Shown here: in pieces, positions 1 to 64,000 of the stretch | Numbering within the stretch: the first letter of the stretch is position 1 | Layout of the letters: every line of letters begins with the position of its first letter | NCBI GenBank assembly: GCA_028704635.1 | Contig: JAQWFB010000001.1 | Span: 5,541-69,540 of the forward strand | DNA: 64,000 nucleotides | DNA from: Candidatus Shapirobacteria bacterium | GTDB lineage: Bacteria; Patescibacteriota; Microgenomatia; UBA12405 | Direction: 5' to 3' | The notes under the pieces: model-generated | Told to the model about the DNA's origin: nothing | The model's database searches: none | Seen by the model: only the letters and a program-made list of their open reading frames with translations | Translations under genes and position numbers: made by a program

Positions 1-351
1 ACTAAGCTTGAAAGAACTTCCTCTATTTCGGCCAAAATTGAAAATTATAAAGAAGGTTTTGGTTTATTTTTAAAATCTCCTATTATTGGTCACGGCTACA
101 ATAATCTTTTATATATTCGTCAAATTGAAAATCCTGATTCGCATGCCAATTCAGGATTTGATGGATCGTTAATGACGATTCTAACCACATGTGGCATAGT
201 CGGTCTATTCCTTTTCATTCTAGGGATTAAAAACATATTCATTCACAGTGAATTAACAACAAAAACAATCCTTATTTCCGTTTTAACTCATTCCCTTTTT
301 GCCAATTCCTTTTTATATCCTTGGGTTTTACTCTTCTTTATCTTTATTTAA
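1..351 (+). CDS. O-antigen ligase (Wzy_C)-like membrane protein, C-terminal fragment (5' end outside window)
   Basis: Frame-1 translation ends ...HGYNNLLYIRQIENPDSHANSGFDGSLMTILTTCGIVGLFLF...*. This resembles the Wzy_C H-N-x-x-L / E-x-G-ivG motif region. Stop at 349-351. Confidence 0.35.
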   Translation, partial: TKLERTSSISAKIENYKEGFGLFLKSPIIGHGYNNLLYIRQIENPDSHANSGFDGSLMTILTTCGIVGLFLFILGIKNIFIHSELTTKTILISVLTHSLFANSFLYPWVLLFFIFI

Positions 352-1064
352 ATATCATAAGTAATCGATATTGTTTTTCTGGTTTCATTCAAAGCTGTGT
401 CTTTAGCCACTATTTCAATATCATTTTTACCAGAATTTAATTGTACTTTTAATTTAAAATTACCATCACTATCAACAATTGCTACTTTACCATTTATCGT
501 CACGTTTACCCCTTTTTCACTTTTTCCAGTAATATCAAAATCAGCCGAATCGACTGTTAATGAATCTTCGCTTGGATTAGACATCGTTAATTCTGGAGGT
601 GCAGTGTCAAAAACAACTGACACTACTTTAGAAACTTCACTACTTCCACCTATTTCTTTAGTTGCCCTTGCTGAAAAACTATTTTCACCTTCACTTAATT
701 CAACATTTTCAAAAGTAAAGTTTCCATCAGTTGTAACATCAGTTTTACCAATTGATTGGTCGTTTTTAAGCAATTCCACGACCGACCCAGTCTCAGCAAA
801 ACCATCAATTTTAATTCGACTACTACTAGTTGCCTCAAAAGGAACTATTAATCGTGGAGCCAATGGGGGAACAACATTTTCACTTGTAGTGTCTTTTTGG
901 CTTTTAGTATTACCTAAAAGAATTGAAAATTTGATCAATAGAGGCAATCCAAAAACAATAATTAATACGAAAACAATAACTGTTAAAAAACCCATAAACA
1001 CGGTCTTTTTTGTTATCTGCTCATCTTTTTTTCTTTCTAGTCTCGATCTTTTAAATTCTGGCAT
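348..1064 (-). CDS. membrane-anchored secreted protein with Ig-like beta-sandwich repeats (hypothetical)
   Basis: N-terminal TM helix (FMGFLTVIVFVLIIVFGLPLL) followed by a Thr/Ser/Val-rich beta-strand pattern. The ORF on the opposite strand (397..1089) is a shadow ORF. Confidence 0.4.
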   Translation of the reverse strand: MPEFKRSRLERKKDEQITKKTVFMGFLTVIVFVLIIVFGLPLLIKFSILLGNTKSQKDTTSENVVPPLAPRLIVPFEATSSSRIKIDGFAETGSVVELLKNDQSIGKTDVTTDGNFTFENVELSEGENSFSARATKEIGGSSEVSKVVSVVFDTAPPELTMSNPSEDSLTVDSADFDITGKSEKGVNVTINGKVAIVDSDGNFKLKVQLNSGKNDIEIVAKDTALNETRKTISITYDI

Positions 1065-1198
1065 ATGTTTCTATATTATACATTATTAACATAATCCCTC
1101 CTTTTTCAAGGGAGGGAAATCCCGATTTACCGAAATAAAAACAATCTTTTTAATTTAGTTTTTTCTATATTTTCAATTTAAAAAGTTTTTGTTTCTAG

Positions 1199-1271
1199 AG
1201 CCGAAGGGGAGAGTCGAACTCCCGACCCCAGCTTTACGAAAGCTATGCTCTACCAACTGAGCTACTTCGGC
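1199..1271 (-). tRNA. tRNA-Thr (anticodon CGU)
   Basis: Reverse complement folds as GCCGAAG acceptor / GCTC-GAGC D-stem / anticodon loop TTCGTAA / T-arm GGGAG-TTCGACT-CTCCC. The acceptor is 7 bp and the discriminator is U. No CCA is encoded. Confidence 0.7.
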
Positions 1272-1276
1272 ATCAG

Positions 1277-1347
1277 AGCGGCTAGAGGGAATCGAACTCT
1301 CGACCTATCCTTGGGAAGGATATGTTTTACCACTAAACTATAGCCGC
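1277..1347 (-). tRNA. tRNA-Gly (anticodon CCC)
   Basis: Reverse complement gives GCGGCTA acceptor, D-arm GTTT/AAAC, anticodon loop TTCCCAA and T-loop TTCGATT. There is one A-C mismatch in the T-stem. Confidence 0.65.
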
Positions 1348-1367
1348 ACCAAAATATTTTACCACGC

Positions 1368-1973
1368 CTATAGTTTTGGAATTTTAATTGTCATTCCAAT
1401 TTCTAATAAACCAGCATGTGGAATTATTGCCTTATTTTCCTTCCAAATATTTACCCATTTATATCCATCTCCATAAGCATTAACTGCAATTTTCCATAAA
1501 TTATCGTTTCTAACTACTTTATAATCAGTTCCTTGTTCAATAGTAGTATTTGTAGTAGTAGCGGCAGTAATAGTATTAGTTTTTTCTACTACAGCCGTTT
1601 TCTCTATCACTGGCATTTTTAATTTTTGACCAGCATAAAGAATTGACGCATTTTTAAGATTATTTGCCTTCGCAATTTTTGACCAGGCATAACCATCGTT
1701 ATATTTCTTTTCTGCAATTTTCCACAAATTATCACCTTTAACTACAGTATAAGAATTTTCATCCTCTTGTTTTTGTTTAATTGCTTCTTCCGATAAAGTA
1801 ATATCACTGGCTCCGGGAATTTCCACTGTTCCTTTCTTTCTCTGAATAAAATTAAAAATCAAAGACACTACTACCACCATAATTGCCAATCCCAATAACA
1901 TACTCACTAATTCTTCTGAAGATTTAAAATATTTTTTACCTGCTTTAAACATATTTTTTATTATAAACAGCAA
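1368..1973 (-). CDS. LysM-domain membrane protein (two LysM repeats)
   Basis: N-terminal TM helix, then two copies of Y.VVKGDNLWKIA...G...L.IG..L.IP LysM consensus. Confidence 0.7.
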   Translation of the reverse strand: MLFIIKNMFKAGKKYFKSSEELVSMLLGLAIMVVVVSLIFNFIQRKKGTVEIPGASDITLSEEAIKQKQEDENSYTVVKGDNLWKIAEKKYNDGYAWSKIAKANNLKNASILYAGQKLKMPVIEKTAVVEKTNTITAATTTNTTIEQGTDYKVVRNDNLWKIAVNAYGDGYKWVNIWKENKAIIPHAGLLEIGMTIKIPKL

Positions 1974-2036
1974 CTAATAATTTTTGCTGAACTTATAATA
2001 ATGTACAAAACAATTTTAAAATAGTCAATGTAGCTA

Positions 2037-2339
2037 TTATTTTCTTGTTCTAATTTCTATTTCAGAAAAAATATTTTCACCTAAGTTACCAACAAATTTA
2101 CCTATATTCCTAGTAAAGAATTTAAGTGGTTCTATATTCAACCTATAAATTCTTCGTTTTCCCAAAATACGACTTTCTACTAACTTTGCCTTTCTTAAAA
2201 TCGATAAATGATTAGACAAGGTTGCTTGAGTTATTTCAAAATTTTTCAACAATTCATTCACAGACATTTCTCCATTTCTCAATAGAGTTAAAATTTTTCT
2301 TCTATTAACATCGGCCATCGCCTTAAATATTTTGTCCAT
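2037..2339 (-). CDS. ArsR/SmtB-family HTH transcriptional regulator
   Basis: Matches DVNRRKILTLL...MSVNEL...ITQATLSNHLSILRKAKLV wHTH signature. Confidence 0.7.
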   Translation of the reverse strand: MDKIFKAMADVNRRKILTLLRNGEMSVNELLKNFEITQATLSNHLSILRKAKLVESRILGKRRIYRLNIEPLKFFTRNIGKFVGNLGENIFSEIEIRTRK

Positions 2340-2425
2340 GCTCGTATTATATCGACAAATATCAATATATTCAAAACAATAATATCGACTTGATTATTAA
2401 AAACCTTTCAGAGAAAATAAACCAT

Positions 2426-3037
2426 ATGAAAAATTTTGATAATAAACAAGAGCAAACTTTAGTTATTGTCAAACCAGATGGCGTCCAAAGAGGATTAATT
2501 GGAGAAGTGATTAAAAGATACGAAACTTGCGGTCTTAAATTAGTTGCCTTAAAAATGTTGATTCCTACCAAAGAATTAGCTCTCAAACATTATTCTACTG
2601 ACCCAGATTGGGCCTTTAAAAGCGGCACCAAGGCTTTCGAATCCTACAAATCTAAAGGCTTAACACCTCCGGGAAACGATCCAATTGAGTTTGCTGAAAC
2701 TATCAGAAAAAAAGTGGCAAATTTTATGAGCAGTGGCCCAGTTGTAGCTATGGTATGGCAAGGCATGGGAGCTGTCGCTGTTGTGAGGAAGATTACTGGC
2801 TCAACCGAACCATTAACTTCAGCTCCTGGCACCATCCGTGGCGATTACACTATTGATTCTTATTCAGCATCAGATTTAGACGATCGTGCCGTCAGAAATA
2901 TTATTCATTCATCCGGGTCCGTTGATGAAGCTTTAAAAGAAATTCCGATTTGGTTCGATGAAAAAGAGATACTAAAATTCCGACTCATTTCAGAAGAAAT
3001 TATTTATGACGTTAACCTCGACGGCATTTTGGAGTAA
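2426..3037 (+). CDS. ndk: nucleoside diphosphate kinase
   Basis: LVIVKPDGVQRGLIGEVIKRYE and NIIHSSGS (NxxH active-site His) motifs. The start is probably Met at 2426 within ORF 2390..3037. Confidence 0.8.
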   Translation: MKNFDNKQEQTLVIVKPDGVQRGLIGEVIKRYETCGLKLVALKMLIPTKELALKHYSTDPDWAFKSGTKAFESYKSKGLTPPGNDPIEFAETIRKKVANFMSSGPVVAMVWQGMGAVAVVRKITGSTEPLTSAPGTIRGDYTIDSYSASDLDDRAVRNIIHSSGSVDEALKEIPIWFDEKEILKFRLISEEIIYDVNLDGILE

Positions 3038-3142
3038 ACCAAGTCTAAGTATCTAAGCCTAATTTCTGCTATAATAACAAGTATATTTATTCGACCTCCG
3101 GAATAATTCGCTTTTATTTTTTAACTATATTCGCTTAATCTT

Positions 3143-3655
3143 ATGACAGAAATTAAAAACACTTTTTCAGTTGGTGATTACATTATTGATTTTGAAAATA
3201 TTTATCAAATTACTAGTCAAAAAGATCAAAAAGATCTTTCCGGCAAAACAATTTCTTATTTCTTTTATGAACCAATTGATGAATCAAATAACAGAACTAC
3301 CTATTCCACTCCAATCGATAATATTTTTAAAAGCGGATTAAGACCTCTAATTAACCAAGACATTGTCAAAAAATTATACAAAGAAGCCGAAGAAAAAATT
3401 GATCACGATGCTCTTCTAGATTACAAATCAGTTAAAGAAACTTTATATCAAAACGACCCAGGAAAAGATTTGGTCATTTTAAAACAATTATTTTTAGAAA
3501 GAGAAAAAACGCAAGAAAAATTTTCAAGAACCAATAAAGAAATTTTGGAATCAATTTTAAAACATATTTCCAGCGAAATTGCTTTTGTCACCAAAAAACA
3601 AATTGAAACTGTCCAAGAAAAACTCACTTCTCTAATCAAAAAAGCCATTAAATAA
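3143..3655 (+). CDS. hypothetical protein
   Basis: 170-aa ORF with no motif recognised. There is a weak CarD/CdnL-like N-terminus (SVGDYIIDF). Confidence 0.3.
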   Translation: MTEIKNTFSVGDYIIDFENIYQITSQKDQKDLSGKTISYFFYEPIDESNNRTTYSTPIDNIFKSGLRPLINQDIVKKLYKEAEEKIDHDALLDYKSVKETLYQNDPGKDLVILKQLFLEREKTQEKFSRTNKEILESILKHISSEIAFVTKKQIETVQEKLTSLIKKAIK

Positions 3656-3686
3656 ATAAAACAAGTTATAATATTTTTTATAAAAT

Positions 3687-4052
3687 ATGATTTTTTTTAT
3701 TACATTGATCAGATTTTTTAAAGGAATATTAAAAAGTTTTAAGGATCCGGAGTTTAAAGGTCTACTTTATTCAGTTATAATCATTCTCTTGTCGGGAACT
3801 ATTTTTTATAATCAAATAGAAAAGTGGAATCTTTTAGATTCACTTTTTTTTAGCGTTACCACCCTTACAACAGTAGGCTATGGAAATTTATATCCACATA
3901 CAGCAATAGGTAAAATATTTACAATTATCTACATTTTTATAGGGCTTGGAATATTACTTGGTTTTATAAATGCTATAAGTAAAAATATATTTAGAACAAG
4001 TGATAAAGTTAAACATGTTAGAAGTAAGATCAAAAAATTATTACCCAATTAA
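3687..4052 (+). CDS. minimal 2-TM potassium channel
   Basis: Two TM helices flank a pore helix and selectivity filter TTLTTVGYGNLYP. There is no RCK domain. Confidence 0.7.
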   Translation: MIFFITLIRFFKGILKSFKDPEFKGLLYSVIIILLSGTIFYNQIEKWNLLDSLFFSVTTLTTVGYGNLYPHTAIGKIFTIIYIFIGLGILLGFINAISKNIFRTSDKVKHVRSKIKKLLPN

Positions 4053-5077
4053 AATTCAGTATACAATTCCACTTCTCTTTTACTTCCCACCACAATAGGA
4101 CTTCTTTGATGAAGTGAACGCGGCACTAAATCTAATATTCGATTATTACCATCAGTCGCCATACCTCCAGCCTGTTCTGCAATAAAAGCAATTGGTTTTG
4201 ATTCACAACACAATCTGAGCTTTCCTTCAGGTTTTCCAATTTCTCCTGGATAAACAAAAACTCCTCCTTTAAGTAAATTACGGTGAAAATCAGCCACCAA
4301 CGACCCTATATATCTAGCGCTACACGGATCTTCATCTCTTGTTTTTAAATAATCAATGTAATTTTTAACATTTGGATTCCACTTACTACTATTACCTTCG
4401 TTAATACTATAAATTTTTCCTTTTTCAGGAATTTGAATTCGAGAATAACTTTCTGGTAACACAAATTCGCCTACACTAGGGTCTAAAGTAAAACCATAAA
4501 CTCCATTTCCAGCTGTATAAACCAACATAGTACTAGTTCCATATAAAAAATATCCAGCACATACTTGATTACATCCTGACTGAAGAAAATCTTTTTCATT
4601 AACTAAATCTTTTACATCAGAAATTCTCTTATAAATCGCAAAAATCGAACCTATCGAAACATTAGTATCAAAATTAGAAGATCCATCTAAAGGATCAAAC
4701 CAAACTATATATTTTTCCTTTTCACTTGGAGAAAAAGCTACAAAACTTTCTTCTTCTTCGGAAGCAAATCCTGCCACATATGGATTCGAGCGAAGAACCT
4801 CTTTAAACTGCTCATTAGCTCTTTCGTCTAATTTTAAAACCGTTTCTCCTTGGACATTAACTTCTCCGGTTGTACCATGAATATCTTTTATTCCCGCGGT
4901 GTTTACTAAATAAGAAATTGATTTCGCCACCCGTGATAAGTCAGTTAATATCGATGTTAATGCCCCAGTAGCCTCAGGGTGTAAAGCTTGTTCTCTACGA
5001 AAATGTTCCTGAATATTCACTGGAAGAGAATTTTTATTTCTTTCTCGACTATTTTCTGCTTGTTCAATAGACATCAA
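4049..5077 (-). CDS. fbp: fructose-1,6-bisphosphatase class 1
   Basis: RYIGSLVADFHRNLLKGGVFVYPG and DPLDGSSN metal-site motifs. Confidence 0.8.
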   Translation of the reverse strand: MMSIEQAENSRERNKNSLPVNIQEHFRREQALHPEATGALTSILTDLSRVAKSISYLVNTAGIKDIHGTTGEVNVQGETVLKLDERANEQFKEVLRSNPYVAGFASEEEESFVAFSPSEKEKYIVWFDPLDGSSNFDTNVSIGSIFAIYKRISDVKDLVNEKDFLQSGCNQVCAGYFLYGTSTMLVYTAGNGVYGFTLDPSVGEFVLPESYSRIQIPEKGKIYSINEGNSSKWNPNVKNYIDYLKTRDEDPCSARYIGSLVADFHRNLLKGGVFVYPGEIGKPEGKLRLCCESKPIAFIAEQAGGMATDGNNRILDLVPRSLHQRSPIVVGSKREVELYTEF

Positions 5078-5137
5078 TGGATAAGATACACCTATAGGCC
5101 AATCACGTCAACATTTTCACATTCCAAATCACTAAAA

Positions 5138-5161
5138 AATCCCCTAAAGTAGGGGATTTTT
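5138..5161. terminator. A-tract / GC hairpin / T-tract (aatcccct-aaagt-aggggatt) bidirectional terminator-like element, repeat family copy 1
   Basis: Perfect 8-bp stem with 5-nt loop flanked by A6 and T5. A near-identical copy is at 7129-7152. Confidence 0.4.
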
Positions 5162-5172
5162 ATACTGACGGA

Positions 5173-5205
5173 CAGTGTGGTCCGAACTTGGAACTTATTT
5201 AAATA
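5173..5205. repeat. left copy of a 33-bp direct repeat (att-like), cagtgtggtccgaacttggaacttatttaaata
   Basis: 31/33 identical to 23623-23655. The right copy lies inside the 3' end of the serine recombinase gene. Confidence 0.6.
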
Positions 5206-5287
5206 AAATTGATAATACAAAGCCGACTTATGGCAAATCGAAAAATAAAGCAATATAATAAACTATTATTACCCAACAAAAAAACTG

Positions 5288-5809
5288 ATGGAAAATACAA
5301 TCGAACTATTACCAAAAAACTTTAATATTTCAAAAGATGAAACTGTTTTAATTTGTTTAAAAGGAACAAACAAAGAATGGTTAATTTGTACAGATAAAAA
5401 ACTCTATATTTTAAAAAGAGGATTTATGACTGGCCACCTCGCTGGAGACAGTAATTTTCAAATGCCATACAAAAATATAACTGGAGCACATACTGATTAT
5501 CATTTATTGACTGGATATTTTGAAGTAAGTACTGGTGGTATGCAAAATGTGCAAAAAAACTATTGGGCACAGGGACAAAACAGCCCACAGCAATCACCAA
5601 ATTGTGTCACAATCGCAGGAAAACCTATGCTAGAAAAATTTCGTGACGCTTGCCATTTTATTAATCAAAAGATTACAGAATTCGCCACTTCCAACAATAC
5701 ACCGACAAGTGTTGCGGATGAAATAAAAAAATATAAATCATTACTTGATGATGGTGTAATTACTCAAGAAGAATTCTCAGCCAAAAAAAAACAACTTTTA
5801 GGAATTTAA
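5288..5809 (+). CDS. bPH-like + SHOCT domain protein (hypothetical)
   Basis: C-terminal EIKKYKSLLDDGVITQEEFSAKKKQLLG matches the SHOCT short C-terminal domain. N-terminal LICLKGTNKEWLICTDKKLYILKRG resembles bacterial PH. Confidence 0.4.
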   Translation: MENTIELLPKNFNISKDETVLICLKGTNKEWLICTDKKLYILKRGFMTGHLAGDSNFQMPYKNITGAHTDYHLLTGYFEVSTGGMQNVQKNYWAQGQNSPQQSPNCVTIAGKPMLEKFRDACHFINQKITEFATSNNTPTSVADEIKKYKSLLDDGVITQEEFSAKKKQLLGI

Positions 5810-5833
5810 TTAAAATATATTTTAAAAATTATT

Positions 5834-6454
5834 TTACATTTCTTTAACTAAATTAAATTGATTTGAATTTTCACGCTTCTTTACAGCATTGTCTATATAC
5901 TTTTTGTAATTGTAATTTTTAATAAATTCATCAAAAGAAACAAGAGAAATGTAAGAATCTTTTAACTCATCATATACATTAGTGCATTGATGTAATTTAT
6001 ACGAATCTTTAATATTCATCATATTCTTTCTTACTAAATTTTCAAAATTTTTAATCGCTGTTAAAGGACAATTTTTAGAACATCGACAACAATTAAAAAT
6101 TCCCATTAAATAAGATTCTGCTTCTTTTGTATATAAAGCAACAACCCCATTTGTTCTATTATTTTCTCTATCCTCTAAGGAATATCGCAACTCATCATAT
6201 AACCAATCATCAATTTGATTATTACCATTTCTATCATAATTAATTGCATTTGGTGTAAGAATACAAATTGTTACAGATGTCTCTTTTAATTTACCGTAAA
6301 GGTATTCTTTAATAGTTTTTTCGGTTTGATTAGATCTATCTTCGTTTTCAGAATAGTTATTTATTGCAACAGTATCATCAAATAAATCATCCAATTCTTT
6401 CTTGTAATTGTTTCCATCACTAAATCTAAAAGATATAAACACATTTGTTGCCAT
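5834..6454 (-). CDS. TIR-domain protein (ThsB/DUF1863-like)
   Basis: N-terminal betaA VFISFRFSDG. Downstream SVTICILTPNAI, then DDWLYDELRYSL (W-x-x-E putative catalytic Glu helix). The start overlaps the stop of the upstream 3-TM gene (ATGA at 6454). Confidence 0.55.
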   Translation of the reverse strand: MATNVFISFRFSDGNNYKKELDDLFDDTVAINNYSENEDRSNQTEKTIKEYLYGKLKETSVTICILTPNAINYDRNGNNQIDDWLYDELRYSLEDRENNRTNGVVALYTKEAESYLMGIFNCCRCSKNCPLTAIKNFENLVRKNMMNIKDSYKLHQCTNVYDELKDSYISLVSFDEFIKNYNYKKYIDNAVKKRENSNQFNLVKEM

Positions 6455-6972
6455 TAGTATTGTTTAAATAAATAATAAAAATTTTCATTTCTAAAAGTAT
6501 TCTCTTTTTGGTTAATAAAAGTGTCATTTTTCCAGTAAATATCAATTTTATTAATATTTGAATAAAAAAATCCAAACAAAATTAATATTAATAACGGAAT
6601 ATAAAAAATATTCAATGTCTTCGAAAACATTGAATTAAGCCAACTATTTTTATTTTTTCTATAGTGTTCTGCTTTTAATGAGTAGTCAATTTTTTTGTCA
6701 TCTTTAATCAATCTAACCTCATCATAAAGTGCACGATAACATCTTTCTGTCGATAAAAAATAACCATCTAAAATCCAAAAAATTAAAATTATACAGATGG
6801 AGAATATAAAACAAAGATCATTTGAATCTTTAAACATGAAAGTAAATAACCCAACAATCAAAGTTATGGTCCACCCTTTTAACATAAAAAGATTATTACC
6901 CATACGAGTTACAATCGCCTGAATAAATTCCAAATGTTTTTGTTTATTAGTCATATAATTAACAGACACCAT
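6454..6972 (-). CDS. small 3-TM membrane protein co-transcribed with the TIR gene (candidate effector)
   Basis: Three predicted hydrophobic helices. There is 4-bp overlap with the downstream TIR ORF. Confidence 0.45.
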   Translation of the reverse strand: MVSVNYMTNKQKHLEFIQAIVTRMGNNLFMLKGWTITLIVGLFTFMFKDSNDLCFIFSICIILIFWILDGYFLSTERCYRALYDEVRLIKDDKKIDYSLKAEHYRKNKNSWLNSMFSKTLNIFYIPLLILILFGFFYSNINKIDIYWKNDTFINQKENTFRNENFYYLFKQY

Positions 6973-7075
6973 ACTTAATATTTCAAAGAGATTCTATCTA
7001 CTACCTATATAGTCAGTCAATATTGCAAAATATATCAAAATTTCATTTTGCAATTATTCCGCGGAGTAAAGTGTT

Positions 7076-7112
7076 ATTTTTCTCACCCCAACCTTAAAAG
7101 TTGCACTCATGG
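7076..7112. repeat. copy 1 of ttatttttctcacccc(a/g)accttaaaagttgcactcatg repeat
   Basis: Matches 26619-26656 at ~35/37 positions. Confidence 0.55.
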
Positions 7113-7128
7113 ATTATAAATCAAAAAA

Positions 7129-7152
7129 AATCCCCTAAAGCAGGGGATTTTT
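7129..7152. terminator. A-tract / hairpin (atcccct-aaagc-aggggat) / T-tract element, repeat family copy 2
   Basis: Same hairpin as 5138-5161. It lies immediately downstream of repeat 7076-7112. Confidence 0.4.
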
Positions 7153-7494
7153 GTATAAAGCGGGCCCTAGTGAACTATGTCAGCAACTACTATCAACATA
7201 ATCCAGGCTATAATTGCCTACTAGGATAGCTTTTCATGAAACATCAGGCCCCTTCCCTTTCTTATACGATTCCTATCTAAAAAACCATATTTTAATTGTG
7301 TTTTTTTACTATCCCTTACTAAGGATCCAAATCTTGCAAGTAATCTTTATTTTCCTTATAGATAAACACGACCACTTATTACTAAGTCGATTAGATAGCT
7401 TTGAGGGGGTGTGGGGAGAGTGTAGTTAGATTTTAAGGAAGTGATATTTTCAAAAAACCAAAAATTTTAAAACATGTGAATAAATTATAGTCAA

Positions 7495-8577
7495 TCAGTC
7501 ACCTATTGATTCCAGAATTGCTTTTGCAGTTAACTCTCCAAGTCTTGGAGGCACTGCATTTCCAATTTGTTTCGCAATATCACCAAAATTGCCTATAAAA
7601 ATAAAATCATCTGGAAATGTTTGTAGTCTAGCTGCTTCCCTTAAACTAATGGCCCTATCCTGTTCTGGATGTCCGAATCTACCTTTTGTAATCATACCGC
7701 ACCCTCCAGTCATGGTTGGAGATGGAGCGTCCCATCTCATTCGACCATAAACATCTTTATGTCCTGTGGTATTTTTATGACAGGTAAGAATTAATTTTTC
7801 TGGCCATGAAGTACGATCACCACCATTTTGTGGTGTATTTTTTATTCTTTGAAGGTTTATTTCTGCAAGTGATGCTGAACGGTGGAGCTTATCATAATTA
7901 TATGTTTCTCCTGCCTCGATTTTCGGTAAATCACCAATAGTGTTCTTAACCGTCATCCAAACTTTTAAAGTAGATTCTTTTTTAGCAGGATCGGCATGTG
8001 TTTGAGATAGAAAAACTGGTTCTTTTTTTCCTTTTATACCGATAATGACAACTCTTCTTCTGTGCTGTGGTACTCCATAATCAGCGGTATCGATTACATC
8101 ATATTTCAGTTTATAACCCATTTCTTTAATGTCCCCCAACACATCTTCAAGGATATTTTTGCCGATACCTTTAGCTAATCCTGGAACGTTTTCCATTACA
8201 AAAGCAACTGGTTTAACCTGTTTAATTATTTTAACCACTTCAAAAATAAGTTTGTTTCTAGGATCATTTCTTCTCTGGCTATTTCTTCGGGCATTAGAAA
8301 AACCTTGACAGGGAGGGCAGGCAATTAATACGATTTTGTCCTTTTTGGAGAGATTTCCAGCCTTCATAAGGTATTTACCGTCAACGTCACAGATGCTTTC
8401 TTTTATAACTTTACAATCCTTAAAATTAGCTTCAAATGATTTGCCTGCTATTTCATTGTTGTCAACGGCTACCCGAATATCAAAACCCATGTTTTTAAAT
8501 CCGAGAGCTGAACCTCCACACCCTGAAAATAGATCGATTACTTTATAGTTACTGTTCACATCATAAATATATAGCAT
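7495..8577 (-). CDS. DNA (cytosine-5)-methyltransferase
   Basis: Motif I DLFSGCGG, motif IV ACPPCQGFS, motif VI ENV, motif X QIGNAVPP. Confidence 0.85.
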   Translation of the reverse strand: MLYIYDVNSNYKVIDLFSGCGGSALGFKNMGFDIRVAVDNNEIAGKSFEANFKDCKVIKESICDVDGKYLMKAGNLSKKDKIVLIACPPCQGFSNARRNSQRRNDPRNKLIFEVVKIIKQVKPVAFVMENVPGLAKGIGKNILEDVLGDIKEMGYKLKYDVIDTADYGVPQHRRRVVIIGIKGKKEPVFLSQTHADPAKKESTLKVWMTVKNTIGDLPKIEAGETYNYDKLHRSASLAEINLQRIKNTPQNGGDRTSWPEKLILTCHKNTTGHKDVYGRMRWDAPSPTMTGGCGMITKGRFGHPEQDRAISLREAARLQTFPDDFIFIGNFGDIAKQIGNAVPPRLGELTAKAILESIGD

Positions 8578-8680
8578 TTCCTAGTGTAATTTCACAGACA
8601 ATTTTATTTTGATGATAAATCTAAAATTATTCCGAGGGTAATTTTACATGGTTTGATGTTACAATATTGCAATAATCAAG

Positions 8681-11317
8681 ATGAATTGGGAAAAAATTGA
8701 AGAATCCATTTTATTGTCATATCCTTTTTTCCGGAACTTAAATAGCAAAACTCAATTAACTTCCGGAGTACATCCTTTTGTGTTGTTGAATTCCTACCTA
8801 TGTATAAAATCCATTGAAACTTCACTTCCAAAAAAATTGTTAATAATTCTGCCTTTTAAAGCAGACATCGCCAAATGGGTATCTGTTGTGACAACTTTAA
8901 AACTTCTTAAGGAAGATTCCCTTGCTAACCAAGACATTAAAATAGAATATTTACCTGGGCAAAAACTACTTATCAATGGAGTTGTAGTCGAGTTTGTTGG
9001 AGAAGAAAATAATCCTTCCTACGGTTACCGCTTTATCATACGTTACTGGAACGATGATAAAAAACACCCTGGATACATTACGGACCATATACCTTGTGAA
9101 AATAACCAGATGTTTGAGATGGCAGACCAGAATTGTGAAATTAGTTCATATTCTAAGGTTGTAAAAGCATTGTTAGGTCTTGAAGAATCAAGTGTAGTTA
9201 CAAATGATATTCTTGGAATAAATTTTAGAAATACAATATCTAGATTTGAACGTAATGTAATCTTGGTATCTGGAATTGGAGAGACAAAAAGATTTGCGGA
9301 AATGAATACTGTTAACAATGTATTGGTCAGTGAGTTATTTCCGTGGGGTAAGTTGGATTACACGGGCGACACAACAGCATTATTTTATAAGGAAAAAGCA
9401 AAACCAAACTGCATCATTAGTTCCAATATGTTCGGAATCGAAGAATATATATCAAAAAAAGGAAAAAATTATGGAATTATTATTGATGGTATCGATAAAT
9501 GCACTGACAATCTCCAACAATTAGATGATTTGATCGACTCTGGAAATAGGATTGTTGTATTTTGCGACAGAAATGAACTCGATGAAGCGAATAAGTATTT
9601 AATTAATAGGGATTTCCTCGTTTGGTCATGGGATAAAAAGATGATTGCAGGGTTAACTTCAACTTTGTCTATTGGAGACATTAATAAGTCTTTCAATACC
9701 CAGTTAAAAAATTACTCTGAGTTGGGTATTAAGGTATTAAAAAGTAATAACCCAATAATTGAAGAATTAATCAATATTTCGTCTCCTGTTTTAAAAATTA
9801 ATCCAGAAGATTCAGGTCTTATTAATAAATTTAAATTCAATCTACTCTCTGCGATTAATGAAATAATTAGATTGGGATTTATACCCGACAACGAATATTT
9901 AACTAGTTTTCTAAAAAAATTGGAGGAATTAAAAAAAGAATACGGATTAATTAGCAACATGGCCAGCAATGATACTCGTGTTGGACTTACGAAAATTTTA
10001 GACATGTTAACAAATCTGAAAATTAATGATTTTGCTCACCCAGAAAGCAAAGCAAATAAAATTATTTCCTGGTTTAACAACTTGAGTGGTGACGACAAAA
10101 ATAAAAAATACATAACAATCTTTGATGACTTGAACCCCGCTCGACTTCACCAAGATCACTTCGCAAATTCAATCGATAAAGAAATAAAACTAGAAACGAT
10201 AGCTTTTGAAGATTTTATTATCTCCCACAATTTTGAAGAAGATGCCGTTATTTTTACCGGATGGCCAGGTAAAAAAAAGATGAAAATAATATCAAATATC
10301 AATGCGGCAAAAAATATGTTGTTTTTTCTGTATCCTCAGGAACAAAAATGGTTCAACTCATATATCAGAAACACCGAAAAATATAGCTTTGGAAAAAATG
10401 AACTTGATAAATTTGCGGAATATCTGGATGTACCAGTTATTGAAGAATTAAAAACAGCATTAACAGAGTACTCTGATCAAACGGAAAACATAATTGGAAT
10501 TGATGACATAACAGAGGCACAAGATACCTTATTAATAAGCTCATATTTACCAGACGATAATGAATGTAACAATCCAATACCGTCTAAATTAGTTGTTTTT
10601 AATAGAGATTATTTCTGGTACTCAACTGAGAACCATCGATTCATTGTTATTACGGATTTGATTGCTAATTGTACTGATGGACAAATAAAAACTTCAAGAC
10701 CAGAGGGTCTTCATGTGGGCGATACTGTTTTGATTAGGGAGTCAAATAAAGATTTAATCAGGGAAATTGCTGAAATTGATTTAAAAAATAGAGATGAAGA
10801 ATGGGCTATCGAAAAATCTAAAGTCTGGAAAGATGCACTGAAAACCGAATACAAAAAACAATATGAAAATATTTTTCGTTTAATCAGTGTGTTAAGAGAA
10901 GCTGGATGTAATAGACAAGTTCAAACCATTAAGCTTTGGCTCTTTGAAGATGACCGTATTGGTTTAAGGGATGAAAAGGATCTCGAATATATAGCGAAAG
11001 CAACTGGTTCAAAGGAAATGATTAATAACCTGGACAAAATTCGTGAAGCAATACATCTTGTCCGGGCAGCACATTTAAGAGCAGGTGACACACTCGCGAA
11101 AGAGCTTTTGAACCGATTGCCCGATGTTCTTAATGGTACAGGAAATAAAATCAGGTCAAGTATCGATCTTGGAGAATATGGTACAGCCTTTTTACTTAAG
11201 GTTATTGTTGTTGCCGATGACTATATTGATATCGAAAGTATTAAAGTTAATAAGTTACTAAATAAAAACAAATCAAATGATCAGACTCATACCTCCACTG
11301 TTGTCTTCAGAAAATAA
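8681..11317 (+). CDS. large hypothetical protein, first gene of the helicase/DUF1998 operon (DrmE-like by position only)
   Basis: 878 aa with no recognisable catalytic motif. The 3' end overlaps the next gene by 41 nt. Confidence 0.5.
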   Translation: MNWEKIEESILLSYPFFRNLNSKTQLTSGVHPFVLLNSYLCIKSIETSLPKKLLIILPFKADIAKWVSVVTTLKLLKEDSLANQDIKIEYLPGQKLLINGVVVEFVGEENNPSYGYRFIIRYWNDDKKHPGYITDHIPCENNQMFEMADQNCEISSYSKVVKALLGLEESSVVTNDILGINFRNTISRFERNVILVSGIGETKRFAEMNTVNNVLVSELFPWGKLDYTGDTTALFYKEKAKPNCIISSNMFGIEEYISKKGKNYGIIIDGIDKCTDNLQQLDDLIDSGNRIVVFCDRNELDEANKYLINRDFLVWSWDKKMIAGLTSTLSIGDINKSFNTQLKNYSELGIKVLKSNNPIIEELINISSPVLKINPEDSGLINKFKFNLLSAINEIIRLGFIPDNEYLTSFLKKLEELKKEYGLISNMASNDTRVGLTKILDMLTNLKINDFAHPESKANKIISWFNNLSGDDKNKKYITIFDDLNPARLHQDHFANSIDKEIKLETIAFEDFIISHNFEEDAVIFTGWPGKKKMKIISNINAAKNMLFFLYPQEQKWFNSYIRNTEKYSFGKNELDKFAEYLDVPVIEELKTALTEYSDQTENIIGIDDITEAQDTLLISSYLPDDNECNNPIPSKLVVFNRDYFWYSTENHRFIVITDLIANCTDGQIKTSRPEGLHVGDTVLIRESNKDLIREIAEIDLKNRDEEWAIEKSKVWKDALKTEYKKQYENIFRLISVLREAGCNRQVQTIKLWLFEDDRIGLRDEKDLEYIAKATGSKEMINNLDKIREAIHLVRAAHLRAGDTLAKELLNRLPDVLNGTGNKIRSSIDLGEYGTAFLLKVIVVADDYIDIESIKVNKLLNKNKSNDQTHTSTVVFRK

Positions 11318-13001
11318 AAGTAGCGGAGAGAGAAAACTATTTAATCTTTTTCTAAAAAGTGGAAATACTGATGATTGGACTGTTCTTCACTCATTAAATC
11401 TGAGTGAACATATAAATCAAATATGTGGAGAAATTGATTTTCTTGTTTTAGCCCCAAATTTAGGTATATTTTGCCTTGAGGTAAAGTCTGGGAACGTAAC
11501 ATGTCATGATGGGCTATGGATATATCGGGATAGATTTGGTGTTGACCATAAAAGCACCAAAGGTCCTTTCGTTCAAGTCAAAGATAATATGTTTAGTTTG
11601 ATCGAGTGGGTTAAAAAAAAGACTTCTAATAATCCAAAATTAATAAACATGTTATTCGGCTACGGAGTAGTATTTCCCGATGTTTCATTCAACATCGATA
11701 GTATCGAGTATGATCGATCATCCGTGTTTGACAATATGACTGGTTCTATCGAATCTTTTATCACAACTCTAGCTGAAAATACCAAAAAAAAAGAAGAGAA
11801 CTTAGGTAGAAAAAGATATTTACCATCACTAAAAGATATTGAAACTCTGGTCAGTATTCTAAGGCCTGAATTTGAAGTTTTCAGGAGCACTAAGGACATT
11901 TTAAATGATACCGAAGAAAAAATTAGTTCTTTCACGGAAGAACAATATAAATGTCTTGATTCTCTTAAAGATAATCCCCGTTGTTTATTTAATGGAGCCG
12001 CTGGAACTGGAAAGACGGTCATTGCCGTCGAATCCGTTAAAAGAAAAGTTTTTGATGAAAAGAGAGTGTTATTTATCTGTTTCAATTCTTTATTAAGTGA
12101 ATGGTTAAAATCCAGATTCACAGACAGTGAAAAAAAGTTTGTCACAATCGAAACACTTCCAGGTTATATGGAGAAAATAGCAGCCATTCCAGAATATATT
12201 AAACGCGACAACTATTATTTTGACCACGTATTACCAACAAAAGCCGCAGAATTGATTGTAAAAGACTTTAGTAAATTTGACTATCTGATCGTTGATGAGG
12301 GTCAGGACATAATTAGCGAAGTAAATTTTGCTTTTCTTGATAAGGTCTTAAAAAATGGAATAGCAAAAGGTTTCTGGGAAATTTATTGTGATATGGACCG
12401 TCAGTCATTATTTGCAAAACTATCACCAAAATTAATGAGAGAAAAAATCTCAAAATGGTCACCCAATGGTTTTGTATCTTATAAACTGAACATCAATTGC
12501 CGTAATACTAAAAATATTGCCGAGGAAATTTCTCTGGTATGCGGGTTTGAAAAAGACCAACTATTGCCAGGTAATATTGAGGGAAATCTACCGGTAAACT
12601 ATAAGTTTGTTGATCATGATCAGATTCCTTTTGAAATAGACAAAATAGTGGATTTTGTTTACTCAAAAAAGATTCCTTTAAACAGGATAACAGTGCTATC
12701 ACCAAAAAAATATCAGCTATCTGAGGCCTCCAAGATAAAAAGTAAATGTACAGTTTTAGAACGTAACAATCTATTTTCAATACCAGTCGATTCAATAACA
12801 TTTTCAACTATCGGAAAATTTAAAGGGTTGGAAAATTCTTTTATAGTTGTCACAGACTTTGATTCTATTGAAGAAGACTGTTTGGAAAAACTTTACGTCG
12901 CCATGTCTAGGGCAAAATATGGTCTATATTTGATTATGGGAAAAGAAGCCGAAAAAGATTATGATTCCATTGTTAGTAAAGTTAATAGCGTACAAAGATA
13001 A
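11277..13001 (+). CDS. NERD nuclease-related domain fused to UvrD/PcrA-like SF1 helicase core
   Basis: NERD: GEIDFLVLAPNLGIFCLEVKSG. Walker A NGAAGTGKTV, Walker B LIVDEGQDI, C-terminal LYVAMSRAKYGLYLI (UvrD_C motif). Confidence 0.7.
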   Translation: MIRLIPPLLSSENKSSGERKLFNLFLKSGNTDDWTVLHSLNLSEHINQICGEIDFLVLAPNLGIFCLEVKSGNVTCHDGLWIYRDRFGVDHKSTKGPFVQVKDNMFSLIEWVKKKTSNNPKLINMLFGYGVVFPDVSFNIDSIEYDRSSVFDNMTGSIESFITTLAENTKKKEENLGRKRYLPSLKDIETLVSILRPEFEVFRSTKDILNDTEEKISSFTEEQYKCLDSLKDNPRCLFNGAAGTGKTVIAVESVKRKVFDEKRVLFICFNSLLSEWLKSRFTDSEKKFVTIETLPGYMEKIAAIPEYIKRDNYYFDHVLPTKAAELIVKDFSKFDYLIVDEGQDIISEVNFAFLDKVLKNGIAKGFWEIYCDMDRQSLFAKLSPKLMREKISKWSPNGFVSYKLNINCRNTKNIAEEISLVCGFEKDQLLPGNIEGNLPVNYKFVDHDQIPFEIDKIVDFVYSKKIPLNRITVLSPKKYQLSEASKIKSKCTVLERNNLFSIPVDSITFSTIGKFKGLENSFIVVTDFDSIEEDCLEKLYVAMSRAKYGLYLIMGKEAEKDYDSIVSKVNSVQR

Positions 13002-16000
13002 ATGCCTTTTAAAGACCAATTAATCGATTTTCTTAAAAAGGGTCTAATGGGACCAAATCCAACAGAGGGTAATGTTCAGGAAAACGGCGAAGAAATAATA
13101 ATAGGTAGCAATCCTTGTGATAGATATTCACTTGGAGTTCTTTTCCCGCAAAGTTCAAATACTCCTAAAAAAGATGAAATTGAGGATATTGGAAGTGAAG
13201 AAGCAACTGAAGAAGTAGTTAATCTCGCAAATTCCATGGCTCCTTCTGCTATGGGATTTAGTTGTGGATTAATATCCCCATTTAATGATCTGATAATAGA
13301 AATAAAGGCTGGGACTTATCAAAAAGTCGATGATTATGAGAGTTCTGGAAGATACGCTTTTTTAAGGCATCAGATAAATTATGAAATAAAAATCAGCAAA
13401 GAATCATTATCAGCATGTGATGGTATTCTGCATTTTCCCATAAAAAACGGTGATGAGGAAACAAAATTAGGTTTAATACTTTTGAGAAGAAAAATTGGAT
13501 CCTTAACTCATGGAGAAGACCTGTTTACATTTTCTTTAGTCAATTATAATAACGAAGGACGTGATGAAAAATGTTTTTTCCAATGTCAGTTTATCGTTAA
13601 GTCTGTTGACGGAAAACCCTGTTTTGCACCTTACCCCGATATTTCTGAGGCTTTTGGCAACGACTATGACCGTCTTTTAAATGCATATCTGTATCGGGAT
13701 AAAAAGACTTTCGCAATAGGGCATGGATGCTCTCCGCTATGGAATGACACAAAGAACGATGTCTCAGAAATATGTGCAAATGCAATACCTTCATATGAAA
13801 TGAAACCAGTTATCCCTACAACTATTGAAGGTTGTTCACTTGGAATGTATGAAATGAGTGATGAAGGTAAAGTTGAAAATATTTTTGAAAAGATAGAAAC
13901 ACTTTGCCGTGAATATGAAAATTGGATTAATGGTCAACAAAGAATAATTGAAGTAGAAACAAATATAAAGTATAAAGAAATCGGTCAAAAAAACATCCTT
14001 AATTGTAAGATGTGTCTTGATAGAATGCGTGAGGGATTTACATTGTTGAAAACCGATTCGGTAGTATTGGAAGCGTTCCGTTTAATGAATCGGGCTATGT
14101 TGTTACAACAATTGCATTACAAAATTGATTTAAGGATTTGGGATGATAATGACGACATTGTCCAAGTGAAAATGCCTAAGTTGAACGACAAAAGCACCTG
14201 GCCTGACAAAGTTGGTAATTGGTATCCGTTTCAGTTGGCTTTTATCTTAATGAACTTGGACTCTATGTCTGATCCCAGCAGTAAATATCGGGAAATGGTC
14301 GACCTGATTTGGTTTCCTACTGGAGGCGGAAAGACTGAAGCATATTTAGGCTTGACTGCTTTTACTATCTTTCTAAAGAGATTGACTGATAAAAATGATG
14401 ACGGAACAACTGTTTTAATGCGATATACCCTGAGACTACTTACAAATCAGCAATTTCAAAGAGCGTCATCCTTAATATGTTCATGCGAATACATTAGGTC
14501 ATCAATTCCACAAAAATTGGGTGAAACAAAAATTACTATTGGCCTTTGGGCAGGTAGTGGTTTAACTCCTAATACTAGACCAGAAGCAGTCAGTAAATTT
14601 AAAAAATTGCTACAGGGACAGGATGATGTAAATTGTTTTTTAATCGATAAATGTCCATGGTGCGGTGCTCAAATGGGTTTTATTAAGAAAAAAAACATAA
14701 AAGCTAAAGGTTATAGGCAAATGTTACACCCGTCAACTGTTATTTTTCGCTGCTCAGACCAGGAATGTTTTTTTTCACATGAGGAAAGTCCTCTACCTTT
14801 ATTAGTAATTGATGAAGATATTTATGATAATCCTCCATCGTTGGTTATCGGAACAATAGATAAATTTGCAATGTTAGTTTGGAAACCAGAATCTGTACGA
14901 AAAATATTTGGATTTAGGGATAACGGAAGAGTTTTGCCGCCATCATTAATAATCCAAGATGAATTGCATTTGATTTCTGGCCCCCTTGGGTCGATTGCTG
15001 GAATGTACGAAGTATTAATTGAAGAATTATGCTCCCAGAAAAATAGTAGTGGAATAATAAAACCTAAAATTGTTGCCTCTACTGCTACTGTTAGTAGGGC
15101 CAAAGAACAGGTGAATGCCCTTTATGGCCGAGACGTTTTTATTCTTCCGCCACCAGCAACTAAAGCAAATGATTCTTTTTTTGCTAAAGAAGCCGTCGAT
15201 TTGCCAGGAAGAACTTATTTAGGCATCTATGCTCCATCGTTAAGTCATGCAACCGCTCATGTCAGAACGGTTTCTTTCCTATTGGAGGGAGTAAAATATA
15301 TACCAGCAGATCCGACTGTTAAAAACTATTATTGGACTTTATTGGATTACTTTAATAGTCTTCGGGAACTTGGGCATGCCAAAACAAGGATATCAGCAGA
15401 TATTCCAGAGTATCTGAATATTGTATATAGTTATCTTGGCCTGTTTCATGCTTCAATAGAGGAAAAGGCTAAACGAAGATTTATTAATCCAAGCAAATGT
15501 CCAGAGTTAACCAGTCGTGTAGACGAAATTTCTAAAGCTCTTAATGATCTAAAAGAACCATATTTATTGGAAAATTCTAAAGCATTGGATATTTGTCTTT
15601 GTACTAATATGATTTCCGTTGGCATTGATATTGATAGGTTAGGTTTAATGACTGTAGCTGGACAACCAAAGACAACAGCCGAATATATCCAAGCCACCAG
15701 CCGTGTTGGAAGAAGTAGTAAGGGACCAGGTTTGGTTGTAGCTATATTTAATACCCCTAAACCAAGAGATAGATCTCACTATGAAAATTTTCTCTCTTAC
15801 CACTCAAAAATTTATAGCTTTGTTGAGCCTACCAGCATCACTCCATTTTCCAGACCAGCAAGAGAAAGAGCTTTGCATGCACTTTTAATCGGATATATCA
15901 GATATTTTGGTTCCACAGACAATCTTTTATCTCCAAAAAACATTAGTGATCAGAATATATTTACCCGTTTTACAGAAATGATTAAAAATAGAGTTATAAA

Positions 16001-16265
16001 AATTGACCCAGATGAAATGGAAGGATGTTTAACAGAAATTGATAAATTAAAACGGCGTTTGTTTAGATTACATGCCGAAAAATACTACGGTAACGGTATA
16101 GAAAGATGGGCAAATTGTCTTATCTATCCCTATGGTGTAGTTCCTCCAGATTCTGATACAAGAAACAGAATGTGGCCCACACTTCAGTCGATGAGAAATG
16201 TAGACCTGACTTGTCAGATAGAACCAGATACTTATTATTTAGATCCTCCAGATGTCACAATATAG
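13002..16265 (+). CDS. DrmA-like DExH-box SF2 helicase with internal Cys4 insertion
   Basis: Motif I WFPTGGGKTEAYL, motif II IIQDELHLISG, motif III STAT, motifs V/VI GIDIDRLG...YIQATSRVGRS. A CPWCGAQ...FRCSDQEC zinc knuckle lies between motifs I and II. The start abuts the previous stop. Confidence 0.7.
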   Translation: MPFKDQLIDFLKKGLMGPNPTEGNVQENGEEIIIGSNPCDRYSLGVLFPQSSNTPKKDEIEDIGSEEATEEVVNLANSMAPSAMGFSCGLISPFNDLIIEIKAGTYQKVDDYESSGRYAFLRHQINYEIKISKESLSACDGILHFPIKNGDEETKLGLILLRRKIGSLTHGEDLFTFSLVNYNNEGRDEKCFFQCQFIVKSVDGKPCFAPYPDISEAFGNDYDRLLNAYLYRDKKTFAIGHGCSPLWNDTKNDVSEICANAIPSYEMKPVIPTTIEGCSLGMYEMSDEGKVENIFEKIETLCREYENWINGQQRIIEVETNIKYKEIGQKNILNCKMCLDRMREGFTLLKTDSVVLEAFRLMNRAMLLQQLHYKIDLRIWDDNDDIVQVKMPKLNDKSTWPDKVGNWYPFQLAFILMNLDSMSDPSSKYREMVDLIWFPTGGGKTEAYLGLTAFTIFLKRLTDKNDDGTTVLMRYTLRLLTNQQFQRASSLICSCEYIRSSIPQKLGETKITIGLWAGSGLTPNTRPEAVSKFKKLLQGQDDVNCFLIDKCPWCGAQMGFIKKKNIKAKGYRQMLHPSTVIFRCSDQECFFSHEESPLPLLVIDEDIYDNPPSLVIGTIDKFAMLVWKPESVRKIFGFRDNGRVLPPSLIIQDELHLISGPLGSIAGMYEVLIEELCSQKNSSGIIKPKIVASTATVSRAKEQVNALYGRDVFILPPPATKANDSFFAKEAVDLPGRTYLGIYAPSLSHATAHVRTVSFLLEGVKYIPADPTVKNYYWTLLDYFNSLRELGHAKTRISADIPEYLNIVYSYLGLFHASIEEKAKRRFINPSKCPELTSRVDEISKALNDLKEPYLLENSKALDICLCTNMISVGIDIDRLGLMTVAGQPKTTAEYIQATSRVGRSSKGPGLVVAIFNTPKPRDRSHYENFLSYHSKIYSFVEPTSITPFSRPARERALHALLIGYIRYFGSTDNLLSPKNISDQNIFTRFTEMIKNRVIKIDPDEMEGCLTEIDKLKRRLFRLHAEKYYGNGIERWANCLIYPYGVVPPDSDTRNRMWPTLQSMRNVDLTCQIEPDTYYLDPPDVTI

Positions 16266-18093
16266 AAAAAAAAGACCAGTAAGACAGGGACAACTTATAT
16301 CACCATGGGGTGTAGGACAAATGATACCTTTTCCAGAAGGGGACTCTCTCATGATAGCTGGACTTGATGCTTGGCAGGAAAAATATGGACATCCAGGAGA
16401 AGAGAAATACTTTGTCCAGGAGTTAAGATTGGAGAAAAGATTAGGGGTTAAACATTTTAGATTACCCCCTAATTTTATAGAGGAAGAAAGGGATCAGGCC
16501 AAGACCGTGCCTGCGATCAGATTTCCACAATGGCACTATTGCAAACACTGTGGTTCTATGGAGAAGTTAAGTATTTTTAGTACCCAATTACCCCACTGTA
16601 AAGGATTGCCATATGATGATATAAGTTGTCAAAATACACCTGAAAAAAGAAGGCTAAAGATGATACCAGTCCGCTTTGTAGTTATCTGTCCTGATGGACA
16701 TATCGATGATTTTCCATTTATGGAATGGGTGCATAGTAAAAGTAAAATGGTAGAAACCCCAGATTGTCGGTTAAGATACAAAATTAGAAGTGCTGGAAGT
16801 TCACTCGGTGCCATCAAATTAATCTGTAGTTGTGGAGCCAAGTCCAGTATGCATGGGTCATTTAATAAAGGGGGCTTAAAAAATATTTTAAAATGTAAAG
16901 GGTATAAACCGTGGCTAGGTAAAATTGAAGAATTCGATTCCGAACCGTGTGATAAGGAGTTGACTGTTGCTCAAAAAGGCGGATCAAACGTATATTTTCC
17001 AAATGTAATAAGCTCAATTTATATTCCCAGCGAATTTAGACCTGAGATTCATGAAAAATACCTTGATGAATATTGGAGTTACTTGACTGGGGTTTTAAAA
17101 AATGACGTATTAGATTTTGAAAGGTTTAAAAACGTTGCACTTAAAAACGGATTAGATCCCCAGGAGTTTTATGATAATGGGTTAAAACGCTATAAGGAAG
17201 CCACTAATTACGATGAGAGCCTTACAGAAAACGATATCGAAAAGGAAATTAGAAAACAAGAATATATTTACCTCACAGGAAATAAAAATATTGACAACGA
17301 TTATTTGACTCAAAAAACGTCACCTATTGATGGTTATAGTAAATTAATCCAAAGTTTTTGCAACCAAATATCTCTTGTTCACCGTCTTAAGGAAACCAGA
17401 GTTTTTACAGGATTTTCAAGATTAAACTCTAATGATGGTAAAACTTTATCTCAAAGAAAAAGTGAATTGTCATTAAAAAAAATTGATTGGCTTCCAGCTA
17501 TAACTGTTAGCGGTGAAGGTATTTTTCTAAAATTTAAAGACAGCCTAATCAAAACGTGGGAAACAAATGCTCTTGTAAAAGAAAGGGCAGAAATTATTAA
17601 TAACAACTTTGCTAATTATGCCCGCCAATTCAATTTACCCGAAAGAACAGTTAGCCCTGGATACATAATGGTCCACACTTTTTCCCATATTTTAATTAAT
17701 GAACTTAGCCTTGTTTGTGGATATGGAAGTTCGTCTTTAAGAGAGAGGATATATTTTAATGAAGATCAGGGCGAAAGTTATTTTGGTTTGTTGATCTACA
17801 CAGCATCTGGAGATTCTGAAGGATCTCTTGGTGGCCTAGTAAAACAGGGGTTACCCAGTCGACTAAACGAAATGATAATGTCCGCCTTAAATAAAGCAAG
17901 TTGGTGCTCGGTCGATCCAATCTGTATTGAAAGCCGTGGTCAAGGATTGGGATCGTGCAATTTAGCCGCATGCCACAACTGTGTCCTTCTACCAGAAACA
18001 TCCTGCGAACAATCAAATAGATTACTCGACCGTGCCATGTTAATCGGTACATTGGAAAACCATGAGATTGGTTTCTTTTCTAATATGGAATAA
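16252..18093 (+). CDS. DUF1998-family protein (DrmB-like), N-terminal multi-Cys region
   Basis: C-terminal WCSVDPICIESRGQGLGSCNLAACHNCVLLPETSCEQSNRLLDRAMLIG is the DUF1998 hallmark. There are 14 nt of overlap with the upstream helicase. Confidence 0.7.
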   Translation: MSQYRKKRPVRQGQLISPWGVGQMIPFPEGDSLMIAGLDAWQEKYGHPGEEKYFVQELRLEKRLGVKHFRLPPNFIEEERDQAKTVPAIRFPQWHYCKHCGSMEKLSIFSTQLPHCKGLPYDDISCQNTPEKRRLKMIPVRFVVICPDGHIDDFPFMEWVHSKSKMVETPDCRLRYKIRSAGSSLGAIKLICSCGAKSSMHGSFNKGGLKNILKCKGYKPWLGKIEEFDSEPCDKELTVAQKGGSNVYFPNVISSIYIPSEFRPEIHEKYLDEYWSYLTGVLKNDVLDFERFKNVALKNGLDPQEFYDNGLKRYKEATNYDESLTENDIEKEIRKQEYIYLTGNKNIDNDYLTQKTSPIDGYSKLIQSFCNQISLVHRLKETRVFTGFSRLNSNDGKTLSQRKSELSLKKIDWLPAITVSGEGIFLKFKDSLIKTWETNALVKERAEIINNNFANYARQFNLPERTVSPGYIMVHTFSHILINELSLVCGYGSSSLRERIYFNEDQGESYFGLLIYTASGDSEGSLGGLVKQGLPSRLNEMIMSALNKASWCSVDPICIESRGQGLGSCNLAACHNCVLLPETSCEQSNRLLDRAMLIGTLENHEIGFFSNME

Positions 18094-18274
18094 CATAAAG
18101 TAAATCCTTTATTGAGAAGTCTTAATAAAAAATGACAAATCGATATTTTAATCAGTGTGCCAAACAAATCATTTAAAAAAAAAAACGGTTCATCACGAAC
18201 AAATATAACCACTAAATAATAATCTCCGAACAACTATTTTGTGTATGATAGTAAAGTAGTAAATTACGTTCTTA

Positions 18275-19471
18275 TTACTTATCCTCATAATCCTTTAATG
18301 TGTACTCTTCTTGATATTCTTTGATTTTGTTTAAAATTTTATTTTGACTGTCTACGGCGTAGACTTTTACAATTCCCATCGTACCAGGAGATGGTGCTCC
18401 TCCACCTGATAATTGTGATTTAACTACTATATTATTTCCAATCACCTTAACTCTAATGTCAGTTCCATCTTCAATTAAAAGATTTGTATTATCATCGACT
18501 ATAGTTGATATGGATAACGTTTGACCGTGACAGCTTGAACAACCTTCTCCATTTAAAAACAAAGCTTGTAGGGTTAATTTTCCAACAGTAAATATTTGAC
18601 TTTTTAAAATTACTTCCCTATATTCATTAACTTTAATTAAAGTTTTGTTTTGATTATCTACTTCGTAGACTTTTACATTAATTGCGTCTTCTCCTGTTCC
18701 CACCATGTCTGATTTGAATCTAACCTCAATAGTATTTTTGTCTACTCTAACATTGATTCCATAACCTTTTTCTTTTAAAAACAAATTATCTTTATCAAAA
18801 ATATATAGTTCCTGGGAAACACTACTAGAAATAGGTATCGTCACTAAACTTTCTAGTTTTGACTCATCAACAACTAATTTAGTTTTATTCAATTTCCATA
18901 GACTCTGATTACCTACCAACTTTGAAATTAATGAATAGCTGTTTAAATATTTACTATCTTCCTTAGACAAGGTGTCATCACGGCGTGGATTGATGTTTTC
19001 CTTAATCTCTCCAGTTATTGGATTCACTATTAAACGGTAAGAAGCCGAATAACTTCCACGGTCTGGTTCATTGTTAGACAACTCAATATTTATTCCATCT
19101 ACTACCTTGGCCGAAATTAAACTAGCATTGGCCTGACCCTGTTGGAATAGTTTGGGATAATTATCCTTTCTTACAGTTAAATCAGGCTTAAAATTGTTCT
19201 CACTTTTATTACCCTCAGTGGGATTAATAAAAATAGAACCTTCTGTTAATTGAATTATTAAAACTCCTTTAGGAGTATCTAGGGAAACACTATAATCCAA
19301 TGGTTTGCTTTTATCCTCAGGAACTACAGTTTTTGAATTGTTTTCAATATCAGTAATAACTTCTCTTGGAATGTGTCGACTTATCTTTTCTCTGACTTTA
19401 CTAAAAAAACCAGCAACTAAACAAAAAACAAAGAATAGTATTAGAATTGAAAATAATTTATTTTTAGTCAT
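18275..19471 (-). CDS. secreted/lipid-anchored hypothetical protein
   Basis: N-terminal signal/TM LFSILILFFVFCLVAGFF, then a beta-rich sequence with no catalytic motif. Confidence 0.4.
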   Translation of the reverse strand: MTKNKLFSILILFFVFCLVAGFFSKVREKISRHIPREVITDIENNSKTVVPEDKSKPLDYSVSLDTPKGVLIIQLTEGSIFINPTEGNKSENNFKPDLTVRKDNYPKLFQQGQANASLISAKVVDGINIELSNNEPDRGSYSASYRLIVNPITGEIKENINPRRDDTLSKEDSKYLNSYSLISKLVGNQSLWKLNKTKLVVDESKLESLVTIPISSSVSQELYIFDKDNLFLKEKGYGINVRVDKNTIEVRFKSDMVGTGEDAINVKVYEVDNQNKTLIKVNEYREVILKSQIFTVGKLTLQALFLNGEGCSSCHGQTLSISTIVDDNTNLLIEDGTDIRVKVIGNNIVVKSQLSGGGAPSPGTMGIVKVYAVDSQNKILNKIKEYQEEYTLKDYEDK

Positions 19472-19590
19472 AGCTTAATTTACTCTAATCATTTCATTAA
19501 CTACTAGTTAGTTAAAATATACCATTTTTAGGCTTAATTATTAACCAACAGTTAATAAACTAATTCCAGTCAAATTGTTACCTTCTATCA

Positions 19591-19809
19591 ATGGAAGACC
19601 GTAAGGTAACGAATAAAGACTTAAAATTTGGTAAGAGACTTCAACGAGTCAGAAAATCGGCTGGTTTCACTCAAGAAAAACTAGCAGAGGGGACAAGACT
19701 AAGCACAACCTTCATAGGATTACTTGAAATTGGTCAAAGACGACCAAGTATGAAAACACTCCAAAAAATCGCATCAACATTGAAAGTAGATGTAAAAGAT
19801 TTGTTTTGA
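19591..19809 (+). CDS. XRE-family HTH transcriptional regulator
   Basis: FTQEKLAEGTRLSTTFIGLLEIGQRRPSMKTLQKIASTL is a Cro/C1-type HTH. It is a paralog of 26391-26600 (shared C-terminal D[IV]KDLF). Confidence 0.7.
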   Translation: MEDRKVTNKDLKFGKRLQRVRKSAGFTQEKLAEGTRLSTTFIGLLEIGQRRPSMKTLQKIASTLKVDVKDLF

Positions 19810-19852
19810 CCGACTAGACTTTATTAACCACTGGTTTATAATTAGGTTAATA

Positions 19853-20167
19853 ATGATATTTCCAAATAATAGTTGGCTAGAAAAACATTGGTGGCATAGA
19901 CTAGCAAAAATCTTCAGAATAATTTTTTCTTTATTTTTTATTTTTGTTGCGATATATTATGTCGCTTTTGTTCCGGTTGTTGATCCTGCCATGAACATTT
20001 CTATTCCAATTTGCGCTGGAATATCAATATTAATTGCCATCTTTGGTTTTCCTCTTTTGTATAAAATTTTACTGTATGTTTTTGTAAGTGATTGGAAAAC
20101 AAAAATTAAACCCGATAAAAAAAGTTCAGAACAAACTAAAGCTAAATGGAATCATACGATAATGTAA
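19853..20167 (+). CDS. small 2-TM membrane protein (hypothetical)
   Basis: Hydrophobic helices. Confidence 0.35.
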   Translation: MIFPNNSWLEKHWWHRLAKIFRIIFSLFFIFVAIYYVAFVPVVDPAMNISIPICAGISILIAIFGFPLLYKILLYVFVSDWKTKIKPDKKSSEQTKAKWNHTIM

Positions 20168-20360
20168 GTTAAAGTCTACCCGCGTAGACAATTACATAAA
20201 ATTTTAAACAATCAATTATTGTTCGTCTTAGTATTGCTGGCAACGAGACAATCATAAATCTTAAATAAGTTTAGGTCGTATTAACACCAAATCTGGCTTC
20301 ACTAAATGACCTAGAATCGTTGGAATATCATTAATCGAGTATAATTAGGTTAGATTAATA

Positions 20361-21053
20361 TTGATATTAAAAATGGACAACAATGTTAGTAAACTGGTTG
20401 TACTAATAACCAAGCAACGAAAATTTATTGAGAGTAATTTTGAGAAATATCGGGAAGAGATTTGCAATCTTGGTGATGACAAAATATTGGAATTTCTTGG
20501 GAGTACCGAAAGTGAAATTGCTTTATGGGAAAAGAGAGTCATTAGGGTGTTAAAAACTTTTAACAAACAAAACTACCTAATCCGTTTTAGTCATCCAAAG
20601 GATATTAAGTCATCCCACAACGCCTATATTACGGAAGCTATCGATTGCAAAGTCATGGCTCAACTTAATGAATTAAACGATATTTTAACTGAACTCGAAA
20701 ATAATAATTTACCAATAAAATCCAAAAAAATTATTCACCAGATTGAATACACTGAAAATCGTGAAATTTTATTAGACGGAAAAGTAATTCATCGATTCCA
20801 ATCAGATTCACCAGGCGAAAATCTTTTTAGCTACTTAATTAATAATCCAAATAAAGTTATTGAATTAAAAGAAATTGAAAAAAACGAAGGTAGAGATGAT
20901 ATTTCTAAAGGAATTCATCAAAAAATTAGAGACTTAGGTTTCAAAGGAAAATTAAAGACGATGTTTTTTCCAGGATTAGATGAACAAAAAATCCAATTTA
21001 TCAACCCAATCACCAAAGCTTACTTAAACGAGAATCACATCTTTGAAACTTAA
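20361..21053 (+). CDS. hypothetical protein
   Basis: 230-aa ORF inside the mobile element with no motif. Confidence 0.35.
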   Translation: MILKMDNNVSKLVVLITKQRKFIESNFEKYREEICNLGDDKILEFLGSTESEIALWEKRVIRVLKTFNKQNYLIRFSHPKDIKSSHNAYITEAIDCKVMAQLNELNDILTELENNNLPIKSKKIIHQIEYTENREILLDGKVIHRFQSDSPGENLFSYLINNPNKVIELKEIEKNEGRDDISKGIHQKIRDLGFKGKLKTMFFPGLDEQKIQFINPITKAYLNENHIFET

Positions 21054-21302
21054 CCAATATCGATAATGTGAAACAGTGTGAAATGATGAGAAATCCCTAA
21101 AGTAGGGCATAACTGATTATACAATCTGTTATGTCAATAAATTTAAATGAAGATTGGCTCAATAGTGAGCTTAAAAAAGAGGTACTCGATCTCTTTCAAC
21201 CTTTGTATAAACACCCATTGACTGAAACTGAAGTAACAAATATTGCCAACACTCTCGCCAACACAGCCGAATTATGGATTAAATTCAACTGGAGGATCGA
21301 TC

Positions 21303-21536
21303 ATGCCAACTAATAACTATAGAACCAAGGATCTAGCTGAATCAGCCACCCTGCTTACCTTAGGACAAAAAATTATTGATGTTGAAAGAATAGACCGTAT
21401 TTGCTGGTTTGTTTTTGCCGATTCAAAAAAATGCCAAAAAATAGCTAATCAATTTTGGTATGACCAATGTCTCGTCGATGCCAAAACTTATTATGATTCG
21501 ATTGTCAGGTTAAAAAATAGAATATTTTCTAGCTAA
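21303..21536 (+). CDS. DUF5659-like small protein typical of integrative elements
   Basis: YRTKDLAESATLLTLGQKIIDVERIDRICWFVFADS...FWYDQ pattern (DL.LAa.L..lG..l / kv.FvF / .Yw). The internal Met start is inferred. Confidence 0.4.
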   Translation: MPTNNYRTKDLAESATLLTLGQKIIDVERIDRICWFVFADSKKCQKIANQFWYDQCLVDAKTYYDSIVRLKNRIFSS

Positions 21537-21555
21537 GAAGACCAAGCAGACAAAT

Positions 21556-22050
21556 ATGATTAAAATTAATAAAAAAGGCTGCACCTGGATTCCAAACTAT
21601 TGGATTGTCGGTGATGACATTTCTGACGCCGCTTTTCGAACTCTTTCAATCATTAGAAGTTACAACTTTGATCAAATTTACCCATCCGTAAAAAGAATTG
21701 CTGAAAGAAGAGGTAAGAGTAGAAGTACCATTTTTCTCCACCTTAAAGAACTAAAGGAGAAGAAATATATTACAACCAAAAGATCAGGATACTCTACTTC
21801 AAATATATACAAATTCAGTAGTCCAGAAAATTGGACTAATGAATCAAACCCGACATCAAATAATGATACTTCTATCGTCCAGGAAACTGGTCTTCAGTCG
21901 TCCAATAATCCAGACCCTAATAATAGTCTTAATAAAGAATTAAAAAATAGTCAAAATCCTTTAAGGGGAGAAGAATTAGAAAAGGCTAAAGAAAATCTTT
22001 TTAATAAACTCCCATGGGTAAACAAAAACAAAAATCATCTTAAAAAGTAA
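21556..22050 (+). CDS. winged-helix DNA-binding protein (replication/excision accessory-like)
   Basis: IAERRGKSRSTIFLHLKELKEKKYITTKR wHTH. Confidence 0.35.
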   Translation: MIKINKKGCTWIPNYWIVGDDISDAAFRTLSIIRSYNFDQIYPSVKRIAERRGKSRSTIFLHLKELKEKKYITTKRSGYSTSNIYKFSSPENWTNESNPTSNNDTSIVQETGLQSSNNPDPNNSLNKELKNSQNPLRGEELEKAKENLFNKLPWVNKNKNHLKK

Positions 22051-22091
22051 TATAATTTTATTAGGGAAACCAATAATAAAATCTCAAATTT

Positions 22092-23699
22092 TTGGAATAT
22101 TCGGTTATATCAATTAATATCAATATGAAAACAAATCAAGACAATTCGTTAAAGTATTGCCAATACTGTCGAAAATCATCCGAGAGTAAAGAAAAACAGG
22201 CCTTATCGATTCCTGATCAAATCAAGGTTTGTGGAGAATATGCTGTCAAAAACGAACTAAATATTGTTGCAAAAATAGAAGAATCAAAATCTTCTTACAA
22301 ACCCCATATCAGACCTGAATTCGATAAAATTTTAAAAATGATTGGCGATAAAAAAATTGATGCAATTCTGACATGGAAACTTGATCGACTATGCCGTAAT
22401 CCAGAAGAAGGTGGAATTCTACTTCAATTACTTCAAGACGGAAAAATAAAAGAAATTAGGACACCAATGGGAGATATTTATACCCAAGAAAGTGATCATT
22501 TAATTCTCCAAATTCATTTTGGAATGGCAAATCAATATTCACGAGCAATCAGTCAAAACGTTCGTCGTGCTCTCGTATGTAAAGCCGAAAGGGGAGAGTT
22601 TACTAAACCTGCTCCACTTGGCTATGAAGGAATCGGTGAAAGTAAAAGTCGTTTGATTAAACCTCATAAATTTGAAGCACCACTTCTAGTTCAAGCTTAT
22701 GAATTAGCTAAATCTGGTCGGTACTCACTAAGTAATATTCAAAAATATTTAAAAGATAACGGTTTAAAAACCAAAAGAGGGAAAGATTTAAGCAAAAGCC
22801 ATTTATATCGAATCCTTACCAGTTCAATTTATTATGGTGTTTTCAACCATAATGGCATTGCTTATCAAGGTAACTATGAACCACTTATCAATAAGTCAAC
22901 CTTTGATGAAGTTCAAATCGCTTTGGGTGTTAGGTCTAAGCCCAAGAAATTAATTTGGGAGTCGGTTTACAATGGCTTATTCTTCTGTCCAGATTGTGGC
23001 TGTGCCATAACCACTGTAAACAAAAAGAAGTTAATTAAAAAAACTAATAAATATGAAACTTACACTTATCTAGTGTGTACTCATCGAAAGGGAAATTGCC
23101 AACAAAAACCAATATCTGCAGATGATTTTGATAAACAAATTATGGCAAAAATCGGGCCACTTAAACTTACCGAAAGAAAATGGGAATTAGCATTAAAACT
23201 ATTTCGAGCCAAAAATGCCAATCAAAATCAAACCCAATCTAAATTTATTGATAACCTTCATTTGCAACTCAAGATTCATCAAGAAAAATTAAATCGACTG
23301 ATTAATATGAGAGCAGGAGACGAAATTACTGCTGAAGAGTTCAAAGAACAAAAATTAATTATCCTTAATGAACAAACACGAATCAGTGAGGCAATCAATC
23401 GATACAACGAAACCAATCAAAATTGGTTGGAACTGTCAGAAAACTTCATAAATAAGGTATTCTTAGCCAAAAAAATATTATCCGATGGTTTACCAGAAGA
23501 AAAAAAGAAACTGATTGATGAGGTCGGTCGGAACTTATTTCTAAACAATAAAAAAGTGGAACTTACCTTAAAAGAACCATACATAGCCATGACAAATCCA
23601 GCTATTTCTAATAATATGCGGGCAATGTGGTCCGAACTTGGAACTTATTTAGATAGGAATGATACAATCAAATATGAATTGTCCACATTGTTTACATAG
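22092..23699 (+). CDS. large serine recombinase (integrase), element 1
   Basis: Resolvase N-domain YCRKSSESKEKQ (Ser nucleophile motif) and LDRLCRN. Recombinase domain, zinc ribbon CPDCGC...C, then a coiled-coil tail. The 3' end spans the right att-like repeat. Confidence 0.85.
   Translation: MEYSVISININMKTNQDNSLKYCQYCRKSSESKEKQALSIPDQIKVCGEYAVKNELNIVAKIEESKSSYKPHIRPEFDKILKMIGDKKIDAILTWKLDRLCRNPEEGGILLQLLQDGKIKEIRTPMGDIYTQESDHLILQIHFGMANQYSRAISQNVRRALVCKAERGEFTKPAPLGYEGIGESKSRLIKPHKFEAPLLVQAYELAKSGRYSLSNIQKYLKDNGLKTKRGKDLSKSHLYRILTSSIYYGVFNHNGIAYQGNYEPLINKSTFDEVQIALGVRSKPKKLIWESVYNGLFFCPDCGCAITTVNKKKLIKKTNKYETYTYLVCTHRKGNCQQKPISADDFDKQIMAKIGPLKLTERKWELALKLFRAKNANQNQTQSKFIDNLHLQLKIHQEKLNRLINMRAGDEITAEEFKEQKLIILNEQTRISEAINRYNETNQNWLELSENFINKVFLAKKILSDGLPEEKKKLIDEVGRNLFLNNKKVELTLKEPYIAMTNPAISNNMRAMWSELGTYLDRNDTIKYELSTLFT
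23623..23655. repeat. right copy of 33-bp direct repeat (att-like)
   Basis: caatgtggtccgaacttggaacttatttagata matches 5173-5205. Confidence 0.6.
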
Positions 23700-24354
23700 T
23701 TTTCACGATAGTCCTTCAAGATTAAAAACAGGTGGTTGGATGTATTATGATAAAACAATTTGGAATTTTGAATATCAAGAATGCCCAGAATGTAAAAAAT
23801 TAATAGGAAAAATTCTCATATCAGAAGATGATGGAATAAAAGAAATAATGGCATATCCTAAAAAAAATTCGCGAACAGTATTGCCTGACTTTATAGATAA
23901 ACAATTTTTAGAAGACTACAACGAAGCATGCTCTGTAATTAATGAAAGTCCCAAAGCAAGTGCAGCACTTAGCCGTAGATGTTTGCAAAATATATTAAGG
24001 GAAAAAGCCATGATTAAACGCTTTGACACAATACAAGGCAAATATATAACAGAAAAAATAACTCCATCTGATTTATCTAAAGAAATTCAACAAGTACTAG
24101 ATATGGGCAACCTTACCTCCAATATAAGTGAAGGATTAGATGCAATTAGGGCGATTGGTAATTTCGCAGCACACCCAATTAAAAGTACTAATACAGGAGA
24201 AATTTTTAGTGTTGAAACTGGAGAAGCTGAATGGAATTTAGAAATACTTGAAAGTTTGTTTGACTATTACTTTATTCAGCCAAAAAATATTCAAGATAAA
24301 AAAAATGCATTGAATATTAAGCTCAAATCAGCCGGTAAACCTGAAATCAAATAA
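23659..24354 (+). CDS. zinc-ribbon + DUF4145-like domain protein
   Basis: N-terminal CPHC...CPEC zinc ribbon. ASAALSRRCLQNILRE resembles the DUF4145 core helix. Confidence 0.45.
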   Translation: MIQSNMNCPHCLHSFHDSPSRLKTGGWMYYDKTIWNFEYQECPECKKLIGKILISEDDGIKEIMAYPKKNSRTVLPDFIDKQFLEDYNEACSVINESPKASAALSRRCLQNILREKAMIKRFDTIQGKYITEKITPSDLSKEIQQVLDMGNLTSNISEGLDAIRAIGNFAAHPIKSTNTGEIFSVETGEAEWNLEILESLFDYYFIQPKNIQDKKNALNIKLKSAGKPEIK

Positions 24355-24494
24355 AATATATAATGTGTATAAAATTCTCTTTTGATAAATTATTGACAAA
24401 GATTTTATAAAATGTAAGACTTTTATAATAAAAAGTAGAAAAGATGATTATATTTGATATAATTCGACACAGTATTATTTAAAAAATAAAAAAA

Positions 24495-24749
24495 ATGCCT
24501 ACCAAAGAACCAAGAGAAATTGTTAATTCAGCTTTAACTTACCTACAAGAAGTTACACCATCAATTCAAAGAATTAGTGATGTTCGACTTGAAGAATTAG
24601 CACCAATAGAAGACGGTGTTAATTGGAGAGTTGTTTTGAGTTATGATGCTGTAGGAGAATTTCCTTTTGATAAAAAAAGAGAATATAAAGAATTTATAGT
24701 AGAGTCGAACACTGGTAAAGTTCTTTCAATGACAATCAAAAAAGTTTAA
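24495..24749 (+). CDS. hypothetical protein
   Basis: 84-aa ORF with no motif. Confidence 0.3.
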   Translation: MPTKEPREIVNSALTYLQEVTPSIQRISDVRLEELAPIEDGVNWRVVLSYDAVGEFPFDKKREYKEFIVESNTGKVLSMTIKKV

Positions 24750-24758
24750 TTATATAGA

Positions 24759-25301
24759 GTGAATAATTTAAGTAGCTTAGAAGAAATTTCGCAATTCAGA
24801 GCAAAACATTATTCGGCTGAATTAATTATAGATACAAATATCCTTTTGTTATTACTAGTCGGAGCATATGATAAAGAATTTTTAACAAATTGTGGTTTAA
24901 TGACTGAAAATGGCAAAAACTACAAAATAGAAGATTATAATGTTCTAATAAAGATAGTTGCTCGTTTTCTTAATAAAATTACTATCACTCCTCAAATTAC
25001 AGCAGAAATCTGGTCTTTATCTAAAACAAAAATACCATCAGTAATATTTAACAAATATTTTTCACAAACATTAGAATCTCTTAAATCTTATCAAGAAAAA
25101 AATATACCACTTTCTGTTATATTACAAAATCATCAACAAGTATTAGAATTTGGATTTACCGATATTGGTTTGACTGAAGCCGCGAGAGAAAACAAAGCTA
25201 TTATTCTCACTGACGAATATCCTTTTTATGCCACATTCAGAGAGAAAATACCCATAATTAAATTTAGCAATATAGTAGCACAACACCTTATAAATAATTA
25301 A
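24759..25301 (+). CDS. PIN-like domain protein
   Basis: LIIDTNILLLLLVG acidic Asp motif and later ILTDEYPFYA. Confidence 0.4.
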   Translation: MNNLSSLEEISQFRAKHYSAELIIDTNILLLLLVGAYDKEFLTNCGLMTENGKNYKIEDYNVLIKIVARFLNKITITPQITAEIWSLSKTKIPSVIFNKYFSQTLESLKSYQEKNIPLSVILQNHQQVLEFGFTDIGLTEAARENKAIILTDEYPFYATFREKIPIIKFSNIVAQHLINN

Positions 25302-25564
25302 TTATTCACTTATTTAAAGTAATTTATAAAAACACAATAAAATACTATAAATAGGGATTTTTATTTTGGATAATTTTATTTAATCTCCAATTTTTTCATT
25401 AATTTCTTCAAGCTTTTTATATACTTCTTCTAAAACTACATCTAGAGATGTCGTTTGACCAGCACTTCCAGCATAAGCAGTTACTATTTCAATAGCTTTT
25501 AAAAATAAATTAGATTTTGAATATGACATATTAAATCTCCAACAAATTATTAATTAATATAATT

Positions 25565-26290
25565 CTAACAAATTTGTATTTTCCTACACAAGTAAACCAA
25601 TTCAGATGAATCTTTAGGGTCTTCTTGATGAAAATTTTCAAGTTTATCAACTAAAAACTTGTGTAAGAATTTACTGTTTCTAATTAAACTTAAAATTATT
25701 TTCGGGACAAACTTACTTATCGTTGTAATTTCATTACTTGAACTAACTCCTTTAATTTCCAAAATTTCAAACGAATTTCTTTCTAATAATTGCTTCATCT
25801 CTTCCAAAGTAAATTCTTTAATATGAAATTTATTCAATCCTAAAGATTTATCTTTATTTGGAGTTGTTAAAAACAATAAACCACCTGTTGTTAAAGACTT
25901 GGATAAATTTGATAAATAAAATTCATAATTTTTCAAATGTTCCAGCACATCCAAAGAAATTACTAAATCATAATAATTAGATTCAAATTCTGTTTTATTA
26001 AAATCTTTAATTCCAAAATTAAGTGATTTACTTTGATTTTTATCTTGGCAATAATTAATTGCTTCTTTGTCAATATCAAAAGCATCAACCTTTTTTGCTC
26101 CTAAAGATAAAAGAATTGGTTCTGTTAATCCATACCCACACCCAGCATCTAAAACACATTTATTTAATGCCGAAGGTATAAGAGTGGAAACTTTATCATG
26201 ATATTTTTTCAACCAATATAATTCAGAATTATTTGGGTTATATCTTTCAGTTGAAGCTATCCCTTTCTTTAAATTTTTGACACCTTTCAT
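25565..26290 (-). CDS. class I SAM-dependent methyltransferase (small-molecule/RNA type)
   Basis: Motif I VLDAGCGYGL, acidic loop DAFDID, motif DLVISLDVLEHL. Confidence 0.65.
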   Translation of the reverse strand: MKGVKNLKKGIASTERYNPNNSELYWLKKYHDKVSTLIPSALNKCVLDAGCGYGLTEPILLSLGAKKVDAFDIDKEAINYCQDKNQSKSLNFGIKDFNKTEFESNYYDLVISLDVLEHLKNYEFYLSNLSKSLTTGGLLFLTTPNKDKSLGLNKFHIKEFTLEEMKQLLERNSFEILEIKGVSSSNEITTISKFVPKIILSLIRNSKFLHKFLVDKLENFHQEDPKDSSELVYLCRKIQIC

Positions 26291-26390
26291 AGTTAATTAT
26301 TTTATTGAATAAATTTACCTTACTTGTCGCTATTTTTAATATAAATAGGAAATATATTTCCTGTTGAAATAATGACATTTATGTCAGATT

Positions 26391-26600
26391 TTGTCAATGA
26401 CAACTAAATATCAAAAACTAGGTGAGAGAGTAAAAGAGTTAAGAAAAGACAGGGGATTATCCCAAGAACAGTTAGCCGAAATGGTTAAATGTGATGTTAG
26501 AACTATTGTTGCAATTGAAGGTGGTAAAAGAAATCCAACATTAGACACAATGAATAAAATTGCCAAAGCTGTAAACGCCGATATAAAAGATTTATTTTAG
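26391..26600 (+). CDS. XRE-family HTH transcriptional regulator (paralog of 19591-19809)
   Basis: LSQEQLAEMVKCDVRTIVAIEGGKRNPTLDTMNKIAKAV HTH. Confidence 0.7.
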   Translation: MSMTTKYQKLGERVKELRKDRGLSQEQLAEMVKCDVRTIVAIEGGKRNPTLDTMNKIAKAVNADIKDLF

Positions 26601-26618
26601 TTTTCTTTAGGTTAAATT

Positions 26619-26703
26619 ATTTTTTTCTCACCCCGACCTTAAAAGTTGCACTCATGTGAGGCGTAGCCGAGCATGAGATAATGCGACTTTGGGTTGGGGT
26701 GAA
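26619..26703. repeat. structured repeat unit: copy 2 of the 7076-7112 repeat plus its inverted partner (gggttggggtgaaa) enclosing an inner ctcatg/catgag stem
   Basis: tctcaccccgacc...ggttggggtga imperfect inverted repeat ~60 nt apart. Candidate small RNA or recombination site. Confidence 0.45.
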
Positions 26704-27209
26704 ATATATCAACCATTGGAATTAGTAAAGACTTTATGGAGTTTTTGGAGCTCATGGAATCACCGATAATGTGATATTATTATCTTAATTATAAATTCTG
26801 CTTTTGTAGAATTTAGACGTTCTTTTAATAATCAGGACATTTTTATAAAAAAAAGATACGTAATCGTAGCAATATAAAAATATCTGATTCCCAGACAAAA
26901 GGGTACTAAATAATGTCGGCATTTGATACTTTACAAGCCTTGTACATTTCCCAAAACACAAACGGTGTAATCGATAAACAAACAGACTATAGAATTCAAT
27001 CTAAACTTTCAGTCCATATGTTTATTTATTGCGCCTAAATCTGCAAAAGTCCTAAAAACGGACTTTTGTGATTTCTCCAAATCAAACTCTAAAAATAGAA
27101 AAATATTTTCAGACAACTTATTGCCAGAAATTAACACATCAAGAAATCGAAGAGATAACCCAAAGTCTTAAATACCTTGGTAAGGCAATAGTCCGTTTTC
27201 ATTTACTAA

Positions 27210-28274
27210 ATGAAAAAGAAGGACATAAAAAACGATAATCAAATTAGACTTTTTGAATATAAAAAAAATGAATTTCCTGTTCTCCTTCAAACTGAAACCG
27301 CCTGCGGTCAGTTTGAAGAGATAGATTGTAGCGATAAAAACATTATTCTTCCTTCTGAATATAAGCCTAATACTGTATTATCCTTGACTCTTAATAGATC
27401 ATCTCAACAACCAACTAGAAAATACGATACAACCATGTCTCAACACATTCGTGATGTCAAAGAACAAATGAAAAATCAATTTTTTAGAATGTCTCATTAT
27501 CCTTGTAATTTTAGTAGTGATAAAAAAGCATTACTTTTTATTGGTAACGATGGAAAAGTAGAAAATGTTAGATATAAATTTAAAAGTTGTAATTCATGGA
27601 CTTGTCCTCGTTGTGCTCCTATTAAAGCCAAAGCTATTGGTCACCAAATTTCAGAGATAGCTATTACCAATAATTTAATTTATTACTTAACACTAACTCT
27701 TGATCCAAAAAAAATATCTCCTGAAGATATTTTAGATTCTAGAACTCATAAATTAATCACTGGATTTTTTAATCATTTTATTACAACTATCAAAAGGAAG
27801 AAATTTACTTATTTTCGTGATGGTAAGACTTACAGATTTGATCTTAAAAATAAAGAAGAAAAACTTAAATATATTTGGGTTATTGAATTTCAAAGAAATG
27901 GTTTAGCTCATATGCACATATTACTTAATAAATTTTTACCAGTAGAAATTATTAGAAAGGTTTGGACTCATGTTGGAGGTGGTCATATTATGAAAATTGA
28001 AAAAGCAAAAAATATCCAAGCTGTTGGCAATTATATTACTAAATATATTTTTAAAGAGTTTGAAAATATTGACCAAGTAAGAAATACATTTCACTTTTTT
28101 GAAAAAAGATATTCTATTAGTCAATCATGTCAAAAACCGCCTAAGGTAACAACAAGAATGTTTGAAAAAGATGTTGATAATTTTGATATTAATATCAAAA
28201 TGAAAGAATTAAGATTAGATTGGGTTTATAATACTCTTAACCCTCCCCCTATAAATAATCATTCTGACTTATGA
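27210..28274 (+). CDS. HUH endonuclease of the phiX-gpA / Rep_trans superfamily (rolling-circle initiator or MOB_T-type relaxase)
   Basis: HUH motif LAHMHILLN. Paired-Tyr motif NYITKYIFK (Y-x-x-K-Y-x-x-K as in phiX174 gpA YVAKYVNK). Cys cluster CNSWTCPRC. Confidence 0.6.
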   Translation: MKKKDIKNDNQIRLFEYKKNEFPVLLQTETACGQFEEIDCSDKNIILPSEYKPNTVLSLTLNRSSQQPTRKYDTTMSQHIRDVKEQMKNQFFRMSHYPCNFSSDKKALLFIGNDGKVENVRYKFKSCNSWTCPRCAPIKAKAIGHQISEIAITNNLIYYLTLTLDPKKISPEDILDSRTHKLITGFFNHFITTIKRKKFTYFRDGKTYRFDLKNKEEKLKYIWVIEFQRNGLAHMHILLNKFLPVEIIRKVWTHVGGGHIMKIEKAKNIQAVGNYITKYIFKEFENIDQVRNTFHFFEKRYSISQSCQKPPKVTTRMFEKDVDNFDINIKMKELRLDWVYNTLNPPPINNHSDL

Positions 28275-29761
28275 AATATTTTGCTTATTGTCGAAAATCA
28301 ACCGAGGATAATTCTCATCAAGCTCAATCTATTGAAACACAAAAAAGAATTCTTTCGGATTTTGCCAAAAATAATGATATTGAAGTAGTTGATTTTATTA
28401 TTGAAACAAGAAGTGCAAAAAATGACGGAAACAGGCCAGAGTTTGAAAACATGTTAAAAAGATTCGAAAAAAAAGAAGCTGAAGGACTCTTAGTTTGCCA
28501 CATTGATCGTATTAGTAGAAATTGGATAGAAGCCGGACAAATTAGCAAACTTCACGATTTAGGATTAATCAAAGAAATTCGTACTTCTCAAAAAACATAC
28601 AGTACTTCCGCAGATATGTTTATGATGGGAGTTGAAATGGCTTCATCTTCTTATTATTCAAGAAATCTTTCTGAAAGAGTTAAGGAGGGGATTGCTACTA
28701 AATTATCAAAAGGTGAATATTCCGCACCGGCACCATTGGGCTATAAAAATAATCATGGAAATATTATTCCAGATTCTAAAACCCAACATTTTATCAAAGA
28801 AGCATTTGAGCTTTACGCAACAGGAACTTATTCTATTAATCAAATAGCTGAAAAACTTTATTCTGAGGGCTTTAGAACGCGTAGAGGTGGCAATAAAGTT
28901 TACAAGTCAGTAATTCATCGGATTCTTAATAATCCAGTTTATTATGGCGTGATGATTAATAAAGGCAAAAGATATCAAGGCAATTTTAAACCATTAATCT
29001 CAATGGCTTTATTCAACAAGGTTCAATTTCTTTTAAATGGAACTCATCACACTAAAAAACAAAAACATAATTTCTTATTCAATAAATATCTAACCTGTGA
29101 AAAATGCGGTTGTAGAATTACTGCCACGCTTAAAAAAGAAAAACATACTTATTATTACTGCACCAACGGTAAACATAATTGCGATCAACATTCTAAATAT
29201 TTAACAGAAAGTCTTATCGATAAATTAATTGGTGATGTTATTTCTAACATAACTTTAGACAAAGAATTGGCTAACTTATCATTAAATATGTATGCTGATG
29301 AATTAAGAAAGAAAAGTTTAAATAAAATTGGCGAAAGCCAAATTATCCAAGAACAAATAGATAATTTGAAGAAAAAAGAAAATAGGCTTTTAGATATGTA
29401 TTTAAATCAAGATATCGCCAAACAAATTTACGAAACTAAAAAAGCAGAAATTGAAGAAAATTTAGAAGATTTAAATACCGCATTAAAAAACTCGAAAAAC
29501 AGTAACCCTGAAATCACTTTGGAACTTTTAGAAAAATTTAAAAACACCGCTGTTTCCCTTAAAAAAATGTATGACACTGGCGATAGAGAGATAAAAGAGA
29601 ATTTATTAAAATCAGTACTTTGGAACGCTTCTATTGAAAATGAAAAAATAGGGAAAGTTACATATAAAAAACCGTTCGCTTACCTTGAAAAAATGGTAAA
29701 AACGAACGATTTTTCGCTAATGCGGGCCCGATGGGATTCGAACCCACGATCTTCCGCGTGA
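28271..29761 (+). CDS. large serine recombinase (integrase), element 2
   Basis: YCRKSTEDNSHQ, HIDRISRN, zinc ribbon CEKCGC, coiled-coil. The last 13 codons (MRARWDSNPRSSA) are encoded by the antisense of the tRNA-Asp 3' half. Confidence 0.85.
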   Translation: MKYFAYCRKSTEDNSHQAQSIETQKRILSDFAKNNDIEVVDFIIETRSAKNDGNRPEFENMLKRFEKKEAEGLLVCHIDRISRNWIEAGQISKLHDLGLIKEIRTSQKTYSTSADMFMMGVEMASSSYYSRNLSERVKEGIATKLSKGEYSAPAPLGYKNNHGNIIPDSKTQHFIKEAFELYATGTYSINQIAEKLYSEGFRTRRGGNKVYKSVIHRILNNPVYYGVMINKGKRYQGNFKPLISMALFNKVQFLLNGTHHTKKQKHNFLFNKYLTCEKCGCRITATLKKEKHTYYYCTNGKHNCDQHSKYLTESLIDKLIGDVISNITLDKELANLSLNMYADELRKKSLNKIGESQIIQEQIDNLKKKENRLLDMYLNQDIAKQIYETKKAEIEENLEDLNTALKNSKNSNPEITLELLEKFKNTAVSLKKMYDTGDREIKENLLKSVLWNASIENEKIGKVTYKKPFAYLEKMVKTNDFSLMRARWDSNPRSSA

Positions 29762-29796
29762 CAGGCGGATGTGCTAGACCGCTGCACCACGAGCCC
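29723..29796 (-). tRNA. tRNA-Asp (anticodon GUC)
   Basis: Reverse complement gives GGGCTCG acceptor, anticodon loop CTGTCAC and T-loop TTCGAAT. It is overlapped by the recombinase 3' end. Confidence 0.8.
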
Positions 29797-29876
29797 ATTG
29801 GTCTAAGTATCCTGATAATATACCAAAACTTCCTCAAACAAACAACAAATTGATTAATTTGTTCTATAATTAACAT

Positions 29877-30914
29877 ATGAACAAAATTTACAGTAATACT
29901 GAGGTTGCTGAATACTTACAAAATATTTCTACTGCTTATGAAATTAAACGAAAAAATATTTTCAAAACCGTTTCTTATCAAAACGCCGCTGACACTGTTG
30001 CTACCTATCCAAAATCTATTCAAGAAATTTGGCAAAAAAATCCAAAAGACTTAGATAATATTCCTAATATTGGACCAAATATTCTCGCCAAAATCGACTA
30101 TTTATTTAAACACAACCAACCTCATCCAGCCGTTATTAAAGCTTTTAAAAATATTCACCCTAGTGTTTTTACTTTTACCAAAATTGAAGGCATTGGTCCC
30201 AAAATTGCCTATAAGCTTAGCAAAAATTTAAAATTTTCAAGTGATCCGGAAAAATCTTTAACTGAATTAATTGAATACGCTCAAAACGGCAAAATTAGAA
30301 ATATCCCTAAATTAGGCCAAAAATCAGAACAATTAATTTTAACCCAAACTCTAAATTTTTTAGGTCTTGGAAAACGAATGACCTTAAAACAAGCCAAAAA
30401 AACCGCCCAAAAAATTATTGATTATCTTCATCAACAATTCCCCGAAATCGAAATTATTCCTCTCGGCAGCCTTCGCCGCCAAGTTAAAACAATAGGGGAC
30501 ATTGACCTTGCTGCTAAAAGTAGTGATACCGAAAAAATATTAAACAATTTTGTTGAATACCCAGAAAAAATTCAAATCATTAATAGAGGTGATAAAAAAG
30601 CCTCAATTTTAATTGAAAATTATGTTCGAGTCGATTTAATGGTTCAGCCATCAGAGAATTTCGCTTCTCTAATTCAACATTTTACCGGCTCTCGTCAACA
30701 CAATATTAATTTAAGAAAATACGCTTTAAACTTAGGCCTTTCAATTTCTGAATATGGTATAAAAGATCTAAAAACAGGTAAAATTAATACATTTGATAAT
30801 GAAGAAAAACTTTATAACTTCTTAAGGCTTTGCTATATTGAACCTCAAAAAAGAACTGGCGATAAAGAGATTGAAATCGCTCAAGAATGTTATAATGAAT
30901 CAATTAAAAATTAA
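29877..30914 (+). CDS. family X (Pol beta-like) nucleotidyltransferase / PolX polymerase domain, no PHP domain
   Basis: HhH segments (GIGPKIAYKL) and GSLRRQVKTIGDIDLA nucleotidyltransferase motif. Confidence 0.6.
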   Translation: MNKIYSNTEVAEYLQNISTAYEIKRKNIFKTVSYQNAADTVATYPKSIQEIWQKNPKDLDNIPNIGPNILAKIDYLFKHNQPHPAVIKAFKNIHPSVFTFTKIEGIGPKIAYKLSKNLKFSSDPEKSLTELIEYAQNGKIRNIPKLGQKSEQLILTQTLNFLGLGKRMTLKQAKKTAQKIIDYLHQQFPEIEIIPLGSLRRQVKTIGDIDLAAKSSDTEKILNNFVEYPEKIQIINRGDKKASILIENYVRVDLMVQPSENFASLIQHFTGSRQHNINLRKYALNLGLSISEYGIKDLKTGKINTFDNEEKLYNFLRLCYIEPQKRTGDKEIEIAQECYNESIKN

Positions 30915-30921
30915 TAAATAA

Positions 30922-31500
30922 ATGATTTACGTAATTATTCTCGTCCTAGCTATTGTTTTTTTACTTTTCAGTTTCTACAACAAATTAAAAACCACTCAAG
31001 TCAGAATTAAAGCTTCCATTCAAGAAATCGGCAATCAATTAAAGCGCCAAGCCAATTTAATTCCCAATCTTGTCGATTCTGTAAAAGGTTATATGACCCA
31101 CGAAAAGGGGATTTTTGATCAATTAACCGAAGCTCGAAAATCAATTGATCAAGCAGTTCAAACTAACGATCCAAAAGCTATGGATAAATCTCAAGAATTG
31201 ATCAATAAAGCTCTTGGCTCCATTAAAGTTGTTATGGAAAGTAATCCAGAAATTAAGGCTTCAGATCTAGTTTCCAATTTAATGAACGAACTCCGCGACA
31301 CCGCCGATAAATTAATGTATGCCAGACGAACTTTAATTGATCTTACTGCCGATTTCAACACTACTATTTCCACTATTCCAGGAATGTGGATCGCCCCACT
31401 TTTTGGTTTTAAAGAAGAAAAAGGACTAAGTACTCCAACTGATATGAATCAACTTGAAGTTTCTAAAGAAGAAACCAAAAATCCAGAAGTAAAATTATAA
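30922..31500 (+). CDS. lemA: LemA-family membrane protein
   Basis: N-terminal TM, then YNKLKTTQVRIKASIQEIGNQLKRQANLIPNLVDSVKGYMTHEKGIFDQLTEAR. Confidence 0.75.
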   Translation: MIYVIILVLAIVFLLFSFYNKLKTTQVRIKASIQEIGNQLKRQANLIPNLVDSVKGYMTHEKGIFDQLTEARKSIDQAVQTNDPKAMDKSQELINKALGSIKVVMESNPEIKASDLVSNLMNELRDTADKLMYARRTLIDLTADFNTTISTIPGMWIAPLFGFKEEKGLSTPTDMNQLEVSKEETKNPEVKL

Positions 31501-31510
31501 AAAGATTTTT

Positions 31511-32395
31511 ATGATCAACGTTTACGAACAAGTCTCTATAAACAAATTTAAGTCGGGTTTAATTATTAGCCTATTTATAGGTTTTATTTTAGGCGCCACT
31601 TATTTAATTTCCCAAGCTTTCGGCTTTGGTAATGAATTTATGATTTTTGCTTTAGTTATTTCTTTTGGCATGTCTGGTGTTAGTTATTTTTGGGGCGACC
31701 AAATTGTCGTTTCTCTAAACGGTGCCAAACCAGCCAACCGTAAAGAATTTTTTGATTTTTACACTGTCACTGAAAATTTAAGCATGGCCAATAGAACTCC
31801 TATGCCAAAAGTTTATGTCATTGATAGTCCAGCCATGAATGCTTTTGCTACTGGTCGCGACCCTGAACATTCGCTAGTTTGTGCTACAACAGGTCTTTTA
31901 CAAAAATTAAATCGCACCGAACTCGAAGCTGTCATCGGCCATGAACTTTCTCATATTAAAAATTACGACATTCGGTTAATGATGATCGTCAGTATTTTAA
32001 TTGGCACACTTTCGATTGTCGTTAATTTTGCCACTAATTCCATGTTTTTTGGCGGTCGCGACAATGATAGCGACAACAACAATCCTTTTATCGCCATTAT
32101 CGGTTTAGTTTTAATCATTTTTGCCCCAATAATCGCCCAATTAATTCAATTAGCAATTTCTCGTCGTCGCGAATTTTTAGCCGATGCTTCAGCAGTAAAA
32201 TTAACTCGTCAACCTCAAGGACTTATTGATGCTCTTAAAAAAATATCCACAGATTCCAGTAAATTAGAAACAGCCTCCACGGCTACAGCCTCCCTTTATA
32301 TCAGTAATCCATTTAAAGGTAATAAAGTTGCCAGTCTTTTTTCTACCCACCCCCCAATAGAAGATAGAATCGCCACTTTAACTAAAATGCTTTAA
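31511..32395 (+). CDS. htpX: M48-family zinc metalloprotease HtpX-like
   Basis: HELSHIKNYD (HExxH), multi-TM, canonical LemA partner. Confidence 0.75.
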   Translation: MINVYEQVSINKFKSGLIISLFIGFILGATYLISQAFGFGNEFMIFALVISFGMSGVSYFWGDQIVVSLNGAKPANRKEFFDFYTVTENLSMANRTPMPKVYVIDSPAMNAFATGRDPEHSLVCATTGLLQKLNRTELEAVIGHELSHIKNYDIRLMMIVSILIGTLSIVVNFATNSMFFGGRDNDSDNNNPFIAIIGLVLIIFAPIIAQLIQLAISRRREFLADASAVKLTRQPQGLIDALKKISTDSSKLETASTATASLYISNPFKGNKVASLFSTHPPIEDRIATLTKML

Positions 32396-32403
32396 AATAA
32401 CCC

Positions 32404-35400
32404 ATGGGTAATTTTGTTCATCTTCATGTCCACACTGAATATTCTCTTCTTGACGGCCTCACTAAAATAAAAAAACTAATCCCTTTTATTAAAGAAATGG
32501 GAATGGATTCTATCGCCATCACTGATCACGGTAACATGTATGGTGCCATTGAATTTTATAAAGCTTGCAAAAAAAACGATATCAAGCCTATTATTGGCTG
32601 TGAAGTTTATTTAGCACCCAACGGCCGACTCGATAAATCAGCCGCTAATCGCCGTAATCATCATTTAATTTTATTAGCCAAAAACGATCAAGGTTATCGA
32701 AATTTAATGAAATTGGTCAGTATTGGGAATCTTGAAGGCTATTACTATAAACCTCGAATTGATTGGGAAATTTTACAACAATACAAAGATGGTTTAATTT
32801 GCAATAGTGCTTGTGTTGAAGGGGAAATTGCTCAATTAATTTTAGATGATAATTACGAGAAAGCCAAAAAAAGAGCCAAAGAATTTCAAGATCTTTTTGG
32901 AGAAGATTATTATTTAGAAATTCAACGACATCCAGGACTAAAAGATCAAGACCGAGCCAATGAAGGCATTATTAAAATTAGCCGAGAGTTAGGCATTCCT
33001 TTAATTGCCGCTAACGATGCCCATTACCTCAAAAAAAGTGATGCTTTTGCCCAAGACGTTTTGATGATGATCAACACTCAAACCACTCTTAATGATTCCA
33101 AAAGATTAAGTATGTTTGATGTCCCTGATTTTTATATCAAGTCACCAGAAGAAATGCAACAACAGTTTTCCGACATTCCAGATGCTTTGGAAAATACTGT
33201 AAAAATCGCCGAAAAATGTAATTTAGAAATTGAATTAGGCAATTGGTATTTCCCTAAATTTAAATTACCAAAAGGTAAAAATGCCGAAGAAACTTTAAAA
33301 GAATTAGTTTATAAATGCGCCGAAGAACATTATGGCAAATTAACTCAAGAAATAATCGATCGTCTCGAATATGAATTAGGAGTTATTAATCCCAAAGGTT
33401 ATGCTGCCTACTTTTTAATCATGTATGATTTTATCCGTTGGACTGAGGAAAATGACACTCCAACTAATACTAGAGGTTCTGCTGGTGGTTGTTTAGTCGC
33501 CTTTACCTTAGGTATTACTTCTGTCGATCCTTTAATCTACCAACTACCTTTTGAAAGATTTTTAAATAAAGATCGTCCTTCACCACCAGATATCGATCTA
33601 GACATCGCCGACGACAAACGACAAGGAATGCTTTATCACATTGTTGAACAATACGGTAAAGACGCTGTTGCTCAAATCTGTACTTTTGGTCGAATGATGG
33701 CCAAAGGTGCCGTTCGTGACACTGCCCGTGTCCTTGGTTATGAATACACCATTGGCGACAAAATTAGTAAATTAATTCCCATGGGTTCTCAAGGTTTTCC
33801 CATGTCTATCGACAAAGCTATCGATACCACCCCAGAATTAAAAAACCTTTACGAAACCGATCCCGATTCCAAAAAAATTATCGAAGCCGCCAAACAAATT
33901 GAAGGTATTGCTCGTCACATCAGTGTTCATGCCTGTGCTATCGTTATTTCTCCATCTGCCATCACCGACTTTTCTCCAGTCCAAACAGAAACCGGTGGCG
34001 ATAAAACCATTACTCAATATGAAATGCATGCCTGCGAGGAAGTCGGCTTAATTAAATACGATATTTTAGGAATTCGAAATTTATCCTTCTTAGGACAATC
34101 AGTTTTAAATGTTCGCAAATATCAAAATATCGACATTAATTTAAGAAAAATTCCTCTCGATGATAAAAAAACTTTTGAGATGCTTTCTCGTGGCGACACT
34201 ATGGGGGTTTTTCAATTAGCAGGCGAGGGGATGACAAAATGGATTAAAGAGTTAAAACCAAATCGAGTCGAAGATTTAATGGCCATGGTAGCTCTCTATC
34301 GTCCTGGACCAATGGCTATTATCCCCGAATATATTGCCCGTAAAAACGGCACTTCTAAAATAACCTACATCGATCCAAAAATGGAAAAATTTTTGGATAA
34401 ATCTTATGGTCTTTTGGTTTATCAAGACGACTGTTTGTACACTGCCATCGAACTAGCTGGTTACAATTGGACCGAGGTAGATAAATTTAGAAAAGCCATT
34501 GGTAAAAAAATCCCTGAAGAAATGGCCGCTCAAAAAGAAAAATTTCTTCAAGGTTGTATTAACAACGACTACACCGAAGAAAAAGCTAAAGAAATTTTTA
34601 GTTACATCGAACCATTCACTTCATATGGTTTCAATAAGGCCCACGCTGCCTCCTACGGCATGCTTGCCTATCGCACCGCCTACATGAAAGCTAATTACCC
34701 AGTTGAATACATGTGTGCCCTTTTAACTGCCGAATCTGGTGACGCTGAAAAAATCACTGATGGTGTCAGTGAGTGTCGCCATCTTGGCATAATTGTCGGA
34801 CCTCCCGATATTAATAAATCATTAAGTGGTTTTGAAATGGAAGAAAATTCCGAATCACTCGAAAAATTTGCAATTCGTTTTGGTTTAAGTGCTATTAAAA
34901 ATGTCGGTGAAGCCGCCATTGAAAACATTATCAACGAAAGAAATACTAACGGTCCATTTATTAGTTTTAGTGATTTTTGCCTCCGTGTTGATTCTCAAAA
35001 AATCAACAAAAGAGTTTTAGAAAGTTTAATCAAGGTTGGAGCCATGGATCAATTCGGCGAAAGAAACGCTATTTTAGCATCGCTTGAAAAAATTAGAATT
35101 GACTGCGAAAAATTAAATTCTAAAAAAAGTAACGGACAATTTAGTCTTTTTGATGCTCCTACTGATGACAACACTAAAATAATTGCTCCGCCAGATGTTT
35201 TTATTCAGACCACTCCTATGACTGAACATGAAAGATTGGCTCTAGAAAAAGAACTTCTTGGAATTTTTGTCACTGAAAACCCCATCAGCAAAATTCTGCT
35301 CCCTTTTCAAACACTCGGCCTTCCTAAAATATCAGAAATTCTCGAAAAAGATACCGATATTTCTGTTAAAATGGCCGCTTCTCTAACTAAAATCAAAATG

Positions 35401-35826
35401 ATACGTACCAAAAAGAACAATGCCAAAATGGCTTTCCTTTCTCTCGAAGACGAAACTGGAAAAATCGAAGCCGTTGTTTTTCCTAAAACTTTTGACGAAA
35501 TTGAAAATATTTTAGCCGAAAATAAGGCATTTTATATTGAAGGTAAAACCAATCTAAGAGAAGGAAATTTATCAATTTTAATCGATAATATTAGTTTAAA
35601 TCCTCCTAAAAATTCCTCAAAATATGATTTTGTTATTACCGTTCATAAAAATGCCAGTCAAAATCAATTAATGGAATTAAATACTCTACTTAAACAAAAT
35701 CCCAACGGACATCGCGGTTTAATAATTCTTCCAAACGGAAAAAATATTCCGCTTAATTATGGAGTAAACTATAATGAAAATCTTCAGCAACAAATTGACA
35801 ATATCTTCTTGTCAAATAAAAATTAG
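32404..35826 (+). CDS. dnaE: DNA polymerase III alpha subunit
   Basis: PHP domain FVHLHVHTEYSLLDG. Length 1140 aa, with finger/palm motifs and an OB-fold near the C-terminus. Confidence 0.9.
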   Translation: MGNFVHLHVHTEYSLLDGLTKIKKLIPFIKEMGMDSIAITDHGNMYGAIEFYKACKKNDIKPIIGCEVYLAPNGRLDKSAANRRNHHLILLAKNDQGYRNLMKLVSIGNLEGYYYKPRIDWEILQQYKDGLICNSACVEGEIAQLILDDNYEKAKKRAKEFQDLFGEDYYLEIQRHPGLKDQDRANEGIIKISRELGIPLIAANDAHYLKKSDAFAQDVLMMINTQTTLNDSKRLSMFDVPDFYIKSPEEMQQQFSDIPDALENTVKIAEKCNLEIELGNWYFPKFKLPKGKNAEETLKELVYKCAEEHYGKLTQEIIDRLEYELGVINPKGYAAYFLIMYDFIRWTEENDTPTNTRGSAGGCLVAFTLGITSVDPLIYQLPFERFLNKDRPSPPDIDLDIADDKRQGMLYHIVEQYGKDAVAQICTFGRMMAKGAVRDTARVLGYEYTIGDKISKLIPMGSQGFPMSIDKAIDTTPELKNLYETDPDSKKIIEAAKQIEGIARHISVHACAIVISPSAITDFSPVQTETGGDKTITQYEMHACEEVGLIKYDILGIRNLSFLGQSVLNVRKYQNIDINLRKIPLDDKKTFEMLSRGDTMGVFQLAGEGMTKWIKELKPNRVEDLMAMVALYRPGPMAIIPEYIARKNGTSKITYIDPKMEKFLDKSYGLLVYQDDCLYTAIELAGYNWTEVDKFRKAIGKKIPEEMAAQKEKFLQGCINNDYTEEKAKEIFSYIEPFTSYGFNKAHAASYGMLAYRTAYMKANYPVEYMCALLTAESGDAEKITDGVSECRHLGIIVGPPDINKSLSGFEMEENSESLEKFAIRFGLSAIKNVGEAAIENIINERNTNGPFISFSDFCLRVDSQKINKRVLESLIKVGAMDQFGERNAILASLEKIRIDCEKLNSKKSNGQFSLFDAPTDDNTKIIAPPDVFIQTTPMTEHERLALEKELLGIFVTENPISKILLPFQTLGLPKISEILEKDTDISVKMAASLTKIKMIRTKKNNAKMAFLSLEDETGKIEAVVFPKTFDEIENILAENKAFYIEGKTNLREGNLSILIDNISLNPPKNSSKYDFVITVHKNASQNQLMELNTLLKQNPNGHRGLIILPNGKNIPLNYGVNYNENLQQQIDNIFLSNKN

Positions 35827-35884
35827 ATTGCTAGACTACCAAGGTTTACTTTGATATAATTCAAAGCACTAATTTAATAAAAAT

Positions 35885-36199
35885 ATGGCTCTAAAAATTA
35901 CTTACAAAGAACAAAACTTTTTCGTTGGCGACTCCGTTAAAGTCAACTATAAAATCAAAGAAAAAGATAAAGAAAGAGTACAAGCTTTCGATGGCGTTAT
36001 TTTAGCTGTCAAAGGAATCGGCGAAAATAAAAATTTCATCGTTCAAAAAGTTGCTTCAAATGCAGTTAAAGTTGAAAGAACTTTTCCTGTCAATTCACCT
36101 TGGATCGATAGTATCGTTAAATTAAGAGCCCCAAAAAGCAAAATTCGACGAGCTAAACTATACTATTTGCGCGCTGATAAAGTTCGTAAAACCGCTTAA
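35885..36199 (+). CDS. rplS: 50S ribosomal protein L19
   Basis: KERVQAFDGVILAVKG...VERTFPVNSP...RRAKLYYLR. Confidence 0.85.
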   Translation: MALKITYKEQNFFVGDSVKVNYKIKEKDKERVQAFDGVILAVKGIGENKNFIVQKVASNAVKVERTFPVNSPWIDSIVKLRAPKSKIRRAKLYYLRADKVRKTA

Positions 36200-36205
36200 C
36201 AATCT

Positions 36206-36281
36206 GGGTCTTTAGCTCAGTCGGTAGAGCAGTTGCCTTTTAAGCAATTGGTCGCGGGTTCGAATCCCGCAGGACCCACCA
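36206..36281 (+). tRNA. tRNA-Lys (anticodon UUU), CCA encoded
   Basis: GGGTCTT acceptor, anticodon loop CTTTTAA, T-loop TTCGAAT, 3' ACCA. Confidence 0.85.
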
Positions 36282-36929
36282 ATGCACCTCTATGGCCTAA
36301 TCCTAGGAATCTGTTTTGTCATCGGTATCACTTATTTCCAAAAAAATAATAAAATTATTCCCAAAAATAAAGAAAATATTTTCCTTATTTTTCTTCTAAT
36401 ATTCGGAATTATTGGCGCTCGAACTTATTCTATTATTCAAAATTGGCATTATTTTTCTCAAAACCCAATTCAAATCCTAAATCTCCCCGGTGGTGGACTT
36501 GGAATTTATGGCAGCCTAATTTTCGGAATTTTATTTATTTTTCTTTTTTCTCAGAAAAATAAAATTGGTTTTTTAAAAATAACCAATACTCTTGTCCCCA
36601 TCATTCCTCTTTGTCAAAGTTTCGGTCGCTTCGGTAATTTTTTTAATCATGAAATTTACGGCATTAATAACCAACCAGTTTGGTTTTATGAATCAGTTTT
36701 ATTATTTATTTTATTTTTAATTTTTCAAAAAATAAAAACTCACCAAACCGCCATTTATTTGATTTATTATGGAATCATTAGATTTTTCCTCGAATTTATT
36801 CGCCTCGACACCATTCCTATTTATTTTTTAACATTTGCCCAAATTTTAAGCCTTTCTTTTATTTTAATTGGCTTTATAATAATCATGTATGAAAATTCTA
36901 GTAATAAACCCAGGCTCCACCAGCACTAA
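36282..36929 (+). CDS. lgt: prolipoprotein diacylglyceryl transferase
   Basis: GRFGNFFNHEIYG signature, multi-TM. Confidence 0.7.
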   Translation: MHLYGLILGICFVIGITYFQKNNKIIPKNKENIFLIFLLIFGIIGARTYSIIQNWHYFSQNPIQILNLPGGGLGIYGSLIFGILFIFLFSQKNKIGFLKITNTLVPIIPLCQSFGRFGNFFNHEIYGINNQPVWFYESVLLFILFLIFQKIKTHQTAIYLIYYGIIRFFLEFIRLDTIPIYFLTFAQILSLSFILIGFIIIMYENSSNKPRLHQH

Positions 36930-37968
36930 AATAGCTGTTTTTGAAGATAAAGAACTTATTTTCGAATTAAAACTTGATCACACTAAAGATCCAGAATTCC
37001 AAAAAGAATTTAGTAAACCCGGCAATGTTATGGATCAATATAATTATCGTTTCAAATGTGTCGCCCAAGCTCTAAAAGAAAATGATATTATTCAACTCGA
37101 CGCCATTGTTGGTCGCGGCGGAATGCTTCCTCCTGTAACCTCCGGTACTTATTTAATCAATGAGAAAATGATTGACGATTTAAAAAATCGTCCTCAAGCC
37201 AACCATGCCTCAAATCTTGGTGCTCCAATTGCTTTTGAATTAGCCAAAAAATTTAATATTACTCAATCATTCATTGTTGACCCTGTCACCACTGACGAAA
37301 TTGAATTAAAACACAAAGTCACTGGTATACCAGGAATCCAACGTTACGCCGGCTGGCACGCTTTAAACCAGAAGGCTGTATCTCGTAAATATGCCGAATC
37401 TGTAGGTAAAAAATACGAAGATTTAAATTTAATTGTCGCTCACCTTGGTGGTGGTTTTTCTTTTGGCGCCCACAAAAAAGGACGAACCATTAATGTCACC
37501 AATGCTCTTGCTGGTGAAGGTCCAATGAGTCCAGAAAGATCCGGTCAAGTTCCAGCTCAAGGCCTAATCGATTTGTGTTTTTCTGGTAAATACACCAAAG
37601 AAGAGGTTATGAATAAAGTTCTTGGTGGTGGTGGTCTTTTTGCCCATCTTGGCACTAAAGATGTTCAAGAATTAGAGAAAAAATATGACACTTTAAATAA
37701 ACAAGACAAAGATGTTGTTGATGAAATGATCGCTGGAGTTTCTCGATCGGTTTGTTCAATGATTCCTGATTTTGAAGGTGAAGAAATTGATCAAATTATT
37801 TTAACCGGTGGTGTTGCTTATTGGAAACTTTTAACTGATAAAATTAAACAAGACGTTTTTGCCACTAAAATAGGCGTTACTGTCTATCCAGGTGAAAAAG
37901 AACTTGAAGCCCTTCGCGATGCTGCTATCCGAGTTTTAACTGATGAAGAAAACGCCAAAGAATATTAA
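36889..37968 (+). CDS. buk: butyrate kinase (acetokinase family)
   Basis: MKILVINPGSTSTKIAVFED N-terminus and VAHLGGGFS. 359 aa fits Buk rather than AckA. Confidence 0.7.
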   Translation: MKILVINPGSTSTKIAVFEDKELIFELKLDHTKDPEFQKEFSKPGNVMDQYNYRFKCVAQALKENDIIQLDAIVGRGGMLPPVTSGTYLINEKMIDDLKNRPQANHASNLGAPIAFELAKKFNITQSFIVDPVTTDEIELKHKVTGIPGIQRYAGWHALNQKAVSRKYAESVGKKYEDLNLIVAHLGGGFSFGAHKKGRTINVTNALAGEGPMSPERSGQVPAQGLIDLCFSGKYTKEEVMNKVLGGGGLFAHLGTKDVQELEKKYDTLNKQDKDVVDEMIAGVSRSVCSMIPDFEGEEIDQIILTGGVAYWKLLTDKIKQDVFATKIGVTVYPGEKELEALRDAAIRVLTDEENAKEY

Positions 37969-37969
37969 T

Positions 37970-38635
37970 CTACCAGTTTATTGGTTTTTTATCATTAAAA
38001 ATCAAATAGGCATTTGTTTGGGAAAATGGCTTTGATCCAAAAAATCCATTGTAAGCTGAAAAAGGGGAAGGGTGAGTTGATGTAATCACTAAATGTTTTG
38101 ATTGATCAATCACACTTCCTTTCTTTTGGGCATATCCGCCCCACAAAATAAAAACTAAATTTTCTTTTTGATCCGACAAAATTTTTACCACTGCGTCAGT
38201 GAATTGTTCCCAGCCTTTATTTTGATGTGAACCAGCCATATGTGCTTGCACTGTCAAGGTTGCATTTAACATCAATACTCCCTGTTTTGCCCAATTTTCT
38301 AAATTTCCATTTTTATTAATTGTTTTTTGTCCTAAATCGCTTTCTATTTCTTTATAAATATTTACCAAGGATGGAGGAGTTACCACCCCATCATTTACCG
38401 AAAATGCCAATCCATTGGCCTGATTCACACCATGGTATGGATCCTGCCCTAAGATTACCACTTTAACTTCATCAAAAGGTGTTAATTCAAAGGCGTTAAA
38501 AATAAATTTTGCTGGTGGATAAACTGTTGTTTTTTTATATTCCGATTTTACAAATTCCGTTAATTTAGAAAAATACTCCTCACCAAATTCTTTTTGTAAA
38601 ACCTTTTTCCAACTTGGTTCTATTTTTACTTCCAT
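37970..38635 (-). CDS. ung: uracil-DNA glycosylase family 1
   Basis: GQDPYHG, GLAFSV, HPSPFSA motifs. Confidence 0.85.
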   Translation of the reverse strand: MEVKIEPSWKKVLQKEFGEEYFSKLTEFVKSEYKKTTVYPPAKFIFNAFELTPFDEVKVVILGQDPYHGVNQANGLAFSVNDGVVTPPSLVNIYKEIESDLGQKTINKNGNLENWAKQGVLMLNATLTVQAHMAGSHQNKGWEQFTDAVVKILSDQKENLVFILWGGYAQKKGSVIDQSKHLVITSTHPSPFSAYNGFFGSKPFSQTNAYLIFNDKKPINW

Positions 38636-38667
38636 AAATACATATTATACTCAAAAATAAATATTCA

Positions 38668-39306
38668 TTGGATTGTTATAATAAAACAATCATGACAATT
38701 ATTTATTTAATTCTGTTTTTTATAATCGGTTATTTTGTTGGCAGTATTCCATTCGGCTATTTAATCGGAAAAGTTAAAAATATTGATATCCGTCAATCTG
38801 GCAGCGGCAACATTGGCGCCACCAATGTTTATCGTAAATTAGGATTATGCCCAGCAATTTTGGCTGGTTCTCTTGATTTTTTCAAAGCTTATTTTATTAT
38901 TTTACTATTTTTTTCATTCAATAATATTCCTTTAACTTTAAAATTAATTTTATCGATTTCGCCAATCATTGGACACATTTTTCCTATTTGGTTTAAATTC
39001 CAGGGAGGAAAAGGAGTCGCTTCAACTTTCGGACTTCTTACCGCTATTTTTGGCTGGAAGTTTATCATTTTATGGCTTATTGTTTGGATAATTCTATTAT
39101 TAATCACTCACCTTATGAGTTTAATTAATTTATCCATGTCTTTAGCGCTACCAATTATTCTTTGTTTACATTTTCAAACCATACCTGCTTTAATTTTCGG
39201 AATATGTCTTACTTCTACTATTTGGTGGACACATAGACAAAACATTAAAAGATTATTAAAAGGAAATGAAAACAAGATATACTTTTATAAGTTAAATAAA
39301 AAATGA
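38668..39306 (+). CDS. plsY: glycerol-3-phosphate acyltransferase PlsY
   Basis: GSGNIGATNVYR signature, multi-TM. Confidence 0.8.
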   Translation: MDCYNKTIMTIIYLILFFIIGYFVGSIPFGYLIGKVKNIDIRQSGSGNIGATNVYRKLGLCPAILAGSLDFFKAYFIILLFFSFNNIPLTLKLILSISPIIGHIFPIWFKFQGGKGVASTFGLLTAIFGWKFIILWLIVWIILLLITHLMSLINLSMSLALPIILCLHFQTIPALIFGICLTSTIWWTHRQNIKRLLKGNENKIYFYKLNKK

Positions 39307-39956
39307 ACGATTTTTGCACCAACATTATTAATAACCTTAGTTTTACTCAATCACCATGGATTAATGCCTTAAGTCTTTTTTTAGTAGGCTTCCTTCTGTC
39401 AATATGGATTAAAAGTATTTTCCTTTCATTTCTAAAGAAGATTCAATTTAATACTGCTTTAGAACGAATTGGTTTTAATGAATTTGTCCATAATATCGAT
39501 CAAAAAATTCAAATAGAAAAATTTATCGGTTTTCTCATCCAATTTTTTCTTATATTAGTTTTTCTTATGTTTTCTTTTGAAATACTTCAACTTCATACAT
39601 CTTTTAATCTTTTAGACAAAATCATTTCTTATTATCCTAACATTCTCATTTCCATAATTATTTTTATTATTGCCATTTATGCTATCGATTTTTCCCAAAA
39701 AATTGTTATTGGTACCAAAACATCAAAAAAAATAACTTATTCCCGATCATTTGCTAAAATAATCGATTTGTCTATTAGAGTTTTAACAATCCTCGCCATA
39801 CTTTATCAACTGCAAATTATTCCTCAGCTTATTATCATTATCTTTATTGGTATTGTTCTTACTATTAGTCTTTCTGTCGGTACTTCTTTTGGTCTAGCAG
39901 CTAAAAAACCCATGGCTCGTATCGTTAAAAAGCTTGGTAGTATTTTTAAGTTTTAA
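39303..39956 (+). CDS. hypothetical multi-TM membrane protein
   Basis: Hydrophobic helices only. Confidence 0.3.
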   Translation: MNDFCTNIINNLSFTQSPWINALSLFLVGFLLSIWIKSIFLSFLKKIQFNTALERIGFNEFVHNIDQKIQIEKFIGFLIQFFLILVFLMFSFEILQLHTSFNLLDKIISYYPNILISIIIFIIAIYAIDFSQKIVIGTKTSKKITYSRSFAKIIDLSIRVLTILAILYQLQIIPQLIIIIFIGIVLTISLSVGTSFGLAAKKPMARIVKKLGSIFKF

Positions 39957-39967
39957 CGATAAAATTC

Positions 39968-41749
39968 ATGAATCACCAAACTATTCAAAAAATGTTGATT
40001 GGTGCCTATCAAAAGGTCTCTAATAAAAAAGAAGCTATCAATGCTATTAATATTTTCCCCGTACCAGACCAAGATACTGGTGATAATTTAGCCTTTACTT
40101 TGCAAGGTATTTTTGACGCCACCAACAAAAAAACCTTCATTAATATGATCGATTTAAAAAACGCCGCCATTGATGGCGCTATTTGTAATGCTTCGGGAAA
40201 TGTTGGCATTATAACCACTGGTTTTTTAAATGGATTTTTGTCCAATTTATCAGATAACATTTCTACCGCAAATTTTGTTCAAGCTTTTAATTTTGGACTA
40301 TCTTCGGCTTATAATTCTATCCAAAACCCAAAAGAAGGAACCATTTTAGATGTCATCAAAGGTGCAAACGACAGTCTTTCTCAAGAAATAGATTCGTCTG
40401 ATATTAAAAAAATATTAAAAAATACCATTGTTTCCGCAAAAAAAGCCTTAGATGATACTCAATTAAAAATGGAGCTTTATAAACGAGCTGGAACTGTAGA
40501 CGCTGGTGGATACGGATTTCTCCTTATCCTTGAAGGATTCCTCGAAAGTTTAAATAAAAAAACAAATTATCACGACACCGATAAAAAACCCGTCATCCAA
40601 ACTGGCAGTTTTTTTCAAATTATTTCCCACCGCTACGAAGTCATTTCATTATTAGAATCTCTAACTACCAACAAAAAAACAATCATTAAGCAACTAATCA
40701 ATTATGGTGATTGTCTTGATATTATCGAAGCCAATCAAAAAATAAAAATTCATATTCACACCGATACACCGGACAATGTCGTTGAATTAATTTCCACCTT
40801 TGGGTCAGTAGTTCACATGCGAACCACTGATATGACTCAACAAATAGATCAAATAAAAAATTCCAAAAAATCGGTTGGTTTGGTTGTAGATGACGCTTCT
40901 GGCTTAGATATCGATTTTGCAATTAAACACGATATAGTTTTTGTTCCTTTTAAAACATCTTGGGAAAAAGTAGACAAAAAATCTTCTTATAAAAATCTCT
41001 CTATTTACCAAAAAATGGAACTTTTTAAAGATAAAACTGAAGAATATGGTTGGCCTAAAACTTCACAACCAACATTACAAAGTTTTTACAATAGTTTTAA
41101 AGAACAATTACAAAAATATAATTATGTTATTTGTATTACTGCCTCAACCGTTATTTCCGGTTCATACAATTCCGCAATTCAAGCTCGTTCATTATTATCG
41201 AATGAAGATCAAAAAAGAATCATTATTCCTGATTTAAAACAATTTGGACCTGGTCAATCATTATTAACCATAAAAGCTGTTAAGTTAATTGAACAAGAAT
41301 ATACTTATAAACAAATTGAAAAACAATTAATGTCTTTTACAAAAAATATTGACACTTTTGGTACTCCAAAAAATATAATTTGGATTACTACTGGAGGAAG
41401 AGTTAATGGAACAATCGCCAAAATAGCTCATTTTTTTCAAAAAATAAAAATTAGACCAATGTTTTTATTAACCACTAAAACTATTTCTCTCAAAAAAATA
41501 TACTTTGGAGACAAACCTTTATCAACCTTATTTGTTCACTATCTTAATCAAAAATATTATTCATCAAACGGCCCATTAAAATTAGTTATTCAACATGGTG
41601 ATGATGATTTGGAATTAAAAAAAATTAAGCAGATGCTCGACCCAAATCGTTTTAAAATTATTCAAGAAACAATTTTGTCACCAGTTATTGGTATTCACAC
41701 TGGCCCTGGCACTTTTATTATTGGAATACTAAAACCATCTAAAAAATGA
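39968..41749 (+). CDS. fakA: fatty acid kinase FakA / YloV-like (DAK2 domain + DegV-like domain)
   Basis: N-terminal DAK2 PDQDTGDNLAFT. C-terminal DegV-like VVDDASGLDIDFAIKHDIVFVPF. 593 aa. Confidence 0.6.
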   Translation: MNHQTIQKMLIGAYQKVSNKKEAINAINIFPVPDQDTGDNLAFTLQGIFDATNKKTFINMIDLKNAAIDGAICNASGNVGIITTGFLNGFLSNLSDNISTANFVQAFNFGLSSAYNSIQNPKEGTILDVIKGANDSLSQEIDSSDIKKILKNTIVSAKKALDDTQLKMELYKRAGTVDAGGYGFLLILEGFLESLNKKTNYHDTDKKPVIQTGSFFQIISHRYEVISLLESLTTNKKTIIKQLINYGDCLDIIEANQKIKIHIHTDTPDNVVELISTFGSVVHMRTTDMTQQIDQIKNSKKSVGLVVDDASGLDIDFAIKHDIVFVPFKTSWEKVDKKSSYKNLSIYQKMELFKDKTEEYGWPKTSQPTLQSFYNSFKEQLQKYNYVICITASTVISGSYNSAIQARSLLSNEDQKRIIIPDLKQFGPGQSLLTIKAVKLIEQEYTYKQIEKQLMSFTKNIDTFGTPKNIIWITTGGRVNGTIAKIAHFFQKIKIRPMFLLTTKTISLKKIYFGDKPLSTLFVHYLNQKYYSSNGPLKLVIQHGDDDLELKKIKQMLDPNRFKIIQETILSPVIGIHTGPGTFIIGILKPSKK

Positions 41750-42396
41750 ATTATCTTCAAATTTGTTTAATCGCCTATCTTTTTGGTAGTTTTCCAACTG
41801 CCTTAATTATTGTCAAATTGTTCGCTAAAAAAGATGTTCGATCAGAAGAATCCGGCAATATGGGAGCCATGAATACCTTACGAATGGTCAAAAAAAACAA
41901 AGGATTAACACTGGCCATTATCGCTTTTCTTATAGTCTGGTTAACCGACTGCGCCAAAGCAATTTTTGCAATAATAATCACCCAATATTTAATACCAAAT
42001 TCAGTTTTAGTTATCACCTTGGCTTCATTTTTTGTTGTTTTAGGACATAATTATCCAATCTGGCTCAAAGGTAAAGGCGGCAGGGGAGCCTCATCTTTAA
42101 TGGGAATTTTAATGTATTTAAATTGGCCAGTTTTTTTTTATTGGCTCATCACTGTTTTTCTTGGGTCAGTTATTACTGAACTAATTATCAGAATTATAAA
42201 AAAACAATCTTTCGTTTTTAAAACTATTTTTAAGGCCATTTCTGACCAAATAGCCGGCCGACTCATAGGTGAGATTTTAGCCGTTTTTATGGTTTATTTT
42301 GTTGATCGTCAACTATTTTATCCAGTTTTATTTACCACTATTTTAATTATCTATCGACACAAAGATCGTCTAATTAAACAATTGATCCAAAATTAA
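41746..42396 (+). CDS. PlsY-like acyltransferase paralog
   Basis: SEESGNMGAMNTLR (degenerate GSGNxGATN) and GHNYPIWLKGKGG. Confidence 0.55.
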   Translation: MNYLQICLIAYLFGSFPTALIIVKLFAKKDVRSEESGNMGAMNTLRMVKKNKGLTLAIIAFLIVWLTDCAKAIFAIIITQYLIPNSVLVITLASFFVVLGHNYPIWLKGKGGRGASSLMGILMYLNWPVFFYWLITVFLGSVITELIIRIIKKQSFVFKTIFKAISDQIAGRLIGEILAVFMVYFVDRQLFYPVLFTTILIIYRHKDRLIKQLIQN

Positions 42397-42461
42397 CAAA
42401 AAAAAAGGCTGTAGATTTTATAAACACATTTCTGTGCAAAATCTACAGCCTTAAAGTACCC

Positions 42462-43076
42462 TTACTCTGATTTTTTTGAAATATTTTTTTTATTTATAAA
42501 AAGATTACGATAGCCAATTAAACCAATAATAGCAATCGCAGTAGAGGTATACATGACCAATTGTCCTGGAATTAATAACCAGTTAACACCACTAGCTGAA
42601 ATAAAAAGCATTATTAATCCGACATATTGAGAAAAAGTTTTTGCTTTACCCCAATTACTAGCAGATACTACCTCATTATTTTTATCTTTGATAAGTAATC
42701 GGATAAAATCCACTAAAAACTCTCTAGAAAAAACAATCCAAAGTACCCAAAAAGTTAACAAACCAGACTCATTTGCTATCAATAATCCTGCGACCATTGT
42801 CAATTTGTCAGCTATTGGATCAAATGTAGCCCCAAAATCCGTCACCTGTTTTAAATAACGAGCAATTGGACCATCTAATAAATCTGTTAATCCAGACAAA
42901 AAATAAATTGCAGCAACTAACCACCATGCATCCTGTATTTTCCACGCCACTACAGTAGATACTAAAAAAAATGGAATTAAAAAGATACGAGAAACCGTCA
43001 ACTTATTGGCAATATTCAACCCCTTTTCCTCCTCACTAATTTTAAAAATATTCAGATTATCAAAGAACTGTATCAA
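42462..43076 (-). CDS. pgsA: CDP-alcohol phosphatidyltransferase (PgsA-like)
   Basis: DLLDGPIARYLKQVTDFGATFDPIADKL signature. Confidence 0.75.
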   Translation of the reverse strand: MIQFFDNLNIFKISEEEKGLNIANKLTVSRIFLIPFFLVSTVVAWKIQDAWWLVAAIYFLSGLTDLLDGPIARYLKQVTDFGATFDPIADKLTMVAGLLIANESGLLTFWVLWIVFSREFLVDFIRLLIKDKNNEVVSASNWGKAKTFSQYVGLIMLFISASGVNWLLIPGQLVMYTSTAIAIIGLIGYRNLFINKKNISKKSE

Positions 43077-43205
43077 TTAGATCTAGTGCGATACTAGTAA
43101 ATCAATATAGTAGGCAATTTTAACACAGCAAAAAAAATACCCCCACTTTAAAACTTAGATTTATACCATAATGGTATAAAAATGTTTCTCAGTTAAGGGG
43201 GTTTA

Positions 43206-43589
43206 TTAATCTTGTCGCTTCGAATTTATCTTAGGAATATGTACCCACCCAAACGCAATACTCATCAATAATCCAATCCAAAAAAATGAGAAGTTGATAG
43301 TAAACCAATGAGTTAGGCTTGAAGTAGCCCAAAGAATAATCCAACCTTGGATAAACATCATTATTGGTAGTGTTAAACATCCTATAAAACAGGTAGTAAA
43401 TATGAAAGTTAAATATAACCAATCAAAGATTACCTCCACCAACCAAGCAACAAGTGCTGTCATTATAAATACTTGCCAAAGAGAAATTTCCACATTAAAA
43501 CTAATCCAACCAAGCGAAGAAAAAACCCACAACCAACCTGCATTAATGAATAAATTACCAATAACCCGAAGTACTCTTGCAATTTCCAT
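43206..43589 (-). CDS. small multi-TM membrane protein (hypothetical)
   Basis: Hydrophobic helices. Confidence 0.3.
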   Translation of the reverse strand: MEIARVLRVIGNLFINAGWLWVFSSLGWISFNVEISLWQVFIMTALVAWLVEVIFDWLYLTFIFTTCFIGCLTLPIMMFIQGWIILWATSSLTHWFTINFSFFWIGLLMSIAFGWVHIPKINSKRQD

Positions 43590-43772
43590 TTCACTCTTCC
43601 TTTCAAATTTGATTTTTGTGTGATTAATGTGCGAGAAACAATAAATAAATCAATAAATTTAGAATAACTTTTTATCCGATTTATCGATCTTTATTAGGTG
43701 AAAATATATCAAAATGTATACACTTTATCAAAATCACACAACATAAAAGCTTTTAATTTAGAATTATTTTTG

Positions 43773-43845
43773 TGACTCCAGTGGGAGTCGAACCCACGAT
43801 TGCCTGGATGAAAACCAGGAGTCCTAACCACTAGACGATGGAGCC
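43773..43845 (-). tRNA. tRNA-Glu (anticodon UUC)
   Basis: Reverse complement gives GGCTCCA acceptor, anticodon loop TTTTCAT, T-loop TTCGACT. Confidence 0.8.
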
Positions 43846-43989
43846 ATTTAGTGACAAAGGTATTTTATCAAAACATATCGAGTTTTTCATCAAACAAATT
43901 AATTTCTCCCTTTTTTAAGGCGTTAGTCCCGCTATTGCGGGAGGAGATGTCTGAAGGACAGAGAGGTTTTGTTTTGATAAACTATCCTA

Positions 43990-44610
43990 ATGATTTATAT
44001 CTTCCACGGCGACAACCAACTTGAAAGCCGCCGATCATTCAGTGATTTTTTGGATCAAAACAAAAATATCGACATTCTTCGCTTAGATTCCAAAAACATT
44101 ACTGTAGATCAAGTAAATCTTTTTCTCCAAGAATCATCCCTTTTTAATAGTAAAAAAATACTAAGCATAAGCAATTTATTCTCCACTAATAAATCAATAA
44201 TTGATCAAATCAATAAATTAATTAATCAAATTGAAAATATCGATGTTGTTATTTGGCAAGACAAAACCATAACTCCAACCCAACTTAAAACTTTTAAAAC
44301 TGCCCAAGTTAAAAACTTTCCCCTCGACAACAAGTTATTTTCTTGTCTTAATTCCATTAAACCAAAAAATATCACCAAAGTTATTCCACTTTATCATCAA
44401 GTTATTGATTTTGGTCTTTATGACCTTTTTCTTTATTTTTTGAAAAATAATTTTCGAAAACAATTAACCTCTTATCCAAAATTTGATTTACAAACCACAA
44501 AACGAATTTATCTTCAATTAATTGAATTGGATTTTAAAAACAAAACAGGGGAATTAACCATTCCTAAAGAATTAGCTTTAGAACGCATCTTGGTTAATTT
44601 AACCAAATAA
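43990..44610 (+). CDS. holA: DNA polymerase III delta subunit-like (short)
   Basis: N-terminal IYIFHGDNQLESRR pattern as in HolA. Weak. Confidence 0.3.
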   Translation: MIYIFHGDNQLESRRSFSDFLDQNKNIDILRLDSKNITVDQVNLFLQESSLFNSKKILSISNLFSTNKSIIDQINKLINQIENIDVVIWQDKTITPTQLKTFKTAQVKNFPLDNKLFSCLNSIKPKNITKVIPLYHQVIDFGLYDLFLYFLKNNFRKQLTSYPKFDLQTTKRIYLQLIELDFKNKTGELTIPKELALERILVNLTK

Positions 44611-44631
44611 TTAAAATGTTAAAATCCAAAT

Positions 44632-45048
44632 ATGGATCTAAAAGAATTATTTTACACAAAAAATATTATTAAACCTTGGGGAGAAGAAATAATTTACACT
44701 CCAGAAAATTTAAATTACACTTTTAAACAAATTAAGATAAACAATGGTCACCGTTTATCTCTTCAATCACATACCGAAAAAGTGGAAACATTTGTATTAA
44801 TAGAAGGGGAGGCTGATTTGATTGTTGGACCAGATTTAGATCATTTAGAAACTATTCATATGGAAATTAAAAAAGGTTACAATGTTCCAATTGGAACAAT
44901 TCACCGAATGGCTGGAATCAAAAACGCTATCATTCTAGAAGGCTCCACTCCAGAAACAGGCACCACTATTCGCTACCAAGACGACTACAGTCGCCCCAAT
45001 GAAACCGAAGAAATTAGAAAACAAGACAATCGAGGCTGGAAAGAATAG
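44632..45048 (+). CDS. cupin-domain protein
   Basis: HRLSLQSHTEKVETFVLIEGEADL cupin motifs. Confidence 0.5.
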   Translation: MDLKELFYTKNIIKPWGEEIIYTPENLNYTFKQIKINNGHRLSLQSHTEKVETFVLIEGEADLIVGPDLDHLETIHMEIKKGYNVPIGTIHRMAGIKNAIILEGSTPETGTTIRYQDDYSRPNETEEIRKQDNRGWKE

Positions 45049-45192
45049 TTTGATTTATTTTGATATAGTCAATTTTTACCCTAAAGACAGGTTAATTTAA
45101 AAAAATAGGTTTAGTTAGCAATCAAACGTATTGTCTGCTAATTACATAAACGTCTCTTTCTTTTTATTTAATAAATCTGTATTATTTTATAT

Positions 45193-47466
45193 ATGAAAGA
45201 TCAAGACATTTTATGGTTTAAAGAAATTGGTTTTGACGATGTAAATCTAGTTGGAGGTAAAGGTGCAAATTTAGGTGAAATGTATAATTTAGGAATTCCA
45301 GTTCCTAATGGTTTTGTTGTACCGGTTAATGTTTACTTTCAATTTATCAAAGAAAATAATCTTCAGCCAAAAATAGCCGATATTTTAAAAACAACTGATG
45401 TTGATCAACCAGACCAACTTCTACATGCTTCCAAACAAATAAGATCTATTATTAAAAAAAGCCCTATCAATCATCAAACCGCTGTTAAAATCATGGCGGC
45501 TTATAAAAAGCTTTCTGATTTTGGTGGTTTAAAAGATGTTCCTGTAGCTGTTCGTACTTCAGCTACAGCCGAAGACACCGCCGACGCTTCATTTGCTGGA
45601 CAAGGTGATACTTTTCTAAATGTTACTGGTGAAACCAATGTTCTCCATCGTGTCCGTGATTGCTGGTCCAGTCTTTTCACTCCCAGATCAATTTTTTATC
45701 AAGTCAAAAAACATTACAACCATTTTAAAATTGGTGTCGCTGTTCCTGTTCAAAGATTAATTCAATCTGATATTTCTGGAGTCATGTTTACTGTTAATCC
45801 TGTCACCAATGAAAAAAATCAAATTATTGTCGAAACCATTTGGGGTTTAGGTGAATATATTGTCCAAGGAACCGTTTCTCCTGATCAATATATCATCAAT
45901 AAAAACGATTGGTCTGTTATCTCTGAAAATCATGTTGAACAAAAAACCGAATTAATTCGAGCTGAACATGAAACTAAAGAAATTATTGTCCCTAAATTTA
46001 AACAAAATAAAAACAAAATTAATACTACCATGGCTATTAAAATTGCCAAAATCGGTCAAAAACTCCATGAACATTATGGCAAACCTCAAGATATTGAATT
46101 TGCTATTGATAACAAAGGCAAACTTTTTATTGTCCAAACTCGTCCCATTACTACTGTCGTCTCTAATCAAAAAACCCTCGATATCCAAACCACCAAAATA
46201 ATTCAAAAACCTGACCTTACCGGAGAACAAGCCAGTCCTGGCACTGCCTCTGGCACTATTATCATTATTAAAAGTCCAAAAGAAATTAATAGAGTCAAAA
46301 AAGGTCAAATTTTAGTTACCTCTATGACTACTCCCGATTTTGTCCCAGCTATGAAAATAGTCAGCGGTATTATCACCGACAAAGGCGGACAAACTTCTCA
46401 CGCCGCCATCGTCAGTCGAGAATTAGGAGTTCCTTGTGTTGTCGGCACCAAAATCGCCACTAAATTTTTAAAAGAAGGAGATATTGTCACCTTAAATGGA
46501 ACAACTGGAGAAATTTGGAAAGGAAATTTAATTGATAAAAATGCACCAGTAATTAAAAAACAATCATCAACTGCCAAAACAGCCACTAAAATTTATGTTA
46601 ATTTAGGCGAACCAGACTTGGCCGAAATGATCTCTAAAAGAAACGTCGATGGTATTGGTCTTTTACGAGCCGAATTTATGTTAGCCAACATCGGCATTCA
46701 CCCAAAAAGAATTATAGCCGAAGGTAAGGAAAAAGCATACATCAATAAACTTGCCAAAGAAATGGTTAAATTTTGTAAAAGTTTTAGCCCCAGGCCAGTT
46801 ATTTATCGCGCCACCGATTTTAAAACTAACGAATATCGCTCTTTAAAATGGGGTAAATTATACGAACCAGAAGAACCAAATCCGTTAATGGGTTTTCGTG
46901 GCGCTTCTCGTTATATCAGTTCTCCTGATGTTTTTTATATGGAACTCGAAGCCATCAAACAAGTCAGAACTAAATATGGTTACAAAAATCTCTGGCTAAT
47001 GATTCCTTTTGTTCGCACTCCACAAGAATTGGCTGATGTTAAAAAAATAGTTATCAGTGCTGGACTTTTACGCTCACCCTCTTTTAAATTTTTAATGATG
47101 GCCGAAATTCCCAGCAATGTCATTCTTTTAGATAAATTTATCGATGTTGGTATCGACGGTATTTCCATTGGCAGTAATGATTTAACCATGCTCACTCTTG
47201 GTCTCGATCGCGATAATAATGAAGTCGCTAAAAATTTCAATGAAATGGACCCCGCTGTTCTCTGGTCTTTAAAAAGATTGGTCACTAAATCCAAAAAACG
47301 CGGCATTACCTGTTCAATTTGTGGACAAGCCCCAAGTAATTATCCTGAATTAGTAGAAAAACTAGTTAGATGGGGAGCCACCAGTATTTCTGTTAGTCCC
47401 GATGCTATCGATGCCACCCGCGATGTTGTTGCCTGGGCTGAAAAAAGAAATATTAATAAAAAATAA
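45193..47466 (+). CDS. ppsA: phosphoenolpyruvate synthase (pyruvate, water dikinase)
   Basis: N-terminal GGKGANLGEM, phospho-His domain GGQTSHAAIVSRELGVPCVVG, C-terminal PEP-utilising TIM barrel. Confidence 0.8.
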   Translation: MKDQDILWFKEIGFDDVNLVGGKGANLGEMYNLGIPVPNGFVVPVNVYFQFIKENNLQPKIADILKTTDVDQPDQLLHASKQIRSIIKKSPINHQTAVKIMAAYKKLSDFGGLKDVPVAVRTSATAEDTADASFAGQGDTFLNVTGETNVLHRVRDCWSSLFTPRSIFYQVKKHYNHFKIGVAVPVQRLIQSDISGVMFTVNPVTNEKNQIIVETIWGLGEYIVQGTVSPDQYIINKNDWSVISENHVEQKTELIRAEHETKEIIVPKFKQNKNKINTTMAIKIAKIGQKLHEHYGKPQDIEFAIDNKGKLFIVQTRPITTVVSNQKTLDIQTTKIIQKPDLTGEQASPGTASGTIIIIKSPKEINRVKKGQILVTSMTTPDFVPAMKIVSGIITDKGGQTSHAAIVSRELGVPCVVGTKIATKFLKEGDIVTLNGTTGEIWKGNLIDKNAPVIKKQSSTAKTATKIYVNLGEPDLAEMISKRNVDGIGLLRAEFMLANIGIHPKRIIAEGKEKAYINKLAKEMVKFCKSFSPRPVIYRATDFKTNEYRSLKWGKLYEPEEPNPLMGFRGASRYISSPDVFYMELEAIKQVRTKYGYKNLWLMIPFVRTPQELADVKKIVISAGLLRSPSFKFLMMAEIPSNVILLDKFIDVGIDGISIGSNDLTMLTLGLDRDNNEVAKNFNEMDPAVLWSLKRLVTKSKKRGITCSICGQAPSNYPELVEKLVRWGATSISVSPDAIDATRDVVAWAEKRNINKK

Positions 47467-48091
47467 CTGTCATTTCACCTTTTAATTCTTTATTGACAGT
47501 CGATAAAACTTCTTCAAATTTTTTCGTCATTTCTCGAGTGATCGCAATTTGAACATCATTTCCATAAACTTTTTTAACCTGTTCTTCCAATTTTTTAACT
47601 CTAAAAGGGGATTCATAAACAATTTTAGCCCCATCAAATTCTTTATATCTTTCCAATATTTTTAATCTTTCGCCATCCTTTTTTGGCAAAAATCCCAAAA
47701 ACATAAATCTTCCCGATGGAATTCCCGATAATACTAAAGCATTAATTGCCGCACATGCCCCCGGTAAAGAAGTATAAGGAATGCCTAAATTACGGCATTT
47801 TTTAACTAATCTCCACCCCGGATCAGAAATAATTGGTGTTCCCGCATCAGTTGCTAAAGCAACTTCATTTCCGTCTTGTAATAATTTAACCACCTCTGGA
47901 ATTTTTTGTTCTTCCACTTCGTCATAAAAAGAAATTAGTTTTGGCTTATTTTTTATTCCCAATTTAATTAACAATAATCCGGTGTTTCGAGTGTCTTCAC
48001 AAAGCAAATATTCCACTTTTTCTAAAGTCTCCAAAGCCCTAACCGTAATATCCCCCAAATTCCCAATCGGCGTTGCAATTATATATAACAT
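47453..48091 (-). CDS. rsmI: 16S rRNA (cytidine1402-2'-O)-methyltransferase RsmI-like
   Basis: MLYIIATPIGNLGDITVRALETL and ATDAGTPIISDPG. Confidence 0.7.
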   Translation of the reverse strand: MLYIIATPIGNLGDITVRALETLEKVEYLLCEDTRNTGLLLIKLGIKNKPKLISFYDEVEEQKIPEVVKLLQDGNEVALATDAGTPIISDPGWRLVKKCRNLGIPYTSLPGACAAINALVLSGIPSGRFMFLGFLPKKDGERLKILERYKEFDGAKIVYESPFRVKKLEEQVKKVYGNDVQIAITREMTKKFEEVLSTVNKELKGEMTVIFY

Positions 48092-48106
48092 TATTTATTA
48101 TACCGC

Positions 48107-48757
48107 TTAATTAAACTGTCTAATCACTGCCACCACTTTTCCTCTAATTTCCACATCTGTCACATAAATAGGGGACATGGTTGTATTTGCTGGTTGTAAC
48201 CGAATTCTGCTCGCTTCTCGATAATACCGTTTTAAAGTGGCAAATCCATTTTTTAACACTGCCACTACAATGTCGCCATTATTAGCATTTTTTTGTTCTC
48301 TAACCACCACATAATCACCACTCAAAATTCCATCATCAATCATCGAATCTCCCTTGGCTTGTAAAACAAAAGATTGGTCTCCTGGTTTTACTAAATTTGA
48401 ATTTACTCCAATCGTTGCATTTGGATCAGTATATGGCTCAATTGGCTCACCACAAGCAATAAAACCCAAAACTGGTAGCTCAATAAAAGATGCTGCTATT
48501 TTTTCAGTTTCTTCTTTAATTTTATCTAAAACTTCAATCCCTCTAACCGCCCCACGATATCTTCTAATTAATCCTTTTTTTTCTAAAACCGCCAAATGTT
48601 CATGAACCGTTGCCAATGAAGAAAGGCCTAAATGTTGAGCAATTTCTGTTAGTGTCGGTGCATATCCATATTTCAAAATATTTTGTTCAATATAATCTAA
48701 AATTTGTTTTTGCCTTTTATAAAGAATTGTTGCCATAGACAAATGATACGCGAACAA
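48107..48757 (-). CDS. lexA: LexA repressor (S24 peptidase)
   Basis: N-terminal wHTH. Ala-Gly cleavage region. GDSMIDDGI Ser and TLKRY Lys. Confidence 0.8.
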   Translation of the reverse strand: MFAYHLSMATILYKRQKQILDYIEQNILKYGYAPTLTEIAQHLGLSSLATVHEHLAVLEKKGLIRRYRGAVRGIEVLDKIKEETEKIAASFIELPVLGFIACGEPIEPYTDPNATIGVNSNLVKPGDQSFVLQAKGDSMIDDGILSGDYVVVREQKNANNGDIVVAVLKNGFATLKRYYREASRIRLQPANTTMSPIYVTDVEIRGKVVAVIRQFN

Positions 48758-48938
48758 TACCCGAAGTCAATGATGTAAATTAAAATTTATCATTTTTTTT
48801 GACAAATGACCGTTTTATCGATAAAATCTCTCACTTTTATTAAACAACCAAAAAGCTGAAATTTAATAAAATAAAATCCGTTCCTTTAAAATCAATAAAA
48901 CTCAAAAAAAACAAAAGGAAGAAAGTGAGGTAAAAATA

Positions 48939-49274
48939 ATGGATATCGTCGAAAAAATCTTTGATGACTGTCTACTCCAAGAAAATGATGGTTTTAATAA
49001 TTGCATTAAAGCCGAAGGCATCACTAATCTAGCAATTTTCAATCAAGACCGTTTACAGCAACATAAACCCGAAATCGAAACAATGTTAAATGGATTACCT
49101 AAAGATTTTAAAATTCCGGTTGAAGACAATCATTTAACTAAATTGCATTACACACTAGAAAAATTGCTTCAACTTGGTATTGGCATAGGCAAGGTAAAAC
49201 CTCCTATTTTTCTTAAGAAGAAATCGGAAACATTATCAAACGAACATGTCTATAGTATGGCTAGTAACCAATAA
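48939..49274 (+). CDS. hypothetical protein
   Basis: 111-aa ORF. Confidence 0.25.
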   Translation: MDIVEKIFDDCLLQENDGFNNCIKAEGITNLAIFNQDRLQQHKPEIETMLNGLPKDFKIPVEDNHLTKLHYTLEKLLQLGIGIGKVKPPIFLKKKSETLSNEHVYSMASNQ

Positions 49275-49406
49275 AAACAAAACATTTTATTTTGAGTTTT
49301 ATTGCCCGTCCTATTTAATACCGACAGGTTTGTGTAAAAACAAATTTGCCGGTATTTTTTTTTGTCAAAAAAATAAAGCCATCAAATGTTATATTAGACT
49401 ATCTCT

Positions 49407-51173
49407 ATGTTTCTATTTTTTTTAATTTCCTTTCTATTTTTTTCCGTAAATCCCGCTAATGCTGCTGACGAATTTAAAACCCAACAAAAAATAATTTATC
49501 AAATCGATAATCAAGGCAATGCCGTCGTTAATCAAGAAGTTCAACTAATTAATAATTTTTCTGAAATTTATCCCACTGTCTACCAACTAATTTTATCCGG
49601 TCCAGCCCTAGAAAATATCACCGGCACCGATAGTCAAGGAAATATTATTCAAAAAACTGACCATCAAGATGATCTTAATACTATCGACATCAAATTCAAT
49701 AACAACAATCTCGGTAAAGACAAAATCACCAAATTTAATTTAAATTACACTATTCCCAAATTAGCTACTCAAAAGGGGAACATTTGGGAAGTTTCTGTTC
49801 CAGAAAACAAAAACATAAAATCTAACGATACTAACGAAATAACTGTATTGGTTCCCAATTCTTTTGGAAATCTTTCTTTTTCCTCGTCAAACCCCAAAAA
49901 TTCAGTTCCTTTAAATAATCAGACTCAAATATTTTTTAATAACTCCAATCAAAAAATATTTTTAATTTTTGGTAATTATCAACTTTTTGATTTTCATTTT
50001 AAATATTTTTTAGAAAATACTACTAATCAACCACAAATTTTAGAAATTACCATTCCTCCAGAAACCGATAATCAAAAAATAGTTTATAAAGAAATATCAC
50101 CTCAACCTTTAAATATTAGAATCGATACTGATGGTAATTGGTTAGCTCAATATAAATTAACCAGCAATCAGGAATTAGAAATCAATGTTTCCGGCCAAGC
50201 CAAAATTATTCCAAATAACATTAGCTCTTCAATTAATGAAGACAATTATTTGAAAGAACAAAATTTTTGGCCCATTAACGATCCTTCTATCAAACAAATC
50301 GTCAGTTCTCTTAAAACCGTCAAAGATATTTACAATTACACTGTTAACACTCTTAATTATGATTACAATTCAATCAACGCCTCCGAACGTAAAGGTGCAC
50401 TAAACACTTTGCTCTCACCAAACACATCAATTTGTACCGATTTTACCGATCTTTTTGTAACACTGGCTAGAGCTAAAGGTATTCCCGCCCGCGAAGTCGA
50501 AGGTTTTGCTTACACTAATAATTCCAAAATTAAACCAATTAATGCTAATGCCGATATTCTCCATGCCTGGCCTCAATACTACGACCAAGATAAACAATCA
50601 TGGGTTTCTGTTGACCCTACTTGGGAAAAAACTACCAATGGTGTTGATTTTTTTAAAGACCTTGACCCCAATCATTTCGTATTTGTTTTTCATGGTCTAG
50701 ATAGTGAAAAACCACTTCCACCTGGCGGTTATAAAAATAATCACAATGTTAAAACTATTGAAGTTGAATTTGCCACTCAAGAATTACAGGCCAACCACGA
50801 AAACCTTAAAATAATTTCTCTAAATAAAAAAATCTACCAACCCACAATAATTAAAATTTCTAACCAAAATAACAATTCCATTTCTGATTTAAAAATCAGT
50901 ATTCCCAATTTAAATTGGCAACAAAAAATTCCTATTTTACCGCCATTTTCATCTATTGAGATAACTTTGCCGAACTATCAGTTTTTAAAAGTTTTAAATC
51001 CTGCCAATAGAAATATAAAAATTAAAGTCGAATCATTAAACACCACCTCTAATCAAATCTCTATTTCTAATCCTAAATATTACTTAAATTTAATTATTTT
51101 TATCGGTTTAATCATCACTTTACTAGGTCTTGGCGGTATAATATTAAACAGTAACAAAAAACATAAAAAATGA
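49407..51173 (+). CDS. secreted transglutaminase-like (Cys-His-Asp) domain protein with C-terminal TM anchor
   Basis: Signal peptide. CTDFTDLFVTLARAKGIPAREVEGF...HAWPQYY...D catalytic triad pattern. Confidence 0.6.
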   Translation: MFLFFLISFLFFSVNPANAADEFKTQQKIIYQIDNQGNAVVNQEVQLINNFSEIYPTVYQLILSGPALENITGTDSQGNIIQKTDHQDDLNTIDIKFNNNNLGKDKITKFNLNYTIPKLATQKGNIWEVSVPENKNIKSNDTNEITVLVPNSFGNLSFSSSNPKNSVPLNNQTQIFFNNSNQKIFLIFGNYQLFDFHFKYFLENTTNQPQILEITIPPETDNQKIVYKEISPQPLNIRIDTDGNWLAQYKLTSNQELEINVSGQAKIIPNNISSSINEDNYLKEQNFWPINDPSIKQIVSSLKTVKDIYNYTVNTLNYDYNSINASERKGALNTLLSPNTSICTDFTDLFVTLARAKGIPAREVEGFAYTNNSKIKPINANADILHAWPQYYDQDKQSWVSVDPTWEKTTNGVDFFKDLDPNHFVFVFHGLDSEKPLPPGGYKNNHNVKTIEVEFATQELQANHENLKIISLNKKIYQPTIIKISNQNNNSISDLKISIPNLNWQQKIPILPPFSSIEITLPNYQFLKVLNPANRNIKIKVESLNTTSNQISISNPKYYLNLIIFIGLIITLLGLGGIILNSNKKHKK

Positions 51174-51565
51174 AAAAAATACTCAGATATATTATTCTCT
51201 TCAGTTTTTCCATCGTCACCGCCAATCTTATTTGGCAAAATTTTTATTTTCAACAAATCCCATGGACTATCGTCAAAGTCGCCATTATTTTAACCATCTT
51301 TGAACTTCTATTAAAACCCATAATCAAAATTCTCTTGATTCCAATTAATATCTTAACTTTAGGTTTATTTAGAATTGTTATTGACACCCTTGGTTTATAT
51401 TTAGCTGTTTTCTTTATTGCCGATTTTCAGATAGGAAATATATACATCTCCCAGTATAATTACCATGTCAATAATTTTTGGGCTTATTTACTAAGTTCCT
51501 TCACTGTTGGTACAATTTTATATATTTATAATTCAATTTTGCACAAGAGCAAACCTAAAAAATGA
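51170..51565 (+). CDS. small multi-TM membrane protein
   Basis: Four hydrophobic helices. Confidence 0.3.
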   Translation: MKKILRYIILFSFSIVTANLIWQNFYFQQIPWTIVKVAIILTIFELLLKPIIKILLIPINILTLGLFRIVIDTLGLYLAVFFIADFQIGNIYISQYNYHVNNFWAYLLSSFTVGTILYIYNSILHKSKPKK

Positions 51566-51774
51566 AAACTACTTTAGTTATTATTCAAATAATATTATCC
51601 ATTCTTTTAAGTGCCCTCATTTTTCTTCAATCAAATGGTGACACTGAATCTCGATCAAATATTCTTTCTGCCACTACAGTTGAAAAGAGGGGATGGGAAA
51701 AAATTATGTTTAATTTCACTATTTTTATCATTGTTCTTTTTCTAATTTCATCAGTTATTCAAACTCTTTTATAA
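51562..51774 (+). CDS. secG: preprotein translocase subunit SecG-like
   Basis: Two TM helices with LIFLQSNGDTES between them (LLQ.gkG pattern). Confidence 0.4.
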   Translation: MKTTLVIIQIILSILLSALIFLQSNGDTESRSNILSATTVEKRGWEKIMFNFTIFIIVLFLISSVIQTLL

Positions 51775-51780
51775 ACCATC

Positions 51781-53121
51781 TTGCTTAACAAACTTCATTT
51801 TAAAATTGCCTATTTTGTCTCTTTTATTAAGAGAAAAATTTTGCTTATTTTAATAATAATTATTGTTGGTCTTTGTGCCATTTTTTTTAGAAAAGAAATT
51901 ATTAATTTTATTAATCTTCCTATTTTTAAAAAAGAATCCATTGGTATTGAAGGTCTTTATACTTTAAAAAATCTTCCTGACAATATTGCCAATCAAATTA
52001 GCTACGGTCTAACTATCAATTCTGAGAATGACAAAGCCGTTATCTCTCCTATTGTCGAATCATTAAATGTTGAAAATGAAAACAAAGACTACGTTTTTAC
52101 ACTTAAAGATAATATTTTTTGGCATAATGGAAAAAAACTAATCGCCAGTGATATTGATTATTCATCTATTTCCGGAATTAAAATTAGTATTTTAAACGAA
52201 AATCAGATTAAGGTTAGTCTTGAAAAAGAGTTTTCTCCTATTCTATCGGTTCTAAGTAAGCCTTTGTTTAAAAAAAATACTATCGGTTTAGGTCAATATA
52301 AAATTAAAAAATATTCCCTCCAAGAGGGTTACTTAAAAACTCTTTATCTTACACCAACCAAAGACAATCTTCCCAAATTAATCTATTATTTTTATCAAGA
52401 TGAGGCCGATTTAATTAATGCCTATAAATTAGGCGACGTTGATCAAATAAAAATTAGTTCTCTTCCAGAAGAATTATCAAAGTGGAGTAATAGTAAAATA
52501 TCTCAAAAAATTGAAACCAATGAAAAATATTCAGCTCTTTTTTTTAATACTCAAAAAATTAACAACAAACAACTCCGTCAAGCTATAGCCTATGCCACCC
52601 CAAAAACTAAAGATCAAAACGAACGATGTCTTGGTCCAATTTCCCCTGAATCATGGGCATATAATCCCAGCGTTAAGGAATATAATTTCGATACCACTCG
52701 GGCTAAAGAACTTTTTCAAAACAATAAAATCGACTCCATTAATTTAATTGTCGGTGATCGAAGATTATTATCAATTGCTGAAGATATTAAAAAATCCTGG
52801 GAAAGTATTCTCGGTTTAAAAACCAATATTTCTATTATTAATCAAATCGACACCGAAAATTTTGATGTCATTTTAACCTACGGCAGCATTCCTCATGATC
52901 CAGATCAATATCTTTTTTGGCATTCAACTCAAATCGGAAAAAGTAATTTAACTAAACTCAATGATTCTCGCATTGACAAACTTTTAGAAGACGGCAGATT
53001 TGCCATTGACCAAATAGAAAGGAAAGCAATTTATCAGGATTTCCAAAAATATCTTCTAGAAGAATCTCCTGCTATTTTTTTAGCCTACCCTAATACTTAT
53101 ACAATTACTCGAGTAAAATAG
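51781..53121 (+). CDS. membrane-anchored solute-binding-protein-like protein (family 5?)
   Basis: N-terminal TM. Weak similarity to peptide/nickel SBP fold. Confidence 0.3.
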   Translation: MLNKLHFKIAYFVSFIKRKILLILIIIIVGLCAIFFRKEIINFINLPIFKKESIGIEGLYTLKNLPDNIANQISYGLTINSENDKAVISPIVESLNVENENKDYVFTLKDNIFWHNGKKLIASDIDYSSISGIKISILNENQIKVSLEKEFSPILSVLSKPLFKKNTIGLGQYKIKKYSLQEGYLKTLYLTPTKDNLPKLIYYFYQDEADLINAYKLGDVDQIKISSLPEELSKWSNSKISQKIETNEKYSALFFNTQKINNKQLRQAIAYATPKTKDQNERCLGPISPESWAYNPSVKEYNFDTTRAKELFQNNKIDSINLIVGDRRLLSIAEDIKKSWESILGLKTNISIINQIDTENFDVILTYGSIPHDPDQYLFWHSTQIGKSNLTKLNDSRIDKLLEDGRFAIDQIERKAIYQDFQKYLLEESPAIFLAYPNTYTITRVK

Positions 53122-53132
53122 TAAAATAAAAT

Positions 53133-53366
53133 ATGACAGAAGAAAATAAAAAACCAGATTATATCGGCAACACTATTGTTTTTATTTTACTCGGATTATT
53201 ATTATATGCCGGCTTTATATCTTACAAAAGCATTGACTGGAATGTTTTAAACAGGCTTGAATCAGAAAACCTAATTCTTCCTACACCAATTCCTACCTCA
53301 ATCGCCACTAATTCTGCCACTACTACTGGATCAGCAACTTCCACATCTTCAAGCACTAAAAAATAG
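53133..53366 (+). CDS. small membrane protein with Thr/Ser-rich tail
   Basis: One TM. Confidence 0.25.
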   Translation: MTEENKKPDYIGNTIVFILLGLLLYAGFISYKSIDWNVLNRLESENLILPTPIPTSIATNSATTTGSATSTSSSTKK

Positions 53367-53367
53367 G

Positions 53368-53832
53368 TTATTTCTTTGGTGGCCTTTCTAATTTTCCTAA
53401 AGTTTTTATTTCTAATTTACCAACAAAATTATAAATTTTATCGATTTCTCTTCTAATAAAATCAACATCTTCACCTTCGCTTTTTAATTCTCCTAAAACT
53501 AATTTAATAGATTTATCATAATCATTTTTAAATTTTTTATTAATATCCTCCCAGCAAATATTCTGCAAAATTTCTAATAATTTTTGTTCATAGGGAATTT
53601 TGCCAATTAACATTAAAAAGGCAATCATTGGATAACTTAAAGAATAAGTGTAATAAGCCGAATTATCATTTGACATCATACCTCCAGTATTAGGATCATA
53701 TTTAACATCGTAAAATTTATCACCAGACGGCAAATAACATTTAGCCTTATTGCCATTTATTTCCATTCTGTCATCAGCAATCACTGTCAATGCTTCATAA
53801 ATTTTTGAAATATGCGGTTTTTTCCAAATCAT
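53368..53832 (-). CDS. hypothetical protein
   Basis: 154 aa. Confidence 0.3.
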   Translation of the reverse strand: MIWKKPHISKIYEALTVIADDRMEINGNKAKCYLPSGDKFYDVKYDPNTGGMMSNDNSAYYTYSLSYPMIAFLMLIGKIPYEQKLLEILQNICWEDINKKFKNDYDKSIKLVLGELKSEGEDVDFIRREIDKIYNFVGKLEIKTLGKLERPPKK

Positions 53833-53839
53833 AATCCTG

Positions 53840-54700
53840 TTATCTTTCTAATGGAATATCTTCTCCGTCAGAAGTTATTTCTCTAACTGATGTCGGCTGC
53901 TGTGACTTAAAATGTTCTAATAATTGTGGTGGTTCCTGTGGTGGACCTTTTCTTTTTGATTTAATTTTTTCCACAATTTTCGGACCAAAAACCGGCCCAA
54001 TAAACATTACTAAACCGAGGATCACTAGAATAATTGGCAAATAATCCGCAAACGATTTCGATTTTTTAGAGGAATCAACAGGAGTTTGTGTGATTCCTTC
54101 GGACACCATAGCAGCAGTCGGTTCTAAGACCACAGTCGGTTCAATTACAGGGGCCGAAGTTGGCGTCGGTGTTAAAATCTTAGTCGGCGTCGGTGTAGGT
54201 GTTAATGTAACCGCCAAAGTCGGTGTTGGAGTAAGTGTTGGTGTTGGAGTAGAAGTTGGAGTAAGAGGATCGTTAATTTTAATAGTTCTAGAAACACTAG
54301 TTAAGTTTAATTCTGGAACATAAGCATATAAATAATAAGTTCCCGAAGATGCCGAAGTACCTACTCGTAAACGCATAGTTAAATTATCATTACCGGTAAC
54401 ATAAGGCATTACATTAATGTCTGTACCACAACCATTTGGCCAATTACCGTTATATAAATTTTCTACTAAACACGACGTATTTGTAGAACTTTCAGTTTGA
54501 CCACCATAAACCCTAACGTGATAAGTATTTCCCACTGAAACATTATTTAATTTAACATTAATATCAAATTGTTCACCTCGCCTTGCTTCACTTGCCCCCC
54601 AACTATCCCAAGAAATACTCGGACTATCGGCCAAAACAACCGGTTTAAAAATAAAAAATAATGAAAAAAGAACACTCCAAAACATAATTGATTTTAACAT
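53840..54700 (-). CDS. cell-surface protein with Thr-Pro-rich linker and C-terminal TM anchor
   Basis: Signal peptide. LTPTSTPTPTLTPTPT... repeats, encoded by the ggtgttgg DNA repeats at ~54.1-54.3 kb. Confidence 0.5.
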   Translation of the reverse strand: MLKSIMFWSVLFSLFFIFKPVVLADSPSISWDSWGASEARRGEQFDINVKLNNVSVGNTYHVRVYGGQTESSTNTSCLVENLYNGNWPNGCGTDINVMPYVTGNDNLTMRLRVGTSASSGTYYLYAYVPELNLTSVSRTIKINDPLTPTSTPTPTLTPTPTLAVTLTPTPTPTKILTPTPTSAPVIEPTVVLEPTAAMVSEGITQTPVDSSKKSKSFADYLPIILVILGLVMFIGPVFGPKIVEKIKSKRKGPPQEPPQLLEHFKSQQPTSVREITSDGEDIPLER

Positions 54701-54706
54701 TAATAT

Positions 54707-55462
54707 TTACAAATCACTTCTAGTTCCATGTCTAATTTCAATTTTCCCTTTTTTTAAAGTTTCCAATAACTTCGTTGGGTCATCCAATTTAATCATATTA
54801 AATCTATTTCCAATTCTATTTTTAATATGTGCATCACTATTGGAATAAGCGGGAATTTCCAGTTTAAGAACAAATTTTTTAGCCAAATTATGCCAAACAC
54901 GATAAAGTTTTCTTTTAAATTTTTTTTCTATGTCATCATTATGAATCTCTGCTCCATGAATTAAACCTTTTTCATAAAGCTCTGCCAAAAAATTCCCTCT
55001 TAAAGACATCATTCCTGTTGGTATTTTTGGATGAGCCGCTATAATCAATGCGCCATTATCCACAAAATATTGCAATATTCCTCTAATCGTTTTTTTTCTG
55101 GCAATAACCGAACAAGTTTTCTCTTTAATTTTATATTGTTTTAATTTTTTTTCTATCAATTCTGAATCCAACCCTAAGACTAGTAAATGCCCCGATAAAA
55201 ATGATAATTCACAACCAGAAATAACATAAATACCATATTTTTTCCTTATTCTTTCAAGATTGAATTTATTAGGAACATTATGGTCAGTTATTGCTATCAC
55301 ATCCAAACCTCTTCTTTTTGCTGTTTTCAACATTTCTTTGGTGATATTTTTTCCGTCACTTTTAGTAGTATGCATATGCAAATCAAACCTTAGCCATTTT
55401 CTTTTAGAAACCATATTTTGTATTTTACACCTTTTTCTTTCCCTTCTTTCCCGCCAATCCAA
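54707..55462 (-). CDS. PHP-domain phosphoesterase
   Basis: LRFDLHMHTTKSDGK...VIAITDHN. Confidence 0.7.
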   Translation of the reverse strand: MDWRERRERKRCKIQNMVSKRKWLRFDLHMHTTKSDGKNITKEMLKTAKRRGLDVIAITDHNVPNKFNLERIRKKYGIYVISGCELSFLSGHLLVLGLDSELIEKKLKQYKIKEKTCSVIARKKTIRGILQYFVDNGALIIAAHPKIPTGMMSLRGNFLAELYEKGLIHGAEIHNDDIEKKFKRKLYRVWHNLAKKFVLKLEIPAYSNSDAHIKNRIGNRFNMIKLDDPTKLLETLKKGKIEIRHGTRSDL

Positions 55463-56690
55463 TAATCCAAGAAATAAATATTAAAGCAACCAATCCTCCA
55501 ATAAGTACCATTAATGATTTGTTTTCTGAAAAAATTCCAATTTCAAACCCTTGTTTAAATTCATCTCTAATATTAGTGTTGTAAAGAGTGTTTAATACTA
55601 ATGTGTATTTACCTTTATCTAATAACAATCCTTCAAATGTTTTATTAAAGACTCCTTCTGTTTGTATTGTTGTATTATCAGCTGATCTATAATATTCTTT
55701 TCCTTTTTCATCAACTATAGTAAATGTCATTTCTACTGGTGTATCTTTATTTCCAAAACTAACAAAAGTTACTCTAGCAGTTAATTCAGATACACTAGTA
55801 ATTTGTGTTTTATCAACAATTAGGGCGATATCAAAAAGTCGATTACTAATTTCTGAAGCAGGAACAAAACCCTCAGCAACAGTAACCACGGCTCTTGTTT
55901 CACCAACAGGAATACTTGATACCTCATTTGACCAATCACCTGGCATACAGTCATTAATAGCTTTTATCTTAAAGTAATATCTAGTTCCACCAGATAATCC
56001 TCTGATTGTATAACTAGTGGTATCAGCATTTCCTACGTTTGGATTACCATATTCAATTGATCCAGAAGAAGTTCCATAAGCTACTAAATAATGAGTAAAT
56101 GGATTACTTGCTTTTGACCAAGTTAAAGTAATACTATTATCTCCATTTACTGTATTAGTAATAGTTGGTGCACTTCCTGGTTTAGTTGCAGTACAGGCTG
56201 GTGCTGCCCAACCAGTAGAGGTTGTAGAGGTTGAAGTAATAAAAGTTGAAACACATGTTGGTCGCCAATCCGTTTTTACATCGCAATTTGCACAATCAAA
56301 ACTAATTCTTCCTGCTGTCGAGCCAGATGTCCCAATTGTACCAGTAAATTTACCGCTAGAGTCAATTTTTGCCCCAGAAAAACTAATCCATCCTAATGTT
56401 CCAGACCAAGCATATCCACCTAAAATTCCAGAACAATTATTAGTTACACCGCTAGTAGATGGAGATAGATTAATCCATCCATAATTAGAATTCCAGGCAT
56501 ATCCAGTTACGGTTGAATCAGTAACAGAAATATTTCCTCCATTGGCCAAAAAATTAATCCATCCCATATTTTCTCCCCAAGCATAGGCACTACTTCCAAT
56601 AATACTTCCCGACGACGCCAAAACTTTAATCAAACCAAAATTTAAAAATAAACTAACAACTAAAAATATTGTTACTAATATTTTTTTCAT
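55425..56690 (-). CDS. secreted fibronectin-III-containing surface protein with C-terminal TM
   Basis: Signal peptide, Gly/Trp-rich beta repeats, FN3-like (ITLTWSKASNPFTHYLVAYG). Confidence 0.45.
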   Translation of the reverse strand: MKKILVTIFLVVSLFLNFGLIKVLASSGSIIGSSAYAWGENMGWINFLANGGNISVTDSTVTGYAWNSNYGWINLSPSTSGVTNNCSGILGGYAWSGTLGWISFSGAKIDSSGKFTGTIGTSGSTAGRISFDCANCDVKTDWRPTCVSTFITSTSTTSTGWAAPACTATKPGSAPTITNTVNGDNSITLTWSKASNPFTHYLVAYGTSSGSIEYGNPNVGNADTTSYTIRGLSGGTRYYFKIKAINDCMPGDWSNEVSSIPVGETRAVVTVAEGFVPASEISNRLFDIALIVDKTQITSVSELTARVTFVSFGNKDTPVEMTFTIVDEKGKEYYRSADNTTIQTEGVFNKTFEGLLLDKGKYTLVLNTLYNTNIRDEFKQGFEIGIFSENKSLMVLIGGLVALIFISWIIGLAGKKGKKKV

Positions 56691-56692
56691 GT

Positions 56693-57217
56693 TTAATTTT
56701 CCGGTGTTTCAGTGGGCGTTTTAGTTGGTATCTCAGTTGGTGTTTCAGCGGGCGTTTTAGTTGGTATCTCAGTTGGTGTGGTATTTTGATCACTATTACC
56801 AATCAGCAAGGGAGCAAATTCTATAACTTTTTGAGTTGATGGACGATATAAAATTGCTTTTTTTGCATTAGCATAAATCAGTATTTTGTCCCCATTCTCT
56901 GATTTTTTAAAAAAATCTTGGTCTTTTAACTTTTCTTTATCAGTTACTGTCGCCAATGTCGGTGTTTCATCTACTGGCAAATCCATAAATTTACTAATTA
57001 CTGTAGTAAGTGATTTGATTTCATCAGTTGAAATTTTATTCGGATTTTCCTTAATTTCTTTATATTGCTTATAAAAATACGCCGCCGCCGCCAAAGAACT
57101 AAAAATTAATATGACAATAAAAATTGTAAAACTAACTTTGGCTATTTTTTTATACATGTACATATAAAAACATGTATAGATTAAAAAATTATTAAAAGTT
57201 TTACTATCTTGCATCAC
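56693..57217 (-). CDS. membrane-anchored protein with TPTEIPTK tandem repeats
   Basis: N-terminal TM. The C-terminal repeats are encoded by the DNA tandem repeat at 56700-56775. Confidence 0.4.
   Translation of the reverse strand: MMQDSKTFNNFLIYTCFYMYMYKKIAKVSFTIFIVILIFSSLAAAAYFYKQYKEIKENPNKISTDEIKSLTTVISKFMDLPVDETPTLATVTDKEKLKDQDFFKKSENGDKILIYANAKKAILYRPSTQKVIEFAPLLIGNSDQNTTPTEIPTKTPAETPTEIPTKTPTETPEN
56700..56775. repeat. ~33-bp tandem direct repeat x2 (coding for TPTEIPTKTPxE)
   Basis: ggtgtttcagygggcgttttagttggtatctcagttggtgt appears twice. Confidence 0.6.
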
Positions 57218-57247
57218 CTAGTACCTGGTGTATAATCAGCTTATAAA

Positions 57248-57577
57248 ATGAAAGATACTAATGAACAAAATTCACAGCTGCGTAAAGGCCTTCTTGAATT
57301 GGCGGTTATGTTGGTAATTAAACAAGGTTCTGTTTATGCCAGTGATATTCTTAAAAAACTAAAAGACAGTCAATTATTAGTAGTTGAAGGAACTTTATAT
57401 CCTTTATTAAGCCGTCTCAAGAACGAAGGCGACTTGGAATATGAATGGAAAGAATCAAAAAATGGTCCTCCTCGAAAATATTATCATTTAACCCAACAGG
57501 GGATTAATAAACTATCAAAATCAATGGAAATTTGGTCGAATTTAAACAAATCAATTATTTCTTTAAACAAAAAATAA
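57248..57577 (+). CDS. PadR-family transcriptional regulator
   Basis: LRKGLLELAVMLVIKQGSVYASDILKKL...LYPLLSRLKNEG. Confidence 0.75.
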   Translation: MKDTNEQNSQLRKGLLELAVMLVIKQGSVYASDILKKLKDSQLLVVEGTLYPLLSRLKNEGDLEYEWKESKNGPPRKYYHLTQQGINKLSKSMEIWSNLNKSIISLNKK

Positions 57578-57578
57578 A

Positions 57579-59609
57579 ATGAAAAAAACCATCAGTGTTA
57601 ATTTAAATCGACAAATTTTTTATTTGGATATTGATGCCTATGATAAATTAGAAGAGTATCTCAATTCCATTAAAAAATATTTTAAAAATCAAAGTTCTTT
57701 TGAAGTAATTGACGATATTGAGGCCAGAATTGCCGAAAAATTTGAGGAAATTATTAATAAATCTAAAAAAGCAATACAAATTATTGATGTTGAAAAAATT
57801 ATTGAAGAGATGGGAACTGTTGATGATATTACTGGAGAAGACGAAGAAATAGAAACTAAAACCGAAACTGAAAAGATAAAAAAGAAATTATTTCGTGATC
57901 CAGAAAATAAAATTCTAACCGGTGCCGCTGCTGGATTTGGTTGGTATTTTGGAATCAAATCTATTTTTATTAGAATTGTTCTATTAATTCTATTTTTCAA
58001 TCCTTCCACAACATGGCTAGCTGTTATTTTATACATCGCTTCTTGGTTAATTATTCCCGAAGCTAAAACTAATTGGGAAAAATTAGAGATGAAAGGCAAG
58101 CCCACCACTGTTAATGAACTTCAAACTGCTGTTGAAGAAAAAACTTCCAAAGTCGTTTCTAATATTGAAGCTAAAACCAGAAATATTATTCAAAAAATAT
58201 TTTCTTTTTTTAGTAATGTCATTAAATTTTGCTGGATTTGGTTTTGGAAAATAAGCGGTTTTTTCGCCTTAATATTCACCATTTTAACCATAATGGCAGT
58301 GACAATCGGAATGATTTTTGTCTATCTTTATCCAAATATGCCATATTTCGATTTTAGTTTCTTAAAAGCCATTAGAGCTCCTTGGTTAGAAATCGCTTAT
58401 GTTGCCCTCGGTTTAGTTATATTAACTCCCTTTATCTTTATAATTGATCTAGCCGACAGCTTAATGAGATTAAAATGGCGCGTCTCCGTCCAAAAAATAA
58501 TAATCTTATTAATTATCTGGATAGCATCTCTAGTTGTTCTTTCTGGTATCGCCAAAATAAATTATCCCCAATACAAAGATAGTTTAAATAATTCCATCCA
58601 ACATTTGAAATATATTAATTACATCGATGAGTCAAATTCTGAAATTCTTAAAATCGGCAAAGTTTCTGAAATTGATATTTCTTCGGTTAAAGAAGTCAAA
58701 ATTATTGAAGGTAATGAAAATGAAGTAAAAATCATTGGTAGTCAATATTCGATTAAAGAATTAAATCAAAATTATCAAGATGGAAAACTTATCATCAATG
58801 GCAAATCAGAAAAATGGTTTAATTGTCATGATTGCTCCGGTTATACCAGTACTGTCAGAGTTGAAATTAAAACTAAAAATATCAATTCTCTTAAATTAGA
58901 TAACGATATTGATGCCTGGTATTTTCCAAATGGAAATAACATCAACATCGAAGTTGGTAACAGAGTCGGCCTTAAAATCGAAGGTATTTTGAATAAAGCT
59001 TCAATAAAAGTTGGTCAAAATTCAGTGATCAATATGCTTGATACTAAAATTACCGAGATCAATACCGACCTTTACAATGGTGTAATTAAAACTCAAGCTA
59101 AAAAAATTAAAATCACTGGCAATGAAAATTCAACTTTAATATATCAAGGCTCACCCGAAATTATTAGTGATAAAAGTGATAAAACCAATAAAGAAAAATA
59201 TATTTTATCTGAAGATTACGACAAAATAGAAAAGGCGATTATGGATACTCTTATCAATGTCGATGGTATCAAAAAGAAAATAAAAGATTTTGACTGGACC
59301 AAAGAATTTGAAAAACAAAGCGATTATGGTTTTTATAATATCTTTACAGCTGTTAGGTCTATAGAAAATAATAAAGTTTATATTATTTGGTTAATCGAAA
59401 AAAACGGAACTATTAGTCAAAAAACTTTTACCAAAATAGATAATTGGGAAGAAGTCCACTATTTAAATTTAGTCAACGATAAATTTTTAAGAATTAATGG
59501 ACAAGTTTATGGTCCAGATTTAAAAGAAGAGACCAAAGAATTTTATATTGATAAAACAAAAGGTATTTTACAAATTAAACCAGAAACAAATCTAGAAATA
59601 GAAGAATAA
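57579..59609 (+). CDS. PspC-domain membrane protein with C-terminal DUF4097-like beta-solenoid
   Basis: ENKILTGAAAGFGWYFGIKSIFIRIVLLIL PspC motif. TM helices. C-terminal repetitive beta region. Confidence 0.55.
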   Translation: MKKTISVNLNRQIFYLDIDAYDKLEEYLNSIKKYFKNQSSFEVIDDIEARIAEKFEEIINKSKKAIQIIDVEKIIEEMGTVDDITGEDEEIETKTETEKIKKKLFRDPENKILTGAAAGFGWYFGIKSIFIRIVLLILFFNPSTTWLAVILYIASWLIIPEAKTNWEKLEMKGKPTTVNELQTAVEEKTSKVVSNIEAKTRNIIQKIFSFFSNVIKFCWIWFWKISGFFALIFTILTIMAVTIGMIFVYLYPNMPYFDFSFLKAIRAPWLEIAYVALGLVILTPFIFIIDLADSLMRLKWRVSVQKIIILLIIWIASLVVLSGIAKINYPQYKDSLNNSIQHLKYINYIDESNSEILKIGKVSEIDISSVKEVKIIEGNENEVKIIGSQYSIKELNQNYQDGKLIINGKSEKWFNCHDCSGYTSTVRVEIKTKNINSLKLDNDIDAWYFPNGNNINIEVGNRVGLKIEGILNKASIKVGQNSVINMLDTKITEINTDLYNGVIKTQAKKIKITGNENSTLIYQGSPEIISDKSDKTNKEKYILSEDYDKIEKAIMDTLINVDGIKKKIKDFDWTKEFEKQSDYGFYNIFTAVRSIENNKVYIIWLIEKNGTISQKTFTKIDNWEEVHYLNLVNDKFLRINGQVYGPDLKEETKEFYIDKTKGILQIKPETNLEIEE

Positions 59610-59613
59610 TTTT

Positions 59614-60642
59614 ATGAAAAAAAATAAAAAAAAGATAATCATTATTTTAATTATTTTAATTATTTTGATAATAATTGGTTCTTTTATATTTTTTAATGTA
59701 AAAAAATCCAAAAATAATTCAAAAGGTATTACTACCACTGTTCAAAGTAAAAATTTGCAGGAAAAAATTTATTTATCGGGCTCTCTAAACGCTTCTTCAA
59801 AAGCTAAAGTAAGTTTTATTAGCGATAGTAAAATTACTTGGATTGGAGTCAAAGAGGGTGACGAAGTTAAAAAATTTCAAGGCTTAGCTAAACAAGATAC
59901 TAGTGAAGTTGAAAAATCATTAAAATTAAGTCTCAATAGTTATCTATCTACTAGATGGGATTTTGACAAGACCACTCAAGATAACAAATATTTAGACCAA
60001 GCCGATAAAACTATGGCTAGAGATATGAAGCTGTTAGTTGATAAAGCTCAATTATCTTTAGATGATTCTGTAATTGATGTTGATTTAAAAAATATGGCTA
60101 TTAAAAAATCATATTTATCCAGTCCAATTAAAGGAATTGTCACCAAAGCTCCAACATCTCAAACTGGTTCTTATCCAAATGCCGATGATTATTTTGAAAT
60201 AGTTGATCCAGCTACTGAATATATTTCTGCTATGGTTGGGCAACAAGATGTTATTAAACTAAAAGTTGGTCAAAAAGCTAAAATCACTCTCGATTCTTAT
60301 CGTGAATTACCATTTGAAGCTACTGTTAATTACATTTCTTATAACCCAGTTGACACCACCAACAACAAATATGAAGTGAAATTAATCTATACTCGCCAAC
60401 CGGAAAAATATAATTATCATCTGGGAATGACCGGAGAAATAGAAGTCTTATTATCAGAAAAAAATGACGCTCTCGTTTTACCTCGCCAATATATCTCTAG
60501 TGATATGGGAAAAAGATTTGTCACTATTACCAACAATAATTCAACTGAAAAAAGAGAGGTAACTACTGGTATGGAAAATTACGAAGAAATTGAAATACTT
60601 TCTGGTCTAAAAGTCGGCGATACTGTCAGTTACTCAAAATAA
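59614..60642 (+). CDS. efflux periplasmic adaptor (HlyD/MacA-like membrane fusion protein)
   Basis: N-terminal TM, coiled-coil, beta-barrel. Confidence 0.55.
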   Translation: MKKNKKKIIIILIILIILIIIGSFIFFNVKKSKNNSKGITTTVQSKNLQEKIYLSGSLNASSKAKVSFISDSKITWIGVKEGDEVKKFQGLAKQDTSEVEKSLKLSLNSYLSTRWDFDKTTQDNKYLDQADKTMARDMKLLVDKAQLSLDDSVIDVDLKNMAIKKSYLSSPIKGIVTKAPTSQTGSYPNADDYFEIVDPATEYISAMVGQQDVIKLKVGQKAKITLDSYRELPFEATVNYISYNPVDTTNNKYEVKLIYTRQPEKYNYHLGMTGEIEVLLSEKNDALVLPRQYISSDMGKRFVTITNNNSTEKREVTTGMENYEEIEILSGLKVGDTVSYSK

Positions 60643-60645
60643 TTT

Positions 60646-61335
60646 ATGACCAAAACTAATTCCATTATCGAGGCCAAAAATATTATCCGTACTTACGGAC
60701 AAAAAGATGATATTTGCAAAGCTTTAGACGGTGTTTCTTTTACTATTAATAAAGGTGAAAGCGTTGCCATCATTGGTAAGTCTGGCAGCGGCAAATCCAC
60801 TCTAATGCATATTTTGGCTTGTCTTGATAAACCCACCTCAGGTGAATTGTTAATTAATGGAACTGATGTTTCTAAAATGTCAGAAAAACAGCAAGAAATA
60901 TTAAGAGGGGAAAGTTTTGGTTTTGTTTTTCAACAGTTTTTTTTAAATCCCAATGACACTGTTTTAGAAAATGTCATTTTACCTTTAAAAATTAACGGTC
61001 AAGATAATCGAAAAATTAGAGAAGAAAAAGGCATAAAAATACTTGAAGAAGTTGATCTCTTAAATAAAAAAAATAATAAGGCCAAAAATTTATCCGGCGG
61101 TCAAAAACAAAGAGTTTGCATCGCCAGGGCTTTGGTAGGAAATCCTCAAATAGTTTTTGCCGATGAACCAACAGGAAATCTTGATAGTACTAACGGAGAA
61201 ACAATTGAAAAAATTTTATTTGGGTTAAACAAAAAGGGGATTACTCTCATTTTAGTTACCCACGACCAAGAACTTGCCCAAAAATGTCAAAAACAAATAA
61301 TGATTAAAGACGGCAAAATTGTCAATAAATTATGA
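60646..61335 (+). CDS. ABC transporter ATP-binding protein (MacB/LolD type)
   Basis: Walker A GKSGSGKST, signature LSGGQKQRVCIARAL, Walker B VFADEPTG. Confidence 0.85.
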   Translation: MTKTNSIIEAKNIIRTYGQKDDICKALDGVSFTINKGESVAIIGKSGSGKSTLMHILACLDKPTSGELLINGTDVSKMSEKQQEILRGESFGFVFQQFFLNPNDTVLENVILPLKINGQDNRKIREEKGIKILEEVDLLNKKNNKAKNLSGGQKQRVCIARALVGNPQIVFADEPTGNLDSTNGETIEKILFGLNKKGITLILVTHDQELAQKCQKQIMIKDGKIVNKL

Positions 61336-62582
61336 AAATAAACGATATTATCACCACTGCAAATAATAACCTTTTTAGAAACAAAACTAGAACTATATTG
61401 ACAACTCTGGCAATTATAATTGGGTCTATCACTTTATTAGTTGCCGAAAGTGTCGGCAATGGTTTTGAACAATATGTCTCCAATAATTTAGAAACCGGTT
61501 CATCTCAGATTTTTAGATTGACAAAAAAAGGTGCAGATAAATATAAATATGGAGAAATTACTAAATTTAAAGATTCAGATCAAGAAGATGACACTCAAGT
61601 TTTTAGGTCATCAGATATTGGTTATCTCAAAAACACTTATCCCTCTATTATTAAAGATGTTTTTTATCCTCAATATCTTAGTTTAGCTTCCATTTCTCGA
61701 AATGGTTATGAAAAATTTACTGGTTCAGCAGGTGTAATTTATCCTGATAGTTCGGCAAAATTAATTAGCGGTAAAACTCCTGAATTTAATCAAATATTAA
61801 TTAGCCAAGAATATGTTGAGCCTCTTGGTTTTTTAAACGCTGATGATGCTGTTGGTAAAGTAGTCACTATTAATGTTTGGGATAATAACCAAAAAACATC
61901 TCGAGAATTTTCTTTAGTTATTTCTGGTGTCACTCATAAAAGTGAAAGTACTTATCCGCTTCAAATAAGTTACGAAACCGCCACCCATATTAATCAAATA
62001 GTTTCTCCTCAATCTGTTAATCCTCAGTCGTCAAATTATTTACAGATATACACCAGAGATTTATCGGAGACAGAGTTGGCTGAATTTAAAGAAAAGTTAT
62101 CAAATACTGGAATTGAAGCCTCTTCTTATGAAGATCAAAATAAACAAATGTTTCAAATTGTAGATATTTTAAGAGCCGTAATGCTTGGTGTCGCTGCTGT
62201 TTCTTTAGCTGTCGCCACTTTTGGAATTGTTAATACTGTTTTGATGGGAATCCTAGAAAGAACCAAAGAAATCGGTTTAATGAAAGCTCTTGGTGGCAGT
62301 AAAAAAATGGTCTTTCAATTATTTACTTTTGAAGCCGCCTGTATTGGTTTTTGGGGTTATATCTTTTCAGTAGTTCTCGCCATAATCTTAGGGTTAATTA
62401 TAAATCCAATATCACACGCCACTTTCTTAAAAGATATTGACGAATTTACTCTATATGTTTTAACTCCTCTTTCAGTCATAAAAATATTCTTTGTCGTCAT
62501 GGCTGTATCATTTGGCGCTAGCTTTTTTCCTTCCCTAAAAGCTTCAAAATTAAATCCCATCGACGCACTCCGATCTGAATAA
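61332..62582 (+). CDS. ABC transporter permease, FtsX/MacB-like
   Basis: N-terminal TM, large periplasmic loop, C-terminal FtsX 3-TM bundle. Confidence 0.7.
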   Translation: MKINDIITTANNNLFRNKTRTILTTLAIIIGSITLLVAESVGNGFEQYVSNNLETGSSQIFRLTKKGADKYKYGEITKFKDSDQEDDTQVFRSSDIGYLKNTYPSIIKDVFYPQYLSLASISRNGYEKFTGSAGVIYPDSSAKLISGKTPEFNQILISQEYVEPLGFLNADDAVGKVVTINVWDNNQKTSREFSLVISGVTHKSESTYPLQISYETATHINQIVSPQSVNPQSSNYLQIYTRDLSETELAEFKEKLSNTGIEASSYEDQNKQMFQIVDILRAVMLGVAAVSLAVATFGIVNTVLMGILERTKEIGLMKALGGSKKMVFQLFTFEAACIGFWGYIFSVVLAIILGLIINPISHATFLKDIDEFTLYVLTPLSVIKIFFVVMAVSFGASFFPSLKASKLNPIDALRSE

Positions 62583-62592
62583 TAATAAAAAC

Positions 62593-62940
62593 TTACTTTA
62601 TTTTTTTTAAAAAATAAGATTCCTTTACCCAATCCATAAATTTGTCATCAATTTCTTTAGTTGATTTTATTTTAAAAACACCCAGCTTAGACCTAATTTC
62701 CAAATTTTCTTTCTTTGGTAAAATAGCCAAAAAATCATAATTACTAAAAAAATGAATACAACAGGGGAGAGAAATTATTTTACATTTTCCAATTTCATTA
62801 TTAATTTTTTTCACCAAAAATTCAAACAAATCTTTTGCACTGTCTTTATTTTTAAAATGTTCTTCAAGAGAAATTTTATTACAACTATGCATCTGTCCTT
62901 TTTTTTCAAAAATTCTCCCACATTTTTTGCATTTCCACAT
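62593..62940 (-). CDS. hypothetical zinc-ribbon protein
   Basis: CKKCGRIF...HSC N-terminal Cys motif. Confidence 0.3.
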   Translation of the reverse strand: MWKCKKCGRIFEKKGQMHSCNKISLEEHFKNKDSAKDLFEFLVKKINNEIGKCKIISLPCCIHFFSNYDFLAILPKKENLEIRSKLGVFKIKSTKEIDDKFMDWVKESYFLKKIK

Positions 62941-62951
62941 AAATAATTATA

Positions 62952-63953
62952 TTACTCAAATCTTAAAGCATCAATTGCATGAAGCTTAGCTGCTTTTTGG
63001 GCTGGATATAGGCCAAATATAATACCAACCGATATTGATATTATGGTGGCAATCACCACCCAAACCATATTAACAATAAAAGGAATTCCTACTAAAACCG
63101 AAACTAAATACGTGATTCCTATTCCCAAGATAATGCCAATAAACCCACCAACAGTAGTAATAATAGAAGATTCTACTAAAAATTGGCTAAGAATATCTTT
63201 ACGCTTAGCCCCAATTGATTTAAGTAATCCAATTTCTTTAGTCCTCTCAGTAACCGATACTAACATTATATTCATCACTCCTATTCCTCCCACCACCAAC
63301 GATATTGCTGAAATACCGGTAATAAAAAGAGTAAGCACATTAGTAATAGTTTCAAAAATATTTAATGATTCAGTAAAACTTTCCATAATGAAATCATTTT
63401 CTTCATCATCAGCAATTTTTCGATAATCTTTCAAAACTAACTCCACTTCATCCATAGTTTCTTTAATATAATCAGTATTTTTAACTTCAACATCAATCTC
63501 CACTAATTCATCAACTCCAGTAATTTGATGTTGTAGAGTTTCCAATGGAAGAGTAATTGAAGTATTAAAAAAACTACCAAATAAATTTCCACCACTTTTG
63601 GAAACACCAATAACCGAAAACCGCATTTCATCGATCTTAATTGATTCACCAACCGGATCAGTATTCTCACCAAACAATTTATCCGCCACCTCCGAACCAA
63701 TAACTGCCACTCGACTATTAATATCATCGTTCGTCAAAAATTCACCATAAATCATGTTTGGTTTTAAAAGAGTTTCTCCTTCTGGAGTCATACCATAAAC
63801 ACTAACCCGAATAGATTCGTCATTTGCCGAAACTGCCTTACTGGTCATCGAAAATTCCACCACGTTTTGAATATTAGAAATATTAGCATCTTTAATGGCC
63901 GAAACGTCTCCAGTCGTCAATGGTTCTCCACCACCAGTTATCGCACTCATCAT
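62952..63953 (-). CDS. ABC transporter permease, FtsX/MacB-like (second copy; 5' end may extend toward window edge)
   Basis: C-terminal FtsX TM bundle with conserved LYPAQKAAKLHAIDALRFE tail, similar to 61332-62582 (PIDALRSE). Confidence 0.6.
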   Translation of the reverse strand: MMSAITGGGEPLTTGDVSAIKDANISNIQNVVEFSMTSKAVSANDESIRVSVYGMTPEGETLLKPNMIYGEFLTNDDINSRVAVIGSEVADKLFGENTDPVGESIKIDEMRFSVIGVSKSGGNLFGSFFNTSITLPLETLQHQITGVDELVEIDVEVKNTDYIKETMDEVELVLKDYRKIADDEENDFIMESFTESLNIFETITNVLTLFITGISAISLVVGGIGVMNIMLVSVTERTKEIGLLKSIGAKRKDILSQFLVESSIITTVGGFIGIILGIGITYLVSVLVGIPFIVNMVWVVIATIISISVGIIFGLYPAQKAAKLHAIDALRFE

Positions 63954-64000
63954 ATTATTTCCTGGATTTATCTGAAAAAAATTTGTCCCGAAAGAACTAA

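What the first reader, a model, noticed from the sequence alone, without database searches (positions are those of the whole stretch)
8681..11317. 878-aa orphan protein leading the defence operon
The protein has no Walker, nuclease, methyltransferase or HTH motifs that I can see, yet it is the promoter-proximal gene and overlaps the NERD-helicase gene by 41 nt. It is positionally equivalent to DrmE, which is itself uncharacterised. It is a candidate sensor or specificity subunit.
Basis: inference. Interest (0 to 1): 0.55.

Follow-up and report, generated by a model that had tools for sequence, protein, structure and literature searches.

The report
DrmE pseudo-helicase of a DISARM variant
The "orphan" is a divergent member of the known but uncharacterised DrmE family of the DISARM anti-phage system; it folds like a helicase that has lost its ATP-burning motifs, and it is almost always paired with a nuclease-helicase that takes the place of the usual DISARM nuclease.

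Summary
The ORF is real: 8681-11317, 878 aa, with a 41-nt overlap onto the next gene. It is not an orphan. It matches NCBIfam DrmE_fam end to end (257.6 bits, cut-off 80) and Pfam DrmE_C, and GenBank already names it "DrmE family protein" (MDD4382540.1, Candidatus Shapirobacteria). The locus is a class-2-type DISARM: C5 methylase, DrmE, NERD-SF1 helicase, DrmA, DrmB. It has no PLD DrmC.

New here:
- A confident AF2 model (pLDDT 87) matches only SF2 helicases, best MDA5/LGP2/RIG-I. Walker A, DExH and any conserved RecA2 arginine are absent across 81 relatives, so DrmE looks like an ATPase-dead pseudo-helicase.
- Its C-terminal domain matches no solved fold.
- In 27 of 28 DrmE-anchored loci from many phyla, DrmE is directly followed by the NERD helicase, whose nuclease and ATPase motifs are invariant.
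- DrmE diverges fastest (24% identity vs 44% for DrmA). Its divergence tracks the NERD helicase, not the methylase.
- A sister clade splits DrmE into two genes at the predicted domain boundary.

Best reading: DrmE is a non-catalytic partner or regulator of the NERD nuclease-helicase. This is inferred, not shown. The identity is ordinary and the architecture is mildly novel.

The parts
7495..8577 (-). C5 cytosine DNA methyltransferase (DrmMII role), divergently transcribed from drmE
   Evidence: Pfam DNA_methylase 243 bits. PADLOC MTase_II 335 bits and DrmMII 189 bits. NCBIfam dcm 197 bits. GenBank MDD4382539.1 'DNA cytosine methyltransferase', annotated as 354 aa against the 360-aa ORF.
8578..8680 (.). 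103-bp divergent intergenic region between the methylase gene and drmE; presumed promoter region
   Evidence: Sequence read. The consensus promoter scan shows no enrichment over shuffles (45 found vs 51.6 expected), so no promoter is demonstrated.
8681..11317 (+). drmE: 878-aa DrmE-family protein (the finding)
   Evidence: ORF. NCBIfam DrmE_fam 257.6 bits against a cut-off of 80. Pfam DrmE_C 35.8 bits against 27. GenBank MDD4382540.1. AF2 model pLDDT 87.2, pTM 0.81.
8828..9670 (+). DrmE aa 50-330: RecA1-like alpha/beta domain with a beta insert (aa 95-140). The motif-I position is an invariant Pro58 with no GK[ST]. The motif-II position reads IIIDG.
   Evidence: DSSP of the model. Foldseek matches are to SF2 helicases only. 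Column counts over 81 sequences. This domain is a separate gene in a sister clade: hhalign prob 80.7%, E 1.3e-5, aligned to DrmE 27-311.
9671..10096 (+). DrmE aa 331-472: all-helical domain between the two RecA-like domains. It is among the least conserved parts and ends at invariant K457.
   Evidence: DSSP. Column entropy 3.07 bits. Invariant columns.
10097..10396 (+). DrmE aa 473-572: small RecA2-like alpha/beta domain with conserved G527-W528, Y551, E554 and W557 and no conserved arginine (no motif VI)
10397..10573 (+). DrmE aa 573-631: acidic, partly low-confidence linker (net charge -14 here; negative in 95% of the family)
   Evidence: pLDDT 52-65 over aa 580-610. Charge statistics.
10574..11275 (+). 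DrmE aa 632-865: C-terminal domain (Pfam DrmE_C), made of a small beta-barrel, a helical bundle and a long beta-hairpin. It is the most conserved part and matches no solved fold.
   Evidence: Pfam. Separate AF2 model pLDDT 88.3. Foldseek against the PDB: best E 0.25. Entropy about 2.4 bits.
11277..13001 (+). NERD (PD-(D/E)xK) nuclease fused to an SF1 UvrD-like helicase, 574 aa. It is the conserved partner of DrmE and the probable effector in place of PLD DrmC.
   Evidence: Pfam NERD 47 bits, ResIII and UvrD_C_2. D54/E68/K70, GxAGTGKT and DExQD are invariant in 24 of 24 sequences. The profile matches SF1 helicases in the PDB: helicase IV/HelD 1.7e-14, Upf1, GajB, UvrD.
13002..16265 (+). DrmA, YprA-family SF2 helicase, 1087 aa
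   Evidence: PADLOC DrmA 705.7 bits. NCBIfam DISARM_DrmAS 873 bits, which is below the 950-bit equivalog cut-off.
16252..18093 (+). DrmB, DUF1998/MZB protein, 613 aa
   Evidence: NCBIfam DrmB_fam 466.8 bits against a cut-off of 240. PADLOC DrmB 262.9 bits. Pfam MZB.

Best explanation
The gene encodes DrmE, the essential but uncharacterised extra component of class-2-type DISARM. The system here is a variant made of DrmMII (C5 methylase), DrmE, a NERD-SF1 nuclease-helicase, DrmA and DrmB, without the PLD nuclease DrmC.

Shown:
- Family membership of DrmE.
- DrmE has a two-RecA, SF2-helicase-like fold with a helical domain between the lobes and a family-specific C-terminal domain.
- The ATP-binding and hydrolysis motifs are missing across the sampled family.
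- DrmE is nearly always followed, with a gap of 12 nt or less or an overlap, by the NERD helicase.
- The two diverge in step.

Inferred:
- DrmE is a non-catalytic pseudo-helicase that forms a sub-complex with the NERD-SF1 nuclease-helicase.
- It positions or licenses that enzyme, and keeps it off until DrmAB has engaged unmethylated invader DNA.
- The system therefore consists of two co-evolving pairs, DrmA-DrmB (loader/translocase) and DrmE-NERD helicase (effector with its regulator), with DrmMII marking self.
- The conserved acidic linker may act as an auto-inhibitory element.
For: Identity:
- NCBIfam DrmE_fam 257.6 bits against a cut-off of 80, end to end.
- Pfam DrmE_C above its gathering score.
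- DrmA, DrmB and a C5 methylase are adjacent.
- GenBank already names it DrmE family protein.

Fold:
- AF2 pLDDT 87.2, pTM 0.81.
- 55 Foldseek PDB hits at E<=1e-3. All those listed are SF2 enzymes or SF2-derived domains: MDA5 at 2.7e-7, LGP2, RIG-I, Dicer, XPF, XPB, Mfd, CHD, CSB.
- The hits carrying a description in the viral structure library are mostly SF2 helicases.

Dead ATPase:
- No GK[ST] at the motif-I position in any of 81 sequences; there is an invariant Pro58 instead.
- The motif-II position reads I-I-I-D-G.
- No conserved basic residue in the RecA2-like domain.

Partnering:
- 27 of 28 DrmE-anchored loci, from Patescibacteria, Chloroflexota, Bacillota, Pseudomonadales, Planctomycetota, Bacteroidota and Atribacteria, have the helicase immediately downstream, followed by DrmA and DrmB.
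- Partial Mantel test: DrmE vs NERD helicase r=0.64-0.72, p about 5e-4. The known DrmA-DrmB complex gives r=0.69. All cross-pairs give 0.07-0.19, not significant.

Effector competence of the partner: the PD-(D/E)xK triad, Walker A and DExQD are invariant in 24 of 24 sequences.

NERD helicase in the DrmC slot: it follows DrmB in L038, L045, L069 and L073, and probably in the truncated L040 and L086. No PLD motif is present in the window or in 21 loci.

Modularity: a sister clade encodes DrmE as two genes, split at aa ~320-337.

Literature:
- drmE deletion abolishes class 2 DISARM defence, and drmC is dispensable (bioRxiv 10.1101/2021.12.28.474362).
- DrmA and DrmB form a 1:1 complex and DrmC does not co-purify with it (PMC9142583).
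Against: - No physical interaction was tested or modelled.
- The co-divergence signal rests on 12 loci. It could equally arise if the left and right halves of the operon are exchanged as blocks.
- Some NERD-helicase/DrmAB cassettes have no detectable DrmE (L030, L036, L038, L045, L073), and one DrmE locus lacks the helicase (L012). The pairing is therefore not obligatory.
- No DrmE domain is consistently basic and the protein is acidic overall, so DNA binding is not supported by composition.
- Absence of the canonical motifs does not strictly exclude unconventional nucleotide binding.
- The C-terminal domain, the most conserved part, has no recognisable fold, so its role is unknown.
Confidence: 0.45

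Rival explanations
1. DrmE is the specificity or methylation-state reader. It recognises the same DNA motif as the DrmMII methylase, in its unmethylated form, and so tells the helicases what to attack, like the S or target-recognition subunit of a restriction system.
For: - It is the promoter-proximal gene next to the divergent methylase.
- It evolves fastest of the core proteins (24% mean identity), as specificity determinants often do.
- It is essential for class 2 DISARM, and deleting the methylase is deleterious there.
Against: - Methylases of unrelated sub-families (23-56% identity) accompany orthologous DrmE, in varying positions and orientations.
- DrmE divergence does not follow methylase divergence once DrmA is controlled for (partial r 0.05, p 0.33).
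- L001 and L006 have a 55-56% identical methylase, yet their DrmE is no closer (26-29%) than in L003 (30%), whose methylase is only 27% identical.
- The most conserved region is the C-terminal domain rather than a hypervariable reader.
- No HTH, SRA, EVE or other reader fold was found.
Confidence: 0.12
2. DrmE is a stand-alone infection sensor with an RIG-I-like architecture. Its dead helicase core clamps an invader nucleic-acid structure, or binds a phage protein, and this binding switches on the other components.
For: - The best structural matches are the RIG-I-like receptors MDA5, LGP2 and RIG-I (E 1e-7 to 1e-4).
- The domain order is RecA1, helical domain, RecA2, linker, CTD.
- Fast evolution fits an arms-race interface.
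- The helical domain and the linker are the most variable parts.
Against: - TM-scores are low (about 0.25-0.31), so the similarity is at fold and architecture level only.
- There is no zinc-binding RD-type C-terminal domain (no CxxC; no fold match).
- RIG-I-like receptors need ATP hydrolysis for discrimination, whereas DrmE lacks the motifs.
- The composition is acidic with no basic domain.
- This reading overlaps with the best explanation and is not excluded by it.
Confidence: 0.25
3. DrmE is a cryptically active helicase or translocase that binds ATP through non-canonical residues. It would be the class 2 counterpart of the SNF2 helicase DrmD of class 1 DISARM.
For: - SF2 fold.
- SNF2 enzymes (CHD1/4, CSB, phage HepA-like) are among the matches.
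- Class 1 has DrmD where class 2 has DrmE.
- There is a conserved Asp at the motif-II position (64 of 81), and K457 and E554 are invariant.
Against: - No P-loop in any of 81 members, and no DExx.
- No conserved arginine in RecA2.
- The two lobes are on separate genes in a sister clade.
- No profile similarity to DrmA (hhalign prob 0.2%).
- The operon already carries two intact motor ATPases.
Confidence: 0.08

Closest known systems
DrmE of class 2 DISARM (Ofir et al. 2018; NCBIfam NF038316, Pfam PF24957, PADLOC PDLC02635/02636)
   Same: - Full-length NCBIfam match and a DrmE_C domain.
- About 800-900 aa.
- Encoded with DrmA, DrmB and a C5 methylase.
- No annotated catalytic domain.
   Different: - PADLOC's DrmE models touch this protein and 20 diverse relatives only weakly (29.5 bits or less) and only in the C-terminal domain. 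This is therefore a distinct clade.
- The clade is followed by a NERD-SF1 helicase and lacks the PLD DrmC that PADLOC's type II definition requires.
RIG-I-like receptors (MDA5, LGP2, RIG-I) and the Dicer helicase domain
   Same: - Best structural matches.
- Two RecA lobes plus a helical domain, followed by a C-terminal domain.
- A role in immunity.
   Different: - No ATPase motifs.
- The C-terminal domain is unrelated and has no zinc site.
- No sequence similarity.
- TM-scores of only about 0.25-0.3.
Helicase-like domain of XPF/ERCC4 (Hef/FANCM lineage)
   Same: By established knowledge, it is an SF2-derived domain with degenerate ATPase motifs that serves as a DNA- or protein-binding scaffold for a structure-specific nuclease. 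It appears among the Foldseek matches (9qec_A, E 3.1e-4).
   Different: In XPF the nuclease is fused to the same chain. Here the nuclease (NERD) is on a separate SF1 helicase protein. No homology is demonstrated beyond the fold.
DrmC (PLD nuclease of DISARM), compared with the partner gene rather than with DrmE
   Same: Candidate nuclease of the system. In several metagenomic loci the NERD helicase occupies the position after DrmB, where DrmC normally sits.
   Different: The NERD helicase has a PD-(D/E)xK fold rather than a PLD fold and carries its own SF1 motor. In DrmE-bearing cassettes it lies upstream of DrmA.
DrmD (SNF2 helicase of class 1 DISARM)
   Same: The class-specific extra SF2-fold protein that accompanies DrmAB and a methylase.
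   Different: DrmD retains SNF2 ATPase motifs (pfam00176). DrmE has none and gives no Pfam SNF2 hit.

Membership tests
DrmE family (NCBIfam NF038316 / Pfam PF24957) | Full-length match to the curated family HMM above its cut-off | tested here: met
   257.6 bits against a cut-off of 80, E 2.6e-76, aa 37-860 on profile positions 17-838 of 838.
DrmE family (NCBIfam NF038316 / Pfam PF24957) | DrmE_C C-terminal domain above the Pfam gathering score | tested here: met
   35.8 bits against 27 for the whole protein. 39.3 bits for the isolated domain, and 25 of 25 relatives hit it.
DrmE family (NCBIfam NF038316 / Pfam PF24957) | Encoded next to DrmA and DrmB | tested here: met
   Window. Relatives: every locus that extends far enough has them.
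DrmE family (NCBIfam NF038316 / Pfam PF24957) | Required for anti-phage defence | not testable with these tools
   Known only for the Bacillus class 2 system, as cited.
Class 2 / type II DISARM (PADLOC definition: DrmA, DrmB, DrmC, DrmE, DrmMII) | DrmA helicase and DrmB (DUF1998) | tested here: met
   PADLOC DrmA 705.7 bits and DrmB 262.9 bits. NCBIfam DrmB 466.8 bits against 240. DrmAS scores 873 bits, below the 950 equivalog cut-off.
Class 2 / type II DISARM (PADLOC definition: DrmA, DrmB, DrmC, DrmE, DrmMII) | C5 cytosine methylase DrmMII | tested here: met
   Pfam DNA_methylase 243 bits. PADLOC DrmMII 189 bits, although generic MTase_II and DruM models score higher.
Class 2 / type II DISARM (PADLOC definition: DrmA, DrmB, DrmC, DrmE, DrmMII) | PLD-domain nuclease DrmC | tested here: not met
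   - The only HxKx4D match in a window ORF of 80 aa or more is a bare one inside DrmB.
- The ORFs scanned around the operon (roughly 4-25 kb of the window) give no PLD family hit.
- None was found in 21 related loci.
- DrmC is reported to be dispensable and often missing.
Active SF2 helicase | Two RecA-like lobes | tested here: met
   Foldseek probability 1.0 to many SF2 helicases in two libraries. This is structural evidence only; hhalign to DrmA is negative.
Active SF2 helicase | Motif I (Walker A, GK[ST]) and motif II (DExD/H) | tested here: not met
   Invariant Pro58 and no GK[ST] at the motif-I position. IIIDG at the motif-II position. Counted over 81 sequences.
Active SF2 helicase | Motif VI arginine finger in RecA2 | tested here: not met
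   No column with 75% or more K/R between aa 473 and 572. The conserved residues there are G527, W528, Y551, E554 and W557.
RIG-I-like receptor | Zinc-binding C-terminal regulatory domain | tested here: not met
   No CxxC motif. The isolated C-terminal domain has no significant PDB fold match.

The most novel reading that the evidence does not exclude
DrmE and the NERD-SF1 helicase form a previously undescribed two-protein effector module that defines a third DISARM architecture. In it, an ATPase-dead pseudo-helicase with RIG-I-like domain order acts as the nucleic-acid pattern sensor or gatekeeper for a nuclease-helicase. This would be a prokaryotic counterpart of helicase-fold immune sensors, and it would explain why drmE is essential while the PLD nuclease is not.
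Probability: 0.15. Interest if true: 0.7.

Novelty: new variant of a known kind. Interest (0 to 1): 0.4.

Why it matters
DISARM is a widespread anti-phage system whose killing step is unknown. The PLD nuclease DrmC is dispensable, while DrmE is essential, and no fold or function for DrmE is described in the papers I could search. Three observations turn "function unknown" into a testable proposal for where the DISARM nuclease activity resides and how it is controlled:
- DrmE is a motif-less SF2 pseudo-helicase.
- A large, phylogenetically broad clade of DrmE is paired with an intact NERD-SF1 nuclease-helicase in place of DrmC.
- The two co-diverge as tightly as the known DrmA-DrmB complex.

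There is also a practical consequence. PADLOC's DrmE models score this clade at 29.5 bits or less and its type II rule requires DrmC, so such loci may be under-called; I did not run PADLOC itself. The occurrence in a small-genome Patescibacteria (CPR) lineage is a minor additional point of interest.

Tried and rejected
- The search for related loci with the 81- and 17-sequence DrmE alignments failed because no stretch was conserved enough. A 12-sequence subset worked, but it biases the sample toward the motif [RK]D[IL]IRE[IV]AD. I offset this with eight look-ups of divergent members.
- A second homologous-protein search with the alignment returned nothing new.
- tblastn against plasmids gave no match.
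- I suspected an HTH in the conserved 'GCxRxxxTI[KR]xWL' segment (helices 731-740 and 747-755). A Pfam scan of 25 C-terminal domains at E<=1 gave only one member with a wHTH hit, at E 0.22. The idea is unsupported and I dropped it.
- DrmE as a degenerate paralogue of DrmA or of the NERD helicase: hhalign probabilities are below 1%. Rejected.
- PDB sequence and profile searches of DrmE returned only coiled-coil noise.
- A search for PLD/DrmC by motif and by family scans was negative.
- The promoter and terminator scan was no better than shuffled sequence.
- Per-domain charge did not reveal a basic DNA-binding domain.
- The original DISARM paper (Ofir 2018) is not in the held library. What I state about the Bacillus system comes from papers that cite it.
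- A literature search on 'DrmE' alone was swamped by unrelated words.
Full report
**1. Observation**

The ORF listing returns an ATG-initiated ORF at 8681..11317 (+) of 878 aa (translation). It heads a compact co-directional block: 11277..13001 (574 aa), 13002..16265 (1087 aa) and 16252..18093 (613 aa).

The 41-nt overlap with the second gene is real rather than a start-codon artefact. That protein's N-terminus, MIRLIPPLLSSENKSSGERKLF, aligns residue for residue with the conserved MxRxIPP...KS..E+..F start of 23 orthologues.

Regular-expression scans find no Walker A, DExH, PLD or CxxC motif in the protein. The only DEAD-like hit is 'IIIDGI' at aa 266. So the factual part of the finding holds.

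**2. It is not an orphan**

- NCBIfam's DrmE_fam (NF038316) scores 257.6 bits against a cut-off of 80 (E 2.6e-76). The match covers aa 37-860 and profile positions 17-838 of 838.
- Pfam's DrmE_C (PF24957) scores 35.8 bits against a gathering score of 27.
- PADLOC's DrmE model gives only 17 bits, and only over the C-terminal domain.
- The identical sequence is GenBank MDD4382540.1, 'DrmE family protein [Candidatus Shapirobacteria bacterium]', on a 199-kb contig. The source is a member of the Patescibacteria/Microgenomates.
- An exhaustive phmmer search of 1.84 billion cluster representatives finds 676 relatives at E<=1e-3 and 473 at E<=1e-10. Nearly all are 830-900 aa and aligned end to end. 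No full-length relative found exceeds 31% identity.

The protein is therefore a deep-branching member of a large family.

**3. The locus**

- DrmA: PADLOC 705.7 bits; NCBIfam DISARM_DrmAS 873 bits, just under the 950 equivalog cut-off.
- DrmB: NCBIfam 466.8 bits against 240.
- A divergently transcribed C5 cytosine methylase at 7495..8577 (Pfam 243 bits).
- The second gene is a NERD domain fused to a UvrD-like SF1 helicase (Pfam NERD 47 bits, ResIII, UvrD_C_2).

No PLD (DrmC) is present. The only HxKx4D match in the window lies inside DrmB, and flanking ORFs give no PLD hit. GenBank names the neighbours only generically: 'NERD domain-containing protein', 'helicase-related protein' and 'DUF1998 domain-containing protein'.

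[quoted passage not shown] This locus therefore departs from the definition.

**4. What is known of DrmE**

All eight papers in the held library that mention both DrmE and DISARM treat it as a gene of unknown function.
- Deleting drmA, drmB or drmE abolishes class 2 DISARM protection, whereas drmC is dispensable (bioRxiv 10.1101/2021.12.28.474362).
- DrmA and DrmB form a 1:1 complex that loads on 5' single-stranded overhangs. DrmC does not co-purify with it. The roles of DrmD and DrmE were left for future work (PMC9142583).
- A 2025 survey of YprA/DrmA-family systems does not mention DrmE in its main text. It describes PLD as the typical DISARM nuclease and mentions NERD only for the unrelated TALON system.

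I found no description of DrmE's fold or of a NERD-helicase DISARM variant.

**5. Fold**

With an 81-sequence alignment (A1), AlphaFold2 gives a confident model: mean pLDDT 87.2, pTM 0.81.

Foldseek against the PDB returns 55 matches at E<=1e-3. All those listed are SF2 helicases or SF2-derived domains, namely:
- chicken and human MDA5 (best 2.7e-7), LGP2 and RIG-I;
- Dicer helicase domains;
- XPF, XPB, Mfd, CHD1/4, CSB and DHX36.

TM-scores are low (0.2-0.3), as expected for flexible multi-domain proteins. In the viral structure library, the matches that carry a description are mostly SF2 helicases of the SNF2, SSL2 and DEAD types, and there is no full-length phage DrmE.

From the DSSP string I parse the protein as follows:
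- a RecA1-like domain (aa ~50-330, with a beta insert at 95-140);
- an all-helical domain (331-472);
- a small RecA2-like domain (473-572);
- an acidic linker of lower confidence (573-631);
- a C-terminal domain (632-865).

The boundaries are my inference from the secondary structure.

**6. The ATPase machinery is gone in the sampled family**

- In A1 the strand corresponding to beta-1 ends in an invariant proline (P58, 81 of 81), followed by x-[KR]-x-x-x-A-x-W. No sequence has GK[ST] there.
- The ten Walker-A-like strings found among the 155 proteins held lie at scattered positions, none at the motif-I site.
- The motif-II position reads I-I-I-D-G (D in 64 of 81, G in 53 of 81) rather than DExD/H.
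- The RecA2-like domain has no column with 75% or more K/R, so there is no arginine finger. Its conserved residues are G527, W528, Y551, E554 and W557.
- Profile-profile comparison of DrmE with DrmA, the NERD helicase and DrmB is negative (probability below 1%). The helicase relationship is visible only in structure.

DrmE is therefore best described as an SF2 pseudo-helicase.

**7. The C-terminal domain**

This is the most conserved region: mean column entropy is about 2.4 bits, against about 3.1 for the helical domain and linker. Modelled alone (pLDDT 88.3), it has no significant match among solved structures. The best Foldseek E-value is 0.25, to short intein-like beta segments. Sequence profiles find nothing in the PDB.

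A conserved helix-turn-helix-like signature caught my eye, but a Pfam scan did not support it.

No domain of DrmE is consistently basic. The protein is acidic overall (family mean -11). The linker carries -14 in this protein and is negative in 95% of the family.

**8. Gene context of relatives**

DrmE-anchored loci came from two sources: a genome scan (19 loci) and eight look-ups of the closest and of deliberately divergent members.
- 27 of 28 loci have an SF1/NERD helicase immediately downstream of DrmE. Where genes were called, the junction ranges from a 12-nt gap or less to an overlap. DrmA and DrmB follow wherever the contig continues.
- A C5 methylase lies upstream, downstream or on the opposite strand.
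- The loci come from Patescibacteria, Chloroflexota, Bacillota, Pseudomonadales, Planctomycetota, Bacteroidota and Atribacteria.
- Only L012 lacks the helicase. None of the first 21 loci has a PLD motif.
- PADLOC's two DrmE models score the 20 diverse members tested at 29.5 bits or less, and only in the C-terminal domain. This clade is thus distinct from the DrmE on which PADLOC's models were built.

The NERD helicase's PD-(D/E)xK triad (D54, E68, K70), Walker A (GxAGTGKT) and DExQD are invariant in 24 of 24 sequences. Its motor is SF1: helicase IV/HelD 1.7e-14, then SLFN11, Upf1, GajB and UvrD. It is a credible active nuclease-helicase.

**9. Reciprocal scan**

I searched metagenome contigs with a NERD-helicase alignment, which gave 67 loci, and typed the neighbours with HMMs built here.
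- The closest relatives (over 700 bits) sit in the full DrmE cassette.
- Several loci place the helicase after DrmB, where DrmC normally lies, with no DrmE: L038, L045, L069 and L073, and probably the truncated L040 and L086.
- Distant NERD helicases (under 300 bits) mostly stand without any DISARM gene.

So the NERD helicase is a recurrent DISARM nuclease alternative, and the pairing with DrmE is strong but not absolute.

**10. Split DrmE**

In nine mid-distance cassettes (L031, L032, L033, L037, L048, L049, L050, L058, L078) the helicase is preceded by two ORFs of about 320-390 aa and 510-585 aa.
- Several of the second ORFs (e.g. L032, L033) align collinearly to DrmE profile positions ~320/340 to 860; in others only the C-terminal part matches. 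As a profile, the second ORFs match DrmE 337-878 with hhalign probability 99.8%, E 2.4e-30.
- The first ORFs, as a profile, match DrmE 27-311 with probability 80.7%, E 1.3e-5. Their 'iPTr' and 'vlDGa' segments lie on P58 and IIIDG.
- Controls against DrmA, the NERD helicase, DrmB and the methylase are all below 1%.

The gene is thus split at the boundary predicted from the structure. This supports the domain parse. It also fits a scaffold better than an enzyme whose active site would span both lobes, although a split enzyme cannot be excluded.

**11. Who does DrmE evolve with?**

Mean identity of the window's proteins to their orthologues in the same loci:

| Protein | Mean identity |
|---|---|
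| DrmE | 24% (range 19-30) |
| NERD helicase | 36% |
| DrmA | 44% |
| DrmB | 43% |
| Methylase | 31% (range 23-56, i.e. swapped sub-families) |

Results from a mirror-tree analysis on 11-12 loci:
- DrmE distances correlate best with NERD-helicase distances (r 0.95).
- After removing the DrmA signal, the partial correlation is 0.72 (Mantel p about 5e-4). For the methylase it is 0.05 (p 0.33).
- With quadratic control for both other proteins, DrmE vs NERD helicase is 0.64 (p about 5e-4).
- The known DrmA-DrmB complex serves as a positive control and gives 0.69 (p about 5e-4).
- All cross-pairs give 0.07-0.14, not significant.

The operon resolves into two co-diverging pairs.

Caveats: the number of loci is small, the distance pairs are not independent, and block-wise recombination of operon halves would give the same pattern.

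**12. Interpretation**

Shown:
- The protein is DrmE.
- It has an SF2 fold without ATPase motifs.
- It is nearly always adjacent to an intact NERD-SF1 nuclease-helicase, and the two co-diverge.
- PLD is absent.

Inferred: DrmE is a non-catalytic partner that assembles with the NERD helicase and regulates or targets it. DrmAB recognises invader DNA ends and DrmMII marks self. The closest functional analogy is the dead helicase-like domain of XPF, which scaffolds a nuclease. The closest structural analogy is the RIG-I-like receptors.

A sensor role remains possible. I put about 0.97 on the identity and about 0.45 on the partner/regulator mechanism.

**13. Verdict**

As a gene identification the finding is ordinary: an already annotated family member. 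Two things lift it above routine.
- DrmE itself is an open problem.
- This clade's architecture (pseudo-helicase plus NERD-SF1 helicase instead of PLD, with split-gene variants) is not described in the libraries or papers available to me.

I rate it a new variant of a known kind, with interest 0.4.

Noticed in passing
window 5834-6454 (-) and 6454-6972 (-): Two abutting minus-strand ORFs lie just upstream of the methylase. The first has a borderline ThsB-type TIR domain hit (21.8 bits against a cut-off of 21.2). The second has only a weak DUF3278 hit. They may be another small defence gene pair in the same island.
   Followed up: partly
window 19591-25301: Downstream of DISARM lie an XRE-type HTH gene (19591-19809), an HTH_36 protein (21556-22050), a large serine recombinase (22092-23699; Resolvase, Recombinase and Zn_ribbon_recom domains) and a DUF4145 protein (23659-24354). 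This looks like an integrative mobile element bordering the defence locus.
   Followed up: partly
window 18275-19471 (-): A 398-aa convergent ORF directly after drmB has a hydrophobic N-terminal segment and no family hit in Pfam, PADLOC or NCBIfam. Self-BLAST shows no internal repeat at E<=1e-3. It is probably a membrane or secreted protein unrelated to DISARM.
   Followed up: partly
L031, L032, L033, L037, L048, L049, L050, L058, L078 (upstream of the NERD helicase): In a sister clade DrmE is split into two genes (about 330 aa plus about 530 aa) at the RecA1-like/helical-domain boundary. hhalign gives 80.7% and 99.8% probability to the corresponding DrmE halves.
   Followed up: yes
L038, L045, L069, L073 (also the truncated L040 and L086): The NERD-SF1 helicase is encoded after DrmB, in the DrmC position, with no DrmE. 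L045 carries two consecutive DrmA-DrmB-NERD-helicase units.
   Followed up: partly
L034 (whole cassette): A methylase-DrmE-NERD helicase-DrmA-DrmB cassette in which every gene except the methylase is broken into 3-5 ORF fragments. It is either a decayed pseudogenised system or a frameshift-rich assembly.
   Followed up: no
L001, L022, L023, L092; L093/L094; window: Vsr (T:G mismatch endonuclease) genes sit beside several of these C5-methylase-bearing cassettes. L093/L094 carry EcoRII plus Dcm next to the cassette. An AIPR abortive-infection gene precedes DrmE in L022 and L093/L094. The window has no Vsr homologue (phmmer, E<=0.01).
   Followed up: partly
window 7495-8577 (-): GenBank annotates the methylase as 354 aa (MDD4382539.1), whereas the longest ORF is 360 aa. 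A Logan assembly carries the 360-aa form. This is only a start-codon ambiguity.
   Followed up: no
DrmE model vs BFVD, rank 49: A 69-aa uncharacterised phage protein (A0A8S5MED7, Siphoviridae sp. ctYh54) aligns over 70 columns with some part of DrmE (TM 0.54 normalised to the target, probability 1.00, E 0.018). The output does not show which DrmE segment it matches.
   Followed up: no
window 13002-16265 (+): DrmA scores 873 bits on NCBIfam's DISARM_DrmAS equivalog, below the 950 cut-off. This is why GenBank calls it only 'helicase-related protein', and it fits a diverged DISARM sub-type.
   Followed up: no

Follow-up and report, generated by a model that had tools for sequence, protein, structure and literature searches.

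The NERD-helicase encoded on a contig of Candidatus Shapirobacteria is, on comparative sequence evidence, a conserved and co-evolving part of a widespread DISARM variant. Its product is probably an ATP-driven nuclease-motor and an integral subunit of a class-2-type DISARM that has no DrmC, where it may serve as the missing DNA-degrading component of the system. In the published accounts of DISARM consulted, DrmABC is named as the core and a NERD-helicase goes unmentioned (PMC9142583; 10.1101/2021.12.28.474362), and no earlier description of a NERD-helicase DISARM subtype was found in the literature.

The DISARM operon and the absence of DrmC

In the window, the whole 64-kb stretch of DNA analysed, the NERD-helicase gene is enclosed by Drm genes (Table 1). 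DrmE matches the DrmE_fam profile NF038316 with 257.6 bits (cut-off 80; aa 37-860), as well as Pfam DrmE_C (8.7e-9), while DrmA matches NCBIfam DISARM_DrmAS (3e-262, 873 bits) and DrmB matches NCBIfam DrmB_fam (1.3e-139, 467 bits) and Pfam MZB (1.7e-8). The divergently oriented DrmMII gene, recognised by PADLOC MTase_II (1.2e-100), by DrmMII models (to 3.5e-56) and by NCBIfam dcm (6.8e-58), has a 103-bp upstream region in common with the operon, and a C5 methyltransferase was found at nearly all related loci. With the DrmA and DrmB pair and the class 2 markers DrmMII and DrmE all recognised by their profiles, the locus is, by gene content, a genuine class-2-type DISARM made up of DrmMII, DrmE, NERD-helicase, DrmA and DrmB. 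The original prediction of a DISARM-like operon is thereby upheld. It had also placed the fusion between an orphan gene and a DrmA-like helicase; the slot and the DrmA assignment hold, but the upstream gene is DrmE rather than an orphan.

Table 1. Features of the DISARM locus and of the NERD-helicase, in window coordinates
Feature	Position	Strand	Best support
DrmMII-type C5 cytosine DNA methyltransferase	7495..8577	-	Pfam DNA_methylase 6.2e-72
DrmE, 878 aa, full length	8681..11317	+	NCBIfam DrmE_fam NF038316, 2.6e-76
NERD nuclease-SF1 helicase fusion, 574 aa	11277..13001	+	PADLOC RTasNERD-Hel 4.6e-44
NERD (PD-(D/E)xK) nuclease domain, aa 16-117	11322..11627	+	Pfam NERD 4e-12
SF1 helicase core, aa 208-553	11898..12935	+	Pfam ResIII, AAA_19, UvrD_C_2
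DrmA short form, SF2 helicase	13002..16265	+	PADLOC DrmA 1.7e-212
DrmB (DUF1998/MZB)	16252..18093	+	PADLOC DrmB 2.1e-78

The genes are closely packed. The 3' end of DrmE overlaps the start of the NERD-helicase by 41 nt, the TAA of the latter directly abuts the ATG of DrmA (junction AGA TAA ATG), DrmA and DrmB overlap by 14 nt, and no internal terminator was found. The class 2 gene set described in Bacillus paralicheniformis by Ofir et al. in 2018 is DrmE-DrmA-DrmB-DrmC-DrmMII (summarised in 10.1101/2021.12.28.474362 and PMC9142583). The present locus resembles it in the tight clustering of DrmMII, DrmE, short-form DrmA and DrmB, but it has no DrmC and carries the NERD-helicase between DrmE and DrmA (after DrmB in the beta layout described below). 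The window as a whole is a defence island; besides the DISARM genes, it contains a ThsB-like TIR gene, PDC-M50A, a PD-T7-4-like gene and a serine recombinase.

The lack of DrmC, the third published core gene of DISARM, had been claimed beforehand and was borne out: a strict PLD motif search, tblastn with a DrmC-like probe (none at E<5) and a DrmC HMM all failed to find a PLD/DrmC gene in the 64-kb window. Elsewhere, the strict PLD motif was matched at 1 of 109 loci surveyed, a Pfam census of the 181 ORFs that flank the gene at 43 loci turned up PLDc_2 in no more than 3, and the DrmC HMM, run across all NERD-helicase loci, matched at one locus only (L092), so that a DrmC-like gene stands beside a NERD-helicase in 1 of about 45 loci. 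The two genes are nearly mutually exclusive, though not strictly so, since L092 holds both a NERD-helicase and a DrmC-like PLD gene. A cryptic nuclease within DrmE is also conceivable.

Architecture and relatives of the NERD-helicase

The gene is a single intact ATG-to-TAA frame in which each motif quoted in the original prediction was found, namely GEIDFLVL (aa 51-58), GIFCLEVKSG (63-72), GAAGTGKT (240-247), DEGQD (340-344) and LYVAMSRAK (539-547), and its product aligns over the whole length with relatives 550-610 aa long. A domain search, proposed at the time as a check, returned both NERD and SF1 helicase profiles. The NERD match (PF08378) scores 47.1 bits (gathering score 22.1) and contains the PD-(D/E)xK signature E52/D54 ... 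E68-x-K70 (GEID54F ... LE68VK70, nt 11430-11486); by profile and catalytic signature, the protein is a predicted PD-(D/E)xK nuclease. All 86 full-length relatives, the most distant of them only about 22% identical, keep the residues E52, D54, E68, K70 and Q100 unchanged. The same holds in all 86 for K246, D340, Q343, D344 and R409 of the helicase half, and R545 is kept in 84. The AF2 model has a mean pLDDT of 80.8.

In the helicase half, ResIII was matched above its gathering score at aa 208-341 and UvrD_C_2 narrowly at aa 508-553 (28.5 bits, cut-off 27.4). The SF1 set is complete and conserved, comprising the Q motif (Q223), Walker A (nt 11994-12017), Walker B (nt 12294-12308) and motifs IV, V and VI (motif VI at nt 12891-12917); NCRNT (aa 407-411) and TIGKFKGLE (aa 511-519) are among its motifs. 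Foldseek gave a probability of 1.00 for the model against many SF1 helicases, with the best E-values for SLFN11/SLFN14 and Upf1/Ighmbp2 helicases (SLFN11, 4.5e-19) and with UvrD and Dna2 close behind (Dna2, 1.1e-11; UvrD, TM 0.46-0.47). The proposal of a NERD domain fused to a UvrD-type helicase thus survives in part. NERD and an SF1 core are both present, but the UvrD/Rep/PcrA (SF1A) label is too narrow, because the UvrD-helicase N-terminal profile PF00580 has no match, UvrD_C (PF13361) stays below its cut-off (16.1 against 25.6 bits) and the best structural matches are of SLFN and Upf1 type. The core of about 350 aa leaves little space for 1B/2B accessory domains, and the motor is a generic compact SF1 core, not specifically UvrD-type. 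Dna2, AddAB/RecBCD and the SLFN11/SLFN14 helicase domains likewise combine an SF1 motor with a nuclease, but they share 11-16% identity with the NERD-helicase and differ in domain order, accessory domains and role; as judged from the model, the likeness is at the level of the fold only.

The best profile match is the PADLOC model RTasNERD-Hel (PDLC03813), covered from position 1 to 518 of 519. This model relates to the NERD-helicases of cluster 485, which have the same NERD and helicase architecture and lie beside UG34 reverse transcriptases, an association reported for 7 of 17 UG34 members (PMC9226505). Despite the profile match, the identity of a UG34 partner was rejected for the window gene, because there is no adjacent UG/Abi reverse transcriptase here, where the neighbours are DrmE and DrmA, nor at loci of the alpha or beta layout, and RVT_1 falls outside the 25 commonest families in both Pfam censuses of flanking ORFs. 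The only reverse transcriptase encountered (L001/L002) adjoins an IS element that interrupts DrmE; in Paenibacillus melissococcoides, DrmE is interrupted by an IS together with a reverse transcriptase gene. Gabija GajB was also discarded as an identity, since its PADLOC matches are partial (best 1.2e-9, aa 332-486) and no GajA-like gene is adjacent.

Distribution and co-divergence with the DISARM genes

Across genomes the gene occurs in two layouts, alpha, in which it lies between DrmE and DrmA, and beta, in which it directly follows DrmB. In a metagenome survey of the closest clade, Drm genes adjoin it in 59 of 68 informative loci (87%), a figure that covers the nearest clade only, because the loci were chosen by similarity to alpha-type NERD domains, without dereplication. 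The 59 comprise 42 alpha loci, 1 beta locus and 16 loci at contig ends where DrmE lies upstream. Among 25 relatives of 22-40% identity in a genome survey, DrmA/DrmB adjoin 8, and the gene is adjacent in 9 of 64 DrmB-bearing RefSeq plasmid records, such as the Rhodococcus opacus plasmid pROB02 (alpha) and plasmids of Rhizobium and Azospirillum (beta). The gene order of the present locus is repeated in Paenibacillus, Patescibacteria and other lineages, and the operon was found in dozens of loci from at least five phyla (Bacillota, Patescibacteria, Actinomycetota, Deinococcota and Pseudomonadota). The survey suggested with the original prediction, of whether the fusion accompanies DrmAB pairs elsewhere, therefore gave a positive answer. 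In the beta layout the NERD-helicase starts 4-45 nt after DrmB, which is the annotated start point of DrmC in class 1 plasmids, and proteobacterial beta loci carry another UvrD-like helicase where DrmE would be.

Through mirror-tree comparison, correlations of r=0.93 with DrmA and r=0.91 with DrmB (0.90-0.95; Mantel p<=0.0005) were obtained for the NERD-helicase. The corresponding values are 0.82-0.87 for DrmE with DrmA/B, 0.70-0.76 for the methyltransferase with DrmA/B and 0.97 for DrmA with DrmB; common ancestry and genetic linkage raise all of these values, those of the comparison pairs included. The NERD-helicase hence tracks DrmA and DrmB more closely than DrmE or the methylase do, and comes near the value of the DrmA-DrmB pair.

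Proposed role and alternative explanations

In the mechanism we propose, C5 methylation by DrmMII would mark host DNA, and DrmAB with DrmE would load on invading DNA that lacks this modification, or on the single-stranded 5' ends of such DNA; loading of this kind has been shown for DrmAB of Serratia (PMC9142583). The NERD-helicase would then provide the DNA cleavage and translocation nominally assigned to the PLD protein DrmC in canonical operons, and would processively degrade the invading DNA, much as Dna2, AddAB or Nhi do. We infer the DNA cutting, the action downstream of DrmAB and the physical contact with the complex alike. Both the NERD-helicase and DrmC are predicted nucleases encoded with DrmAB, but their folds (PD-(D/E)xK and PLD) are unrelated. 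The NERD-helicase is about 2.2 times the size of DrmC and, unlike it, is metal-dependent by family precedent and has its own ATP-driven motor. Its divergence also closely follows that of DrmAB. DrmC, by contrast, is dispensable in both DISARM classes tested (PMC9142583; 10.1101/2021.12.28.474362) and does not co-purify with DrmAB (PMC9142583). Given this dispensability, holding the place of DrmC is by itself no proof of an essential effector role, and the original suggestion that the NERD-helicase replaces DrmC as effector is a purely comparative-genomic one. More tentatively, DrmAB may be a modular sensing platform with one slot for swappable effector cassettes (DrmC, NERD-helicase, an AAA ATPase with its partner, other helicases), in which the NERD-helicase would be obligatory and physically coupled in its own subtype.

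Alternatively, the gene could be an independent single-gene defence of Nhi-like kind that is merely nested in the operon, which we regard as unlikely. Nhi is a single nuclease and SF1-helicase protein, self-sufficient in defence, that degrades phage replication intermediates (PMC11084316), a plausible mechanistic analogue for the NERD-helicase; Nhi and Nhi-like proteins share with it the order of N-terminal nuclease and C-terminal SF1 helicase on one polypeptide, and the domains listed for 'Nhi-like' include NERD (PMC10952713). Unrelated defence genes embedded in DISARM operons are documented (10.1101/2024.01.29.577857), and the PADLOC stand-alone candidate 'C3a187 NERD+UvrD' matches the protein at 2e-17. 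Moreover, some family members have no Drm genes and lie alone among housekeeping genes (L061, L070) or with MADS-like genes (L065), a DpdH-like ATPase (L080) or a DEDDh exonuclease (L049), and others reportedly accompany UG34 reverse transcriptases, which indicates that the family is able to work without DrmAB. The detached copies, however, nest within the alpha clade, suggesting secondary escape rather than ancestral independence, and no model named Nhi matched even at E<=10 in PADLOC v2.0.0, a release for which the presence of an Nhi model is unconfirmed. From a passenger one would not expect a constant slot in different phyla, a coding sequence that overlaps or adjoins those of its neighbours, closer co-divergence with DrmA/B than DrmE and DrmMII show, or an anticorrelation with DrmC. 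Nhi is a single-gene system, while the window gene forms a tight operon with DrmE, DrmA and DrmB, as do its counterparts at 87% of the closest informative loci, and stand-alone status was rejected for it on this ground.

The protein might instead be integral to DISARM without being the killing nuclease, an explanation to which we give a small probability. As an upstream sensor or substrate-maker, it would resect or nick invader ends, and the single-stranded 5' overhangs so formed would free the trigger loop of DrmA and switch DrmAB on; as a second motor, it would take the part held by the SNF2 helicase DrmD in class 1. Activation of DrmAB by unmethylated 5'-overhang ssDNA (PMC9142583) fits the former, as does the dominant alpha layout, in which the gene overlaps DrmE and is transcribed before DrmA. 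The latter is favoured by the extra helicase DrmD of class 1 and the UvrD-like helicase replacing DrmE in proteobacterial beta loci, which together show that the DISARM core repeatedly recruits additional motors, and the invariant ATPase motifs fit a motor equally well. Neither role, though, explains the near-constant absence of DrmC beside the NERD-helicase or the beta position exactly in the DrmC slot. That the gene is a decaying remnant, or a chance neighbour in a crowded defence island, is hardly credible. Further defence genes do lie in the window, and damaged relatives exist, with DrmE split in one species and the NERD-helicase frameshifted at L010, but the present frame is full length, its catalytic residues are those kept among the relatives, and the adjacency recurs from phylum to phylum; the Drm linkage survey, the mirror-tree and the residue invariance effectively refute it.

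For the DrmAB structure, its authors called the nuclease question a mystery and suggested borrowed host PLD enzymes (PMC9142583). DISARM is widespread, and for its killing step the DrmC-less subtype, which is large and phylogenetically broad, offers a concrete, mutable candidate: the co-evolving nuclease-motor that always accompanies it and whose active sites are, by sequence, intact. The rules of NCBIfam, PADLOC and DefenseFinder style have no DISARM label for the NERD-helicase, and annotation tools would call such loci an incomplete DISARM with an embedded gene closest to the DRT-associated 'RTasNERD-Hel'. Here, a complete five-gene defence system is found in the MAG of a small-genome member of the Patescibacteria. 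If DrmAB is indeed a platform for exchangeable effectors, this would be the first form of DISARM with an identifiable, mutable DNA-destroying enzyme, and the means by which DISARM removes phage DNA would be settled.

The NERD-helicase gene and its operon

The NERD-helicase is encoded by a single ATG-to-TAA frame, in which the five motifs quoted in the original prediction were located at aa 51-58, 63-72, 240-247, 340-344 and 539-547. In Pfam, residues 16-117 match the NERD domain (E=4e-12, 47.1 bits vs. a cut-off of 22.1), and residues 208-553 make up a P-loop helicase core; ResIII and UvrD_C_2 pass their thresholds there, while AAA_19, AAA_12 and SLFN-g3_helicase fall marginally short. The top PADLOC match is 'RTasNERD-Hel' over the full length (4.6e-44); the candidate 'C3a187 NERD+UvrD' comes next (2e-17). 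Since motifs, Pfam and PADLOC agree, the predicted fusion of a NERD domain with an SF1 helicase is confirmed, but the description of the motor as UvrD-type is imprecise: PF00580 gave no match in Pfam, UvrD_C remained below threshold, and a structure search with an AlphaFold2 model (mean pLDDT 80.8) returned its best E-values for SLFN11/SLFN14 and Upf1/Ighmbp2 helicases, with UvrD and Dna2 near behind. The motor is best described as a generic compact SF1 core. GajB identity was considered and rejected because the PADLOC matches to it are only partial. The exact protein is on record from a Candidatus Shapirobacteria MAG, and NCBIfam holds no model for it.

Among 86 full-length relatives, with identity down to about 22%, the NERD residues E52, D54, E68, K70 and Q100 are invariant, as are the helicase residues Q223, G245-K246-T247, D340, Q343, D344 and R409, while E341, K516, G517 and R545 are almost so. 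This pattern in the alignment indicates that the predicted nuclease and helicase activities are both under strong purifying selection.

DrmE, the NERD-helicase, DrmA and DrmB form a four-gene block on the same strand with overlapping or abutting frames; the NERD-helicase starts 41 nt within DrmE, and the DrmA ATG follows directly after its TAA. The upstream gene, previously labelled an orphan, is DrmE, and the proposed placement between that gene and DrmA in a DISARM operon is borne out by the profile matches of DrmE, DrmA, DrmB and DrmMII (table below). The locus is a class-2-type DISARM system, by class definitions taken from later papers citing Ofir 2018, and carries four of the five published genes, DrmC being the one that is missing. 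A scan of 7000-19800 for sigma-70 promoters and terminators found no strong terminator inside the operon and was otherwise uninformative, with 44 sites vs. 51 expected in AT-rich DNA. A strong terminator hairpin (7126-7152) follows the C5 methylase.

Features of the DISARM locus and its surroundings
Feature	Position	Strand	Evidence and remarks
ThsB-like TIR protein, full length	5834-6454	-	PADLOC ThsB 2e-82
PDC-M50A candidate-defence protein, 172 aa	6454-6972	-	2.7e-44; immediately precedes the ThsB-like gene, same operon
C5 cytosine methylase, DrmMII type	7495-8577	divergent	upstream of DrmE; Pfam and PADLOC
DrmE	8681-11317	+	NCBIfam DrmE_fam 257.6 bits vs. cut-off 80, aa 37-860
NERD-helicase	11277-13001	+	574 aa
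DrmA	13002-16265	+	PADLOC 1.7e-212; NCBIfam DISARM_DrmAS 873 bits
DrmB	16252-18093	+	PADLOC 2e-78; NCBIfam DrmB_fam 467 bits
398-aa ORF	18275-19471	-	convergent with DrmB; N-terminal hydrophobic segment; no Pfam or PADLOC match
Large serine recombinase (Resolvase + Recombinase + Zn_ribbon_recom), overlapping start of DUF4145 / PD-T7-4-like gene	22092-24354	+	PD-T7-4-like, 7e-17
241-aa ORF	25565-26290	-	partial match to MADS mad2 methyltransferase, 2.8e-15, profile positions 281-426 of 492

The block lies in a defence island, surrounded by a ThsB-like TIR gene, PDC-M50A, a PD-T7-4-like gene and a serine recombinase. This recombinase and a GC content slightly above that of the flanks (0.33-0.37 in the DISARM block vs. 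0.30-0.32) suggest that a mobile element brought the island in. No ThsA accompanies the ThsB-like TIR and PDC-M50A genes, and this pair may be a TIR-based system of two genes, distinct from the adjacent DISARM. The 241-aa ORF could be either a small orphan methylase or a fragment. The 398-aa ORF, which contains similar internal repeats (…VKVYEVDNQNKTLIKVNEY… and …VKVYAVDSQNKILNKIKEY…), probably encodes a secreted or surface protein outside DISARM.

Distribution, gene order and the near-absence of DrmC

The nearest relatives of the NERD-helicase are about 43% identical and uniform in length, and the family runs to thousands of members (1,218 clusters at 50% identity, E<=1e-30, in an exhaustive search). 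The gene order DrmE, NERD-helicase, DrmA, DrmB with a nearby C5 methylase recurs in all of the first three loci inspected, from Paenibacillus melissococcoides, one Patescibacteria MAG and one metagenomic contig. Co-occurrence with DrmAB pairs was found in each of the surveys. A scan of species-representative genomes with generic Walker A/B patterns, a sparse sample, recovered at least 25 relatives, and 8 of 25 among the matches listed (22-40% identity) adjoin DrmA/DrmB. A metagenome scan was seeded with NERD-domain patterns from a four-sequence alignment (A3), used in place of a seven-sequence one (A2) that was too divergent. It gave 80 loci, of which 68 have flanks long enough for an assessment: in 42 the NERD-helicase is followed by DrmA, one has it after DrmB, 16 have DrmE upstream and then the contig end, and nine are without any Drm gene, so that 59/68 (87%) are Drm-linked, a figure that describes the closest clade only and includes near-duplicate contigs. 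In a reverse survey started from DrmB, the NERD-helicase adjoins DrmB by coordinates in 9 of 64 PLSDB plasmids with a DrmB relative (E<1e-40).

Two layouts occur. The alpha layout, that of the window, reads (MTase)-DrmE-NERDhel-DrmA-DrmB; it is found on the Rhodococcus opacus B4 plasmid pROB02 and probably, across the record origin, on a Deinococcus psychrotolerans plasmid. The beta layout reads (MTase-DrmE or UvrD-like helicase)-DrmA-DrmB-NERDhel, with the NERD-helicase starting a few nt past DrmB (collected loci L014, L015, L018, L028 and L093; on plasmids of Rhizobium, Shinella and Azospirillum). In the annotated class 1 DISARM plasmids drmC follows DrmB, directly in Nostoc C057 and Microvirga, while in Pseudanabaena a small toxin-antitoxin pair is inserted between the two.

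DrmC had been predicted to be missing, and this stands: the HxKx4D...GSxN motif, tblastn and a DrmC HMM revealed no PLD/DrmC gene in the whole 64-kb window, where a DrmC-like tblastn probe found nothing better than E=5. The 398-aa ORF was rejected as a divergent DrmC, given its opposite strand, N-terminal hydrophobic segment and lack of a PLD motif or profile match. The strict PLD motif occurs in one of 109 loci (L092); the ORF in question encodes a true PLDc_2 protein that resembles DrmC weakly. Based on three annotated DrmC proteins, the HMM was run on 123 loci and the window and matched its three source loci and L092 and nothing else. A Pfam census covered the 181 non-core ORFs that flank 43 NERD-helicase DISARM operons within 3.5 kb; at most three have PLDc_2, one of them a PLD-DEAD-HNH fusion. 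DrmC almost never accompanies the NERD-helicase. The commonest neighbour in this census is Vsr (21/181), which is expected beside C5 methylases; no Vsr-sized ORF lies beside the methylase in the window (6972-7495).

Other DrmAB plasmids carry DrmC or different genes in the slot, such as an AAA ATPase and a hypothetical (Photobacterium), two hypotheticals (B. toyonensis) or a DEAD/DEAH helicase (Tsukamurella), and the DrmAB core therefore looks modular. Different two-gene cassettes adjoin DrmAB cores on Photobacterium and two Bacillus plasmids (L119 10809-13633, L118 10930-13448, L113 2960-5469): the Photobacterium pair occupies the slot after DrmB, and a hypothetical pair of about 327 and 508 aa lies before DrmA in one Bacillus plasmid and after DrmB in the other, which suggests interchangeable accessory modules. 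A 600-930-aa 'UvrD-helicase domain-containing protein' takes the DrmE place directly upstream of DrmA in the proteobacterial beta plasmids of Rhizobium rhizogenes (L111) and Azospirillum (L117), and likewise in the actinobacterial Tsukamurella tyrosinosolvens plasmid (L116), which is without a NERD-helicase; these loci may belong to another DISARM-like subtype, one that has three or four helicases. In the Paenibacillus melissococcoides loci (L001/L002, 3166-10013), DrmE is in three pieces, split by an IS (DDE_Tnp_1_2 transposase) and an RVT_1 reverse-transcriptase gene; this closest cultivated-organism homologue of the system is therefore probably inactivated, and its RT gene may lie behind a spurious 'RT-associated' labelling of NERD-helicases.

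A probable integral component and its possible role

NERD-SF1 helicase fusions have already been noted in defence islands, and the NERD-helicase belongs to this known architectural class, with PADLOC candidate C3a187, the partner of UG34 reverse transcriptases (PMC9226505) and Nhi-like (PMC10952713). No description of it as a DISARM component was found in the literature, although a mention in Ofir 2018 or its supplement is possible. A 2025 survey of the YprA family places a PLD nuclease 'typically' in DISARM and names NERD solely for unrelated TALON systems; its supplementary tables hold no 'NERD' or 'DrmE' entries.

That the gene is a remnant or chance neighbour is excluded by its conservation, and such a reading has a negligible probability. 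It could also be an Nhi-like gene that sits inside DISARM but is independent of it, as the embedding of genes in DISARM is documented and family members occur alone or with other partners (L049, L061, L065, L070, L080). In one of these, L065 (439-10851), a mad6-like NERD-protein kinase (9e-31), a mad7-like protein and an unknown protein of 918 aa come after a close relative of the NERD-helicase (34% identity), so that this nuclease-helicase has also been taken up by a MADS-like, methylation-associated system. Against an independent gene stand the fixed slot, the coding overlaps, the DrmC anticorrelation and the co-divergence with DrmA and DrmB, which together make it unlikely. Across 38 loci, pairwise distance matrices correlate at r=0.93 for NERDhel-DrmA and r=0.91 for NERDhel-DrmB (Mantel p<=0.0005), compared with r=0.97 for the obligate partners DrmA-DrmB. 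In matched subsets the NERD-helicase (0.90-0.95) tracks DrmA/B more closely than the accepted components DrmE (0.82-0.87) and MTase (0.70-0.76). In a crude identity-based NJ tree without support values, alpha-type proteins form one large clade; a few Drm-less copies are nested within it, which suggests secondary detachment of these copies. Beta-type proteins occupy at least three more divergent positions scattered among non-DISARM relatives, suggesting either that the gene was recruited more than once or that an old association was lost in places.

The NERD-helicase is thus very probably an integral component of DISARM. It might act upstream, generating the ssDNA ends by which DrmAB is triggered, or provide a second motor in the way DrmD does; the data fit this and an effector role alike, and we consider this alternative quite improbable. 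In DISARM, self DNA is protected by DrmMII methylation, DrmAB forms a helicase complex that stays auto-inhibited until unmethylated 5'-overhang ssDNA releases it, and the agent that degrades phage DNA is unknown (PMC9142583; 10.1101/2021.12.28.474362). As the DNA-degrading effector, the NERD-helicase would be a nuclease-motor recruited to, or working with, activated DrmAB/DrmE on unmodified DNA, which it would degrade processively; its fused nuclease and SF1 motor recall Dna2, AddAB and Nhi. The comparisons made here establish the anatomy, its conservation and the exclusion of DrmC; that the protein cuts DNA, when it acts and whether it is physically coupled to the other components are what we infer, and the chances of the effector role itself are roughly even. 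With integral membership well supported and the effector role evenly balanced, we moderately favour the combined reading, in which the NERD-helicase would be both an integral DISARM component and its DNA-degrading effector.

Follow-up and report, generated by a model that had tools for sequence, protein, structure and literature searches.

The 64,000-nucleotide stretch of Candidatus Shapirobacteria DNA analyzed here (the window) very probably carries, at the 3' end of its tRNA-Asp gene, a 6.1-kb integrative element (E2) which is built on an operon of a rolling-circle replication initiator (Rep) and a large serine recombinase (LSR), and which adjoins an independent 16.5-kb element (E01) at an integration hotspot. 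This supports an earlier note on the same DNA, which had proposed a second, tandem element with a serine recombinase and an HUH Rep at such a hotspot. Its tandem partner, however, is not just the stretch between 19.5 and 23.7 kb, but a 16.5-kb element with a DISARM system that begins at position 7168. The cargo consists mostly of defense genes.

The insertion at tRNA-Asp and its junctions

The stretch 7160-29721 (22.56 kb) is an insertion at the tRNA's final bases, because a locus that is 99.3% and 99.8% identical on the two sides (L001; its positions 2433-8459 correspond to 1134-7167 of the window, 8438-10925 to 29708-32195) has an empty site. There, terminator and tRNA-Asp are contiguous, and window positions 7168-29721 are absent. 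The tRNA-Asp(GUC) gene of the window (minus strand; 29722-29796 according to ARAGORN, 29723-29796 with 67.3 bits according to Rfam) is intact and has the same sequence as the copy at the empty site. The core GCGGGCCC is present at both ends of the insertion: on the left (7160-7167) it follows the B arm with its terminator hairpin (7127-7151) in an attL at 7127-7167 (plus strand), and on the right it marks the attR crossover region at the 3' end of tRNA-Asp (29722-29729). The junctions read ...gtataaaGCGGGCCCgatggg (attB), ...gtataaaGCGGGCCCtagtga (attL), ...aatatGCGGGCaatgtgg (internal) and ...gctaatGCGGGCCCgatggg (attR). The sites attB, attL and attR are identical only in GCGGGC(CC), which makes up the final 6-8 nt of the tRNA; hence tRNA-Asp holds as the attachment site, as had been proposed, but a crossover where the recombinase ORF ends at the anticodon does not, and the exact crossover dinucleotide would fall within the core. 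A copy of the tRNA 3' terminus with its flank was found at the real site only. The earlier note had looked to an att duplication and an empty site in relatives, both of which were found (the repeated core and L001), and to a partial tRNA-Asp copy at the left boundary, where the search returned nothing longer than the 6-8-nt core.

The insertion is composed of two elements, E01 and E2, which meet at a third core (GCGGGC, 23618-23623). At this internal junction (23618-23660, plus strand), the end of the P arm of the E01 recombinase, rec1, is followed by the core and the P' arm of E2 (23624-~23660); the left boundary proposed earlier, 23656, lies within 35 nt of it. The attL P' arm of L002 matches the junction stretch at 94.7% identity, and the E2-type P' arm was found again at 10 attL sites in metagenomes.

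Gene calls in both elements are based on matches to domain and defense-family profiles. E01 (7168-23623, plus strand; 16.46 kb including one core) begins with a rec1-type P' arm (7168-~7200), which resembles that of the rec1-type element in L100. Its DISARM-like cargo comprises a C5 MTase (7495-8577, minus strand), a DrmE-like protein (8681-11317), a NERD-helicase (11277-13001), DrmA (13002-16265) and DrmB (16252-18093); further genes encode a 398-aa unknown protein (18275-19471, minus strand), an XRE protein (19591-19809), a DUF5659 protein (21243-21536), an HTH_36/DnaD-like replication initiator (21556-22050) and rec1 (22092-23699, plus strand). E2 (23624-29721, plus strand) carries, upstream of Rep and its own recombinase, rec2, a PD-T7-4-like/DUF4145 gene (23659-24354), ORFs of 84 aa (24495-24749) and 180 aa (24759-25301), a SAM methyltransferase (25565-26290, minus strand) and an XRE gene (26391-26600). 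These are followed by a conserved non-coding stretch (26601-27067, plus strand; 94% identical to L002, 83% to L004) with a hairpin of about 80 nt at 26629-26707 (2 of its 31 pairs show compensatory changes across 4 sequences; fold z-score -7.1); this stretch could be a candidate single-strand origin or a regulatory RNA. A 56-aa ORF (27068-27238, plus strand), which overlaps the start of Rep and gives a weak, sub-cut-off helix-turn-helix (Homeodomain) signal, may encode a putative regulator or directionality factor; neither a recombination directionality factor nor a nick site for Rep nor a double-strand origin was found. A complete E2-type relative exists (L002/L091), flanked by hairpin-GCGGAC-AATGTGGTCCGAAC... 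and tRNA-Asp; its core carries an A variant, as does its own tRNA.

To the left of E01 lies an older, decayed element, R0 (5165-7159). Its start is marked by a relic attL (5126-5210, plus strand), in which a copy (5136-5160) of the terminator hairpin usually found behind tRNA-Asp stands together with a degenerate core, gaCGGAC, and a P' arm of the E2 type, AGTGTGGTCCGAACTTGGAACTTATTTA; the empty-site locus L001 has this relic as well. R0 genes match cargo genes of L002, an intact element, at 82% and 74% nucleotide identity, and R0 also keeps, at 7077-7111, the left half of the E2 hairpin. The tRNA-Asp gene is a hotspot at which elements pile up and degenerate. Elements of the E1 type (L097-L099) stand alone, directly at tRNA-Asp, with the gene order XRE...LSR as in E01, and in L100 the order is reversed, a rec2-type element being followed by a rec1-type element, with a P' arm like that at 7168, and then tRNA-Asp. 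Since relatives have either type by itself at tRNA-Asp, and L100 has the opposite order, the E01/E2 tandem probably arose by independent integrations, in whichever order these would have taken place. E01 is an element in its own right: its LSR, 32% identical to that of E2, targets tRNA-Asp too, its replication initiator is of a different type, and it carries DISARM defense. To our knowledge, hybrid attL or attR sites are not used by characterized LSRs; a tandem insertion therefore requires that a P arm be tolerated in place of a B arm, and the two arms have only 11 of the 20 proximal bases in common.

The Rep-recombinase operon and its family

The Rep of E2 (27210-28274, plus strand; 354 aa) is an HUH two-tyrosine rolling-circle initiator, which matches PF23343 (REP_ORF2-G2P) with 42.6 bits, above the curated cut-off of 27.8, and phrog_3419 ('rolling circle DNA replication initiation') at 5.5e-18. 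The HUH and tyrosine motifs noticed earlier align to this Rep profile: an N-terminal CxxWxCPxC is followed by LTLT (motif 1), HMHIL (motif 2) and YITKYIFK (motif 3), and all 41 homologues keep H234 and H236 (of HMHIL), Y275 and Y279, while K282 is almost invariant. Its top structural matches are HUH nucleases. PF23343 unites Reps of small plasmids with plectrovirus ORF2 and inovirus G2P, and the closest annotated relatives are rep genes of plectroviruses and Reps of small non-mobilizable plasmids. While the HUH two-tyrosine assignment stands, the classes suggested for it do not: neither Rep_trans (PF02486, the family that supplies MOB_T relaxases) nor the Microviridae gpA profile was matched at E <= 0.1.

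The Rep stop codon overlaps the start of rec2 (ATGA). This 496-aa LSR (28271-29761, plus strand) and rec1 possess the same three domains (Resolvase, Recombinase and Zn_ribbon_recom) and are 32% identical over 509 columns (E = 3e-70), in agreement with the paralogy that had been claimed, along with the tails MRARWD and MRAMWS. Coordinates of the ORF and of both tRNA predictions confirm that rec2 runs into the antisense of tRNA-Asp, by 40 nt (ARAGORN) or 39 nt (Rfam), and its stop TGA (29759-29761) overlaps the anticodon complement GAC (29760-29762). The C-terminus reads ...MRARWDSNPRSSA before the stop; the conserved coding sequence ends at the core, and the last 11 codons (RWDSNPRSSA + stop) are antisense tRNA-Asp. 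The 40-nt overlap is a read-through into host DNA. In rec1, the final 25 codons come from the E2 P' arm (tail MWSELGTYLDRNDTIKYELSTLFT), and its relatives (70-87% identical) end in the tRNA-Asp tail ...NMR[VA]QWDSNPRS[SF]A.

The same geometry is found throughout the family. Among 80 independently fetched Patescibacteria genome loci, the LSR ORF ends within an antisense tRNA in 39, involving 16 tRNA species, which places the overlap beyond chance. A PF23343 Rep lies directly upstream of the LSR in 42 of these 80 loci, and 46 of the 49 ORFs directly upstream of the LSR match this family. From the proline codon of the conserved LSR motif YKxP[FY] to the tRNA 3' end, the distance is 48-50 nt in 30 of 38 loci (50 nt in the window), the remaining 8 being mismatches of the search pattern.

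A proposed life cycle and its alternatives

Based on these junctions, we propose that rec2 would catalyze the joining of attP with the last 6-8 bases of tRNA-Asp, leaving the tRNA intact. The core GCGGGC closes the conserved part of the LSR coding sequence, and the gene itself supplies no stop codon ahead of the crossover. Once integrated, the ORF runs on through 40 nt of antisense tRNA as far as the TGA in the anticodon loop; after excision as a circle, it would read into the other end of E2, with the predicted tail ...MRAMWSELGTYLDRNDTIKYELSTLFT. After excision, Rep would copy the circle by the rolling-circle route in this presumed life cycle. Circular intermediates, which the earlier note recommended looking for, were searched for as (P|P') junctions or circular contigs in metagenome, genome and viral collections, and none was found. 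The sole empty site seen, L001, is without both elements at once; relatives suggest that E2 is probably mobile on its own.

One explanation for the paired absence could be that the 22.56 kb came in a single event as a fused two-element cointegrate, rather than by two integrations at a hotspot. This species shows only two states, empty (L001) and doubly occupied, and the internal P(rec1)|P'(E2) junction is attP-like, as it would be in a cointegrate or in a circle that had left another tandem. We consider this unlikely, since each type stands alone in relatives (L002/L091; L097-L099), L100 has the opposite element order, and repeated events at this site are evident from an older remnant and from multi-unit arrays. 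Decay is common here, judging by the neighboring remnants, and the excised form was not detected, so that E2 might also be a fixed, immobile remnant whose Rep-LSR operon is decaying or co-opted. That is quite improbable for an element whose Rep and LSR ORFs are full length with every invariant catalytic residue of their families, whose att arms are intact, and which belongs to an insertion polymorphic between 99.3-99.8% identical genomes.

HUH two-tyrosine chemistry is common to Reps and relaxases, and a 2025 survey, in which most Patescibacteria type IV secretion clusters were without a known relaxase, suggested that 'very different relaxases' may await discovery (PMC12102498). Were the HUH protein a conjugative or mobilization relaxase, E2 would be an integrative mobilizable element: after excision, the protein would nick an oriT and guide one DNA strand through a type IV secretion system whose genes lie elsewhere. 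Yet the protein matched Rep profiles alone (PF23343, phrog_3419, phrog_3584), with no hit to a relaxase family at E <= 0.1, the annotated relatives are Reps of phages and of small plasmids typed as non-mobilizable, and coupling protein and secretion genes are absent among the called genes of E2 and of the related loci read, which makes a relaxase very unlikely. We judge it just as improbable that E2 is a defective or satellite ssDNA prophage of plectrovirus or inovirus type that uses a helper virion. Its Rep family is indeed that of Spiroplasma plectrovirus ORF2 and inovirus G2P, a single module (L028) has a Phage_CRI (G2P) Rep, inoviruses have been reported from the Candidate Phyla Radiation (PMC6813254), and the phiRSM inoviruses use a serine recombinase at the 3' 13 bp of tRNA-Ser (PMC4471427). 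However, no morphogenesis ATPase (pI/Zot) or coat gene was found in E2 or L002-L007, PHROGs matches among the scanned E2 ORFs comprise only Rep, LSR and one DNA-binding family, the cargo is defense-like or methyltransferase genes, and the IMG/VR copies are all integrated, with tRNA tails.

Relation to known integrative systems

An integrative element with its own rolling-circle Rep and LSR, as we propose for E2, resembles several known systems in part. In SSV1-type archaeal integrases and BPs-type mycobacteriophages, attP lies inside an element gene, so that integration alters its product: the SSV1 int gene is split at the tRNA, and the BPs-type phage repressor loses a C-terminal tag. Both systems rely on tyrosine recombinases, and there the change is either extensive or of proven regulatory function, whereas in the Patescibacteria LSR family only the last 4-39 residues would be swapped. 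The integrase of pSAM2 is likewise a tyrosine recombinase, with Xis. The actinomycete ICEs pSAM2 and SLP1 (PMC2440964) share with E2 integration at a tRNA 3' end and a rolling-circle initiator, which amplifies their excised circle; RepSA profile matches occur in 28 of 49 Reps, but are weak (score 20.3, curated cut-off 34), and the FtsK-like Tra for double-stranded transfer of such AICEs is absent from E2. Prochlorococcus tycheposons are also small cargo elements with their own replication genes, piled up in tandem at few tRNA genes, with remnants and islands of defense and niche genes, but 910 of 937 use tyrosine recombinases (bioRxiv 10.1101/2020.12.28.424599). Their replication genes are primases, helicases and polymerases instead of HUH Reps, and partial repeats of the tRNA are the mark of their arrays, whereas the site repeats of E01/E2 measure only 6-8 nt. 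Streptococcal IMEs (PMC7563843, PMC5357655) are small integrated elements that also combine a serine recombinase with a single-strand nicking protein; this protein is a Rep_trans (PF02486; MOB_T), a family unmatched by the window Rep, and the IMEs move by conjugative mobilization, with oriT or protein-coding genes as their integration sites.

The Ralstonia filamentous prophages phiRSM1 and phiRSM3 are similarly small rolling-circle elements with integration and excision by a serine recombinase, and their attP equals the 3'-terminal 13 bp of a tRNA-Ser gene (PMC4471427). Their integrase, however, is of the small resolvase/invertase type and that of E2 is large; their attP is intergenic and that of E2 lies at the end of the integrase ORF; and they are complete viruses of a proteobacterium, with coat and morphogenesis genes. 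The LSRs of phiC31, Bxb1, SPbeta, A118, TnpX and CcrAB have the same Resolvase, Recombinase and zinc ribbon architecture, and they too have short identity between att sites and an integrase gene at the element edge. In contrast to the E2 clade, their known targets are protein-coding genes, and the LSR ORF of the E2 clade is without its own stop codon. A 2020 survey described S-Ints as 'not known for targeting tRNA genes', with 14 of 297 cases for which experimental proof was needed (PMC7192596), and the largest LSR survey leaves tRNA unmentioned (PMC10083194). Targeting of tRNA genes is the rule for a whole clade of serine integrases across Patescibacteria: serine integrases were not previously known for such targets, and the E2 family targets them consistently.

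Insertion at the tRNA-Asp gene

The tRNA-Asp(GUC) gene on the minus strand at 29722-29796 (ARAGORN; Rfam, 67.3 bits) is entered by the end of rec2, a large serine recombinase (LSR) gene of 496 codons (28271-29761). Its reading frame ends in ...SLMRARWDSNPRSSA and covers 40 nt of the antisense tRNA, and its TGA (29759-29761) overlaps the complement of the anticodon. The tRNA was the sole RNA family matched by Rfam at a permissive threshold between 4000 and 32000. Rec2 and the second recombinase, rec1 (22092-23699), both possess Resolvase, Recombinase and Zn_ribbon_recom domains, and are 32% identical (E = 3e-70). The resolvase catalytic domain (Pfam: PF00239; 1.1e-22 in rec2, 8e-20 in rec1) is followed C-terminally by PF07508 (7.7e-16) and PF13408 (1e-5), with scores at or above the cut-offs. 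Across 32 LSR homologues, conservation reaches at least 90% at the catalytic residues R8, K9 and S10, and the zinc-ribbon cysteines C276, C279, C281, C297 and C304 are invariant. The earlier note, made from the sequence alone, had described a second tandem element at tRNA-Asp with a recombinase ending inside the tRNA gene, a paralogous recombinase and an HUH Rep/relaxase; these features are present in the window, the finding is real, and the interpretation was largely right.

To the right of the tRNA lies a gene for a PolX-like protein (29877-30914), and an identical product is encoded on a 10.9-kb contig of a relative, L001 (GCA_028689945.1), in which the site is empty. L001 2433-8459 is 99.3% identical to window 1134-7167, and L001 8438-10925 is 99.8% identical to 29708-32195. 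In L001 an intrinsic-terminator-like hairpin is directly followed by the tRNA (...aaaatcccctaaagcaggggatttttgtataaaGCGGGCCCgatggg); in the window this flank runs as far as ...gtataaaGCGGGCCC and is continued by tagtgaactatg..., and the sequence ahead of the tRNA is ...cgctaatGCGGGCCC. From these flanks and junctions it follows that the window carries an insertion of 22,562 bp with a copy of the 8-nt core GCGGGCCC, i.e. the last bases of the tRNA, at either end. The tRNA-Asp is identical in the empty and the occupied genome; the target gene is thus restored. Identity between attB, attL, attR and the internal junction is confined to GCGGGC(CC), with no long direct repeats. A partial copy of the tRNA-Asp 3' end had been proposed as a mark of the left boundary; on that side of the element neither a repeat search nor local alignment nor a pattern search allowing three mismatches revealed a displaced 3' half, and only the 6-8 nt core is repeated, as expected for a serine recombinase. 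The empty site, the cores, the integrase at one edge and the restored target together mark the insertion, whose rightmost element is E2, as integrative and site-specific.

On the plus strand, just three relevant occurrences of GCGGGC have AT-rich sequence before them; these start at 7160, 23618 and 29722. The middle core lies within the rec1 tail (...aataatatGCGGGC|AATGTGGTCCGAACTTGGAACTTATTTAGAT) and has to its right an E2-type left-end (P') arm, 94.7% identical to the left junction of a 5.8-kb relative (L002/L091) whose LSR is 87% identical and which is bounded by hairpin-tttGCGGAC|AATGTGGTCCGAAC... and tRNA-Asp. The core of L002 carries an A variant that is also that of its own tRNA (GCGGACC), so that its left core copy is host-derived. 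E2 accordingly extends over 6.1 kb (23624-29721), close to the left boundary of 23656 given in the earlier note; the preceding segment, E01 (7168-23623), belongs to rec1. An internal boundary near 19.5 kb lacks support, as neither a core nor a P' arm occurs between 7168 and 23618.

Both types also occur singly. Relatives of rec1 (70-87% identical) end in ...NMR[VA]QWDSNPRS[SF]A, a tRNA-Asp tail, and three elements of the rec1 type (L097-L099) lie directly against tRNA-Asp with the same PolX gene alongside; their gene order is XRE, 230-aa protein, 60-aa protein, (DUF5659), HTH protein, LSR. In L100 the order is reversed, i.e. an element with Rep and a rec2-type LSR precedes a rec1-type element and then tRNA-Asp, and the P' arm at its junction (attaggtaactatgttggaacctatttt) resembles that at window 7168 (cctagtgaactatgtcagcaactactat). 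Since the two types are found singly and in both arrangements, the tandem reflects independent integrations. Either order of arrival, E2 into the attR of E01 or E01 into the attL of E2, gives the same product.

Traces of further insertion are found on the left. A relic attL (window 5126-5210, also in L001) consists of a second hairpin copy, gaCGGAC and an E2-type P' arm. The 2 kb after it form a decayed remnant that has 74-82% nucleotide identity to cargo genes of L002 and keeps just the left half (7077-7111) of a hairpin conserved in E2. In related genomes, between two and four such units stand in succession (L004/L096, L094, L088). The singles, both orders, the remnant and the arrays bear out the view that two recombinase-bounded elements at one tRNA mark an integration hotspot. 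The B arm, i.e. the host arm made of terminator hairpin and core, is duplicated either side of short remnants (window 5126-7167; L088 1144-1467; L094 209-278 and 1422-1497; L004 3491-6615), with up to four repeats in arrays, whereas simple accretion at the tRNA predicts just one such junction. The duplicated arms possibly represent cassettes that lack an LSR and were moved in trans, or scars left by repair in which empty-site DNA recombined with the array. An unrelated example from the WWE3 bacterium UBA1397 (L028 316-10935) comprises three consecutive recombinase modules ending at tRNA-Ser(GGA): an LSR; a PF23343 Rep with an LSR; and a Phage_CRI (G2P) Rep with a 585-aa protein that has a weak resolvase signal and whose reading frame spans the entire tRNA-Ser(GGA).

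The replication initiator and the cargo

The stop codon of the Rep gene (27210-28274) overlaps the start of rec2. Its product matches REP_ORF2-G2P (Pfam: PF23343; 42.6 bits against a curated cut-off of 27.8) and PHROG families of rolling-circle initiation. The HUH and two-tyrosine motifs noticed earlier do align to the Rep profile: among 41 homologues no change occurs at C127, W130, C132, C135, the LTLT motif 1, H234, H236, Y275 or Y279, and conservation of K282 is at least 90%. The best PDB matches of an AlphaFold2 model (pLDDT 84.9) are HUH nucleases, although these predicted similarities are weak. What did not hold is the proposed class. Besides PF23343 only three weak HUH-type profiles were found, with no match to PF02486 at E <= 0.1, which speaks against Rep_trans or MOB_T; there is likewise no Pfam match to Phage_GPA of the Microviridae, and the likeness to gpA is confined to the spacing of the two-tyrosine motif.

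The closest annotated relatives of Rep are rep genes of Spiroplasma plectroviruses, a small virus replication initiator and cryptic plasmids of 1.4-7 kb typed as non-mobilizable. An inovirus or plectrovirus prophage was rejected for want of a morphogenesis ATPase and coat genes: neither pI/Zot nor coat genes occur in E2 (Pfam, all ORFs of at least 50 aa; PHROGs, seven ORFs) or among the called genes of L002-L007. The phiRSM inoviruses are nevertheless the closest functional parallel, with a serine recombinase, rolling-circle replication and integration at the 3' 13 bp of tRNA-Ser, but their integrase is a small serine recombinase and they are full viruses (PMC4471427). Actinomycete integrative and conjugative elements share with E2 the integration into tRNA genes and a rolling-circle Rep, yet use other integrases and carry Tra; this identity was rejected as well, since Rep scores 20.3 bits with RepSA, below the cut-off of 34, and E2 contains no FtsK-like gene. 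Tycheposons resemble E2 in hotspot and tandem behaviour, but employ tyrosine recombinases (bioRxiv 10.1101/2020.12.28.424599).

Rep varies more than its surroundings. L002 and E2 are 94% and 88% identical at the nucleotide level on the two sides of Rep, whereas the Reps (window 27235-28268, HMHIL type; L002 3602-4452, AVHYH type; both PF23343) are 29% identical over 117 residues; Rep has been exchanged as a cassette between otherwise near-identical elements. Upstream of Rep lies a non-coding block of 470 nt (26601-27067) whose conservation (94% to L002, 83% to L004) exceeds that of the genes on either side. Within the block is a hairpin of about 80 nt (26629-26707) with two compensatory pairs in four sequences; its G-U pairs assign the structure to the plus strand, in the form of either single-stranded DNA or RNA. 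The hairpin portion of the block is also present in L008, beside a different Rep type, and no Rfam family matches. Since the block is common to elements with 29%-identical Reps, it is probably not a Rep-specific origin, and no nick site for Rep was identified. In phiX174 and P2 the replication origin lies within the initiator gene; by analogy, the origin of E2 may be situated inside Rep.

LSR excision requires a recombination directionality factor, a class for which we know of no common sequence signature. The small ORF at 27068-27238 and the XRE gene at 26391-26600, 40% identical to the XRE of E01, are guesses at such a factor; homology of the small ORF with that at 21131-21313 was rejected, as BLASTP gave no alignment.

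The first gene of E2 (23659-24354; DUF4145) matches the PADLOC model PD-T7-4 (7.3e-17) and phrog_1305. It is followed by ORFs of 84 and 180 aa without a family match, which could constitute a two-gene defence or toxin-antitoxin pair. A ThsB-like TIR-domain protein is weakly indicated (21.8 bits, cut-off 21.2) in the cargo of the decayed remnant (5834-6454, minus strand) and in L002 (764-1381, minus strand). E01 carries a DISARM-like system (7495-18093) with a C5 methyltransferase on the minus strand matching DrmMII models, a DrmE-like protein (weak, 2.7e-4; Pfam DrmE_C, 8.7e-9), a NERD and UvrD-type helicase, DrmA (1.7e-212) and DrmB (2.1e-78). The PLD-type DrmC is absent from this system, and the NERD-helicase occupies its place.

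A family of tRNA-targeting recombinases in Patescibacteria

A survey with one genome per species yielded 80 loci from Microgenomates, Parcubacteria, Saccharibacteria and WWE3. In 39 of the 80 the LSR frame ends inside an antisense tRNA, which it overlaps by 7-118 nt; represented are the tRNAs for Asp, Ser (five anticodons), Gln (two), Val (two), Asn, Tyr, Glu, Trp, Lys and Ala. Several further loci have LSR tails of the DSNP type without a detectable tRNA. The distance from the proline codon of the YKxP[FY] motif to the tRNA 3' end is 48-50 nt in 30 of 38 loci analysed (window: 50 nt); the other eight values come from mismatching by the search expression applied for the motif. The ORF directly upstream of the LSR matches PF23343 at 42 of the 80 genome loci, and in 46 of 49 LSR-adjacent upstream ORFs when the window and L002-L004 are included. 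Many contigs with LSR-tRNA modules of the Patescibacteria type (L013, L015-L018, L020, L021, L024 and others) belong to MAGs that bear the names Gammaproteobacteria, Bdellovibrionales, Thermococci, Planctomycetales or Methanoregula; wrong binning or labelling is a more probable cause than a wider host range.

DSNP tails, i.e. the antisense T-loop GATTCGAACC read as protein, end 78 of 120 rec2 homologues and 46 of 120 rec1 homologues. The conserved LSR coding sequence always ends at the crossover, the DNA beyond supplies the stop codon, and the tail comprises about 4 to 39 residues depending on the tRNA. Because coding conservation stops at the crossover and tail length varies, the tRNA-encoded tail is better explained as read-through than as a selected peptide. 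Rarer non-tRNA tails (...LGNYVGTYF, ...LVDYVGTYY, ...ELGTYL) are encoded by the P' arm and mark tandem junctions where the context was checked (window, L100).

The textbook rule assigns tRNA genes as targets to tyrosine integrases and protein-coding genes to serine integrases. That a single clade uses at least 16 tRNA species in one fixed geometry implies that this rule is not mechanistic. A survey of 2020 regarded the use of tRNA genes by serine integrases as not previously reported and in need of proof (PMC7192596), and tRNA targeting is absent from the largest LSR survey (PMC10083194). Our literature search, of incomplete coverage, turned up no account of LSR-Rep elements that target tRNA genes in Patescibacteria, and an earlier one is possible. 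At the local level E2 is an integrative element like others; what makes it valuable is the large, rule-bound and apparently undescribed family that it exposes.

Tail exchange and integration state

The site used, the cores, the arms, the preservation of the tRNA and the tail swap emerge from sequence comparison; knowledge of the families suggests the remaining steps, in which the LSR would recombine attP with attB, crossing over at 2 bp of the core, excision would use a directionality factor, and Rep would replicate the excised circle by the rolling-circle mode. On excision the tail of rec2 is predicted to become ...MRAMWSELGTYLDRNDTIKYELSTLFT and that of rec1 ...MRALVNYVSNYYQHNPGYNCLLG; placed beside the tRNA, rec1 would end ...MRARWDSNPRSSA. 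The search for circular intermediates was negative in the collections covered: a degenerate core-plus-P' pattern retrieved the E2-type arm from JGI metagenomes at 10 sites, all of the attL type, and had no match in IMG/VR; the LSR relatives in IMG/VR are integrated copies, and the fetched short contigs have no terminal overlaps. Beside this missing junction, the weak point of the tandem mechanism is its use of hybrid sites, for which we know of no precedent among LSRs; the P arm of rec2 and the B arm match at 11 of 20 proximal bases.

Integration also alters the surroundings of the tRNA. On the minus strand of the occupied site no convincing terminator follows tRNA-Asp, the strong downstream one being lost on integration, and the first weak candidate for the tRNA strand (29341-29328, minus strand) lies about 380 nt inside rec2. 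The lost terminator makes tRNA read-through antisense to the LSR possible, and for rec2 such read-through is plausible. When 15 distinct E2-type P' arms are compared (including window 23624-23650 and 5172-5198, L088-L096 and L004), most substitutions are synonymous in the LSR frame (GAA/GAG, ACT/ACA/ACG, TTA/TTG/CTA) and the others conservative; this hints at selection of the excised-form tail W-x-E-L-G-T-Y-L as protein, in numbers too small to conclude.

These observations could be united in a far-reaching reading, which we judge improbable as a whole: a tRNA-specialised clade, the tail swap of a stopless LSR and convergent tRNA transcription would form an integration-state switch, with LSR-less cassettes moved in trans. 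A clade of LSRs spread across Patescibacteria would be specialised on tRNA 3' ends, and each integration or excision would swap the C-terminal tail, which would be W-x-E-L-G-T-Y-L or L-x-N-Y-V-G-T-Y-F on the circle and an arbitrary tRNA-antisense peptide in the chromosome. The integrated LSR gene would face convergent tRNA transcription deprived of its terminator, and the system would thereby sense the integrated or excised state and control its direction or expression with no need of a classical directionality factor. By moving hairpin-core-P' cassettes in trans, the LSRs may give rise to integron-like arrays of defence genes beside tRNA genes.

In practice, these LSRs, whose short att sites lie in tRNA sequence that is conserved universally, could be combined with a minimal Rep module as candidate components of genetic tools for organisms in which hardly any exist, and recombinase ORFs with ...DSNPR-type tails are markers of tRNA-integrated elements that can be used to place island boundaries. 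Patescibacteria have tiny genomes and few recognised mobile elements, and the elements described here appear to be a main vehicle of their defence-gene traffic (DISARM, PD-T7-4-like, TIR-like).
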